NCBI GenBank assembly: GCA_964035545.1
Contig: OZ037773.1
Span: 8,337,751 to 8,401,750, forward strand
Length of the DNA stretch: 64,000 nt
Direction of reading: 5' to 3'
Origin: Bugula neritina
Taxonomy: Eukaryota > Animalia > Bryozoa
The position numbers and the translations under genes were made by a program. This document shows positions 1 to 64,000 of this stretch, piece by piece. A model generated the notes under the pieces. That model searched no databases and was not told where the DNA came from. It saw nothing but the letters and a program-made list of their open reading frames with translations. Each line of letters begins with the position of its first letter. The first letter of the stretch is position 1.

Positions 1-1173
1 TTGTTGCTTAGCAAGTCTCTTATCTTCCTTAGCCTTTTCCTTGGCTTTCAGGCTACTTACCACTCGGTACACTAGGTATGCTGCAAGTTTCAAAAATTTG
101 TATACCAGTTTAGGTAAATGGAATAGAAGTTGCACAATCAATCCATTCAATATAAAATGAAGGATAGTTGATAGTGAAAATTTATAATTAGAAAATGTGC
201 TACCATTATTCTAGATGACTCATTTAACCTACAAACTTAATCTTACTTGAAAGTTTAAGCCAGCAAATTAATAAAGAAACAATGCAATAACACAACAAGA
301 GATTGGTTATAATTTGGATCAACTGAAAAATCAGTTTATCACAAGATATTTTATTACGACTCTAAAAGTAAGAGTAACATTACTACTAATAGTACTATAA
401 CATAATCATAATATTAACCTTATAGTTATAGCTATACTTATCATGATAATCATGTTGATATTTATACTTATAGTTATAGACTATAGTAGTAGTAGTAGTA
501 CTAGTATAGCTTAGTCTTAGGCTTATAGTTACCAGTAACATTAGCTAGGTTATGAGTTACTCAGTTATATGTATAGTTATAAACAGTAATACTCCTAGCC
601 AGCAGCCTAAGGGTAAGGCTGATGTCTAGTTCAAGCCTCATGTCATTGTCAAACTTCAAACTAAAAGTAAATACTGATAGTGATACTGATAGTGACTAAT
701 GTAACTGTAAGTGTAGTCTGGTATTGATACTCATAGTCATAGTGATACTCATAGTCATAGTGATACTCATACTGATAGTGATACTCATACTGATAGTGAT
801 ACTCATACTGATAATCATTATGATTATCATTCTCACTTGCAGTTACTATTAGTATTAGTATTCCTATTAGTATTAGTATTACATTTACTATTAGTTTTAG
901 TATTACTATTAGTGCTACACTAATAGTAATAGTGTAGAGTCAGTCTGATAGTGATATAATAATGAATTGATACAATATGAATAACTGAAAGAGGATAACT
1001 ATAAGTAACTATAAAATTAAGTATAACAATATGAATATAAATATTAATATGAATAACAATTTCAATTTGAATTACCTACCAAAAACAACTAGAACTATGA
1101 CAGATGCGACTATAAGAACGTTGTTGTCAACACTTTGCTTATAAATAGAATCTTCTCCAGCAAGCTCTACCAT
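1..1173 (-). CDS. Small single-pass membrane protein with basic C-terminal tail (partial, 3' end outside window)
   Basis: ATG at 1173. Exon 1080-1173 ends at GTAGGT donor (phase 1). Acceptor TGCAG, then exon 80-1. Spliced: MVELAGEDSIYKQSVDNNVLIVASVIVLVVFAYLVYRVVSSLKAKEKAKEDKRLAKQQ..., a ~20-aa hydrophobic helix followed by a Lys/Glu-rich tail. Not in the ORF track. Confidence 0.7.
670..815. repeat. Degenerate 18-bp/hexamer tandem repeat (GATAGTGATACTCATACT)
   Basis: Several consecutive copies visible at ~725-812 in intron 1 of the microprotein gene. Confidence 0.7.
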
Positions 1174-2900
1174 AATTGAAGTATATTTTATCGAGCACCA
1201 AACAAAAAACCTGTCTACTAAGATTCGAGATAATTTTAAATACACTGCAACCGTGCACAGCTGGCAACCGGAACCATCAGACGTGTCTAAGGTGATAAAT
1301 GAGAGTAGAAAATATAGTAGACATAGAGTTTTCTGAATTAAAACCGCTAGGAAGGGTAGAATATTGTATGCGCAATATTTTCAAAATAACTTTATGAAGA
1401 AGTCGCGCTATCTATTGTTAAACACCCAAAATCCTACAAACATAACTATATTGAAGTTGCGAAGTTTTCATATAAACCCATATTTAAGCAAACTTAAAAA
1501 ACATATTGCGGTAAACCTGAGTCAAACTGTTTGCTTTTTAATCGAGTTCCTGCAACTGCAGTTTAAGTTTATGTAAGCTTCGCCTTCACCTTGTACTATA
1601 ATTAAAATTATTATTAATATTAATTATTATAACGTTAGTTTGTAATTGTTATTATCATTATGGGAATAAATTTAAATGATATATTGTGTTTGTTTAATTT
1701 AGAAAATTTTATATTAGCTATTCAGTTGCATTATTATTATAGCAATATAAGACCGATTATCAACGCATGTTCAACTTCAGTCTTCATGTTGTCGTTGAAC
1801 TTGAAGTTGAAGTTGATGTTCATGTTGATGTTGAACTTCATCTTTCACCTTGATGTTTACATAATGATAATGAGAATTTTAATAAAAATATTACTAATAG
1901 TTGTAGTTATTAGTATTAGTTTAATATAAATTATATTAATATTATTGAATTGAAAATTAAAAAAAAAGTTGTATTATATTTACTATTAGTATTACTAATA
2001 GTAATGGTATTAGTATTAGTATTAATAATGTTTGTATTTTATAGTTATTGATTATAATAATAATAATAATATTTATTATATTTATAACGATTTCAATGAC
2101 TATTATTGTAATAAAATAAAAATTAGTATCATTTTAATAAAAATTAAAATGATACTAATTTAGTTTTACTTGTTTTCATGTTGCTGTATGAACTTGAAGC
2201 TGAGTATAACTATCATTAAGATTGTATGTAAATTCTGATGGTTATTAATAAGTTATATTATTATTAATGATAACTATTTTGTTTATACTCAAAAAAATTT
2301 GAAGTGCTCTCTCCTCAGCTTCAAGTGCACAAACATGGTGACTCAGGTGTTATGATTGTGAGACAGTTCTACTAGCATGCTATTTTAAACTTGAAATTAT
2401 TGAGGTTCAAGTCCTTGGCATTGTATGCTCTTAGGCTAAATGAGCAGTGAGTTGCATAAATTGAGTTTATTTTCTGGTGACAGTTCAACTAGTCAAAGAT
2501 ATCTGATTTCTAAAGGTTTAGTTTTATTATAATATCTTCTTGTACGGCAGTTCTTATCAGTAGTGCATGCCTTTCTTCTGTTCTTTAGATTAATCTATTT
2601 CAGAGAAGTCTGTTCTTTGGTTGTTGTTTATAAATTCTGAATGAAATTCACATTATGTTGTGACTGTTTATCTTACAACTTTTTCCTGTGGATAAATGAA
2701 AAAAATTACAACTTATGTAATCTTTTGTTGGACTGCATCAAGTTTATAAAGAAAATATTGAAAATTAACACATGCCAATGACACATATATGCAAAGTAAA
2801 GATAATATTATTTATCAAGTGAATTTTTTTCATCAGTCATCAGAAGTGTATTGTTATTTTAAATTATTTTGCAGAGTACTTGGATGAATGTAATGGGAAG

Positions 2901-5900
2901 ATGAGACTTCCAAAATATATCTTTCCAGCTTCGCTTTTTGGCACTGCGTTTGGTATTGCCGTGATAATCAAGTGAGCAGATGTTTTATTGTATCGATTTT
3001 TCTGTATTCTAAAACAGAATTTTTTAAAGTTCTTGTGTTCAAGTTTGTAAACATTGCACATGTTTTCATGTATGAAAAGGAAAGTTTCATCTTTTTTGTT
3101 TTCAGGGATAGAAGTCTGGGTCCCAAGTATGAGAATGACATCAGGTGTAGTGGCAGAACTGTGATAGTGACTGGAGCCAACTCCGGTCTAGGCAGAGAGA
3201 CGGCGCGGGAATTGGCTAAGCGTGGTGAGAATTTGATACTTTGTACGCTGATGAGTTCTCAATCAAATATTTTTTAGATAAATATGGCTTTTAGATTGTC
3301 ATTTGCAAGGTATCAGTCAGATAAGTATTAGGTAAGTCAGTAATAAGTGGGTAAATAGTAGATAGGTAAGTATATTATGTAGAAGATAAGTTAGTAGTAT
3401 CAGCATAATTAAATACATATTAAATAAGTAATATGTGTTAATGTGCAAGTAGTAAAAGAAATAAAGACAGTTGGGTACATCTTGGGTAGAGAAATCTTAG
3501 GTAGATACATTTTAAGGTAAATACATCTTAAGGTAAGTACATATTAGGTAAATAAACATATATGACATAATTATGTGTTAGGTATTGTGTTCTTTGTTCT
3601 AGCTGTAGTTTCTGTTCTATTCAGGTGGGAAGGTAATTCTAGCATGCCGAGACCTCAAGTCTGCGTATAAAACTCGAGATGAAATCATAGAAGAAACTTT
3701 TAACAAGAATGTCTCTGTCAAACACATTGACCTCTCCTCTCTAGACTCTGTAGCCAAGTTTGCTCATGACATTCTCTCTAGTAAGAGGACAAATCTTGTA
3801 ACATCTGTTTCATAACTGCTTCAATAAAGTTTTTGAAATTTAACTTCAATATTTTTCAAGAAAAAAAATGTATTTTTAATTAGTATTTGTGTTTCACAAA
3901 TCAGATTTGGAATGGCGTATGAAGGATTAAATGGCTTGTAGCTAAGATATTGGTACTTTGTTTTGGAGTAAAAGTTATTAATTTTAAGTTCTAGCAAATT
4001 ATTTGGAGTTGTCTCTATTTTTAGAGATAAATGACTTTCAACTGTAAATGGAGAATATTTGCATCTATATCATATTTACATTGTAACATATTGATAGTTT
4101 AGTTAATTTGAATCTTGTTTTTTGCTAAAAGGTTATGCACAATTTCCAGTCATTTGCAAAACCTCTTTATTTATTTTTGTTATTAAATATGCCTACAACA
4201 ATGAGGTGCAGCTACCAACCATGACACAATGTTGAAAGCAAAGTAGTTCAGCATTAACTTGGTGGCCATTTTCTAAAATACGTATTGTCGTGAGCAGAAT
4301 AGACATGATTGTATTTTCAGCTGAAAAGAGGTTAGATGTTTTGGTGAATAATGCCGGACTCATGCATATTTCCAAATCGAGGCAAGTGACTGCCGACGGA
4401 TTTGAGTTGCATCTGGGTGTTAATTATCTGGGTGAGACTGTACACTCTTCACTACTTACTATATACTCTTCACTATATACTACTCACTATATACTATTCA
4501 CTATATACTACTCACTATATGCTACTATGTATATAATCTTCACAGGAGCATATTTGCTGACTCAGCTATTGCTGCCAAAGCTCATCCAATCACGTCCCTC
4601 CAGGGTGGTAAACCTAACCACTGTGTCAATGAACAAAGCCAACATAGACTTCGCTGACTTCAACCTAGCCGCTGACTATGACCCCTACAACGCCTACCCT
4701 AGAAGCAAACTGGCGCTCATGTCCTTTACACAACTCTTCAACCAGAAGTACAAAGGTCTGTGGGAATAGAATATTCCAGAATGTCTGAGTCATCTTAGTA
4801 TAAAATGAGTCAGTGTTTGATAAGTTGTACAGTGCGCCACCACACTTGAGAGAATATAGATTGAACTTCCATGTGTTTTATATTTACAGAAAAACGAATT
4901 CATTAAATCAGTCCAAATTGACTAACTCATTTGTTAATCTTTTTTTATTAATAATCTATTCTATTGAAATACGTTTGAACAAAGCAGTAGAAGTTCACTT
5001 TAAGCATTTTATAAATTCTAATGTTTTCAAAATTTAGAAAATTCTTGCAATAAACTTTTTGTTACTAAAGCATATTATTTAATATATAATTCTATTTAAT
5101 TATATCATATTTATTGAATTTATTTTATTGCATATTTAATTAATTATATTATATATTTGTATTGTTATATTATGTAAGTAATATATTATATTATATATTT
5201 GACTTATTATATTATATATTTGATTGTGCAACTATTTGTTAACTTCCATGTATTTTGTGTTCTTAGCCCAAGGTGTCACTTCATATGCAGTATATCCAGG
5301 GGTGGCCACAACCAGCCTAGCCAGAGGTCTCTCTCAGTCTACTATATCGTCTGCGGTGTTCAAACCAACATCATTACTTATGAGGTAAGCCTTTTTTAAA
5401 AGCAGAAACACCTAGCCTACTACAAAAAATTGTTTTACTGAATACAAGAAATCAGTATAATATTCCTTATTACCAATTCTATTACATAAATTGCATATTA
5501 TAAGTTTTACTTTTAATTGTAAAAGGGTAAAATAGAAAAGTTATCATGATTATGTTTATTTGCAGGTAATTTATTAACTTGTGATGTAACTTGCAAGCAT
5601 TGTATATTAAAATTAAGTATGATTGTAAGCTGATCATACAAAGAATATTTATAAATAGTACATCAACCGGTCTAGTTGCGTTACTCTACGCTATATGCAG
5701 AAGTTGTCTACCCTTATGAATTTATTTAATAAATTCGGGTTTGTCTCCCTTGATAGTTTGCAATTTTAAAAATTAATAGCAATTTCTAATATTTGTTCGT
5801 CAATTAAAATTATATTTTATTACAGTTTTTTTTTATTTTGGTATGTTTTTCATGATATTTCAAGCCTATTTTATAAAATTAAACAAATTTAGGCGGTGTT

Positions 5901-8900
5901 TTGAAATTACACACCTGGACTATCGCAATGTAAATTTAACTAGTTCACACTCGTGACCCTCCCAACTCATACTTACCTGGCACAGGGGCATCCGTGATCA
6001 AGAAGACGGATCCCCCAGGAAGAGGCCTTACCATTGCACTTCGGTTTGGTTGACGCCTGCGATTATCCCAAATGTGGATAACTCGGGTGCGTAATTTTTG
6101 GTAGTGGGGGACTGCGTTCGCGCTATCCCCTGATAATTCAATATAAGAAAACTAGTCTTAATCACTCAATTATACCCTTAATAGTGAATCAATTGCTATT
6201 TGCGCGAATAGACCATGTAAAACTCAGCCAATCAGCGAAGTGTACCAGGTCAATGTCTTACCATTGTAACTGATATAAAATTCTGCAAGTTCAATTGCAA
6301 AATGCATGCCTCTAAAAGCTAGTTGTGCAACTTTTTTTTCATGCATTATTTAATTTCATATCTTAAATTGATGACTCTTGAAATTATTTTTTAAAATGCC
6401 TAAATTAAGTGTTTATAAAACGCAATTAAAAATTGCATGTCTAGAAAAATGACCTGGTACACTTTTGCAACTTAAGGCCAATTATTACATAACTGCCAGC
6501 TTAGTAGTTATTTGTTGTTGCAGCTTGAATGGGTTATTGTTTAGCATTGGAAGCTTGCAGTAAACATCTGTGAATTTGGTACATGACTTTGATTGGCTGG
6601 TTTTTGAATGGCCCTTTAGTATATGCATCTGGATGGCTGGGTAGCGTGGACTCCACCTACATCTAGCTAATGTACAGTAGCCAATCCACAGTAGTATTAC
6701 AAAATTTCTGTTTACCAAATGAAATATTCTGGTCATTTGTTTTGTACTTTACAATAGTAAATATTCTATTCAACTAGAATTTTATTGTATGTAAGCCATG
6801 GGAACTACTAAGAGGTTAAATCAACCACCCATGCTGGTAATATTGTAGCTCACAGTAATAGCAAGTCCACACCGTATAAGTATACACATAAGCTATTATG
6901 TGCAGCTTATGAATGCTGAAATGACCCCATTTCTTACTTTCAATTTGAAAAAAATTGTATTACATATTCTGCCACTTCTGCACCAGGAACTTGTTTTCCT
7001 TTTAAATTTTGAAAATAGTAGTCAGTTTCTATAGCAGTCAACATCCACAACGTAAGCTTTCAAATAAACTATAAATATATGGTAGCATATTGGCTTTGAA
7101 AGCTCAGAGGGATGTTCAGCTTCTCTCTTGTTGGAAAAACTATTAGATTGTTCAGTTCTCTTGCTAAAATATCTAATGTGTTTTTGAAGGTTTTGCTTGC
7201 TAGCAATCTAGAGATATAAAAAAGGCCAGCAAGTATTTGAAACTGTAAACCTTGACGCAGCTTCATCAAAGCCAATAAAAGTTTATCTTGTCTTGTTAAC
7301 TTTTTTCTGAGAGTGAGAACTTTCATCTTCAGACATATAAATCTAAATATAGAAAATAAAGAATGAAAATTAAATTATGATTCAAATTATAATGTATGTG
7401 CTAAATAAATTTTGTGCTTAGTTTGTATTCATTCAGCAGTTTTTACCCTCTGGTAAGTAGCTTCAGTTATATTTTGCAACAACTATGAAGTTCAAGAACT
7501 GCTAGCTGAAGGCTTGACCCAATATATCACCATCCAAACAGAATGTAATGTGTGTCAACATGTGTTACATAATACTGTAACAGTACATGGTAAGCTAGTT
7601 GTATGAATACATGCTTTGAATGAAGTTATGAGTTTAAACAAATAGTGTTGACAAACAATTATTACTTCATTTTATACTTATACTATAACTAATTCAAACC
7701 CATATTATTTCTAGAATAGCATTTAATAATGTTTGTGAATAAGTGAAACTAGTAACAAGTGTAAACCATTTTAGTTTTAAACACTGAGTTAGTTTCAGCT
7801 AAAAATTAGATTAGGAGGCCACTTTTGATAAGCTTTAAAATAACCAAGGAAAATTTAAGTCAAAACAATTTACTTTTCCTGGAGAAAGTGAGTCAATTTG
7901 TCCACAAATAAGACTGCTGCTTGTTTAAATAAAACCCTAAACTAAATAAGTCAAAGCATACAGATGACCACTGTGGTATTTATGAATATTTTACATAAAA
8001 CAACATCTTTAATAAAAAATGTATGAATGATGTACTCACACTGCAACAAATTTAATTAAAATGACAGTTTTACTACACATCAAATTTAATCAATGTACAA
8101 ATTTTAGCATAGTGAGACTTGCATTGTTTATTTGTAATAAACCATAGTCTATCTTTGCAATAAGAAAATTATAATTTTCACCTTGCTAAAAAATAGTATA
8201 GAGAACGTGTAGGTATTCCAGTATAGAATTTAGTTTGCTCATCTGTAGTGGTGAAAGTTTTAAAAACTTTTAGTTTTTCAATAGTTGCTTTTTGTTTAAA
8301 CGTGGAACTTTTTGAGCCTTTTCTTCCAACTTTTGATTTTCGTCTATCAATAGAATGTGCAGATCTTTTTTTCTGAGTAGTTGATGATTCTGGTAACTCA
8401 GTTACTTCTGATGAAGTCTGACTATGAGGATGGCTGTCAGATGAGTTCTGTTGCTCTATATCAGCTGACTCTGTTGATAACGTTTTCTGTTCGATTCCTT
8501 CACATGTTTCATTAAAACCACTGTTTTTTGTGCGTCTCACATTATATGCTTTAGTGCGTTGGTAACCCAAATGAAAGGTTGGAGTTGGATTTTGCTCAGT
8601 GGACTGACCATCCTTATGATTATGATAGTCTGCTATGCTCTCTGTAATCTACAGCTACCATTGGTGACTGATGAAATTTAGAATTTGAAGTAAAAATGTG
8701 TTATTTTTACCTGTGCCATTTTATAGAAATCTATATCTAGCTTTTATATAATATTCTTGTAATTTTTCATCATAGCAAGAACTAAATTACATTGTTTCCA
8801 CACTAATATTTCATATATTTATAGTTTATTTGAAAGCTTGCGTTGTTTATTGTGGATGCAGTTGACTGCTGCAGAAACTGACTACTATTTTCAAAATTTA

Positions 8901-10609
8901 AAAGGAAAACAAATTCTTGGTGCAGAAGTGGCAGAATATGTAATACAATTTTTTTCAAATTGAAAGTAAGAAATTGGGGTCATTTCAGCATTCATAAGCT
9001 GCACATAATAGCTTATGTGTATATTTATACGGTGTGGACTTGCTATTACTGTGAGCAACAATATTACCAGCATGGGTGGTTGATTTAACCTCTTAGTAGT
9101 TCCCATGGCTTACATACAATAAAATTCTAGTTGAATAGAATATTTACTATTGTAAAGTACAAAACAAATGACCAGAATATTTCATTTGTTAAACAGAAAT
9201 TTTGTAATACTACTGTGGATTGGCTACTGCACATTAGCTAGATGTAGGTGGAGTCTACACTACCCAGTCATCCAGATGCATATACTAAAGGGCCATTCAA
9301 AAACCAGCTAATCGAAGTCATGTACCAAATTCACAGATGTTTACTGCAAGCTTCCAATGCTAAACAATAAACCCATTCAAGCTGCAACAACAAATAACTA
9401 CTAAGCTGGCAGTTATGTAATAATTGGCCTTAAGTTGCAAAAGTGTACCAGGTCATTTTTCTAGACATGCAATTTTTAATTGCGTTTTATAAACACTTAA
9501 TTTAGACATTTTGAAAAATAATTTCAAGAGTCATCAATTTAAGATATGAAATTAAATAATGCATGAAAAAAAAGTTGCACAACTAGCTTTTAGAAGCATG
9601 CATTTTGCAATTGAACTTGCAGAATTTTATATCAGTTACAATGGTAAGACATTGACCTGGTACACTTCGCTGATTGGCTGAGTTTTACATGGTCTATTAA
9701 CTGCAACTTGGAAACTGTCGTCAACTGGTTCAAAATCTTGCCAGCAAGTTCAATGATGACTTATTATAAAGTAAATTCAATTACATCAAAACTGAGCAAG
9801 AAAACTAGAATTACTCAGCAGTAAGTATCAAACAAGAACGTTCCTACCAGAAACATGTGCTTGTATTTTTTACAGAACTCCAGAAAATGCCATTCAGTCT
9901 GTGATATACTGCTGCTTAGAGCCTGGCATAGAGGAAAAATCCGGCCAATGCATCAAGTGAGTGGATATTGAAATTGGCTGCTATATATTATTATACTGTG
10001 TTATTATAATAATATATTATATTATTAGGCTGGGTAATAGCAGCTGTGCAAGCAATTTTCAGTTCTTTCCAACTAGGAGTTGCAAAAGCTGAAAATTTTC
10101 AACACTTTAGTTCAAAGAGTGAATTTAAATAATTTTGCTTTCCAGTTTTGTAATCAGCATCTAAATATTATTAACTGAAAGCTTGGGCTGATCTATAATG
10201 GGAAGTTGTCCTTTCTCTACAAACTGGGAGCCGCAGAAGTTCCAAGAGTGTATTGAGAGAATTTTAATTTATAGTTTTGTGATCAGCAAGTGCATCTATA
10301 CACTATTACAGCAACTGAAGGCGTGGACTGATTTGTAATGAAGAGTTATCTTTCTAATGCTGCGGAAGGATAACTCCTGTATGTCATAAACAGTAGCTGA
10401 AGCTTAGTTAGATCTTAGCAACATTGATGTTACTTGATGCAGTGTATTGTTCATTTCTATTCAGAGACATGAAAGTGATGAAGTGGACATCAGAGCTGTC
10501 CAAGGAAGACTCTCTCAGACTCTGGAAGATTTCCCAAGTCTGGACTCAGCTGGATAAATACAGACAATCTTGTGACATCCCTACAGCTCAGGACCATGTC
10601 ATCAAATAG
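2901..10609 (+). CDS. RDH13: Retinol dehydrogenase 13-like classical SDR (336 aa)
   Basis: Exons 2901-2971, 3106-3224, 3625-3780, 4321-4431, 4546-4755, 5267-5384, 9876-9956, 10465-10609, all GT-AG with consistent phases (1011 nt). Motifs: TGANSGLG, ILACRD, DLSSL, LVNNAG, YPRSK (YxxxK), YPG. N-terminus YIFPASLFGTAFGIAVIIKD resembles the RDH13 N-terminus. Confidence 0.85.
4440..4535. repeat. ~14-bp tandem repeat (CACTATATACTACT-like) filling a 114-nt intron
   Basis: Repeats occupy most of intron 4432-4545. Confidence 0.75.
5905..5932 (+). promoter_or_regulatory. Probable snRNA proximal sequence element (PSE) of the U1 gene
   Basis: Position only: about -65 to -38 relative to the U1 start (TTACACACCTGGACTATCGCAATG). 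The lineage-specific consensus is unknown to me. Confidence 0.35.
5969..6132 (+). ncRNA. RNU1: U1 spliceosomal snRNA (164 nt)
   Basis: Starts ATACTTACCTGG. Has the SL1 loop GATCAAGAAG (U1-70K site), SL2 loop ATTGCAC (U1A site), Sm site AATTTTTG and terminal SL4 GGGGGACTGCGTTCGCGCTATCCCCTG. Full canonical length. Confidence 0.97.
6210..9695. mobile_element. Non-autonomous foldback DNA transposon, ISL2EU / PIF-Harbinger-like, with ~870-bp terminal inverted arms
   Basis: Arms 6210-7081 and 8812-9695 are near-identical reverse complements. Termini AGACC...GGTCT are flanked by an AT dinucleotide on both sides (6208-6209, 9696-9697). The spacer carries transposase N-terminal fragments. Confidence 0.85.
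7069..8615 (-). pseudogene. Truncated transposase (end of THAP domain plus HTH_Tnp_4-like domain, DDE domain missing)
   Basis: HKDGQSTEQNPTPTFHLGY (THAP C-terminal-like), DEQTKFYTGIP, then a probable intron ~8180-7345, then KLTRQDKLLLALMKLRQGLQFQILAGLFYIS...LIVFPTRE...IPLSF (HTH typical of Harbinger/ISL2EU transposases). It is cut off by the left arm just before the expected catalytic IDCTE motif. Confidence 0.75.
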
Positions 10610-11268
10610 ACAGAAAGTCTCATCAGTTTAGGCTAATTTAATCATTTGTATCAGCTTTGTGCGTTGAAAAAGCTTTGGAGCAACTGGTCAGTTTGAGTAA
10701 GGGAGTCACATTCGACCTTTGACACTGGAAAGGACTGCTGTTTGAAAGTTAGTGGGTTCACCACTGTATCACACTGAGTGTTGTAGTTATCAGTTACTGC
10801 TACTACTACTACTACTGTTACAGTAGCTAGGGGTAAATATATAGAGATATATTTGCTAAGGGTGTTTATTTCACTGTCTTCAAAATGTGACAGTCTTGGC
10901 TTTTCAAAAATGAAAAATTACATTCTAGTATAAAATAATGTATGGCATTCCGTAATAAAATCATCGGTAAAGCCACATCAACTTCAACAATCTTGTCAGT
11001 CAAACAATAATCATGATGGAATCCAATGCTCCTCCACCTTTACAGTGTAAAGAAATGCCAAGTGATAAGGAGATATGCGTAAATATCACTGAGAATCATG
11101 CATAAAAATACCATAAGGAACATTCTAGATTAATCTACAAAATGAAAGGGTTACTACTACTGGCTGACTATCAGAAAGCTAATAAATGTGATTGGTTAGT
11201 AAAACAGTCAGCTGCGATATCATTGGCTGTTGCAGCTACTAATATCATTGGTCTGTCTGTGTGTCCAC

Positions 11269-14200
11269 TCAGTACTTCCTGGTGTCTACTTTAGTAGGAG
11301 ATGGTGATCGGTTTCGTCTTTTTTCCGGAGAACGACCTCGCTTCTCAGGTGACCTTGATCTTCGTTCAGATGAAGGTCGTCTCATTTGTGTGTGCATTTC
11401 TGGCTGGCCTCTCGGCTCCCCGAGGTAGATCTTAGCATCTGGGTAGCCAGACCGTAGCCCCTCCTCCATGTCACCTAGCGCGTGGTCCATCGTCCAGTTG
11501 GTGAGGGTGTGCGCGTGGTGTGCCTGTATCAGCTTCTCCAGACGTGATATGATTTCATAATCGGGTACCGCCAACGTATTCACGTCCAGTCCCAGCATTC
11601 TAGCTAGAACTGTGCGCAGGTCCACCAACTACAACAGAAAACATGTCCCTATAACATAATGCTCACCCAGCATAAGTTTATTAGTCAAGTCTTGTTGGAC
11701 ATCATTACAAACATTATGATATAATCAAGTTATGATAATGATATTCCAGATGCATGGTTAGCCTTGTATTCTAAAAAATCAAGTGGTAAATCATCAATTA
11801 CTCAATTATCAGCCCTCTGAGACCAGCTAGCCTTAGAAACAGTGGCTATCTCTATTAGCAACCATAATGTAAACAATTGTAACTCGGAATTACTCACTCA
11901 TCCTTTTGATAAAGAGTTGCTAGTTACTCAATTATTGATTAACTAGAACAATTGGACACGCCCACTGCATAGAGTATATACCAAACATACTATACTATAT
12001 AGTACTATTATATAAATAATATATATTAACACAATGGTAACTATTTTTATAAAACATTTTTTAATAAACTGAAAGTTTTCTTTCAGTAGATTTATTTTCT
12101 TGGAGTTTACAGATAATTAACATGTAGAGACTGCTAAAGTATGCAGCCGAATTCTTGCTATGTAATAAAGTTAGTATTGTATGGACACACACAGCATGAG
12201 TGTGAACACACATCTGTCTGAACCTTAGGTTGGCATTGTGTCTGTACATTTCAAGCGCTTATTTCAAATTGTTTTATGTTTAGGCTCTATGCTAAAATTG
12301 GTTATATTATGCTGCCTGCATTTGCCAGCTGATATTACTCTAACAAATATCACTATTGCCTGTGCACACACCTGGCGGTCTCTAATAGATACACTACTAC
12401 ATGTGCACACACCTGGCGGTCTCTAATAGATACACTACTACATGTGCACACACCTGACGCTCTCTCTTAGCCATGTCGTCCATAAGTTGTTTGGTAGTTT
12501 TCAGTTCGCTGGTGAGAGCCTGTATGGCTCCCTCTGCCTTCTGCAGTCTCTCCTCCCCGCCTACCTCACTGATGTTCCTTTCGTCCTTCAAACTCGTTAT
12601 CTTCTTGGCCTGCTTCTGCCTTATCTTATCCAGTTGTCCAAGTTTAGCCTCTAACTTCTCGCAGTGAATCACCAGGTCCTGGTTGTCCACCTGCACAAGG
12701 TCAATTCAAGGTCATATATGTTATAGCTAATAGTCGAATACTTCCTTAATGTTGTAACTAATACTCTCTGTGTTCTAAGTACACTTCTTACTTGAAAGAA
12801 TTAATTCCTAATGACCTAAACTCAAGTGGTGATGATACATTGTGTTTGGTCTCATCATGGTCTATTTACCACACATCTAGTTGTTATAAGAGTTGTCTCA
12901 CCTGGTACTTGGTGGACTCGAGGAGTTGTGCTTTCAACTGAACTATTTCCCCTCTGGCTTCCTCTAGCTGTCTGCTGTATTTATCACAAGTTTTCTCTAG
13001 TCTTCTCACCTTTACATACTCTCCGTCTCTCTCCTTCTCGATCTCTACTCTACCACATGCCCTTTAAACACACAACTAGATGCTTATAAGCACTGTAAGA
13101 CACTAAAGCTAAATATAATCACTATCATATGTGTACCAAACATGTGGGCACGATTAGTGTGTATGTCACTACTTTTCAGTGAACTAACCTCTCTTCCAGT
13201 TGACCTAGTTTCTTTCTAAGCAGATCAAGGTGAAGGTCTTTGCTCTCCAGTTGCTCTTTCATTGTTTTGATCTTTCTCTGGAGGTTATAAATATGAGTAT
13301 TTCTGTCGGCCAACGCGTCCGCTTCGAGTTTGGCCAGCTGTGCGGCACGGGCCAGTAGCGTCTCGCCGGTCATGTCAAATCCTACTTCTGCACTAATTCT
13401 ATCCATCTTCATCAACTCGGCCAGCTTCTCCATGAATCGTAAATACTGAAAAAAGAAATAAAAAACTATATTCCTATTCACTCTATAGTTTTGATCAGTC
13501 TACCAGCGTATTATGGTTTAGTCTATTAACAAATATATTTTAGTGTTTCCGAAAATTCAAATCATTATGACACTGATTTGCATGTGCTAACATGACCTCC
13601 TTTTAAAAATAACAAATTATATTAATATTTGAGGATTTCATAAGACAAGTTGTTGGTATAATTTGTTTAGCTGTTATAATATGCTTTTTGGAGTCTCTAT
13701 TTTAGTATTATTATCTAGTAGTTCAGTTTTGGGTATGAAACTCTGAAACTCTTTTTTTTTGGTCAAGGAAATTTACGAGGCCCAGTGGGGATCCATTTCT
13801 CATTTAAACCATCAGTTGCCAATGTCAGCGTGGTTGTTCTGTGCCCATATGTACTCTGATATTGTAATTTTAATAGTTTTGGCTTTGGTTTTGTTTTTCT
13901 ATTGCACTTATCTGGGTTCAAAATTTGAATTGACTATGGATGACTTTAAAAAAGCTGCAAAACAAGTTTTGAATATAATTGCTAAAATAGGAATTAAATC
14001 AAGCAACAGTATCAGTCATATAGTAGTAATCTTACCTTTTCTTTATCTGTTCTGAGGCCGTCTCTATACACGTCACCGTTGTTTAGCTCTCTTTCTGCAG
14101 TTCTCAGTCTATCGCTGATGTCCCTTACATCCAACTCGCATCTCCGGGCCTCTTTTTCTGCAGATTGCTTTTGCTCGTACATGTTTCTCAGCTGGTCATC

Positions 14201-17200
14201 CAGACTTCTTACCTTCTCCTCCAAAGCATACACCGTCTGCAAGAGTAATATGACATGTGTTGTAGGTGTAACGTGTCTTGAAGACATTGTGTTAACCTGG
14301 CTTGAGTGAAAAGCTATATTCAAGGTGATAAGTTTGAATTTGTTTCAATAAAGCTACTAAAAACAAACTTTTTATAAATGTCAATAAAGTGGACAACTCT
14401 TAAAAAGTAGTCAATAATAAAATGTGGTATTAATTCGATGATGAAACAGCATTGGATGAACCACTAATTGTATAGTCCCAATACAATTAGTTATGATAGA
14501 ATTCTGATTAAATTAGTAATTGACTTTTTTTGACAGCTGCTTTTTAAGGAATTATCTTCCCACTTACATTTTGCCCATCTTTGCTGACCCCTTGGAGTTG
14601 TCTGATTCTATCCTGTATAAGATCCTCACTGGGAGAGATGTTGAGCATACATGCAAGTTGCTCTATGAACATGTCCAGTCTTGTCTGTGCATTCTTTGCT
14701 CTTTGGGAGTTATCTCTACATGTTACACAGAAATTAAATATTTAGTAATGAGAGCTTCCTGAGTTAGTAAGTCTATATTTAAAATATAGAATACTTCCGA
14801 TTTAAACACGATGCTACATATATACAGAGTCCATTATGTACTTCTTTCTATATTGTCAATATTGTTGAGTAAACAATTCATACTATATCGGAATGTTTGC
14901 AGAAATTATAATTAATTGAATTACACTATTAATGACATCAATTAAAATGTATTATTATGACATCATCAACACACCTGAGTTCATGATCGAGAGACGAGTA
15001 GACACGACTTTTCTCTTCCAACTCGCGAGTTGTCGCATTCCATGCTCTCTGTGAGGAATCGAGCCTCTCTTTCAAAACTTCGCATTCTCGAAGAGCTTCC
15101 TGTCTCCCGATTTCAATAGACTGTCTTTCCTGGAACATAACGACTCATGTATACAGGGCAATGTGGTCTACTACCTTTACAGCATCACAATATCGAGCTT
15201 CAGTTACTATATTATATAACTTTTTCTAGCTACAGTCACTATATTATACACTCTTAACTACAATTAACTACTACTATCACTCTTTAACTACAGTTAGTTA
15301 CTATATTACACAACTCACTCGTTCCAAGTGCTCAACATCCGCCTTGTATTTAGAAGCTAGAGACTGCTCCTTGTTCATTTCAGAAACAAGTCTGTTGATG
15401 GTCTCCCTGGAAGCTTTACTCTCTAACTCGCTATTGGCCAGACTCTCCTGCACCGTACAGAGTCGTCCCTTCAACATGGTACTCTCTGACACTAGCTCTT
15501 GAATTTTCACCTGCAACAAGAATTCCACAAATTGATCTTGCTTGCAAGATTTATAGGATATTAAATACTAGCGGAAAGTTCTACATTAAGAGACACTTTT
15601 GTTATAAGAAGCAGAAGACTTATACAATCTAGCAGCTACTAGTTACTAGCTACTAGTTACTACCTACTAGTTACTAGCTACTAGTTACTAGCTACTAGTT
15701 ACTAGCTACTAGTTACTAGCTACTAGTTACTAGCTACTAGTTACTAGCTACTAGTTACTAGCTACTAGTTACTAGCTACTAGTTACTAGCTACTAGTTAC
15801 TAGCTACTAGTTACTAGCTACTAGTTACTAGCTACTAGTTACTAGCTACTAGTTAATAGTTACTAGCTACTAGTTACTAGCTACTAGTTACTAGCTACTA
15901 GTTACTAGCTACTAGTTACTAGCTACTAGTTACTAGCTACTAGTTAACTACTTATTAATTATAATAATTACTTATTAGTTAATAGTTATTATTTAAAATA
16001 ATTAGTTACTAGTTATAGGAACTTTCACTAGTTATAGTAGTTATAGTTACCAGATACTAGCTACTGGTTACTAGTTACTACTTGCAAATTTGTATTTTGA
16101 TTCTTGAGTTTGCTTTATTCTGAAAGGATTTTGGCTCAAAAACCTGTTCGATCATGCCAAGGTATTCTGGAGCAGTTAATACTAGAAGCTGTCTCACCTT
16201 CATGGTATCAACTGATTCATTGTAGTCCACACCCAGAGCAGATCGCAAAGTGACTAGGTTTTCTTGATATCTCTTTTCCCATGAGCCCGCCTTAATCTCG
16301 GCCGCCTCTCTCTCTTGTATATATATCCTGTAGCAAAGCAATACTCTGTTACAGTGTTTATTAATATTATAGGAATTATACAAGCGCAAGTCTGACAGAA
16401 TAGATCAAGCAACTCCTCATTAGTATGAGTTATTGAAAGAAAATACCAATGAAGAGCAAAGGCCATTTGTTAAATAAGTTTCATGTTTAATTTATTACCA
16501 TAAAACAAAGTTACCATGAAAATTAATTATGTTACATAATTTGAATACAGCAAATATGTAGTAATATACAAAGTGTTATGGCCATACTATGTTTATTAGC
16601 AGATCATTGTTAATGGGATTATAGCTATCATGTAAGCACCTTTCATTCCTGTCACCCCCCACCTGCCCCCACCCGTCACCTAAATTCAATGATATCAAAC
16701 TACTTCCAAAAGGGCATACCTGAGTCTTCCTTCCAAATCTCTGATTTTCTCGTCACTTTGTCGCTTCTCCTCTGCCAACTGATTACTGGTAACTTCAGAT
16801 CTGGCCTTCATCATTTCCAAGTTACCTTGAGTTGCCTCCACTTCCCGTATCCTGTCTCGCAGCGACTCTACTAATGATGCTTGCCTTGCCTCATTTTCTG
16901 CAAAAAACAAAATTTATTTTCATAAAAATATTTAGTATTTAAATTTTATTCTAAAAAACATCAAAACTTGTTTGTTATGTGTTTATATTTAAATGGAATA
17001 AATGAGTTCTGTTGGTTAGAAATGAAAATTAAAATCAGTCAAGCATGCATTTAGATTTGTTTCTTTTACTGTAGAGTTTTCAAGTCATAATCACACCAGT
17101 AGAGCAAATCTCTGAAAATCTTTTGGTAATTTTAATTAAAGTTATAAAATACTTTAAATTTAGTTAGTTTTTGGCTACAAGTAGAGAGAAGATAAATCTA

Positions 17201-18276
17201 GTGTGCTTTTACCTTTAGCATTTTCTAGACTGGCTTTGTAGTCCTTGATACGAGCGGTGTTGGCTTCATTTTCCAGTTCTACTTCCCGCAATTTTGTAAC
17301 TAAGTTCTCAGTCTTGACTTGTAGTGCAGCTACTTCTCCCTTGGCATTCTCTACTGCTACACGATCCAGTGATGACTCATTCTATAATATTCATGATCAA
17401 ATCGAGTTTAGAACGTTACAGAATATGATAGATAAAATTTCGCAGGAAATTGCACCATAACCTAGTATTGTCATTGAAAAACTAACTTTAATATAAGTTC
17501 ATTATATATTCTCTATTTCTCTTACTGCAAAGAAGTTATGAACTAATGCACAAAAATGAATGCTGCTAAATTATGTTAAGTTATAAGTAATGCATTGCAA
17601 TGTAAAATCAATTCTTGCGATTAGATTAACTCATTAACACTTACCAGCCCATTTCTTGATAGAATGAGACCATCTTTTCTTTGCAGTTCTTCTTTTAGTA
17701 TTCTAATTTGATCTTGCAGCTATTAATATATATTCAGGTAAATGTTTAGGTGCATAATTTGTATCATTCTACCAAAGATAAATAAAGATCCTAGTGATTG
17801 TAAAGGTTCTAGTATATTACAATTTTTGATAGCAAAAACATGCCAATACATTTTATAATTTAAAGTTGTAAAATTGATGTTTAATTAAAAATATTATTTC
17901 ATTTTAATTAAAAAATATAGTCAGTAATGGTTGAGAGTATTTCCAATGAGTAAGTTATAATAATCAACACATGAGTTGAAAAGTTGAAGTTGGACACTCA
18001 AATTACCTCTGTGACTATTCTATTACTTCTTGTTGGTGAAAGATCTCTAGTTGGCGACGAAGACCTTCTTGGGGAAGCACTCCTTAGTGAACTTCTGTAC
18101 CTATCACGTGAAGGACTATCAGGCCGAAAGGTTACATGCCTAGGAGTTTGTGATGATTCAAGGTCATCGAGTCTTGTTAAGCTCCCAGATCTTCTTAAAC
18201 TTGGCTCTCTTATTAAACCTCTACTTGGATTTATAGATGGAAAACCATTGTTTGTATCAGTTTGCAAGTAACTCAT
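11269..18276 (-). CDS. CCDC170: Coiled-coil domain-containing protein 170 (843 aa)
   Basis: Exons 18276-18007, 17719-17645, 17381-17213, 16897-16720, 16327-16198, 15510-15319, 15129-14975, 14715-14568, 14236-14036, 13445-13189, 13061-12902, 12690-12454, 11628-11269 (2532 nt, phases consistent). Diagnostic segments: ELESKASRETINRLVSE, LESKDLHLDLLRKK, LVDLRTVLARMLGLDVNTLAVPDYEIISRLEKL. Confidence 0.88.
12360..12464 (-). repeat. 41-bp tandem repeat spanning the CCDC170 exon-12 donor
   Basis: On the minus strand CAG|GTGTGTGCACA occurs three times, with exon-side ends at 12454, 12413 and 12372. Confidence 0.85.
15632..15945. repeat. 14-bp minisatellite (GCTACTAGTTACTA)n, ~22 copies
   Basis: Near-perfect array inside CCDC170 intron 5. 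Confidence 0.92.
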
Positions 18277-18575
18277 CTTCAAACTTACACTGTGTTCGAC
18301 GATGGATTGTTTGTGAATGAAGAAGCTACTAAACAAGCACTTGCTGTGTTTCCGTAACTAGGGACAACGAACAACAAATGCGGAGGTGTACTACAATATA
18401 GACCGTTTATTGTTCAAGCAATATTCGTAAAATATATGTTATATTGCTATGCATGTGCGCTAGGTATAATCAGTCAATGTTTCGACCTAGACTTTTATTC
18501 TCATTGGTCAGCGTGAAAATAGCAATTCCCTATTGGACAAAATTATGACCATCTTGTTGCTTCCCTTGATACAAC
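18277..18575. promoter_or_regulatory. Bidirectional promoter region between CCDC170 and the cadherin-like/U-box/TPR gene
   Basis: Divergent ATGs are 300 bp apart. Two ATTGG (inverted CCAAT) boxes at 18503 and 18532. Imperfect RFX X-box-like motifs near 18348-18368 and 18556-18574. Confidence 0.6.
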
Positions 18576-21500
18576 ATGGATGACTACACGTTGGAAAAGC
18601 TTACAGTTAAACCCGCAAAACTTTCACCAACTTTTAATAGCAAGGTGTTCGAGTATTCTACAACTGTGTCAACAAACGTTGCTAAAGTCACTGTTGACTG
18701 TTTAACTAATGATACGGGAGCATCTTATCAAATAAAGGTACGCCATGACCCCAGAATAGCAACCAAGTCAATTTCAAATTGAAATTGAAAATGAAACTGA
18801 AAGTGAAAGTAAATTTTAATTTAAAAACCAAAATTAAAGTTTGAGTTGAAGTTGGGCTTTATTAAATATCACTAAGTTATTGCGTTGTTAATTATCAAGC
18901 TCAAAATCACTGCAAAAGTGATTTATTACACCAAATTTGACTTTTACAAAGTAGTTTGACCGGTAGCTGATTGTGATTATCGTATTGATAATGGTGTTCA
19001 TGTTGCCCAACAATTGTCACCGACGATCACTGATTTAGAATAATTATGCCTAATGAATATAACATTAAACTTGCGACACCACTACCAAGTGTGTTTATGA
19101 ATGAAACTGTGTGTGTTATTAATATTATGAGGCTTAACAACTGAGGGCCTGCTAGCAGAACCTTGTTTTACTTTACTTTACCAAACTAATCACATCAACT
19201 TGATGTCACATTATAATTTTTCTATTTGCTATGCTTGCAATTACAAACTATAATTATTATCATGGTGACTGTCACAGAATCAATTAACCATAAAGAGAAT
19301 AGCCCTAAATTTACAAATAAATTATTTTTTTCCATTTAGTTTTCCTTTAGTCACTTTGATTTTCACTCTCATGTTCAATCATTTCATAAGTAAATAAATC
19401 ACTACACAATATTATGTTATTCATTTAGTCTTTTAATCAAATTTGCTAATTTGCTTGACTTTAACATTGGGCTACTTTATTCGGTCACTAATATTACTGA
19501 ACAGTTTAATATTGAATACTAAAAATATTTTTGCTATAGATTAGTAAGCTATTATATTATAGATTGAATTTTGAAAACAAATGTTTTCAGTCCTATCATC
19601 ACAATTTTTTAAATTCTTATTTTAAGTTATCAAAGTAATTTTTATTATGTAGGTAAAGTGGTTTTATTACAACGTAAAAACAGTATGATATTATCATTCT
19701 GTTCTTTAAGGGAAACAAAGGGTCAAAAGTTGTTGAGTTAGCAGAAGGCGGCGTGACGGAGATAGACATAGAAGTGTCCTCAGAAGATGGTACAGTTGGC
19801 CACTATGTTATTAAAGTGAAACGTCTCAGTGGAAAAGATGCCTCTCTATCATCTCTTTCTGTTGATAAGGGCCATCTCAGCCCCGAGTTTGATAGCCAGC
19901 ATGACGAGTATTGGGGTTTGTTGATTGAGTTTATAGTTGTTTATGTATTCAATTATTTTTAAGGTAATTTTAATTATTTTGCATGTTTTAAAATTTGATG
20001 TAAGAAAAGGCTGCAAAATGATACGATGCTTTTACTAGTTCTATTTGCTGAAAAGGTCTAACTTTAGTTCGAATGCTTTTATATATTATCACTGTAGTAA
20101 ACATAAGTTGTGTTATTTGCTGGTGTTTAGTCTCAGTACCTATTGTGGAGACAGAAGTACTTGTCACAGCTACACCACCTGATGCCAAGTGTCAACTCAG
20201 TGTAGGGGGTAAAGCGGCAGGTGAAAAGACCACCCTGAATATTGGTGACACGTTGATTGAAGTGACTGTTGGTTCTATTGATGGAACAGTGACAAAGGTA
20301 TTTGTGTTTTCAATGTCAATTTGATACTATCCTATTTCCTATGACATGAAATTCTCCAAGGTGGCAGAAACATGTTAATTAGCCTTCTGTGTTATGATAC
20401 ATGAATAAAGACTAAACATTGTTGTAGACATACAAGTTGTATGTGACGCGACCAGCCATACCCCGTTTTATAAAGATCAGCGATCCTAAACTGAAGCTAA
20501 AATTCGAAGATCCCTTTTCACTTGCTTCATTCTATCAGCCAATCAGCATTCGTGAAAGTGATCCTAGAAATACATTCTCTACTCCAATCATAACTGAATT
20601 GACAAGGTAGGAGCTTATTATTGGCCAATCAGCTTTGATGTAACAAAATTACTCTCAGCCAGTTATTAACCAACAGCTTTGTATGTTGGAGTTATCTCCT
20701 TAATGTGCCTCTGTAACTTCAGGACGAACAAATATGACCCGATAAGTCAACTTCCTCTTCCTTCTGATTGGATAGTCAAAGACTTTCAGCTAGACAAGGA
20801 GTTGTCAGACACTGTAGCTGTGGTTCCTCTCTCTTACGGAGGTAACTGTACGGGTGGTGTGTGCCCCAACCTTGCATTGTCAAAGCCTTGATAATTCTGT
20901 GGGGATTGCAACCAGTCTGTAATTGTAATGCATGATGCTATCTTAATGTTTCCTCCATCTACCTCAAGATTGAACTGAATAAATTTTATTATGTCAATAT
21001 TATTATACTTTGTGTACATAACCTGTACATCAGTCTGTGCTAGTGTAATATGTACTAGTGTAGTATAACATGTATTAGTGTAGTATAACATGTGTCAGTG
21101 TAGTATAACATGTGTCAGTGTAGTATAACATGTATTAGTGTAGTATAACATGTGTCAGTGTAGTATAACATGTGTCAGTGTAGTATAACATGCATTAGTG
21201 TAGTATAACATGTGTCAGTGTAGTATAACATGTGTCAGTGTAGTATAACATGTGTCAGTGTAGTATAACATGTGTCAGTGTAGTATAACATGTATTAGTG
21301 TAGTATAACATGTGTCAGTGTAGTATAACATGTATCAGTGTAGTGTAACATGTATTAGTGTAGTGTAACATGTACTAGTGTAGTGTAATATCTTGTTTCT
21401 ACAGGAAGTACTGAAGGCTGTCCAATCAGAGAGCTGCCTGCTAAACTGTCCCAGACTAATGTCACACCTAAACACGTGGTGAGTTGAAGAGGATACGATA

Positions 21501-24500
21501 TGATATGATACGATACAATACGATATGATACGATACGATATGAAATGATACGATACGATATGATATGCTGGTCATGTCACACTAGCCAAGAGAAGTTTTC
21601 AGAATGTTTCTCTCTCTATCATTTAGATTCTATTCTGTAGCTTATGGCATGTTTGGAGGGTGCTTATAGGGTGTATACAGGGTGCCCCCTCTCTCTCTCT
21701 TGAACATAAGCTAATGGTTGCAAGAAGGACATCTAAAGCCTTTTCATGTTGTATACATATAATTTTGATTTGAATAATTTACATAGCAGTAGACTTTTAT
21801 TTTATATGTTGCTAATAAATTTGGGTATGAAACTTAATTTATATTTTAAATATTTTTATATTTTCATATTAATATTTGATTCTTCTTATTCTAGAAGTGT
21901 GATGTAATGATTGCATACAGTACACTGTGTACCATATTTTAGGAGGTGGGCGCTGAGTGTACCAGCCTATCCATCAAACACACGTATGAACTGAGGCCGT
22001 GGGAGAAAAACCTGCAGCAAATATTCGATGAGTCAAATCCTATGAAGTTGATGATCAGGTCTAAAGGCAGCGTCAAGCATTACTTAGCTGCCTTACCTGC
22101 AACACCAGGTAAAGTGCAGTATATATATTACCTACAACACCAGGTGAAGTGTAGTTTACATATTACCTACAACACCAGGTGAAGTGTAGTATACATATTA
22201 CCTACAACACCAGGTGAAGTGTAGTTTACATATTACCTGCAACACCAGGTGAAGTGTAGTATACATATTACCTACAACACCAGGTGAAGTGTAGTATACA
22301 TATTACCTACAACACCAGGTAAAGTGTAGTATATATATTACCTACAACACCAGGTAAAGTGTAATATATATATTACCTACAACACCAGGTAAAGTGTAGT
22401 ATACATATTACAGGAAGTAACCACCGATGGCCCGAGAACCAACATCCACTGGATCACATCTCTCACGCCGCCCAGTGTCTGGCTACGGCAATCAAGGCTA
22501 AGAAGACGGATGCTAATTCTCACCTTCAACTGGGTCTTGTGTTGGAGGAGAGGTATCTTGCAGAGGATATGTTTAACCTGAAGAGCTCAGTGGTATGTCT
22601 CCTTGATCTCTACGCTGTGATACCACCAACAGTTTTAATGTGCATATTAGTTTGGTGATGTTTTATTGACCTATAACTATAAGTATTGAGGTGTTTCATT
22701 AGTTCTTCCCATGATGCAATAAAGAGTACTTCCCATGATGCAATAGAAAGTCCGCCCCATGATGCAATAAAGGGTCCGCCCCATGATGCAATAAAGAGTA
22801 CTTCCCATTATTCAGTAGAGAGTACTTCCCATGATGCAATAGAGAGTCCTTCCCATGATGCAATAGAGAGCCATGCTGCTTTGAATGTTGACTGTTTCTG
22901 TTGGAAATGCATAGATTTCCGTAAAAACTCAGTAAGTTTGTGTTCCTTCAGCTATAGTGTGTTACTAGTTGGGTTTGCTTTAGGGTGATGGGGCCGGAGA
23001 GCTAGCCACCCTCAACGTGCAAGTGAAGGCTGGGTCCAAAGAAGAAGAAATTGCTGCTATTTGTAAAATTCATGGAGTTGATGAAAAGGCTCCACTTTCT
23101 TTAGTTCTGAAGGTAGGAAATAGGAAACTTGTTTGGCAAGATTAAAGTTAATTATATCTGTGTGACTTTATTGATATAAAACTGGCATTATTGCATACAC
23201 TGATTGTTTTTGTATTGAATACTGTCACACTATACTGTCACACTACACTGTCACACAGGCTCTGGATACGGAATATCAGGCCATGAAGAATGCTGGAAAT
23301 ACGGCCAAAGCTGAGCAAGTTCAGAGTTTGTTTGCCTGGAAGAACAAGCAAGCTACTCAGGTACTGTGTACAGCACATACTGCATGCTACTCAGGTACTG
23401 TGTATAGCACATACTGCATGCTACTCAGGTACTGTGTATAGCACATACTTCATGCTACTCAGGTACTGTGTATAGCACATGTATACTACATGCTACTCAG
23501 GTACTGTGTACAGCACATACTGCATGCTACTCAGGTACTGTGTATAGCACATGCTGCATGCTACTCAGGTACTGTGTATAGCACATACTACATGCTACTC
23601 AGGTACTGTGTATAGCACATACTACATGCTACTCAGGTACTGTGTATAGCACATACTTCATGCTACTCAGGTACTGTGTATAGCACATACTACATGCTAT
23701 TCTAGTACTGTGTATAGCACATACTGCAAGCTACTCAGGTACTGTGCATAGCGCATGCTACTCAGGTACTGTGTATAGCACATGCTGCATGCTACTCAGG
23801 TACTGTGTATAGCACATGTATACTACAGGAAGGCGCTGCTGCGCAGAAGGCAGCAGAAGATACGAACCCCCTGGGCCAGGCGTATCTCAAATACCTGGAT
23901 GCTCTGAGCTGTGACGAGACAAAGTCAATCTACCATTTCCACGTCGGTCGGCTGCAGGTTGTCCAAGGCTTGTATGACGAGGCAGTGACTAGACTGCAGT
24001 CAGCTCTTAGCTGGAATAAACAGCATCAGATGGCCAGGTGAACTATCAGATGCATTATGGGTAGATTTAAGATATTGGAGTTATCTCATCTTCAGAACCC
24101 GCTTCTCTGTAACTTTATTTGGTAACAGGTTTATGTGCTACTAGGGACCGTTCTAAGTGTGATTAGTGCAAGAATGTAAAAGCTCGTTATCCTTTCTATA
24201 TAATGCTGTTCATTGCATTCACAAGCTAGAGGGACTTTATTATGTTTACAGGTTTGATTAAGTTCTGCAACAAGCACGTTATTAAGTCCTAAGTCTAGAT
24301 ATACCTTGTAGTTATATGTAAAGTTGTTTGCTATTTAGTTTCGTATTATATAGTGAAGGCAACTCCAAATATTCATAATTTGAGACACAATTACTATACT
24401 GTGATATCCCTAAAAATGTTGGCATAATTTACTACTTTTGTAAAATGACACTGGAGTTGGTTGTGTTTTTACTATTCAACTATTTTTTTTTCTCAGATTC

Positions 24501-27500
24501 TATCTGGGGTTGGCGTTGTCCTTGCGCACTGGTGGACCACAGGCTAGAGCTGCGGAGGCCTTTGCATACATACAGGAAGCTATGGAGCTACTTCTTACTA
24601 AGCAGACAAACTTAGCCTTGGCTCCAGAGACTGGGTAATTATTTATTATCACTGAGGGGGGGGGGTAGTTATAGTAGCAGCACACAAAGCTTTTCACACT
24701 TTTAGACGGAGAATGAAATCTTCCCAGCACAAGTCTCTTTGAATACATGATGTTTCGAAAACGATATCTTGGGAAAACTTGTGTTCATCAACTTTAGACT
24801 TTTTAGCATGTCTCCATGTATGCAATATTTAAGTTTAGGATTTTGTTAGTTCATTTTTAAAAGTTGGCAACTCTGTCAGCTGTTAAAAGTAATCAACTCC
24901 TAGCGAGAGTAGAGAGTAGACAACTTCTATATTTGAGAGCGAGTTGACAGGAAATGATTAGTCTTGGGGGAGTCATGTTTGTTGGGGGAAATATCTCTGA
25001 TATGCAGTGATAGATTCACTCAAGAAATATTGGCTGTATAAGGTGTTCCGTAACTAATAGTAGATATATACTCTTTATATTACTAATAGTATGTATGCAC
25101 TGTATATATTATACTCTTTATATTACTAATAATGTGTATATACTGTATATATTATACTCTTTATATTAGTAATAGTGTATATGTACTCTTTATACTACTA
25201 ATACTGTGCCTGTGTATTTAGCACATATGAAATGCACTACGTCTAATACACCTGACACTAAGTTAGTTTCCATGACGATAATATTCCCACACTTGGTCTG
25301 GCACACTGCTCCGTGCCCCAATGATTCAGTTAGACAGGTAATGCAATTACCTCGCCTGACCTCTCTCTACTGACTCTCTACTAAGGTCTTGCTGCCAACA
25401 AATATACAGATTTCTCGTATAATTATATGTATATTTATTCAAAATTTGCACCTTCCCAACGTCAAAAAACAAGCCAAAGCATTCCTCGTATAATATTATG
25501 TATAACATGTGGTTATTAATTACTTTTACTCAATGATTTCCTTTGATTATGGTAATGGAGTGATTGCAATGTGTACGCATTGCTTCCTGCAGCTCATTAC
25601 GCTACCTGCGATCTACCTGCGCCATATTTATATCACATATTCTCTGCAATCTCATTGCTTGTTTTCGTGTCCAGGGTTATCCAATTGACAGAGTCGTGAA
25701 GGAATGAGTAATCACTACTCTCTTATCTCCTCTACTTGTTTGATTTAGCAAAAATAACTCATAGATTCATATACGAAGGTCAAACTAATGTCAACTGATT
25801 GAAGTTCAAAATATTTTATATTATAATTTTCATCGTTTGCATAATATTGACAAACCTGTTATTTTAAGCTCTCCTGTTAGAATGAGATCTGCAAACTCAT
25901 GATAATGTTTACTGGGGGACTAGAAGTCTATCTCTCTTAGTGGGTATTTTATTATAGCAACTTATAATGTTTTAAACTAGTATCTTCACAAATCAGAAGC
26001 TCAACAACAATCTAAACTCTGCTTTTAGCTGAAATTTCAAACTGTTTCTGTTTCTGCAGTGAGAAGCAGATGCTCGTGGAAGAGTTACTACGACTCAGTA
26101 ATGTTCATATATTACGAGGAATTATCTCCCTTGGTAAGATGATTCAGAGCAATTCTGAGATGGCTAAGAACTGCATGTCTACAGAAGATCTCTATCACAC
26201 GTGAGTAGCTGATCTGCTGCGTGAAATGACTCTAGAGATCAAATGTGCCTAAACTATTGCACCATGAGTTCACTTCGTTAGATCTCGGGCTACCTAAACA
26301 CTAGCTAGCACCCCTTATATCAATCTGTTGTTTCATGAGCCAGTCTATGTTATAGCAACATCCTGTTTTGTATAGAAAAGGGCTTTGATCGGTCTATGTT
26401 CATTAATACATATATCCTACTGTTTTTCTGCAAATAAGGGCTTTTGGTCGGTCTATCTTTATTAGTACAAACATCCTGTTGGGCTGCTAAATCATTCTTT
26501 TAAAGTTTGAAATGAAAAAGTTTTTATTTGCATAATATTATTATAATTTTATGTAACTTTAGAAAAAAAAATCAAACCTTTAAATTAACCTGTCATTTTT
26601 TCAAATGGTGTAAAAAACTTTTCTGTTGTGTTTTTGCCAACTCATGTTCTAGATCCTTCTAAAGCTATGCACATTCCCGCACTGTAGGGGACAACTCTTA
26701 CGATAACATTAAAATGTTCTTTAAAACCCTGACAAGAATTTTTAGTATATAAGTTTATAATAACTTAGTAATATATACAGAGTAGTAATAATTTATCAAG
26801 AGAAAACAACTCTGACTATTTCAGAGCTGCTCTGCTATCGACATCTGCTCTGCCCACCATAGCCCGAGGCGACCTGTACAAACAGATGGAGTGGGTGGTA
26901 CTGGACGCCCACAGTCTCCTGCTGGATATCATGCTAGCTAGGGCGGATGACCCTCAGCATGTTGTGAAACGCTGCCAGGGCCTGAGTGCGTTCATCAGAT
27001 GCGCCACAATCGGAGAGAATCCTCAGCTTGCTGCCCTCCAGCTGAAGGTGAGTCAGCTGTCTGATAACTGCTGACTAGAACTCAGGCTAACTTGCCGTAC
27101 GGTATTATGTGCTACTATGGAGTCCTAGGCTAGCACATGTCAGTTGGTTTAACGATGCATGTTACTCATTAGAATTAAGTTGAACACAATCTGTTACCAC
27201 ACAATACCAAATAGAAGACAGAGTTATAATCATCGCTCTGTGTTTAGAACGGCACAACCCTGTACCCATGTAATGTTAGTGCTGATTCCTTTAGACCAGC
27301 AAGGCTCTGGTGTCCATTCAACCTAGCAGTAGCCAAGCTCTCTACTTGCTTGGCGTGGCGCAGCTAGCCATATTTGACCTTGACCCTAAAGGTGAAGGGG
27401 CGGAGTTACTTCTAGAAGACTGTAAGAGATCATTGAGAGCCAGTATTGAGATGGAGGGAAAGTCAACACATTCAGACCTGCCATCTGATCTCAAAGGTGA

Positions 27501-30500
27501 GTTCAGACCTGCCATCTACTTGTTGAAGCATATTGCTAACCATCTTTCTAGTATATATGTTGTCTTGATTGATTAACTGAATGAGTTTATTTCTCAATAT
27601 GAAAATTTTAAATAACTAAATTTATTTAGAGGAATATAATATTTCAAGCTCCGTAATGCTCACCATTACTAATGGTTTGATAAAGTTTTTCAAATTAATG
27701 TAAGTAATGCCCCTCTGTTGTATTTCTGTTGAATACTAAATTATAAATGAACTGTCGTATGCAAAGATAACATGATTTCTCAAATACTTGTCTTATTTTG
27801 TCTTATGCTATGGTGCATCTGCTATGATACAGAAAGTAAAATGCCAATAGCGGGAGTTGAACGCTTACACCATTAATTATTCCTCAGTTACCTGTAAATC
27901 ACAAACTTTTACATTCGCTCAGCATCTTCAAGTATTAGAGGACATATTCGGCTTGAGTAATTTCTATAAAGCTGTAATCTTGATGCTAAGCTGCATTGGC
28001 GACTTATGATTTTTTCTAGAACAAGTTTGGTGGAAAGAGAAACAGTCCTCTAGCATCAAACAATCCACAAAGGAAGAGCCAAGCTCTGCTCCCGCTGCTC
28101 GGGGTGCTCCATCTCGGGGAAGAGGGGCTACTGCGGGACGGGGTACTGCCGTCCCTAGAGGTTCTCCTGCAGCGAGAGGTGCTGCAGCTAAAGCTGCTCC
28201 TATTAAGCCAGCTGCCAACCAGAAGTCTCAGCAGGTAGCGTTTCTACAGGTAGTGTGTCTACAGGTAGCGTTTCTACAGGTAGTGTGTCTACAGGTAGTG
28301 TTTCTACGGGTAGTGTTTCTACGGGTAGCTTCTCATAAAGGTGGCTATGTGACTACAGGAGAAAATGAAATCTAAAGTTTCGCAGAGTATTAGAGTAACA
28401 TGAGTTGCAAGCTAACTGGGTGGTAGAGCTATGTAGGCAGTAAGGCTAGGCCTGTTAGCTATTCTAGTGTTTCTAATATTTCTGTCATCTTGTCTATTTT
28501 TGTAACTTGAAAAAGATTTAGAATATATCTGCTGCTTTGATTTCGGCACATCCTGACAACTTGATTGGAGCCATTCCAATATAATCTTGAGTTAACATCA
28601 AATGTCTATTTCCTAGATCTCTGTTGGAATGAGTAGATTTATGATGTCTATATTTAGTACCAGGTATTTGTAGTCTTTAGATTGACAGCATTTTTATATG
28701 TTTTATGAGCTGTGATGTGATGGCGACTGGGGGTGGGGCGTAGAAACAATTGGAATATATATAGGAATCATTGATATGATCACAAATGCTGTTCCTCATT
28801 CAGTTTAATGTAGTCAATACTAATCTTTTAATCTCCACTTTTTCTGGCACTATTGAGAAGACTGTTGAAGAGGTGTTTTACAATGAGTGTAGCCTGGGGT
28901 CTATTGACTAAGTGTAACCTGGGCTCTATTGGTTAAGTGTAGCCTAGGAATCAGCTGTTCCGATGTTGAACTAGTGAATACCAAGTTCAAATTTGAACCA
29001 ATAATTAGACATCTAATCTGACGTTTATCATTTTAAAGTCACAATTTCTGTGAAAACCAAGAAAGTAAGAATTTTTTTGTGGTATATAAAACTTTCCCCT
29101 AACTGTGCTGGCGGCATAGTTTGATGACCTAAAATGTAGCACATACAGAGGTAGTTATTACCAGGCACCCTTCCCGGCACTACTTATGGCGCCCCTCCCT
29201 ACACCCACCTGTACTTTAAGCCTCCTGTCCACAGCTGCTTCCCAAATAAATTGAAAAGTGAATATCTAGACACTTCCTACTGGTTTGTTAGTCACCTGTC
29301 ACTCATCTGTCACTTATCTGTCACTTATCTGTCACCAGTCACCTGTCACCCACCTGTTTGCTAGATCTGGCAGCAATTAGAGACTGTTAAAATATTGGTA
29401 ATTATTTCATTATATGCAATATGCCTTTTTATATTTGATTTATGACTCCATGTTGAAATGTATGCAGATTTTAAAAACCGCATATGAATGTTGGACACTT
29501 TATAGAATCACCCAATTAGCACTTACCTCTATAATTTAACTGAAAGGAAAAACTCAGATTCTTTGCAGAAGTGAAGAGAATTGGTCATCTCTAAGCAATA
29601 TCTTACGGGAAGGCATAGTGACATAATTTCCATTAGTTGTGAAGACAAAGTACTATGCTGGTGTACTTTTGACTTCAACATCATGAAATGTGTTTACTGT
29701 TAGTTATTCATTTACATCACAATATAGGAAGGCATACAGGGATAGTGTGTTCTGTTGCAAATACATGTGTATGCATTTTTTTATAAAAAAATAACATATT
29801 ATTGAGTTTTGTTTGTTTGAAATAAAAGATCTTGTGCTCCGTCATGGCTTTTACTGCGTTAAATGCAAAGTTTGCTATGATGTCAATGGAGATGTTCAAA
29901 TTTCATGTTTAGTTGCTTTTCTGAACAATGCACCAGAGCATATACTTATTAGAAGAGACAGCATCAGTGTATACTCTTTCTTTTAACAGACTGCAAGTTC
30001 TAAAGCCACTGCAGCAGCCAAGCCAGCTGCCAGAGGGGCGGCTGCCGCTAGAGGAACAGGTCGGGGTGCTGCTAAAGCTGCTGCACCAGCCCCTACTGGT
30101 ACTAACTCTGAAGCTAAGAACTCCACTAAAGTTGAACAGGTGTCAAACAGTAAGTATATTTTTAAGCAGCCTTAAACTCAATTCATTTTTAATAATAATA
30201 ATGGAGATGTTTAAAGTTTTAAATTATGATAAATGAGGTATTGTATAGGTTGAATGCTGAGGTTGTATATCATATGATTATCTTTTCCTGCTGTAAGTCT
30301 GCTGTAAATAAAGTCTTGAGATTTCAAGAAAGCCATTAACTTACGGCCACCCTCCGTCAATTGTACTCTTCCCTCATTAATTATTCCTAACCAACTTTGG
30401 TCAGGATAACATAAAAGAATATGTAAAGCTTTTGATGGATTAGTCTTTATTATATTTGTAACATATAATACACAGCAATCAGGGTTTAATGACATGAGAA

Positions 30501-33206
30501 GGTCGAGCTAACCTTGGGAAAAGGCAATTAATTAACTTTAGGGCGGATTCGTGGAATGTTATTATTTTATTTTTTGCCAGACTAAAAAACTGAAAATTAC
30601 AATTTTGAAGCTTTTCTAACCAAGTCTATGATCATAGTTTCTCCTAACTGAGAGAATTTGACTTCTATTTACCTCTGAGTTGTATTTCCATCTTACTCAT
30701 ATGATCTGCTACTCACCCTAAAATTATATGAATCATAGTCATGATAGAATTAATAACATGGCATATCTTGTACAGGGACGAAGTTCCCAGTCAAATCAAC
30801 TGCTTCTGGTATTTCCAGCATGGCTGGTTGTTCTGTCAGTTGCTGATTTCATAGTTTTTGGTGTAAAATATCTATTTCTCTCAGAATCACATACCAATAT
30901 GTTTGCTAGAAATATTTTTATGTACTATTTAAATACAATGATTGTTGTGTTGTTGTTTTTCCAATTTACACAAATATTTTGGAATAACTTTTTGGGAGGG
31001 AAAGGAACTTTTTGTAATTGGTTGAGTAATCAAACATTCTCATACCTGTTGACAGTACACCTGTTGACAGTGCACCTGTTGACAGTGCACATGTTGACAG
31101 TGCGCCTATTGAAAGTGCACATGTTGACAGTGCGCCTATTGAAAGTGTACATGATGAGAGCATGCAATGTGCATAGACTACACTTTTTATTGAATTTATA
31201 TTAACTTTCACATTGTTTTCATAATTTATCATACTATATTGTAATAGATTTATGAAAAAAAAAACAACTTCAAAACACAAGTTACAGTCGATTGTTTCAG
31301 TACATTACCAACTACTAGGGTGCTTTGACACAGTGAGAGTGTGAAAGTTCCTGGTGCACACCATCTTCTGGAGGGGGGAGGGGTGGTGGAGGGGGGAGGG
31401 GTGGTGGAGGGGGGAGGGTGGCGTAATCTTTTAGAGCAAATAACAACTGTGTGAATTTACTAATATTTGGAGTAATTGATTATAATTAGCAGATTTGAGG
31501 GGGTTGTTGGCTACTGTGACATAACAAACATAATATTTTGCAATCCAAATAGGACAATGTTGTTTAGCAACTGTTAGGTATTGTAATTTGTTGTTGAGCT
31601 GTGTCAAACCATAACAGGGAAATAAGGGAATGAGGGAAATATCTAATTGTTTATATCACTCTGGAATACCAAATTAGTAATAATTGACCAAAGAGTTGTT
31701 TGGTGCCATCTTCTACGGTTTTCAACTTCAGTTATGATCGAAAAGCTATAAAGCTTATATTACTACTAGCTGGTGTGGTGAGGTAATGCTGCTAGCAGGT
31801 ATGTTGGATGTGAAGAAACCAACTTGTTTATCGAAATGATTTTTGCGCCAGGTACCCCAACTGACAGTGCCAGTTCTCTCCCTCCAACACCAAAGACTCT
31901 ACCCGCAGTGCTCAACCGGACGACCTACCACGCTAGACTCGCTCTGGCTCGAGCTTTCATCAGGGAGGAGGCAAAAGATGAAACTGAGGCTGAGAAATAT
32001 TACCAGGAAGTGATGGTGATGGCCCCGGAGGTACTTATTGTTGACTTCAACAACTCAAGTCTTACTTTAACTGCCCAAGTATTACTTTAACAGTTCAAGT
32101 TTTACTTGAGAAAATATGATGGTATTTAAGTCATTTTAACATCAATGTAGTCTTTATGCTTACTATGCTTATAGGTACATGATGCTTACTATGCTTATAG
32201 GTACATGGTGCTTACTATGCTTATAGGTACATGGTGCTTACTATGCTTATAGTTACATGGTGCTTACTATGCTTATAGGTACATGATGCTTACATTGAAC
32301 TGGCCGACATGAAACTGAAATCAGACCCTCTCGGAGCTGTTGATATTTATTGCAAATTTCCCGTGCCAGAAGAGCCCAGTTTTGATGATGCGTACATATT
32401 TGGGGAGATTGTTCTGCTGCTGTTTAAACACGAAAAGTACGATCATCCTCACCTGGCCGACAATATGATTAGACTGGGACGTATCATGGGCATTGGTAAG
32501 TTAGTCCCAGCTGGTGCATTTCACTATTCTGTAGTCTAGATGGTAGATAATAACTATAGAATAATGCTGGAATGGACATGTAAAAATCAATGTATTAGCC
32601 AAGTTTAAACATAACTCTTCTTCTATATATATAAGTGCAAACATAGAAATGTATTTATACAAATTCTAGTGTACAGACTGTAAATACTGGGATGTACTGT
32701 GTCGAAAAACTTTGCTATGCCAATGCTAGGGGTTAAACCCTGATAGTATTATAGGTGAGGGCATTTGGTACTATAAGGGTACACCTCCCCCCCCGGATGG
32801 GGGGGTACACAACTTTGCTCAATAAACTTGTTCATGAAATATAGAAAGTCCTGGAATAACCTTGAGATCATTGATACAAACAAATCTATTTCTTTACAAG
32901 TTATCCTTTCTTGTCTGCAGGTTATACTTTTTTTCTGCAGGTTATCCTTTCTTGTCTGCAGGTTATACTTTCTTGTCTGCAGGTTATACTTTCTTGTCTG
33001 CAGCTTATACTTTCTCTTCTGCAGGTTATACTTTCTCTTCTACAGGTTATACTTTCTCTTCTGCAGGTTACCTTGATAAGTATGTAAAGAAGCTGGAGGA
33101 GAAATATAAAAATGACCTGCTGAAGAAAGTTTATGCCGGAGTAAACAGGAAGTCTGTAGATGACCCGGATATGATACAGTTCTTCAAGTTCAAGTACTGG
33201 GATTAG
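18576..33206 (+). CDS. Uncharacterised ~1101-aa protein: two cadherin-like beta-sandwich repeats, U-box-like segment, TPR-like helical repeats, Ala/Arg/Gly-rich linker
   Basis: Exons 18576-18737, 19711-19915, 20131-20297, 20428-20606, 20723-20841, 21405-21478, 21943-22108, 22414-22592, 22984-23112, 23259-23360, 23829-24037, 24497-24634, 26060-26200, 26825-27047, 27295-27496, 28020-28234, 29990-30149, 31852-32030, 32279-32495, 33067-33206 (3306 nt, open). Motifs: LSPTFNSKVFEY and LSPEFDSQHDEY with VSSEDGT..Y (cadherin-like beta sandwich). YHFHVGRLQVVQGLYDEAVTRLQSAL and ALYLLGVAQL (TPR-like). Confidence 0.85.
21035..21390. repeat. 20-bp minisatellite (AGTGTAGTATAACATGTGTC)n, ~17 copies
   Basis: Array ends ~14 nt before the acceptor at 21404. 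Confidence 0.92.
21492..21567. repeat. (GATAC/GATAT)n pentanucleotide repeat
   Basis: Begins 13 nt after the donor at 21479. Confidence 0.85.
22093..22411 (+). repeat. 35-bp donor-spanning minisatellite forming a whole intron
   Basis: Unit TTACCTACAACACCAG|GTRAAGTGTAGTATACATA. GT at 22109, 22144, 22179, 22214, 22249, 22284, 22319, 22354, 22389. Confidence 0.93.
22704..22870. repeat. 24-bp intronic minisatellite (CCCATGATGCAATAGAGAGTACTT-like), ~7 copies
   Basis: Visible as the SHDAIKST repeats in spurious ORF 22686-22988. Confidence 0.85.
23352..23828 (+). repeat. 34-bp donor-spanning minisatellite forming a whole intron
   Basis: Unit GCTACTCAG|GTACTGTGTATAGCACATACTGCAT. 14 copies from GT 23361 to GT 23800. 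Confidence 0.93.
25065..25205. repeat. Degenerate intronic repeat (TATACTCTTTATATTACTAATAGT core)
   Basis: Four imperfect copies. Confidence 0.65.
28232..28330 (+). repeat. 15-bp donor-spanning repeat (CAG|GTAGYGTKTCTA), 7 copies
   Basis: GT at 28235, 28250, 28265, 28280, 28295, 28310, 28325. Confidence 0.88.
31043..31152. repeat. 15-bp intronic repeat (ACCTGTTGACAGTGC)
   Basis: About 7 imperfect copies. Confidence 0.8.
31369..31421. repeat. G-rich repeat (GGAGGGGGGAGGGGTGGT)x3, G-quadruplex-capable
   Basis: Six runs of three or more G with short loops. Confidence 0.75.
32156..32293 (+). repeat. 26-bp acceptor-spanning repeat (TATGCTTATAG|GTACATGRTGCTTAC), 5 acceptors
   Basis: AG ends at 32174, 32200, 32226, 32252, 32278. 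Confidence 0.92.
32890..33070 (+). repeat. 21-bp acceptor-spanning repeat (GTTATACTTTCTYKTCTGCAG), 8 acceptors
   Basis: AG ends at 32920, 32940, 32961, 32982, 33003, 33024, 33045, 33066. Confidence 0.92.
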
Positions 33207-36200
33207 GAACCAGGGGGGGGGGGTTCTGTCCCCTCTTTGTCTGCACTGCTAACTGTAGAATATACGTGTGTTACACACCAGGTAGCTATATACATGTGTT
33301 TAATATACCAGTAACTGTGTGATATACATGTAAATAACATACATGTAATTGTAGAATACATACAAGTATATTATAACATAAGACACAGTTTTTGACCTGG
33401 GAATATTGTGAAACTTCACCCTTTATTTGAGCTTCCACTACAATATTGCTCAATTCTATTAATTATTTCTACATATTTATGACTTTGCAAAGTCTTATCT
33501 AATTATACGGATTGTTTTTGCTCCAATCTACTGTGATTTAAGGAGACTTAGATTATTTATATTAGAAGCGTTTTCTGTGATATGTGTTGGTTTTATGATT
33601 GTAGATTTTTTTTTCATAGCTGCTTTAAACTGTTAGAATCAAAAGTAAATGAATAAATAATGTGAAATGCTGTTTGTATATCAGTACCTGAGCTCAGTTG
33701 ACCATAGAACTCCCGATAAATAATTTTAGAGCATTATACAAAATATTGTTATAAATACTACCAAACTGGTTTCACGGACCACCAGGCTGGTTCCATGAAC
33801 TATCAGACTAGTCTCAAACTATAACAGCTTCAAGACATTACACAGGGTTGCCAAGGGATGTGAAAATTTTCAATCATGAAAGCGAAAATCACTCAAGTGT
33901 GTAGATTTATCATCAGCAGATGCGAGTTTCGAGTTTTTGATGCAGACGGTACTTGACATGGCCTCCTGCTTCAATGTTTTATGTCTGACAATACTGTTTG
34001 CCAGGTACTTTATTGTCTTTAGCACTTAGGAATCCAGTCCTTTTATTTGTCAGTAGAAAGTTAAAGAATTTTCAATTAGTTGAAAATATGAAATTAAATG
34101 GTTTAAGTAAGGACTGCAAGGTAAAACAATAACAATCTCTAAACTTTTTTTACCTTGTAATAGCCAATATTTGTTAGTTTTGTTGCTAAAAATTATGTTT
34201 TTTTCAGTCAGTCTGAGCTCTCAAGCCTGAATTATAGATGGAAAATTCTAAAATTGACTCTCTTTCTTGAGAGGTATGCTAGAACTGAAAGTTTTTGGCA
34301 CATGTGCCTGAACCTTTATTTGAATTTTAATGGCTGATTTATGCAAATGTGTGACTAAATAGGAACACAATATACATGTATGTATGCAGCCTTGTTGTCA
34401 ACATGGAGTCTGAGTTTGCTATGTTTGAGCTAATGGCACCCTTTAACAGCACGTATACAGAAGGAAACAAATGTGTTTATCTGTAGGAATGACTAATTCA
34501 ATAAACATTAATTACAAGACTTCCCACTGTCAAACTCTAGTGTTATACTTTCATTCATAATAGAAAAAGCTGAAACTTTCACTTTTTCTCAGGTAATTAC
34601 CCAATCAATATGATGGGATTGAAGCCTTTGGTAAAATGTTGAATGTGCCATCAACAAAAGTTACAATTATAATTCTAATAACTTCCACCGAAGGTGTATG
34701 TTTGAAGTGGTATGGTTGGCTCATGTGACGGTGTCTGCATTCTTTACTGAAGATGGTTGGCTCCTCCCTCAGTTCTCTGTCTGCCAGCCTCCGTCTCATA
34801 AATTGGCATTTTCTAGACCTTAGCAGGTTTTCTTTAGCAATTCTTCGTATGAAGTTTGAGCTCGTGACACAGCCCCTTAAAGAACAGTATGTTTGCAAAA
34901 TGAGAAAACCCACATGGTTGTTGAAACCTCTGGATAGACTCATTGATTTTGTGGGACATGAAAATTTTTTGCGAAAGAGTTGTGTATTTAATAAAAATAA
35001 AGAAAAATTTTGGGTAGGGATTGTTACAATACTGGTTTTCTAAAAAAAGCTATGCTGTAAGACAGTTGTGTTCTAACATCTTTTCTTGTGAAGATTATCT
35101 TCAACTTGTACTCTATCAAAAACTCCAATTCACCAAGGTTTATTTCTTTTCATTAACACCTAAATTTTTTTTAATCAGGCTTATAAAAGTTGAAATTTCA
35201 TTGTTGCTAATATTTTATTTTTCATTGAAGTAATTGAATCATAAAGAATGAAACCGACATTCCTTCATTCTGGAGACCAGCCAGTATTGTTTTGTTTTCA
35301 GAGAAAAAATAGAATAGTTTAAATTTGACTTTCAGACTCAACCAAGTAAGAGAAGGCAGCAAGATGTGAACCAAGCCAATACTTCCATCACGTAGAATGC
35401 ATTTCCTGTGCAGAACTTGGTGCTTCCAGCTTCCTGTAGGCTACGTAAAGTATTATGAGGCACCGTAACGGGACATTTGGCATTCCTCATCAACAATATA
35501 AATTTATTAGTATTTGTTGTGCTAGATTACAGGAGATTGTAATCTTTTAATCTAAAACAATTCTAAAGATCTTAACTGTTTGTGGCATATAATAGGTAAA
35601 GTACTTGTGTACATCCTTTGATTACAGATTACAATACCGGTTCTTGCATTTCAAACTCAGTAAACTGAAGAGCTAGCTGACTGACACAGCAGTGTGCACA
35701 TGTGGTTTGTATTTTTTTCTAATTTTTCTACAGTACCTATTGAAAATTTCCAACGTGAACAGGCGAACATCAAGCTTAAGTAAATTTGGTGAAATATAAA
35801 CACAATGTCTACAACATGGTAGCATAGTGGTTCATTCACACCAAATTTATTGTATACATTAAAACACTACACTAACACACTAGCTATTGTATACACTCAC
35901 AACTCACAACATTAAATTGTAAAACCTTAAATTCAGCATTAGACCTTGAGAAGTGTAGTTGTTTATATACCATGACATGCTGCTTGGATTTATGTGACTT
36001 GAATAAGACACTCACTTACTTGTCAAAAGCAATCTTATTTATTAATGTTGCATCATATCAGCTTATAGTAAAAAATGACCAGCTAAATTCGGCATTATTA
36101 TATGAAAAGGTAAATTATAACAATTATTGTACTAAATATACCACTATTGTCTACAGTAGCACTTCCATAGGTCTTGTCAGCTTCCTCTCCAAAATCCTGT

Positions 36201-37183
36201 ATGCCAGCCATGTCTTTCTAATCTGCATTAAGTCCTATTGTTGCTACAACACAAGTATAAATCAGGTGCCCGCTCTCTCTGGTGACACATCACTGTAGTG
36301 CCCTCTCTCTCTCTGGTAACAGAGTACTGTAGTGTCCTGTCACTCTGATGACACAGCACTGTAGTACCCTGTAACTTAATAGTATAATATAATGCAATAT
36401 AATATAATACAATCATGTAATGTATCATGTTATATAATCATGAAATGTGATGTTATATCATTTTGCAATATATAATGTTATCGTACAATAGAAGTAGTTC
36501 ACTGATGCAAAGTTTCAAAAAATATCTTATATAAGTTTTATAATGGTACAAGCCTCTGCAGCTTCAACTGCTTAATCTGTTTTCCTCAAACAGTTGGTGC
36601 TGATAGTTCTACATTGACTTGAATATTCTATACTGCAACATATGTATGCATATTATACAAAGTATAAGTATTCTATAGGCTCATTACACTGTTGCAAGGC
36701 TTACAGAAGTAAGGTGCTTGCAAGGTGCTTACAAGGTGTTTACAAGGTACTCCTTGAAAGGTGTCAGTGCAATCACATTAATCTTAGCCCCTCCCCACTC
36801 AAACGCCATTTGCATTAATAACGGATTCAGAAAAGTAATTATGGCTCGTTTGTTTGAATAACACTTAATACAAGGTGGTCGAAGGACTTCCTGAAAATGT
36901 GTTACATCCAGTCTGAGTAATTATATTCTCACAGTTTCTCATCCGTCTAGAGACAAACTATGTCACCCTCCACCTTACTAATGTGAATTATTATGCAAAT
37001 GATTTGAGCGTGTGCTTGTTATTACACCACAGCTATTTACTGCTGGATAATCAAAAGACGAACTAATGGTATGCTTCTACAGTTCTCGTTCTCTGATTTG
37101 CTCAACGTTCATTTTTCTCTTTTCTCCACTTGAGTTCAACAATTGCTTTATTCATCAAATTTCCTAAACGCTTTTCTCTTCAG

Positions 37184-37242
37184 CCAATCAGCTTTGGCGC
37201 AGACATTTGTCGTGGTGTATTTTGGAATGTAAAGTATATAAG
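37184..37242 (+). promoter_or_regulatory. CCAAT and TATA boxes upstream of the secreted Cys-rich gene
   Basis: AGCCAATCAG at ~37182-37191 and GTATATAAG at ~37234-37242, about 80 nt before the ATG at 37321. Confidence 0.45.
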
Positions 37243-37320
37243 ATTAATGATGGTTATAGTGAGCCTATATTAAAATAGTTTGTGTTTTGCTATGAATATT
37301 TATTCTCCTACACCGTCAGG

Positions 37321-39660
37321 ATGAAGTTAAATATAGCAGCGTTATTCTTACTGGAGTTTGTGGAAATATATGTAAACACAGCCGAAATTCGAGGACCTAT
37401 AGTTACAAAACAGTTATATGGTAAGTCTAAGTATATACTATGTAAGTGTATATTGTAAGTATGTATATATTATGGAAGTGTATAGTGTAAGTGTATATAT
37501 TATGGAAGTGTATATTGTAAGTATGTATATATTATGTAAGTGTATATTGTAAGTATATGTATGCTATGTAAGTATATTATATTATATTATGATTTATTTT
37601 AGGTATATGATTATAGGTTTTAATAGACCATAATAATATTATGCAGTGAATGTAAAAATTATAAAATAAAACTTTGATAATATGATATGGTAGATATTAA
37701 ACCTATAATTGTGTAACAACTTGTCTGATAACTTAATTGTGCATGTCCGTGTTACTCTACAACGAAATGTTGAATTTCATATTAAGATGACTTTCAGTAG
37801 TAGAGAACTGATGGATAGTAAACATTAGGTTAGTCTTTGATATTCTCAGACATCTGAATTTTCACTGCGGAGATTCAGTCATTTGTAGAAAGAGGAGGGG
37901 GATCAGGTTTAGCAAACATTTAAATGTTTACGCTATATACACTGAGATTTTATAGGTCATGCATGTCTTGCTTCATCAGAAGTTAGAACAGAATTAGTAT
38001 TCAAACAGCATATGTCTGAAAAAAAAACTTTATAATTATTAGCAAAGTTTAAAATTTAACTATATTTTATTCAGTATGTTTTAGTATTAAAGTTTTATTG
38101 TAAATTATAGTTTATGTTATGATATGTAGGCTACACAACAGGCATCACACATATGCTGGTAACATCTACAGTTTGGCAGTATATAAACAGTACACGCATT
38201 TACAATCTTTATGAAGTAGGTAAAATAGACACTGTAGGACATAACCTGTGTTGTAGATCAGAAATATTGAAAAAGAAGTTATATGCAAACTAAACCCGAA
38301 TTCATAAAAACAATTAAGGAACTTAGGCTAATATAACTTCTCCGTTACTAGCTGCACGTAAAAGCTATCAACTGTTGCTAGGACAATGTTAGGTGTGGAA
38401 ATAAAACAATAATGTTTCTATTTAAAGACAATTGTATCGGAATATTTGTACACAACACAATGCAAAACAATAATACTGTTTTATATTATTATGCATACTT
38501 ATAACAAGCAATATGTGTGCAATGAATACATTTTCAGTGAGTGCATGTGACTATTAGTATTTTTATCACTTATAATATTCTTCATAACAAACATAATACT
38601 TTACTTACATTACATATTGATACTGTATTTACAATACGTGTCAGTACTTACAATACATACTAGTATTAACATAGTAATACTTACAACATTTATTGTTAAA
38701 TTGAACCAAATAAACAAAGTAGTAAAGAAAGACTATTAATATTTAAGTAAATAATATTAAAATAAAAACTTCTTGTTAATAAGTGTGTATCATAGCTTTT
38801 TAAACTAATGGAGTTTACAGTAGAGCTTATACCTGGTTGAAATGCTAATGTTGCTTCATACTAAATAGACAAGTTTTTCTGAACAGATGCACATAATATT
38901 ATATACACAATATGGAGGAAATGGAAATAAACTTGGCCAAGTAGTAATGATTATCCGACTATAGATTAGCATACTTAGATATTATTATTATATAAATAGC
39001 TTAGCTTCTATGCATACAATTCATGCATCCTTCCTGTCTAAACTGGTGACTGCAGAGGTTTTAGATGTATGCATTGTTATTTTATAATGTCCATTAGATA
39101 GTAATTCTATAATAACATTATATAGTTTTGTTATTTAATGATGCATATTATATAGTAATTGTATAATAATATTATATGTTATGGCTATTTTATTATGTGT
39201 ATTAGATAGTAATATTGATATAATGCTGGGTATAGAATGTATAGGTGAACACCAGTTTTATGAGGTCATGATCAACAGAAATTAGCTGATCCTATTATTG
39301 TCTTACCATTCCCCTTTGTACTTTGCAGATGCATTATGCAAGCAGCCAATAGGAGAAGCCGATAGATTTATTGCTGACATGAACAACACATGTGTATATT
39401 ATTCCCTCAAAAAATCAGCAAGAGGGGCGTGTATAAGAACACTTCACTTTTGTCCAAAAGGCAAGAAAGTGTCGGAGAACCTGTACTTTAGACCTGGCAA
39501 GGTGTGTCAGTATGACATAGACAATAAACTGGCTGACCCTTGTGAGCGGCGCAACTCCTACTTAGCCCTAGTGCAGGAGACAACCCCCTGGGAGTGCTAC
39601 GGGGACACTGACTGTTGCTACAATGTATCTGGACAGAAGGCAGAGAATTGCTCTAGATGA
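37321..39660 (+). CDS. Small secreted Cys-rich protein, degenerate chitin-binding (peritrophin-A-like) fold, possibly truncated or pseudogenised
   Basis: Exon 37321-37420 (MKLNIAALFLLEFVEIYVNTA..., GTAAGT donor, phase 1) joins exon from 39329 (DALCKQPIGEADRFIADMNNTCVYY...LHFCPKGKK...). Stop at 39658-39660. Fold call is from Cys/YY/CPxG spacing only. Confidence 0.55.
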
Positions 39661-42241
39661 GGACACATCTAGCAAGGTGTTTGCAACAAGTGCTTGTTTC
39701 TGTGGCAGGCACCTGACACTTCGTGACAAGTACCTGTGTGGCAGGCATCTGGCACTGTGTGGCAAGTACTTGCGCTAGTGTGAAAAGCACCTGACACTGT
39801 GCGACAAGTACCTGTGCCTGTGTAACAAGTGCCTAACTCTTTACTCAGAATTTCCATAAATGACTACAATCAGACATCTACTGTCATCTTAGAGCCAAAG
39901 CTCTGCAAGAAAGCTCTGTACAATCAGACTAGCATGTGTGGGTACTACACTCACCCGTAAGAGGCCAGTATTATATATAAGTATAGTGTCCTAATTTCAA
40001 CTGAGTGCCTGTTGATTTTTAAGGGTATTATTTTTTGCATGTCATGTAATGATATTTGCACTATTTGAATCAGCACCTCATTACCAGAGGTTTATATATA
40101 TACATATGTGTACATATAATATTTATAAAAGTTTTTAAAACTTATTTATTTTTTTATTTATGCTACTAAAACTAAAATAAGTTTTTCAATATAAACTATT
40201 TTACTTGAAATAAAACAGCAAATAATTTGACATCAGTTTTACATCACGCATAATATACTTTGGAGTTAAGCATTCAGACTTACTTTATATAAACTAAAAC
40301 TTGTAAAAAATATAAACTAAAATCGTATAAACTTGTGGGTGTCGCAAGAGACGTCCCACTAGTCAAATGTTTATTTTATGTAACTTATTGGTTGCAGAGA
40401 TTATAAGTAGATTAGTTTTTATTGATAAAGGAAGTGCTTTGCAATACACCAGTGGTTTGTGGCTCTGCAATAATTGTGATAAGGGCAAATTAAGGGACAA
40501 AATGGATACTTTTGTTGAGCATAGTTTTAGACTGATAGAAAAACTAGCAACAATTAGCTAGAAAATGCGTATTTCTTAAAATCATGGCAACAGCAGGCTA
40601 TCTTAAATTTTGATAACTTAGACAAAAACAACACTGCAAAAAGCAAAAAAGTCAAATAAATCTCTGTTATTTAGGGTACAAATGCACTATTAGGAAAACA
40701 ATAGGGGAGGCAACCTTGATTACTCAGTGTTTTATGTTCAACAATAATACAATTTATTTTGAGGTGAAATGCGGTGCCAGGAAGAGATACATTTAACTAT
40801 AAAAATACTATGTGCAAAAGAAATGGGAGTTGTCTTCATTAAAAAACATAACTCTAACAACAACACGGGAGTTTTAAATACCTTGACATTAGCAAATATT
40901 CTGACAACGTGAACGAGCATATCGTTAACGAATCTATAATAACAGATACTCTCAGGTTAATACTTTTGCGGGAAATCCATGAACGTGATGGCACGAATAG
41001 GACGATAACAATTTCATTTTCCACAGTATTTCTATGTACTTGTAGTGTAAGTTGAAGTTTTCAACAGGTTTTTAATTATAATCATTCAATGTTAATATTT
41101 GCAAAAGAAAACCATGTATATTGTACAATATTAACTCGGGTACAATATTTATATTTTAAATTTAGTCCGGGAAAATTAAATGCAAAACTAAACGTGAAAG
41201 GTGAAACTAAAAGTTAAAACTAAAACTTAAGCTGTAAAACCAAATTTAAATTTAGTAACTTAACTGTAATTTTACTTTAGTAATTTAACTGTAAATTTAA
41301 ATTTATAAAGCTTAAACTGAACACTCGCTACTCATATTGATACTCATACTGACACTGCTACTGACAGTGACTACTCGGACTCAATGCAGGTACTCAATAG
41401 TGAGTAGACAGTTAAACTTAATGTTAATTCAAATTGTTATTGTTAGTGTAGCTGTAGCCGTAGGTTAGTACCAGTATGACTATGGCTATGAGCATCACTG
41501 CATCAGTAAATGTGAAACTAATAATATTAGTATGAGTATAAATATAAAATATATTTATAAGTCAAACTGTAACACTAACTAAAAAATTATAATTATATTA
41601 ATTATAATAATAACAATCTTTATTATATTAGAATAATATTATTGATTTTGCATACATATTAATATTGAAAGTGATATTAATGTATTTGATTTTATGATAA
41701 TAATTATGCTTAATTTTATTATAGTAACATTATTAATATTAATAATCATAATGATAGCTATGTGTAATGACTCGAAGTTGAAAAATAACCTAAATATTAA
41801 TAATAATAAATATTATAATAATGATTAGATAACTATCATGTGCTAAGTTATAGTTATTCTAAATAAAAGATTACTACTTCAACTGGAAATTAAAAGGAAA
41901 AAGAATAAAAAATTTTTAACCCTGATATTATTTCCAATACTCTTTTAAAAATTTTGTTGACTGCAATATAAATCTATGAAATAAATGTAAATATTGTAAA
42001 TTCATGTAAAAGTGAGATAATATATGGCTAATATGATAGTTGCTTCAAATAGATATGTTGTGTAGTAAATTACCAGGTGATTTGATGCAAGTTGCACTTT
42101 TCACCAAAGTTTTTATACTGTAACAAATGACTCAAATTCTTCATATTAGATCATGATGCTGTTTCATTTTAAAGAAATACTTTGTTGGATGCTAAATGCA
42201 CTGTAATTTTGTTTATTTGATATTTAGTAAGTTGAACAAAG

Positions 42242-45200
42242 ATGGAGTCACCTAAAAAGCGCCCTTTCCTCGAAGAGAATCCTCTAACATGTCAACGAAC
42301 CAGTCGACCCGCTAAAAAGCTCAAATCTGACTCAGAAACTAGTGGGAGGTGCCTATTAGTATCACTTCATTGTTGCAGACTTTCATTGAAATTTTCAACC
42401 AATCTAATTCCTTATTATAACAAAGTTACCAAAGTTTCTGCTTATTTTTATTGTCTTATATATATTGTCTATATAGTCAAGATATATTTTTCATTATGTT
42501 TAGTATATTGATTGACGGAATCTTAAGCCGAACTGGCAAGAAAAAAGGTCTCTCTCATAGGCTTGTACTGCAAGATTTGAATATTTGATTGTTATATGTC
42601 TTAGTGGGAAAGAAAACAAGGGCGTATCCTCGTGCCCCCTACCTCGAGGTCTGTATAATGAAAGTAACACATGCTACTTGAACAGTCTAATACAAGTGCT
42701 CTTCCACATACAGGCCTTCAGACAGCTTATCTTCTCCTTCACACCTCAGCAGTTTCACAAGGTAGTATTACACTCTCACCAGGTAGTATTATACTCTCAC
42801 AAGGTAGTATTACAGTCTCACAAGGTAGTATTACAGTCTCACAAGGTAGTATTACAGTCTCACAAGGTAGTATTATACTCTCACAAGGTAGTATTACAGT
42901 CTCACAAGGTAGTATTATACTCTCACAAGGTAGTATTATACTCTCACAAGGTAGTATTATACTCTCACAAGGTAGTATTATACTCTCACAAGGTAGTATT
43001 ACAGTCTTACAAGGTAGTATTACAGTCTCACAAGGTAGTATTACAGTCTCATAAGGTAGTATTACAGTCTCACAAGGTAGTATTATACTCTCACAAGGTA
43101 GTATTACACTCTCACAAGGTAGTATTATACTCTCACAAGGTAGTATTACAGTCTCACAAGGTAGTATTATACTCTCACAAGGTAGTATTACAGTCTCACA
43201 AGGTAGTATTATACTCTCACAAGGTAGTATTATACTCTCACAAGGTAGTATTATACTCTCACAAGGTAGTATTATACTCTCACAAGGTAGTATTATACTC
43301 TCACAAGGTAGTATTATACTCTCACAAGGTAGTATTATACTCTCACAAGGTAGTATTATACTCTCACAAGGTAGTATTATACTCTCACAAGGTAGTATTA
43401 CAGTCTCACAAGGTAGTATTATACTCTCACAAGGTAGTATTACAGTCTCACAAGGTAGTATTATACTCTCACAAGGTAGTATTACAGTCTCACAAGGTAG
43501 TATTATACTCTCACAAGGTAGTATTATACTCTCACAAGGTAGTATTATACTCTCACAAGGTAGTATTACAGTCTTACAAGGTAGTATTACAGTCTCACAA
43601 GGTAGTATTACAGTCTCACAAGGTAGTATTATACTCTCACAAGGTAGTATTACAGTCTCACAAGGTAGTATTATACTCTCACAAGGTAGTATTACACTCT
43701 CACAAGGTAGTATTACAGTCTCACAAGGTAGTATTATACTCTCACAAGGTAGTATTACACTCTCACAAGGTAGTATTATACTCTCACAAGGTAGTATTAT
43801 ACTCTCACAAGGTAGTATTATACTCTCACAAGGTAGTATTACACTCTCACAAGGTAGTATTATACTCTCACAAGGTAGTATTACAGTCTCACAAGGTAGT
43901 ATTATACTCTCACAAGGTAGTATTATACTCTCACAAGGTAGTATTATACTCTCACAAGGTAGTATTACAGTCTCACAAGGTAGTATTATACTCTCACAAG
44001 GTAGTATTATACTCTCACAAGGTAGTATTATACTCTCACAAGGTAGTATTATACTCTCACAAGGTAGTATTACAGTCTTACAAGGTAGTATTACAGTCTC
44101 ACAAGGTAGTATTACAGTCTCACAAGGTAGTATTACAGTCTCACAAGGTAGTATTACAGTCTCACAAGGTAGTATTACAGTCTCACAAGGTAGTATTATA
44201 CTCTCACAAGGTAGTATTATACTCTCACAAGGTAGTATTACACTCTCACAAGGTAGTATTATACTCTCACAAGGTAGTATTATACTCTCACAAGGTAGTA
44301 TTACACTCTCACAAGGTAGTATTACACTCTCACAAGGTAGTATTACAGTCTCACAAGGTAGTATTATACTCTCACAAGGTAGTATTATACTCTCACAAGG
44401 TAGTATTATACTCTCACAAGGTAGTATTACAGTCTCACAAGGTAGTATTATACTCTCACAAGGTAGTATTACACTCTCACAAGGTAGTATTATACTCTCA
44501 CAAGGTAGTATTACAGTCTCACCAGGTAGTATTACAGTCTCACAGGGTAGTATTATACTCTCACAAGGTAGTATTATACTCTCACAAGGTAGTATTACAG
44601 TCTCACAAGGTAGTATTATACTCTCACAAGGTAGTATTACAGTCTCACAAGGTAGTATTATACTCTCACAAGGTAGTATTATACTCTCACAAGGTAGTAT
44701 TATACTCTCACAAGGTAGTATTATACTCTCACAAGGTAGTATTATACTCTCACAGGGTAGTATTACACTCTCACAAGGTAGTATTACACTTACACATAAC
44801 ATATAATAGAGAGTTATACACATGTATAGTAAAATACGTAGTAATATATAGTCATATACAGTAATAATAATATTTAGGTTGTCCTATAGTTATGTAGATA
44901 TTTATGATAAATTCTGTTGTTAGAAACTGTCTGTGTTGGAGAGTCTTCAATGGCTTTTTCTGGAATTAAAAGAGGGGAGAGATGACAATAAAGTTGTTAC
45001 AACTAACAGACTGACCAAAGCGTTTGGGTGAGTCACTGTCTCGTATTTCTAATAGTCCATGTTATATAGATCCTTAGTCTATTTTTATACTTTTTACGGA
45101 AACTTGTAGCGTAATTACTAGTCGAGGAAATGTGATTTAATGATGAAAAGATAAAATTCGAAACTTTGTGTTTGATAAGCGTATTTCATTTTGGAACCGA

Positions 45201-48200
45201 TGAAGTATTTTTATTGATATTCCGACCATCATTTTTAGAATAAACAAATATATTTGTATTTTTATAAAAATATTTAAAAAACATGGATCTTCTACTTTAC
45301 AATTTTAAGGTTTTGTGTTTCCATCTTGTAACTCCTATAAAAAGCCCTTCTTATCAAACTAATGATATTCTATTGCCATTCTTGTATGGAACTTGTCTAC
45401 ACACTGTTTTTATAAAAGTAGGTTTTATATAATATGGCTTCTTTGATAAAAAATCAGATTTACATTTGTTTTTGGTAGTCAGTTATTTACCCTAAATGTT
45501 TGTCTTGGTTCATTAAAAAGTCACCCAATGTTTCCCCTACAACAAAAAAATAATTATGTCATGACCTAATTGCTATAGCCTCAAATAAATCTTGACTCAG
45601 AGTCAACATGACTTCGTAGGCTCTTGACTCAGTTATTGTCATGGCTGTTACGAAAGCAGTTGCATACCACAGCTGTAGTTAGTCATGTGTTTACCCGCTA
45701 GGGTTGGTATTGTAGATGGACGTCTATAAATAGAGGTCTGCAACAGGATGTTCACGAGTTTATGCAGACGCTCTTCAACTCTCTAGAGAAGGAACTGCAT
45801 CCGCACGACTTTCAGAAACTTTCTTCTCTCTTTGTTGGGAAAGTGCAGGTTAGAGACACTTGTGTTCTGTTGATAGTGAATATTATTGTATTTTTGTTAC
45901 CAGGTTGGTGAGTAGATAACTCTTCATGTAGTACAAGGGTGGACAATTCCTAAGATGAATTCTTGTCGATCTATGCTGTACAATTATATAGAAGCAAGTT
46001 TTTCTCAACTATATAGTAAATTTTATTTTCACACCTTGTTGCTCCGCTGGGAAAAGTTTAAGTTAACGAAACCCATTACTGGCTGAATTAGCAGATTATG
46101 TTTATTGGGCGGTATGTTACCACATTATGGTGCATGAGTAGCTTTGAAGTTATGCTCTCCTGTACGTACACACTTGCTGGTTGAAGTATTCTGTTAGCTG
46201 TGATTACATTAAATTCATTTCTTGTCGTATCGCAGTTCATGGTTTTGCTCCTAAAAAAGATGTGTATTTTTTTCAAGTAAGAAGTTATTCATGGTCTGTT
46301 ACATCAAAATATTCATTTTACTTCACCTGAAATATCACCTGCCTTTCATGAACTGACTCTGAATTATTCTTGCAGAGAGATATAACGTGTGATAAAGTCG
46401 GTTACAAGTCAAGAAAAACTGAAAGTATAATGGGTCTTTCTCTCTCAACTGCACCTCATATCAACAGTAAGTGTTTTATTTTTATGAGTTGTCTTCACTT
46501 TTACTCACCAAATGCTGGCCACTATTCTTATGGTACTTGACAATTTAAATTAATTGACCAACTAACTAATGTAATCAGCAATGACGTGGGCACTACATTT
46601 AGTAATATTCTAATGATGACTAGGAGTTGTGTTCTCAGCAACCTGTTGGTAAGCGTATGTTGCGGTTATAGCTGAGAGGTCTCTGGCAAGTATGTTCAAG
46701 TCAGAGCAGCTTGAGATGACTATAGAAGGTCAAGGTCGACAGGTTAGTAGTGATTTACTAGTTTAATGATGGCCGATAGATATACTTACTCACTCTGGCT
46801 GACTCACTAACTCACTCTGACTGATATAGTCAACCGCAAATTAGGAAGCTGTTGATGCATTACTACTTCCATACTATCACAACCGTAAGCATTTAATCTT
46901 TGTTAAATATTTATTGATATATTTGAGTCAGATAGTGATTGCGCAATCAATGTGATACCAATTTACTAACCATTCTTAAACTAGCAACTTAAATTTATTT
47001 TATGTGAGATCTACTTTTTTATTTGCTGTAGTTGTGATGTATTTTGTGATTGAAATAATAAAAATATTTTACATTGCACAAATATTTCTGCATATTGTTA
47101 TGGCTTTCCCAAAAATATTTTTATTGTTGACATCATCAATTAAGCCACTAAAACTTCAACTCTGCATTCAGCTATTCTGACCTACTCTAACTTACTCTTC
47201 AATGACCTACTAATTCCCGTGACTTAGAACACTGACTTACACTGATTTACTTGACACTAAATAATACTTGGTAAAGTGTATGAAATTCGGCATCTTACAG
47301 ACAGTAGAGTTGTCTTCCTCCCTGACAGCGCTGCCGAAAGTGCTTCTACTCACCCTCAACAGACTGACCTATGACCCCACTGAACAGGCTGTCGTCAAAG
47401 TGACTGATCAGTTAGTTATCTGCCATCTTTATTCACCTTCAGGGTTTCTTTCCATTCAGTTATATGAAACGCTGTGTCCTTTTTATCTACACTTTGCGAG
47501 TATATATTGTCAAGTTGTTAGATTTACATATTTCGACATCAAAATCAAACTATTTGAACGAAATGCTCAATGCTTTAATAATAATTTTTAACACTTCATG
47601 TAAAAAGCTTGATCTCTAATATTTAATGTATGTTGACAGCTTTGAGTACAGAGAGAGTTTAGAGCTCTGTGGACATACGTACATACTCCACTCGGCTGTC
47701 GTACACGAAGGTGGTGCAGAGTCGGGCCATTATTACTGCTACATCAGTCCTCAGTGTGACCATACAGTGGTAAGAGCTAGTGTGACCATACAGTGGTAAG
47801 GGATAGTGTAACTATACAGTAGTAAGAGATAGTGTTACCATGCAGTGGTAAGGGATAGTGTTACCACACAGTGGTAAGGGATAGTGTTACCACACGGTGG
47901 TAAGAGCTAGTGTTACTACACAGTACTAAGAGATAGTGTTACCACACAGTACTAAGAGATAGTGTTACCACACAGTAGTGAGTAGTTCTACTAACTCCTA
48001 ATCTTGCAGTGGTACAGGTTTAATGATGCTGAAGTGGTTACTTCTGATACGACGTCTGCAATCAGAGAGAATTATGGGAAGAGAAGTTATCTGCTCGGTC
48101 CAACTGCTTACCTGCTGACGTATATAAGGAATGACTGTGGCGAGGGTGAGTCACCTTCTTGTGCTGCCTTGTACTCTGTATAGTTATACATGTCTTCGTA

Positions 48201-51200
48201 TAGTTATACATGCCTTCGTATAGTTATACGTGCCTTCGTATAGTTATACGTGTCTTCGTATAGTAATACATGCCTTTGTATAGTAATACATAACTTTGTA
48301 TAGTTATACAATACAATAGTCTGTATCTCAGTATAATAATGCACAACTTCATATATTACTGTACGTCTCAGTAGAATAGTTTGTGTTCCACAATTTAGTA
48401 TTTAGTATAGAGGGCAGTTCTTTGACACCTCTTTTATTTTTGAAGAATTCTTCAGACCTAAAGCAGTGGACATTCCAGAAAGTCTAAGAGTCAGAATAAA
48501 TGACGTCAAGTAAGTTTCTCCGCTCTTCTCGTAGATCTCTCTTACAATGACATATCCAGCTACTTGTTGACACATACATAGCTACTTGCTGACACATACA
48601 TAACTGCTGCTACTGTTGCCTAGCAGAGAGGCTTGCTCTACATTTACGTATATTAGCAAAAACACAATTCGTACTTTGCACTTGGAGTAAGAACTGTGTT
48701 TGAGAATTACGAGTTCCTTTATTAAACTTTTGTCTTGTATTTAGAAATGTTGAGCAGTTGAGACAGGAGCGTTTGCGGACAGCCCACCTCTACACGACTG
48801 TGTCTTTGGTGCCCTGGGCTATGCTGCACCATCACGGCGGGTACGACGTTTGTGATAGACTGAGTATGGACGACTTGCATAAGCAGGGTGAGGGGGCGCA
48901 GGAGACGGGCCTCGTTACTGTTAGAGTGATGAAGACCAGCACTGTGGCTGAACTGGTGACCAGCTATGATTCGGTTTGTGACTACGTTAATATACACTGT
49001 GTAGTATACACTGTATAGTATACACTGTAGTAGTATACACTGCGTAGTATACACTGTAGTAGTATACACTGTATAGTATACACTGTATAGTATACACTGT
49101 AGTAGTATACACTGCGTAGTATACACTGCGTAGTATATACTGCGTAGTATACACTGTATAATATACACTGTATAATATACACTGTATAGTATACACTGTA
49201 GTAGTATACACTGCGTAGTATACACTGTATAGTATACACTGCTTAGTATACACTGCGTAGTATACACTGTATAATATACACTGTATAATATACACTGTAT
49301 AGTATACACTGTAGTAGTATACACTGCGTAGTATACACTGTATAGTATACACTGCGTAGTATATACTGCGTAGTATACACTGCATAATATACACTAGATA
49401 GCGCATACTGTGCAGTATATATACACACTGCGTGGCATACACATATCACATTGTATATTGTGAAACATATTGTCAATGCTGTAGTGTATACTTTATAGTA
49501 TAATTTACGTGGTCTAGTATTTAGTATGGTAGTTTGTATACTCTGTAGTGCGTATTGTATATACTGTAATGTGTATTGTGTAGACATTATACTGTAGTTC
49601 ATGCAGCATAGAATATTGTATTTCTTGTAGTCGATGAATGAAAGCAACTGTAGACTTTGGGCTTTTACCGACAGAGAATCTGCTGATGGCTGGGCAGTGC
49701 ACCGCCCCGACAAACTTGTCAAGTGCTGGACCAAAACTATAGCTGAGGTTTCTCAGATGTGAGTTACTTATCACTGAATCAGCGCTGCTAGTAGTCGAGC
49801 GAGACAAATTGTTGAATTGTGATTCCGATAGCTTTCAGTTGCCCTGCAATAATGGGAATATAAATATAAAGTTATAATAAACTCACAGCTGGCTAATTTG
49901 TAGATTATCATTGGCCAGAATTAAGGGAAACCTAATGACTAGTGTTTAGTAATCATTTAATTTCTTATTATAAATATGTATAAAGTTCAATGTTTAACTT
50001 TTTGCTTTCTACTCATTATCAAACTTTTGAATTATTATAAAATAATGCTTTGAGAAGTTACCCACTCATCTGTCATTTGAAGCTCATCATAGCTTGTGTT
50101 CTTCACAGGAAGTGTCCTTTCTACTTGTTTATGGAGAAGGTTGGGGTTGCGGACCACCCGACAATACTCTCGGAGACGCAACTCAGCGCATTCGTAAAAG
50201 TCTACTCAAAAATCACAGAAAGAGTTAGTTTAGAACTGCATCTAATATTAGATATAGACATTACTATAGGTGAGTATAACTAACAGAATGTAGACTTCAT
50301 GTGTACCATTGATCTCTACTATTTGGTAAGCATGATGTACATACTCTATACTTTATTCTTTCAGGAGACCTCAAGTATAAAATACTCCAGCTATGTGGTT
50401 TAGAGGATCAGAGTGATGATGTCATTCTCTATCAGGTTGGTCAGTCCTGTCACTCATATTGAGTTTAATATACATATAATAGTATGATATATTATTCATA
50501 TAACATATAGTAATATATAGTAATATAATAATATAATATTATATATTATATATTGTGAGATATAGTAATATAATAGTATAATATATAATAAATTGTGTTA
50601 TAGCATAAATTGTGTTATAGCATATAATAATATAAAATGATAACTTGTGTTACAACATATAGTAATAATATAATATATGATATAACATCTAATAATATAC
50701 TGATAATATTTTCATATCCTGAGTATTTAGTGAAAGTGGAATTAGCTTCTGAATAATTATAAAATTTAGTTGTTTTTAAGACACCAACAATACTCATGTG
50801 TGTTTATCTTGGGCTGTCTGTCTGTCTGTATGTCCGTCTGTCTGTTTGTCTGTCTGTGTGTTTGCTTGTTATATGTTTAATCTCTGTCTCTAGGAATTCT
50901 CCTCGATGTCTACAGAAGCAGTTCACTGTGAAGACTCCACTGAGCTCTACGAAGCTCTAGACTCACATCTGCTCAGACACGGCACAGTATTCATTCTAGA
51001 GGTCAGTGGTGTGCCGAAGAGTACGGAGAGCATAACTCCCAGTTCTCACTCAGATAGCAGCTCGTCAGCAGTCAGCTCAAAGCAAGATGGCCGCAGTGCA
51101 GCTGATTACATGAGGTATGCATACCTACCTGTATATACATCTACCTGTACATCTACCTGTACATACATCTACCTGTACACCTACCTGTACATACACCTAC

Positions 51201-54200
51201 CTGTATATGCACTTACTTGTATATGCAGGAGACTCGGTAATAAGGTCGCAGTGTCCTGGTACAATAAAGACAGGAAATACACTCCGTCACAAGACAGTGA
51301 CTTCACTTTGCCATTATCTCTAGACATGAGACTCTGTGATGTCACAGCTATGCTAGCCAATCACCTTCACTGCGGCAGCCGGCAGCTACGAGTCTTTGAG
51401 GCCAGAAGGTGGGTTCCTCACTTCCTGTACATATAGTCTGCACCACTAGCTTGGCTTTTCAACAGCAATGGATGTGTTTTCAATTATTTATAACTCATTT
51501 CATCTAGTTATTGTACACAGTGCCTTTTGATGAGTCAGATTCTGCTTGCTAGTATATAAATAGAGTGAGTGAGTGAGTGAGTGAGTGAGCGAGTGAGTGA
51601 ATGATTGAGTAAGTGAGTGAGTGAGTGAGTGAGTGAGTGAGTGAGTGAGTGAGTGAGCGAGTGAGTGAATGATTGAGTGAGTGAGTGAATGACTGAGTGA
51701 GTGAGTGAGTGAGTGAATGAGTGAGTGAGTAAGTGAGTGAGTGAGTAAGTGAGTGAGTGAGAGAGTGAGTGAGTGAGTGAGAAAGTGAGTTAGTTAGTGT
51801 AAACATAGACTCAGTGCCCAGAATATGCTATCTGAGACGTAGAGCAAAGGGATGGTAGCCTCTCAGTTTATGCCATGTCTCTGTCAGCTAACACCACGTT
51901 ATGTGATGCTTTAGAGATCAAGGATATCCGCAGTTATCACAGCACAAAGTATATGATAGCTTAAGTTCCAACAATCTCTTGGCTCCTCTGTACAAACAGG
52001 TGCAACACTCCCCTCTCTGGAGACATGCAGCTGTCCTCTTTTACCAGCAGGTTTGTTCCAGAGCTTTCTTAACAATAATCAATTCAGCTATCGTATCTTC
52101 CATGATTAACTCACTATGCTAAAACCAGTATAAATTAGATATGCTAAAACAGTACATCTGAATATTTGTTGATGGAATTTCAAGGGAAAGTATATATTAT
52201 ATTATATTATATTATATTTAGTACTATCCCTCTATTATTATGTTTCCAAGCATTATGCTTATGGAGTTTTCATTCGATGTTTGTGAATAGTTGCATGGAA
52301 TGAAACCGCAACCACAAATTCATCTGTACGAGCATCCAGTCACCAGTCACATTATTGCGCAGTGTATACGCATAAAGAGCTGCTGTTTGTAGTTACCAAT
52401 GAGTATAGAGGAGATGGAAATCCGACACACTCTCAGCTGTCTGTTTGTCTCCCAGGACTTACTTTCAGTACGTACACTCACTTTGTATCCTCTCAAACAA
52501 AAGAGTTCTCTAACAGACTCGCAGAACTCTGGAGGTTCAGAACCCGAGGAGGATTCACCACCGTCCCCTACCACTGTGTCTTATCTGTTGCAACTAGCAA
52601 GGAAGGAGCTTTGTCTTGATCACCCTCTCAGGTCTATTGTGTTGCTCATTATTACATTACTCAATTACTCATCATTACATTACTCATCATTACATTACTC
52701 ATTATTACATTACTCATTATTAAATTACTCAGTGCAATACATTACTGGATAATGTATTACTGAATGTTGCATTACTGAATATTACATTACTGAATGTTGC
52801 ATTACTGAGTGTTGCATTACTGAATATTACATTACTGAATATTACATTACTGAATAATACATTACTGAATAATACATTACTTTTGTATTACATTACTGAA
52901 TATTACATTACTGAATAATATATTACTTTTGTATTGCATTACTGAATAATACATTACTGAATAATACATTACTGAATAATACATTACTGAATATTAAATT
53001 ACTTAGTTTTACACACATGATTAACACAGTTTCACTGCAGTTTTTTTAAACATATTTTCTACTTTCAGACTCCTTTCAGTGACTGGGAAAAGGATATCAA
53101 AGATCTGCAAAGAAGAGCATTTGGTCTCTTCATTGCTGAAAGAAGAACTCAGGTTAGAAGAGATCCCGGAGTCCGAAGAGGATATTGAGATGGAGTTTAC
53201 TAAGGTGTTAGCCTCAGTGGTCCTCGACAGTGCATATCTTGCGAAACGGGGCGTGTCTACACACCCCTTCCTTCTGGTGGTAGATCGGTCAGACACGGGC
53301 GATGTTATTCGAAACAAGATCTGTGGAAGATTAAAGATATCTGATGACTGGAAACACAAGGTGTGGTATTATTTTCTCTCTATAGTCTAATGAAATAATT
53401 GGAATAGGTTAATATAAATGAAATAAAAAATACTGAATACTGTTATAACAAATTAAAGTATAATAATATTTAATATTAAAATAGTTCTGTAAAATTAAAA
53501 AGTTATTTTACTACTGAAAAATTGTATATATTTAAATCTTTATTAAAACGCTGCACTATGTGATAAAATTTTAGTCAAATGACTAATTAGTAAACACAGT
53601 TATTATAACTTATAAAAACATAAACTATGAAAACAACCATGGAATTCTAACAATAAAACAAGTATTGAATGTAAGGAACATAAAAATACTCACTCAAAGG
53701 TTTGGCAGAATCACCAAAGAGTGTAAACCTTTTACTATACATTTTATCGTTAGTATCAAAGAGTATAACTGTAAAAGATGTGATAAGGCAACATGCTTCA
53801 GTGAGTGGCAGATGTGAAGTGATTGTTTAGTGTTACCAATTGTTGAAATGATTGTAAGACGCAATGGAATAGGTATTTAATTTCTGCATTGTTGTTTTTT
53901 ATTATTTGTAGAACAATAGCAATATATCTCATTGATTAAACATTCCAAATTAAAAACTGATTCTGAATTTGACAGTAAAATAATTGATCTGTGGAATTTA
54001 TCTTTATAATATTTAGGGTATTAATTTATATTCATTTGTAATTCCCAATACTTAGACCTCTACCTCTGCCATTTGATCTCTACTTCTGCCACTTGACCGC
54101 TACCTCTGCCATTTGATCTCTACCTCTGCCATTTGACCTCTACCTCTGCCGTTTAACCTCTACCTACCTATGCTTTTATAGTTTATGACAAGTTAAACTC

Positions 54201-55250
54201 ACTGTGACATCACACACACTTTGACTCATGCATTTTGCTAACTCATACATGTTGGCTACCTTTAAACTTCAATTCCTTCTAATCAAATTGCAAAATTTGG
54301 CACGGCGGTCAATCAAATGATGCTACACATAATTTATGCCACACACTATATAATATTCCCACAAGCTATGATGTAATAAACATGCTATCTATTTTACAGA
54401 TGGAGCTGAAGCTGGTAATGCCAGGAAGAGTATCTACGCCCCTACCTGATGGGAAGTTGACTGTAAGAGACTGGGCTAACCTCGCTTATGATGATGATAC
54501 AGGTGTGTACTCTGGCCTAGTAGCTCAGTCAGTCACAGAGTATAGTTAGTGATTGAGTCCAGTTAGTGGTTGAGTCCAGTTAGTGATTGAGTCCAGTTAG
54601 TGGTTGAGTCCAGTTAGTGATTGAGTCCAGTTAGTGGTTGAGTCCAGTTAGTGGTTGAGTATAGTTAGTGATTGAGTCCAGTTAGTGATTGAGTCCAGTT
54701 AGTAGTTGAGTCCAGTTAGTGATAGCTTTTAAAACTTCCAATGTGATTTACATTTAGCTCTGCCACCTGATTATGTTATACTTTTGCATTCACTGCATCT
54801 TTTTTCGAATCCAATTTAAAGTCACAATATTTCGAATTTTCTTCTTTACAAAAATAAAACCACTCCTTGCGGTTTGTAGCAACTTATATGTGAAATTGCC
54901 CAGCTTCACCCATTCAATTACCACGGCAAGTTTTTTCTTAGACTGTGATTCTATCATTTAGTTTAAGCTGGCTGGAAGGATTTTCAGGCTATCCTGACAA
55001 AATATGATGCTATGCATTGGTACTTGTTCAACCATCAGATTGTTTGGTTTTGGATTAATACATTGAACTTAATGCATCTATTTATTTGTAATATATCCAT
55101 TGAAAATCCATATCCAACGTTTAATCAATAGTAATATATCCATTAAAATACACATGCAGTATTTAACTGATGTCAATATATCCATTGACAGGGTCTTACG
55201 AAGGATGCAACTATATAAAGATTACAGATCGACTTCAAGTAACTCTCTAG
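42242..55250 (+). CDS. Divergent USP7-like ubiquitin carboxyl-terminal hydrolase (peptidase C19) with C-terminal UBL-like region, no MATH domain
   Basis: Exons 42242-42348, 42605-42761, 44924-45027, 45716-45848, 46376-46466, 46672-46742, 47301-47410, 47640-47769, 48010-48145, 48446-48509, 48745-48973, 49631-49758, 50109-50269, 50365-50435, 50894-51114, 51229-51408, ~51850-52050 (boundaries unresolved), 52393-52631, 53069-53360, 54400-54502, 55192-55250. Cys box GLYNESNTCYLNSLIQ, LTKAFGW, QQDVHEF, LPKVLLLTLNR, His box LHSAVVHEGGAESGHYYCYI, WYRFND, ENYG, TAYLLTYIR, and USP7-like AHLY, LRLEEIP and HPFLL. Confidence 0.85.
42755..44790 (+). repeat. 21-bp donor-spanning minisatellite, 96 full units / 97 donors
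   Basis: Unit TCACAAG|GTAGTATTA(TAC/CAG/CAC)TC. First GT 42762, last GT 44778. Difference 2016 = 96 x 21. Frame open throughout (ORF 42585-44864). Confidence 0.97.
47753..47983 (+). repeat. 26-bp donor-spanning minisatellite forming almost a whole intron
   Basis: Unit AGTGTGACCATACAGTG|GTAAGAGCT. GT at 47770, 47796, 47822, 47848, 47874, 47900, then two variant units, then GTGAGT at 47978. TACTAAC branch motif at 47989-47995 and acceptor at 48009. Confidence 0.9.
48178..48310. repeat. 20-bp intronic repeat (GTATAGTTATACATGCCTTC)
   Basis: About 6.5 copies starting ~30 nt after the donor at 48146. Confidence 0.85.
48990..49400. repeat. Compound 14-17-bp minisatellite (TAGTATACACTG core)
   Basis: About 27 core copies right after the donor at 48974. 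Source of the spurious minus-strand ORFs. Confidence 0.9.
51118..51225. repeat. TACATCTACCTG-type repeat filling a 114-nt intron
   Basis: Intron 51115-51228. Confidence 0.8.
51563..51792. repeat. (GAGT)n microsatellite
   Basis: Long tetranucleotide tract; each repeat junction reads GTGAGT. Confidence 0.95.
52645..52995. repeat. 15-bp minisatellite (ATTACATTACTGAAT / ATTACATTACTCATC)
   Basis: Fills most of intron 52632-53068. Confidence 0.88.
54055..54165. repeat. 20-bp repeat (GACCTCTACCTCTGCCATTT), ~5.5 copies
   Basis: Direct reading. Confidence 0.85.
54538..54723. repeat. 17-bp repeat (AGTTAGTGRTTGAGTCC), ~11 copies
   Basis: Starts ~35 nt after the donor at 54503. Confidence 0.9.
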
Positions 55251-55258
55251 CTCTAGTG

Positions 55259-55370
55259 TTATACTCTTTGTACATAGTGACCTATTCCTGTGTACAACTC
55301 CATTATACTCTTTGTACATAGTGACCTGTTACTGTGTACAACTCCATTATACTCTTTGTACATAGTGACC
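55259..55370. repeat. ~44-bp repeat immediately after the USP stop codon (3' UTR)
   Basis: TTATACTCTTTGTACATAGTGACC occurs three times. Confidence 0.8.
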
Positions 55371-56237
55371 CTACTGCAAGTCTTATCTGCTCATCAAATA
55401 CTAACTCTGGAACCTGTGAATCTTTTCTCATTGCAAACTAGTCTTCAAGGGAATCAACTGTAGCACCATGCAAGTACGTGGTGTTTTACTTTGCGTATTT
55501 ATGATCATTCTGTGTTCTCACTTTATGTTTTAAGCTGTTTCCAACCGTTTTAGTTTTTATATACAATGTAAATATTCTTTTAAGGTATTTTGTAAAAAAA
55601 CGTTGAGTATCCAATTGTTATTTATCCCTAGTATTATTTTGTTATGGCTGTAGCAGCTCATTGTGTTTACTTACAAGAATACAATGATGTTCTTATATTA
55701 CTTTATTCTGTGACTAAACGCATTTCATGAACCAGTATGTGTGTGTGAAGTAGTTCAAAATGTCAAAATAATTGAAGAAAATGACTAAAATATTGACTCC
55801 GAAGGCATATCACGCAGCAATTACGTGATTTGTAGCCTGCAATGTTACTTTAGACAGCAAATTACACTTTCAAGTTTCTTGCTTGTATATAACCATAAAA
55901 GTTTTAGAAAAATAAAACCTATTAAATGTACGTAAGAGCAATACTACTAAACTTCGATTCCCTTTTTCACAAATACTGATAATGATCAGACATATTATGA
56001 TCGAAGGTAGAGTTATGTCCTCTCTAGTACTAGCTACTAAATTGCTTTTTTAAATTAGCATTACTGTTCACCTGAACATAAAATTTCATCTTTGCAATAA
56101 ATTGGCATTCTACAGGAAGGAAGCTGATTAGGATAAAATTCAATAATAAAACATCATAGTTAGGTAAAAGAGGAATGACAACTCCTGTGGTGAATTATGA
56201 CTAAAATATTTACAAAGCTCATCTACAATTGGTGACT

Positions 56238-58420
56238 TCAGCTCATCCGGCCGAGAGACAATATTAGACATCCTTATATAATCGAGGCCAGAGTTATTTC
56301 TGCAGCAGAATTGGCTTCCCCACTCTTTGGCTGGTCTTCAGTTACCATCTCAGACTTTGCTGCTTTTGGCTGTTCCTTAGCGCCCTAAAAGAGAATGAAA
56401 TTTGACTGAAAGGGACTGCACATGCCAAGCAAACAACAATTTAATTCCTGAGCATAATCTGGTATCCAGCTTCTGATAAAAATATTGCATTCAGCAGGTT
56501 GCATGTGATTGAATACTAAGTATACCTGTGCATTGTTTGTTCCCCATCTCAGTTCTTTCAACGTAGTGCTGTCCTCAAGCAGAGCAGTTGTGTTTCCAAA
56601 TGTAGAAAATATCGGAAAACGTTTAGTTTCATTAGGCATAATCGACATAGCCGGAATAGTAGATGTAGTAGGAACAGTAGACGTGGCAGTAGCTACAGTA
56701 GATGTAGCAACTGGTTTAGCAGATGCAGTGTGTATTTCTGTAGATGAAAAGATTGACTTGGCAGTGATAGTTTCAGCAAGTGTAGAACCTGTATCACGAA
56801 AAATATAACCATGAAGTCATACATTTGCTTGTCTGAGAAGCAGAAAACAACATCTAACTAATTTAGCTACAAGCTCTATGGGACATTCACTGGCTATTCA
56901 ATTTGTTGTAAAATGTAGAAAACCCAGGCAGAGAATTTGTGTTACATAATATGTAGGTGCAGTAATGGAGAAATTTAGAAAAGCCTGGGTTCTAGATTAG
57001 AAATGTAGCATAAGAAGTTATGTTCTCACAAGAATTTCAACCCTCGCTCTAAACCAAAATTTAATGATAAAATTAAAACTTAGGCTATCTCAATTTCTGC
57101 ACTACTACTCCTAAATGCCTCAGGTGTTACCATTTTAGATCAAACACCACCTATACACATAGCAACCTCTTCCAGTATTTGATTACCTTTAGATATATGA
57201 GATGAAGCTTCCATATTCCCAGTAGCTTTGGCTAGATATCCCTTCAAAGGTTTTGTAATTTGTGTGATTAAGATACTTTCTGTTGTCTCAACAATCCTTG
57301 GAATGGTGTTGGCTAATTTACCTGCAGAGTTCCCAGAGTTTGTTGTGTTATCATCTGTTTCATGTGCTTTGGGAGGTAAAGTAGTGGTTTTGCTCAACAG
57401 TGTGCTAAGGTAGCTGGTGATGGCTGGCTTTCCTTCAGTTGTAGTAGTCTGGTCAGAGATGGTGCTTGTTTGAGTGGTTGGTTGGGTAGTTGTAGTGGTT
57501 GGATTACTTGCTGTAGTGATTGGTTTAGTTGCTGTAGAGGTTAGTTTAGTAGTTGTAGGAGATGAGTGAGTCGGTGTAGTGGCTGTTTGAGTAAGCATAT
57601 TAGTTGAGTGTGTAGTTGTTTTTGTCTGTAAAGTAAATACATCAATTGGTTGAGAAAATCTAGTGGTTGACTGAGTTGTTGCAGTGACTGATTGAGTAAC
57701 CTTGATGATTGGTTGAGTAGAAGTAATGATAGGTAGAGTAGCTGCAGTGATATCAAGACTAACTGCAATGATTGGTAGAATAAGTTTAGTGGCTGGGGGA
57801 GATGTAGTGATAGTTTGAGGAGTTGTAATCGTAAGTTCGCTAGTTGTAGCCGTTCATTGAATAATCGAGTTGAGCTGTTGACTAGACTTAATGAGCGATT
57901 GACTAGTTGTAGTGTCTGAATCACCAGATCTGGTGGTGGCTGTAAAAAATGGAGAAGTTAGTTTAACATTAGTTGGAATAAGCAATGTGTAACCCGTCTT
58001 AGTTAAAACTGTACTCGAAATTTTAAACCCTGTTTGATAAATGAGGAAACTGTTTTTATGGATACTTTAATGGCTAAGATTGTTTTATGTTTTTGTGATG
58101 AAATGGAACTGGAAAGTGTCTTGCTAGGGCTACAAAATTCTTTGATGAAGCATTTCAAAATGCATAAAATGAAGGTCCCAAAACATTTCATTTCTTTAGC
58201 TTTGAAAATTCAGCTTTCTAGAATCAAACTTATCATTTTCATGTGATATCATACAATAAAACATAACCAAATCCATATATTTAATATCAACAGTTTATCT
58301 TTAACACTTTTAAAATATTACCTCATGTATGGAATCCATTTGCAAGTGGCTTGCAGCAATATGTGTTGCAGTTATTACAGCAGCAGGCCGGCAGTAACAA
58401 AGTTAGCATTTTCATTAAAA
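56238..58420 (-). pseudogene. Thr-rich mucin-like paralog A (disrupted)
   Basis: Exon-like blocks ~58420-58322, 57939-~57140 (in-frame TGA at 57854-57856), 56788-56526, 56384-~56238 (TAA at 56274-56276 inside the hydrophobic tail). Homologous to blocks at 59-64 kb. Confidence 0.6.
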
Positions 58421-59025
58421 AGCTAAACAAGCTGTCAAATTCTTTCACCAATGCTCTGTTGAGCTGGTTATAAATTTCAGTGTTGGTTTAAACTTATGAA
58501 AACATAAATTCAGGCATTTCTATAAAATTGTGGAGTTGCAATTTCAACATGGTTGAAATTGATTAAAATATTATAACTCATTTTCGTATTCTAACACAAT
58601 ATAAAGTTGAACTCTTTTAAAAAATTTCTTCAGGTGCATGGGAGAAATAAATTGTTAGAGTTGGGTATTTATTAACAAGCACTCTAGTACAGCTTGAGAG
58701 AGAGAACCTGCATAAAGCTGTTGGTAGTTGTCAGCCCCTGCCCTGGTTTACTTATGATGTACATCTAAATAGACACCGTTAGTGTGGAAGCTACTATATG
58801 AGTTATATGAGACACAGGAGACATGAAACAGGGCTAATGTCACTATAACTGACATTATCACACCTTCACACATAAAAATACTTTGAAATAATGTTACAGT
58901 TTTAAAGATAATTTTTAAAGATAATTATATGAAGTCACACATTTGCTTGTCTAAGAAGCAGAAAAACGACATCTTGTTGGTAGAGGGCGAGTCTTGAAAA
59001 CATCAAAATATGAGAACATCATTTA

Positions 59026-60645
59026 CCTGATTCGATGGGACTGTTTAAGACAAGAACGTACAATGCTTGACAAAGAGCCATGATCACGAGCACGTAGTCT
59101 GTGTGACTGTTGATGTTCAGGAGGTTGGAGCAGTTACAGTCACTGGTTCAGAAGTTGAGGCCACATCTAGTTGAGTTACCAAAAGACTGTCCAGAAGATG
59201 AGTTGAGGTGTTTGTAGAGATAAATTCTGAAACAAGAGTATAATTACTGATTGCAGAAGAGTTGTTTGTCCTTGAACCAATCTCACTAGATTTGTGCTAC
59301 GTGAAACACCACCGCCGCCGCCACCACCACTACCACCACCACCTCCAGCAGCTTTGACTACATCTACCTTCAAAGGTTTTGTATTTTGTGTGATTAAGGT
59401 CTTAACAATTTTTGGAATGGTGTTGGCTAATTTACCCAGAGAGTTCCCAGAGTTTGTTGCTTTATCATCTGTTTCATGTGCTTTGCGAGATAAAGTAGTG
59501 GTTTTGCTCAACAGTGTGCTAAGGTAGCTCTCCTTCAGTTGTAGTTGTCTGGTCAGAGATAGTGCTTCTTTGAATGGTTGGTTGGGTAGTTGTAGTGGTT
59601 GGTTGGGTAGTTGTAGTGGTTGGTTGGGTAGTTGTAGTGGTTGGTTGGGTAGTTGTAGTGGTTGGTTGGGTAGTTGTAGTGGTTGGATTAGTAGTTGTAG
59701 TGGCTACTTGTGTATATGGTGTTACTGAGATTGTTCTTGTAGTTGTATTATTACTTGTAAGCAGTTACGGAGTTGCTCGAATGGCTGACGGAGTGAGCAT
59801 ATTAGTTGAATGAGTTGTCCTTTTTGTTGCTGGCACAAATTTATCAATCTTATCAATCGGTTGAAAATATTTGGCAGTTGATTGAATTGTCGCAGTGACT
59901 GATTGAGTAGCACTGATGATTGGTTGAGTAGAATTATTGATCGAGCAAGCAGATTTTGTGCATGGGTGAGTAGCTGCAATGACATGTCTAGCAATTGTTG
60001 TTGCTCGTAGTGATATGGTGATAGTTTGTATAGTTGTAATCGTTCAACCACTTGTTTTAGTCGAAATTTGAATAAGTCAGTTGATTTGTTGACTAGACGT
60101 AATGCAAGACTGCCTAGTTGTAGTGTTTGGATTACCCGATATACTGGTTGCTGTATAAAAACAAAATAGAGAATGTGGTTTAACATTAAATGAAATAAGC
60201 AGATAAATGACAATGTGAAGTCATCTTAGTTAAAGCTATACTTCAAATTTAAATAAATGGGAACTTAACTGTCTTTCAAAGATATTAATAGTTAAGGTTG
60301 CTTTATTGAGCATATCTTAGTGATAAAATGAAATTAGAAAGTGTCTTGCTGACGCTACAAAAATATTTGGTAAGGCATTTCAAAGTTTATGAAATAAAAT
60401 TCACAAAAAATCGTTTTCCTTAGCTTTGAAAAATCAGCTTTCAATAATCAAAATTGTCATTTTCATGTGAAATCATAAAATAAAACATAACCAAATCCAT
60501 ATCTGATATCAACAGTTTTCGATAACAACATATATAAAATATTACCTCATGTAAGGAATCCATTTCCAAGTTGCTTGCAGCAATATGTGTTGCAGTTATT
60601 ACAGCAGCCAGGCCGGCAGTAACAAAATTAGCATTTTCATTAAAA
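59026..60645 (-). pseudogene. Thr-rich mucin-like paralog B (partial, multiple stops and frameshifts)
   Basis: 60150-59360 parallels 57939-57240 with several in-frame stops. Includes a 21-bp TTTTQPT repeat (59575-59700) and a poly-Gly tract (59307-59348). The last exons are missing. Confidence 0.65.
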
Positions 60646-60850
60646 AGCTAAACAAGCTGTCAAATTCTTTCAACAATGCTCTGTTGAGCTGGTTATAAAT
60701 TTCAGTGTAGGTTTAAACTTATGAAAAAATTAATGCAGGCATTTCAATAAAATTGTGGAGTTGCAATTTAAATATGGTTGAAATTTATTGAAGTATTTTT
60801 ATTGGTAGAGCACCTATGCTAAGGGTCCTCTACTGTAGGTTAACAACCTG

Positions 60851-60854
<4 letters not shown>

Positions 60855-60922
<68 letters not shown>
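60855..60922. repeat. (TA)n microsatellite
   Basis: About 34 dinucleotides. Confidence 0.97.
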
Positions 60923-60925
<3 letters not shown>

Positions 60926-61447
60926 TGTTCTTTCTCTACCTCTACTTTACTCCCTACCTGTGGCCCTAGCCTTAAAAAAAAACAGCTGTAGGCAAGCAGT
61001 AGAGTTTAATGCTAATCTCCTCAGGTAATAAATTGCCACACCCACAACCACTGCATTGTGTGTGCAACAGATTTTCTATAATTTGGAGTTTGGACCCACA
61101 TGGCATGCAGAAAATCCATGGAGCTGTGGCTTCATCTTGACTGGGATTGTTTATACAACAATTAAGCTACTTGATTGTTTTTGAAATTGCATTACTGTTT
61201 ACCTCAACTCAACATTTTATGATTGCAAAACATTGAGCAATTTACAGGACAAGTTGATAGGAATAAAATTTAGTTTATTTCATTAAAGATATAACTTCAA
61301 AGCTAAAAAAAGTTAATCAAGCTAATAAGTTGTGAACTAATAAAACATCATACTAGTTAGGTAAAAGAGGAATGACAACTCCTGTGGTGAATTATAACTA
61401 AAATATTTGCAAAACACTTGTTTCTAGAAATTGTGATTTCAGTTCAT

Positions 61448-64000
61448 TCAACTGAGAGACAACAACAGAGATGCATGCATAATCGAGGCCAGAGTTATTT
61501 CTGCAGCAGAACTGGCTTCTCCACCTTTTGGCTGGTCTTTAGTTGCCATTTCAGATTTTGCTGCTTTTGGCAGTTCCTTAACGCCCTAAAAGAGAATGAA
61601 ATTTGACTGAAAGGGACTGCATGTGGCAAAGAAAGAACTCTAATTCCATGCATAATAGGTTCTTGCAATGAAATTGCAGTAAAACTAGTTCGTTCTTTTA
61701 ACAGTTCCAGTTTCCAAAGTTTAGACTGGTGAGAAATTAAAGCAGTAAAACACTCCATTTCCACTATTATAAAGAGGAAGACACTATTCTGATTTGAACA
61801 AAAATAAAGCCAACTAATACCAGAAGTTTGGTTGCCGATAACATCTGATATCTAGATTCTGATGAACAATTTTTATTCAGCTAGTGATTTAATACTGAGT
61901 TTACCTGTGGATCTTTTACTCCACTTCTTAGTTCTTTCAACGTAATGCTGTCCTCAAGTAGATCAGTTGTGATTTCAGACGTAAACAATATTGTAAAAGG
62001 TTTAGTTTCATTAGACTTAGTAGATGTAGTAGCAGACACAGTATATGTAGCAGGAACAGTAGATGTAGTAGGAACAGTGGATGTGGTAGACATAGTAGAT
62101 GCAGTAGTAGCCACAGCAGATGTAGTAGCTACAGTATATGTAGTAAACACAGTAGATGTGGTAGCAGGAACAGTAGATGTAGTAGTAGGAACAGTAGATG
62201 TGGCAGCAGCTACAGTAGATGTAGTAGCTACAGTAGATGTAGTAGGGACAGCAGATGTAGTAGCTACAGTATATGTAGTAGGAACAGTAGATGTGGCAGT
62301 AGCTACAGTAGATGTAGCAACTGGTTTAGCAGATGCAGTGTCCACTTCTGTAGATGAAAAGATTGACTTGGCAGAGGCAGTGATAGTTTCAGCAAGCACA
62401 GTACCTGTATCACCAAAAATATAACCATGAAGTCATACATTTGCTTGTCTGAGAAGCAGAAAAACAACATCTTGTTAGCACAGGGCTGCTTTTAAAAACT
62501 TCAAAATCTGAAAAAAATCATTTACCTGATTCGATGGGACTGTTTGGCACAAGTTTATAAAAAACTTGACAAATCGGGAACCACCATGGACAAGTAGTCT
62601 GTCCAACTGTTGATGTTGAGGAGGTTGGAGAAGTTGCAGTGACTGGAAAAGCAGTGAGCTTGATGTGGAAAAGACCAATACCATGGAGACGCAATTCACT
62701 CATGGATATGAAAATTTGAAATATTCGTTAAACTTTCCACATATTTTGCTAGAAGTCCAGAACTCATTATCCTGTTTGATTGAGATACTAAAAGTTAGTT
62801 TAAAAAGTGTTGCAAATTCTGAGGCTTCCATATAAATTGTATAATATTACAACCCTTTGTGATATTGAGTACAAGCAGTTGACCCACAAAGCTTAGCTAC
62901 AAGCGCTCTATGGGACATTAAATTTGTAACAATATGTATAAAACCTAAGCACAAAATCAGTGCTATGTGAACACTTGAATATGACCCTCAGGTGTTACCA
63001 TTTTAGACGTAGCAAGTTTTTTAAATACTTGATTACCTTTTAATAGATGAGACGAAGCTTCCATGTGCCCAGTAGCTTTGGCTAGATATCCCTTCAAAGG
63101 TTTTGTATTTTGTGTGACTACGAGAATTTCTGTTTTCTCAGCAATTTTTGGAATGGTGTTGGCTAATTTAGCCGGAGAGTTCCCAGAGTTTGTTGTGTTA
63201 TCATCTGTTTCATGTGCTTTGGGAGGTAAAGTAGTGGTTTTGCTCAACAGTGTGCTAAGGTAGCTGGTGATGGCTGGCTTTCCTTCAGTTGTAGTAGTCT
63301 GGTCAGAGATGGTGCTTGTTTGAGTGGTTAGCTGGGTAGTCGTAGTGATTGGTTTAGTAGATGTAGTGGTTGGTTTAGTAGGTATAGTGGTTGGTTTAGT
63401 AGGTGTAGTGGTTGGTTGAGTAGGTGTAGTGGTTGGTTGAGTAGATGTAATGGTTGGTTGAGTAGTTGTAGAAATTGGTTGAGTAGATGTAGTACTTGGT
63501 TTAGTAGTTGTAGTGGTTGGTTTAGTAGTTGTAGTGGTTGGTTGAGTAGATGTAGTGGTTGGTTGAGTAGATGTAGTGGTTGGTTGAGCAGTTGATTGAG
63601 TAGATGTAGTAGTTGGTTTGGTAGTTGTAGTGGTTGGTTGAGTAGATGTAGTGGGTGGTTTAGTATATGTAGTGGTTGGTTTAGTAGGTGTAGTGGTTGG
63701 TTTAGTAGGTGTAGTGGTTGGTTGAGTAGATGTAGTGGTTGGTTGAGTAGATGTAGTGGTTAGTTGAGCAGTTGATTGAGTAGATGTAGTAGTTGGTTGG
63801 GTAGATGTAGTGGTTGGTTGAGCAGTTGATTGAGTTGATGTAGTGGTTGGTTTGGTAGTTGTAGTGGTTGGTTGAGTAGATGTAGTGGTTGGTTGAGTAG
63901 ATGTAGTGGTTGGTTGAGTAGATGTAGTGGTTGGTTGAGCAGTTGATTGAGTAGATGTAGTGGTTGGTTTAGTAGATGTAGTGGTTTGTTTAGTAGGTGT
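61448..64000 (-). CDS. Thr-rich mucin-like paralog C (5' end outside window; possibly disrupted)
   Basis: Open TTSTQPT repeats from 64000 run into LSTLLSKTTTLPPKAHETDD (62963-63247). Further exons ~62700-62525, 62404-61906 (TTSTVA repeats) and 61585-~61448, which has a +1 nt difference relative to paralog A. Confidence 0.6.
63330..64000 (-). repeat. 21-bp coding minisatellite (ACTACATCTACTCAACCAACC = TTSTQPT)
   Basis: Direct reading; continues past the window edge. Confidence 0.92.

Follow-up and report, generated by a model that had tools for sequence, protein, structure and literature searches.

We found that the dominant mRNA of a predicted ubiquitin-specific protease (USP) gene in this bryozoan uses the first, exon-adjacent donor at 42762, which stands at the head of a 21-nt minisatellite that carries the same 5' splice site another 96 times into the intron. 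The array arose in place, by local tandem duplication of the exon/intron junction. The probable explanation, in our view, is a neutral intronic minisatellite, born at this locus, with a first monomer that lies across the exon 2/intron 2 boundary, with the first donor in use and the other copies silent. Positions are those of the window, the whole 64-kb stretch of DNA that was analysed, and the exons, splice sites and arrays of the USP gene lie on its plus strand.

The USP gene and its 21-nt array

The genome that hosts the array is 216 Mb long with 35% G+C. The only database relative of exon 2 was a Watersipora subatra 'ubiquitin carboxyl-terminal hydrolase 7-like' protein (P0001, 1052 aa), and mapping P0001 on the window, together with a search for frame-keeping GT..AG pairs, delineated a gene of about 20 exons running from 42242 to 55229. 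The coding part of exon 1 (42242-42348, from the ATG to the donor GAG/GTGCCT), with a predicted boundary, is similar to the N-terminus of P0001 and ends in two bases of a split codon that is completed at 42605. Exon 2 (42605-42761) carries the Cys box (…GLYNESNTCYLNSLIQ…TPQQFHK); it matches the Pfam family UCH (E 8.9e-9), its PDB matches are USP chains, it is 68% identical to P0001 over the exon, and its end recurs as an overhang in the RNA contigs described below. Exon 3 (44924-45027, KLSVLESLQWLF…TKAFG) is 67% identical to P0001 and is delimited by RNA contigs that join 45026/7 to 45715/6; a PDB search with this exon returned only designer PPR repeats, which came from summed weak repeats and were discarded as spurious. 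The His box lies in exon 8 (47640-47769; Pfam UCH, E 8.5e-6), bounded by the RNA joints 47410>47640 and 47768/9>48009/10, and a C-terminal exon gives a weak USP7_C2 match (Pfam, E 1.6e-4). P0001 itself possesses UCH (PF00443), USP7_C2 and USP7_ICP0_bdg domains, the Pfam accessions listed being PF00443, PF14533 and PF12436. Judged by its Cys box, His box and USP7-type C-terminal domains, the gene is a ubiquitin-specific protease of the USP7/USP47 branch, and the UCH match of exon 2 bears out the initial annotation in placing the array within the USP catalytic domain, after the Cys box. The assembly holds this locus alone, with no paralogue of the gene, and Rfam gave no match over 42000-45500.

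TRF reports a single array at 42755-44790 (period 21, 97.0 copies, 94% matches, 0% indels, score 3491) that repeats the exon end together with the 5' splice site. Cutting it in register from 42762 yields 97 units, each exactly 21 nt long and each starting GTAGTA, just as expected of the in-frame donor ladder without net indel that had been proposed for this stretch. The three bases before GTAGTA are AAG in 93 units, CAG in two and AGG in the remaining two. The authentic 5' splice site AAG/GTAGTA occupies 42762-42767, as identified by contigs of RNA runs X1, X2 and X3 in which the end of exon 2 is followed by AAACTG…, and 96 pseudo-donors follow it at 42783…44778, sharing its sequence between -7 (or -9) and +12. 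Read against textbook U1 pairing this donor is weak, as it forms five Watson-Crick pairs and one wobble with the 5' end of U1 and lacks a G at +5. The array start at 42755 falls 7 nt before the end of exon 2 at 42761, such that the head-to-tail array begins in the exon and runs into the intron, the last 7 bases of exon 2 (9 in the RNA alleles) being the start of the repeat unit. Behind the last unit lies a unique, AT-rich intron tail (44791-44923) with a pyrimidine tract and the acceptor (…TTGTTAG/), where RNA contigs start fitting at 44922/44924. The range of possible introns, from 2162 nt at the longest to 146 nt at the shortest, and that of the inserts, 0-672 aa, all in phase 0, follow arithmetically from these coordinates, in agreement with the values first given.

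Within the unit, the fourth codon varies, and across all 97 units it reads TAC (54), CAG (32) or CAC (11) and never TAG, which matches the earlier observation. At its edges the array carries CAC, in the first unit and again in the final two, and a single substitution separates this variant from TAC or from CAG. Variant units are intermingled, with no sign of a longer period; unit autocorrelation stays near its chance level of 0.38 at all lags, and no higher-order repeat was found in the array. In the DNA run X4, the word depth of the array is ~70-fold that of the single-copy flanks and one contig runs from exon 2 into the array, which together argue that the array is not an assembly artefact and speak for a long array at the DNA level.

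With regard to origin, a search pattern built from one unit and its flanking sequence matched 96 times genome-wide (216 Mb), all at this locus, against 0 for the control. An array unique in the genome implies birth in place by duplication, and a dispersed satellite or transposon as the source of the 21-mer was ruled out by the same 96/96 matches. Each unit joins the closing bases of exon 2 (TCACAAG for the window allele, TCTCACAAG for the RNA alleles) to the intron start GTAGTATTACAC. Slippage or unequal exchange would have duplicated this 21-bp piece, made of the last 7-9 exon bases and the first 12-14 intron bases, and the piece would then have been amplified to 97 copies, leaving the donor AAG/GTAGTA repeated 96 times within the intron. 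The unique intron after the last unit (TTACACATA) is similar to the unit start, a likeness that would plausibly have supplied the microhomology for the first slippage event. In the Watersipora orthologue, an intron at the same protein position has the donor CAG/GTTCGT and no repeat there, from which it follows that the array is specific to the present lineage.

Two further features were seen in the Watersipora gene, namely a 101-bp x 2 duplication across the 3' splice site of its Cys-box exon (L011:3339-3544) and, in the gene model, an additional exon of 33 aa that separates the Cys-box exon from its successor, exactly at the position of the array (L011:6444-6542). Separately, the last 14 bases of exon 2 (window 42745-42757) hold three differences between the window allele (…CAGCAGTTTCACAAG, QQFHK) and all RNA runs (…CGGCAATCTCACAAG, RQSHK), which is denser than the ~4-5% of other exons and could be the trace of an exchange of sequence between array and exon end.

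Donor choice in the transcripts

Three of the runs are likely RNA, of which X1 and X2 share a sample and X3 belongs to another study, and X4 is DNA; two of the RNA runs are labelled 'symbiont metagenome'. Run contigs were aligned to 44589-48200, a stretch that spans the last ten units, the intron tail and exons 3-9. The X1, X2 and X3 contigs cover exons only, with GT..AG joints at every intron examined, and this pattern identifies all three runs as RNA. At 44922 the RNA contigs overhang, and the last 30 letters of the overhang correspond to the end of exon 2, departing from the window at three positions; the overhang ends TCTCACA, followed by AG/AAACTG, so that exon 2 ends in TCTCACAAG. The contigs reach ~300 nt upstream of exon 3, from where a 703-nt contig of X2 runs through exons 3-6 and a 416-nt contig of X3 runs through exon 3 into exon 4, and in both runs a single unbranched contig crosses the exon 2-exon 3 junction.

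These RNA contigs are 95-96% identical to the window, the alleles of the sampled animals being 4-5% different. Because the assembly holds no paralogue, contigs at this identity represent alleles of this locus, and a paralogue as their source was ruled out on the same ground. Direct exon 2-44924 contigs from alleles of this locus in turn mean that the dominant mRNA uses the first donor. The initial annotation had posed two alternatives, and the one in which only the first donor is used is thus supported by contigs of X1, X2 and X3 that have exon 2 directly before 44924. Array depth in X1 is 26.6 against an intron background of 3.5-6, far lower in relative terms than in X4 (~70x flanks) and measured on collapsed contigs, and it suggests fewer copies in the RNA-sampled animals, whose alleles may carry a much shorter array than the window does. 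Further downstream, a low-depth X1 contig (4.4 vs 55) joins 46161 to the exon 5 acceptor at 46376 (window 46127-46161) with 144 unmatched letters upstream, and may represent a minor alternative exon or noise.

Minisatellites whose first monomer lies across an exon-intron boundary form a known class that includes F7 IVS7, IFI6/6-16, CBS, LMNB2 and PDGFA (PMC1557585). In human F7 intron 7, a 37-bp VNTR with 5-9 repeats, splicing takes place at the authentic donor alone (Borensztajn et al. 2006, PLoS Genet 2:e138; PMC1557585). Mutational analysis there revealed that the pseudo-sites are functional and that the most upstream functional site always wins, a choice that could be explained neither by intronic elements nearby nor by the predicted secondary structure, and its authors concluded in favour of 5'-to-3' oriented scanning, with exon definition contributing (PMC1557585). 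As summarized in that paper, IFI6/6-16 intron 2 has 25 pseudo-sites and constitutively uses the first donor plus the two nearest (Turri et al. 1995, NAR 23:1854), CBS intron 13 (31-bp VNTR, 15-20 repeats) uses the first donor and two pseudo-sites, and LMNB2 (100 bp x 10-15) and PDGFA intron 4 (81 bp x 16-18) use the authentic donor only (cited in PMC1557585).

The USP array shares with F7 IVS7 a boundary-spanning first monomer, identical pseudo-donors, a weak donor and use of the most upstream site. The two differ in scale, with 5-9 copies of 37 bp (4 exon and 33 intron bases) in F7 against 97 copies of 21 bp (7-9 exon and 12-14 intron bases) here, and the USP array further departs from F7 in that every copy is in frame, in its bryozoan host, and in that its pseudo-sites are known from sequence and RNA contigs, whereas those of F7 were tested by mutation. 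IFI6 (6-16), with an in-frame repeat unit of 12 nt, is likewise a short-unit minisatellite with many repeated donors; its two nearest pseudo-sites are used, whereas none was seen in use in the USP array at contig level, and the USP copy number is about four times higher. CBS, LMNB2 and PDGFA also repeat the exon/intron junction, the latter two with use of the authentic donor only, but their units are longer and their copies fewer (10-20), and CBS uses two pseudo-sites.

With its authentic donor repeated downstream (97 GTAGTA starts) and its first site used, the USP array is a new, extreme member of the F7/IFI6-type class, and its 97 near-identical 5' splice sites competing for one acceptor are far above the human cases as that paper cites them (F7 5-9, IFI6 26, CBS 15-20; PMC1557585). 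The selectivity puzzle raised at the outset is accordingly real, but novelty cannot be claimed for it, as it has been described and experimentally dissected for human F7 IVS7 and is seen in IFI6, CBS, LMNB2 and PDGFA (PMC1557585). What the array provides is a clean natural substrate for testing donor choice, and it is no new kind of element or protein.

Mechanistically, the spliceosome would take the most upstream, exon-adjacent copy, and the other copies would be silent pseudo-sites, lost from the transcript together with the 2162-nt intron. If the choice works as in human F7 IVS7, it could reflect commitment in 5'-to-3' order on a first-come basis, probably during transcription and with help from definition of the 157-nt exon. 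RNA structure was rejected as the cause of selectivity, the first donor being predicted no more accessible than the downstream copies (unpaired probability 0.0035 vs a downstream mean of 0.011).

The silence of the downstream copies could also be incomplete. The next one or few donors might be used at a low level, adding in-frame 7-aa inserts (VVLHSHQ/VVLYSHK…) after the Cys-box helix and producing minor mRNAs that escape NMD. The downstream sites are, after all, identical to the authentic one over the span given above, products in phase 0 would be stable, second and third copies are used in the IFI6 and CBS cases cited in PMC1557585, and the Watersipora gene model, with 33-37 extra residues at the same protein point, hints at a loop that tolerates inserts. 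We nonetheless consider such leakage unlikely. A contig made from the first donor would read CACAAG/AAACTG after exon 2 sequence and one made from a downstream donor would have GTAGTATTAYASTCTCACAAG before AAACTG, and no joint between an array copy and 44924 occurs in the contigs of the three RNA runs (X1 at ~55x), with 10 copies lying in the aligned stretch; contigs drop rare variants, and this evidence would miss rare forms, being blind to downstream donor use at a few percent. The single unbranched contig over the junction in both X2 and X3 points the same way, as does the exclusive use of the first site in F7, LMNB2 and PDGFA as reported in the same source.

A second junction array and the repeat context

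The same gene possesses a second minisatellite at an exon end (47753-47976, 26 nt x 8.6; TRF, sequence and RNA joints), which combines the final 16 bases of exon 8 with GTAAGAGNTA and retains six intact GTAAG donors. X1, X2 and X3 all splice from its first copy (47769/47770) to 48010. Since 26 is not divisible by 3, an in-frame period is no condition for junction arrays to persist. Both arrays of the USP gene, in a lophotrochozoan, obey the most-upstream-site rule, thereby extending the oriented-scanning or first-come observation beyond mammals.

Tandem repeats are abundant around these arrays, as 66 of them make up 16.4% of the window and they account for 41% of the USP gene's intron bases; at such coverage, arrays that touch splice sites are expected by position alone. 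Of 63 window minisatellites, 38 are free of indels and 29 have a period that is a multiple of 3. Judged from sequence, two arrays of the gene next to it upstream (32156-32293, 26 nt x 5.3; 32900-33070, 21 nt x 8.2) repeat a putative 3' splice site (…TTATAG/ and …TCTGCAG/, respectively) plus the first exon bases, with the last monomer spanning the intron-exon boundary, and the 21-nt array is also open in the frame of its exon. The motif AGGTR is present in 12 of 37 window minisatellites (at least 3 copies) vs 3.2 +/- 1.7 in shuffled units, and the 5-mers GTAGT, AGGTA and GGTAG are ~5-fold over-represented relative to the non-repeat background. GTAGTAT(A) recurs in the arrays at 4451, 12338, 21057, 22093, 42755 and 48992 and may represent a shared, repeat-prone core. 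A very long minisatellite with a 13/26-nt unit, 65-128 copies and similar word content lies at L013:1166-2848 (G000 contig C5), so that arrays of ~100 copies are not unique to the USP intron.

A broader reading can be built from these observations, in which the first-donor rule would be leaky in animals with long alleles, a few transcripts would be NMD-immune USP isoforms with inserts that grow in 7-aa steps by the catalytic helix, and array length would tune splicing efficiency. Junction-spanning minisatellites, of which the 64-kb window holds four (two RNA-verified), would then sit at many genes of this genome, maybe seeded by a GTAGTAT-like core. We judge the combination quite unlikely to hold as a whole; were it true, the genome would be a natural, genome-wide test bed for 5'-to-3' scanning outside mammals.

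Very improbable, in our assessment, is a regulatory role, in which the repeated U1-binding sites would serve as a landing pad, boosting the first donor or shielding the long and AT-rich intron, or in which recursive splicing at the AAG/GTAGTA junctions would remove the array in steps, with repeat number tuning expression. The array does offer U1 as many as 97 potential binding sites, each junction between units looks like a weak 3' site directly followed by a 5' site (CTCTCACAAG/GTAGTA), the units can pair together (predicted MFE -35 kcal/mol for 8 units), and CBS VNTR length affects splicing or expression according to a title cited in PMC1557585. The Watersipora orthologue, however, is without the array, which is therefore not conserved. 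Such arrays are made everywhere in this genome, and predicted accessibility is the same across sites and makes no distinction among them.

The open frame of the array

Frame 0 continues from exon 2 (...TPQQFHK) without a stop over 767 codons (42561-44861), and the initial annotation was right to call it open throughout the array. Openness of this kind is not evidence of coding, because 3 of the 6 frames are open or nearly open across the whole array (frames +0 and -2 without a stop, frame +2 with one). A random 7-codon unit of the same composition would be open with P = 0.60, stop-creating single substitutions number 3-5 of 63 per unit in frame 0, and with the six to eight mutations that can be traced in the array, ~0.5 stops would be expected. 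Array variants are mostly non-synonymous, at ~5 to 1 (Y/H/Q, H>Y, K>Q and K>R vs one synonymous).

The missing TAG codon can be read in the same light. A genealogy from CAC without recombination between sites 2 nt apart predicts exactly the three codon variants observed, which renders the absence of the fourth uninformative; the caveat originally attached to it, that a missing TAG is expected if CAC is ancestral, is strengthened by CAC at both array edges with TAC and CAG one step away. Homologues of the heptad protein were absent among 5.8 billion sequences, a collection from which this species' own proteins also seem to be absent. Pfam PF21300 (grass antifreeze beta roll, 7-periodic), matched on the translated array, had no significant stretch of its own and was rejected as a periodicity artefact. 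The heptad segment showed none of the signs of coding selection that we looked for, namely a frame open beyond expectation, a synonymous bias and homologues.

A functional isoform ladder, in which many of the 97 donors would be used and the heptads would be translated and under selection as a USP-domain insert whose length varies, has in its favour 679 open codons in frame 0, a period divisible by 3, no indels and no TAG, but it can hardly be credited when half of the frames are equally open, the variants lean to the non-synonymous side, so few stops are expected, the three haplotypes fit a genealogy without recombination, no such protein is known among the sequences searched, the RNA contigs show a direct exon 2-exon 3 junction, and the out-of-frame 26-nt array in the USP gene behaves alike. 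The second alternative of the initial annotation, that of isoforms with a beta-prone heptad insert, is consequently left unsupported, with 3 of 6 frames open and no contig joint from array to exon 3. With the array as a neutral, locally born minisatellite, which we regard as the probable explanation, faithful copying of one stop-free unit would yield all three features, namely an open frame, a period that is a multiple of 3 and the lack of TAG, as by-products.

For annotation, the array serves as a warning that long open frames over minisatellites in this repeat-rich genome are not to be called exons. Toward the end of the window, open frames run through long in-frame repeats with units of 18-21 nt (CSGWLGS and VDVVGT types) at 59528-59725, 61888-62421 and 63332-64000, and these possibly belong to a genuinely repetitive coding gene or genes.
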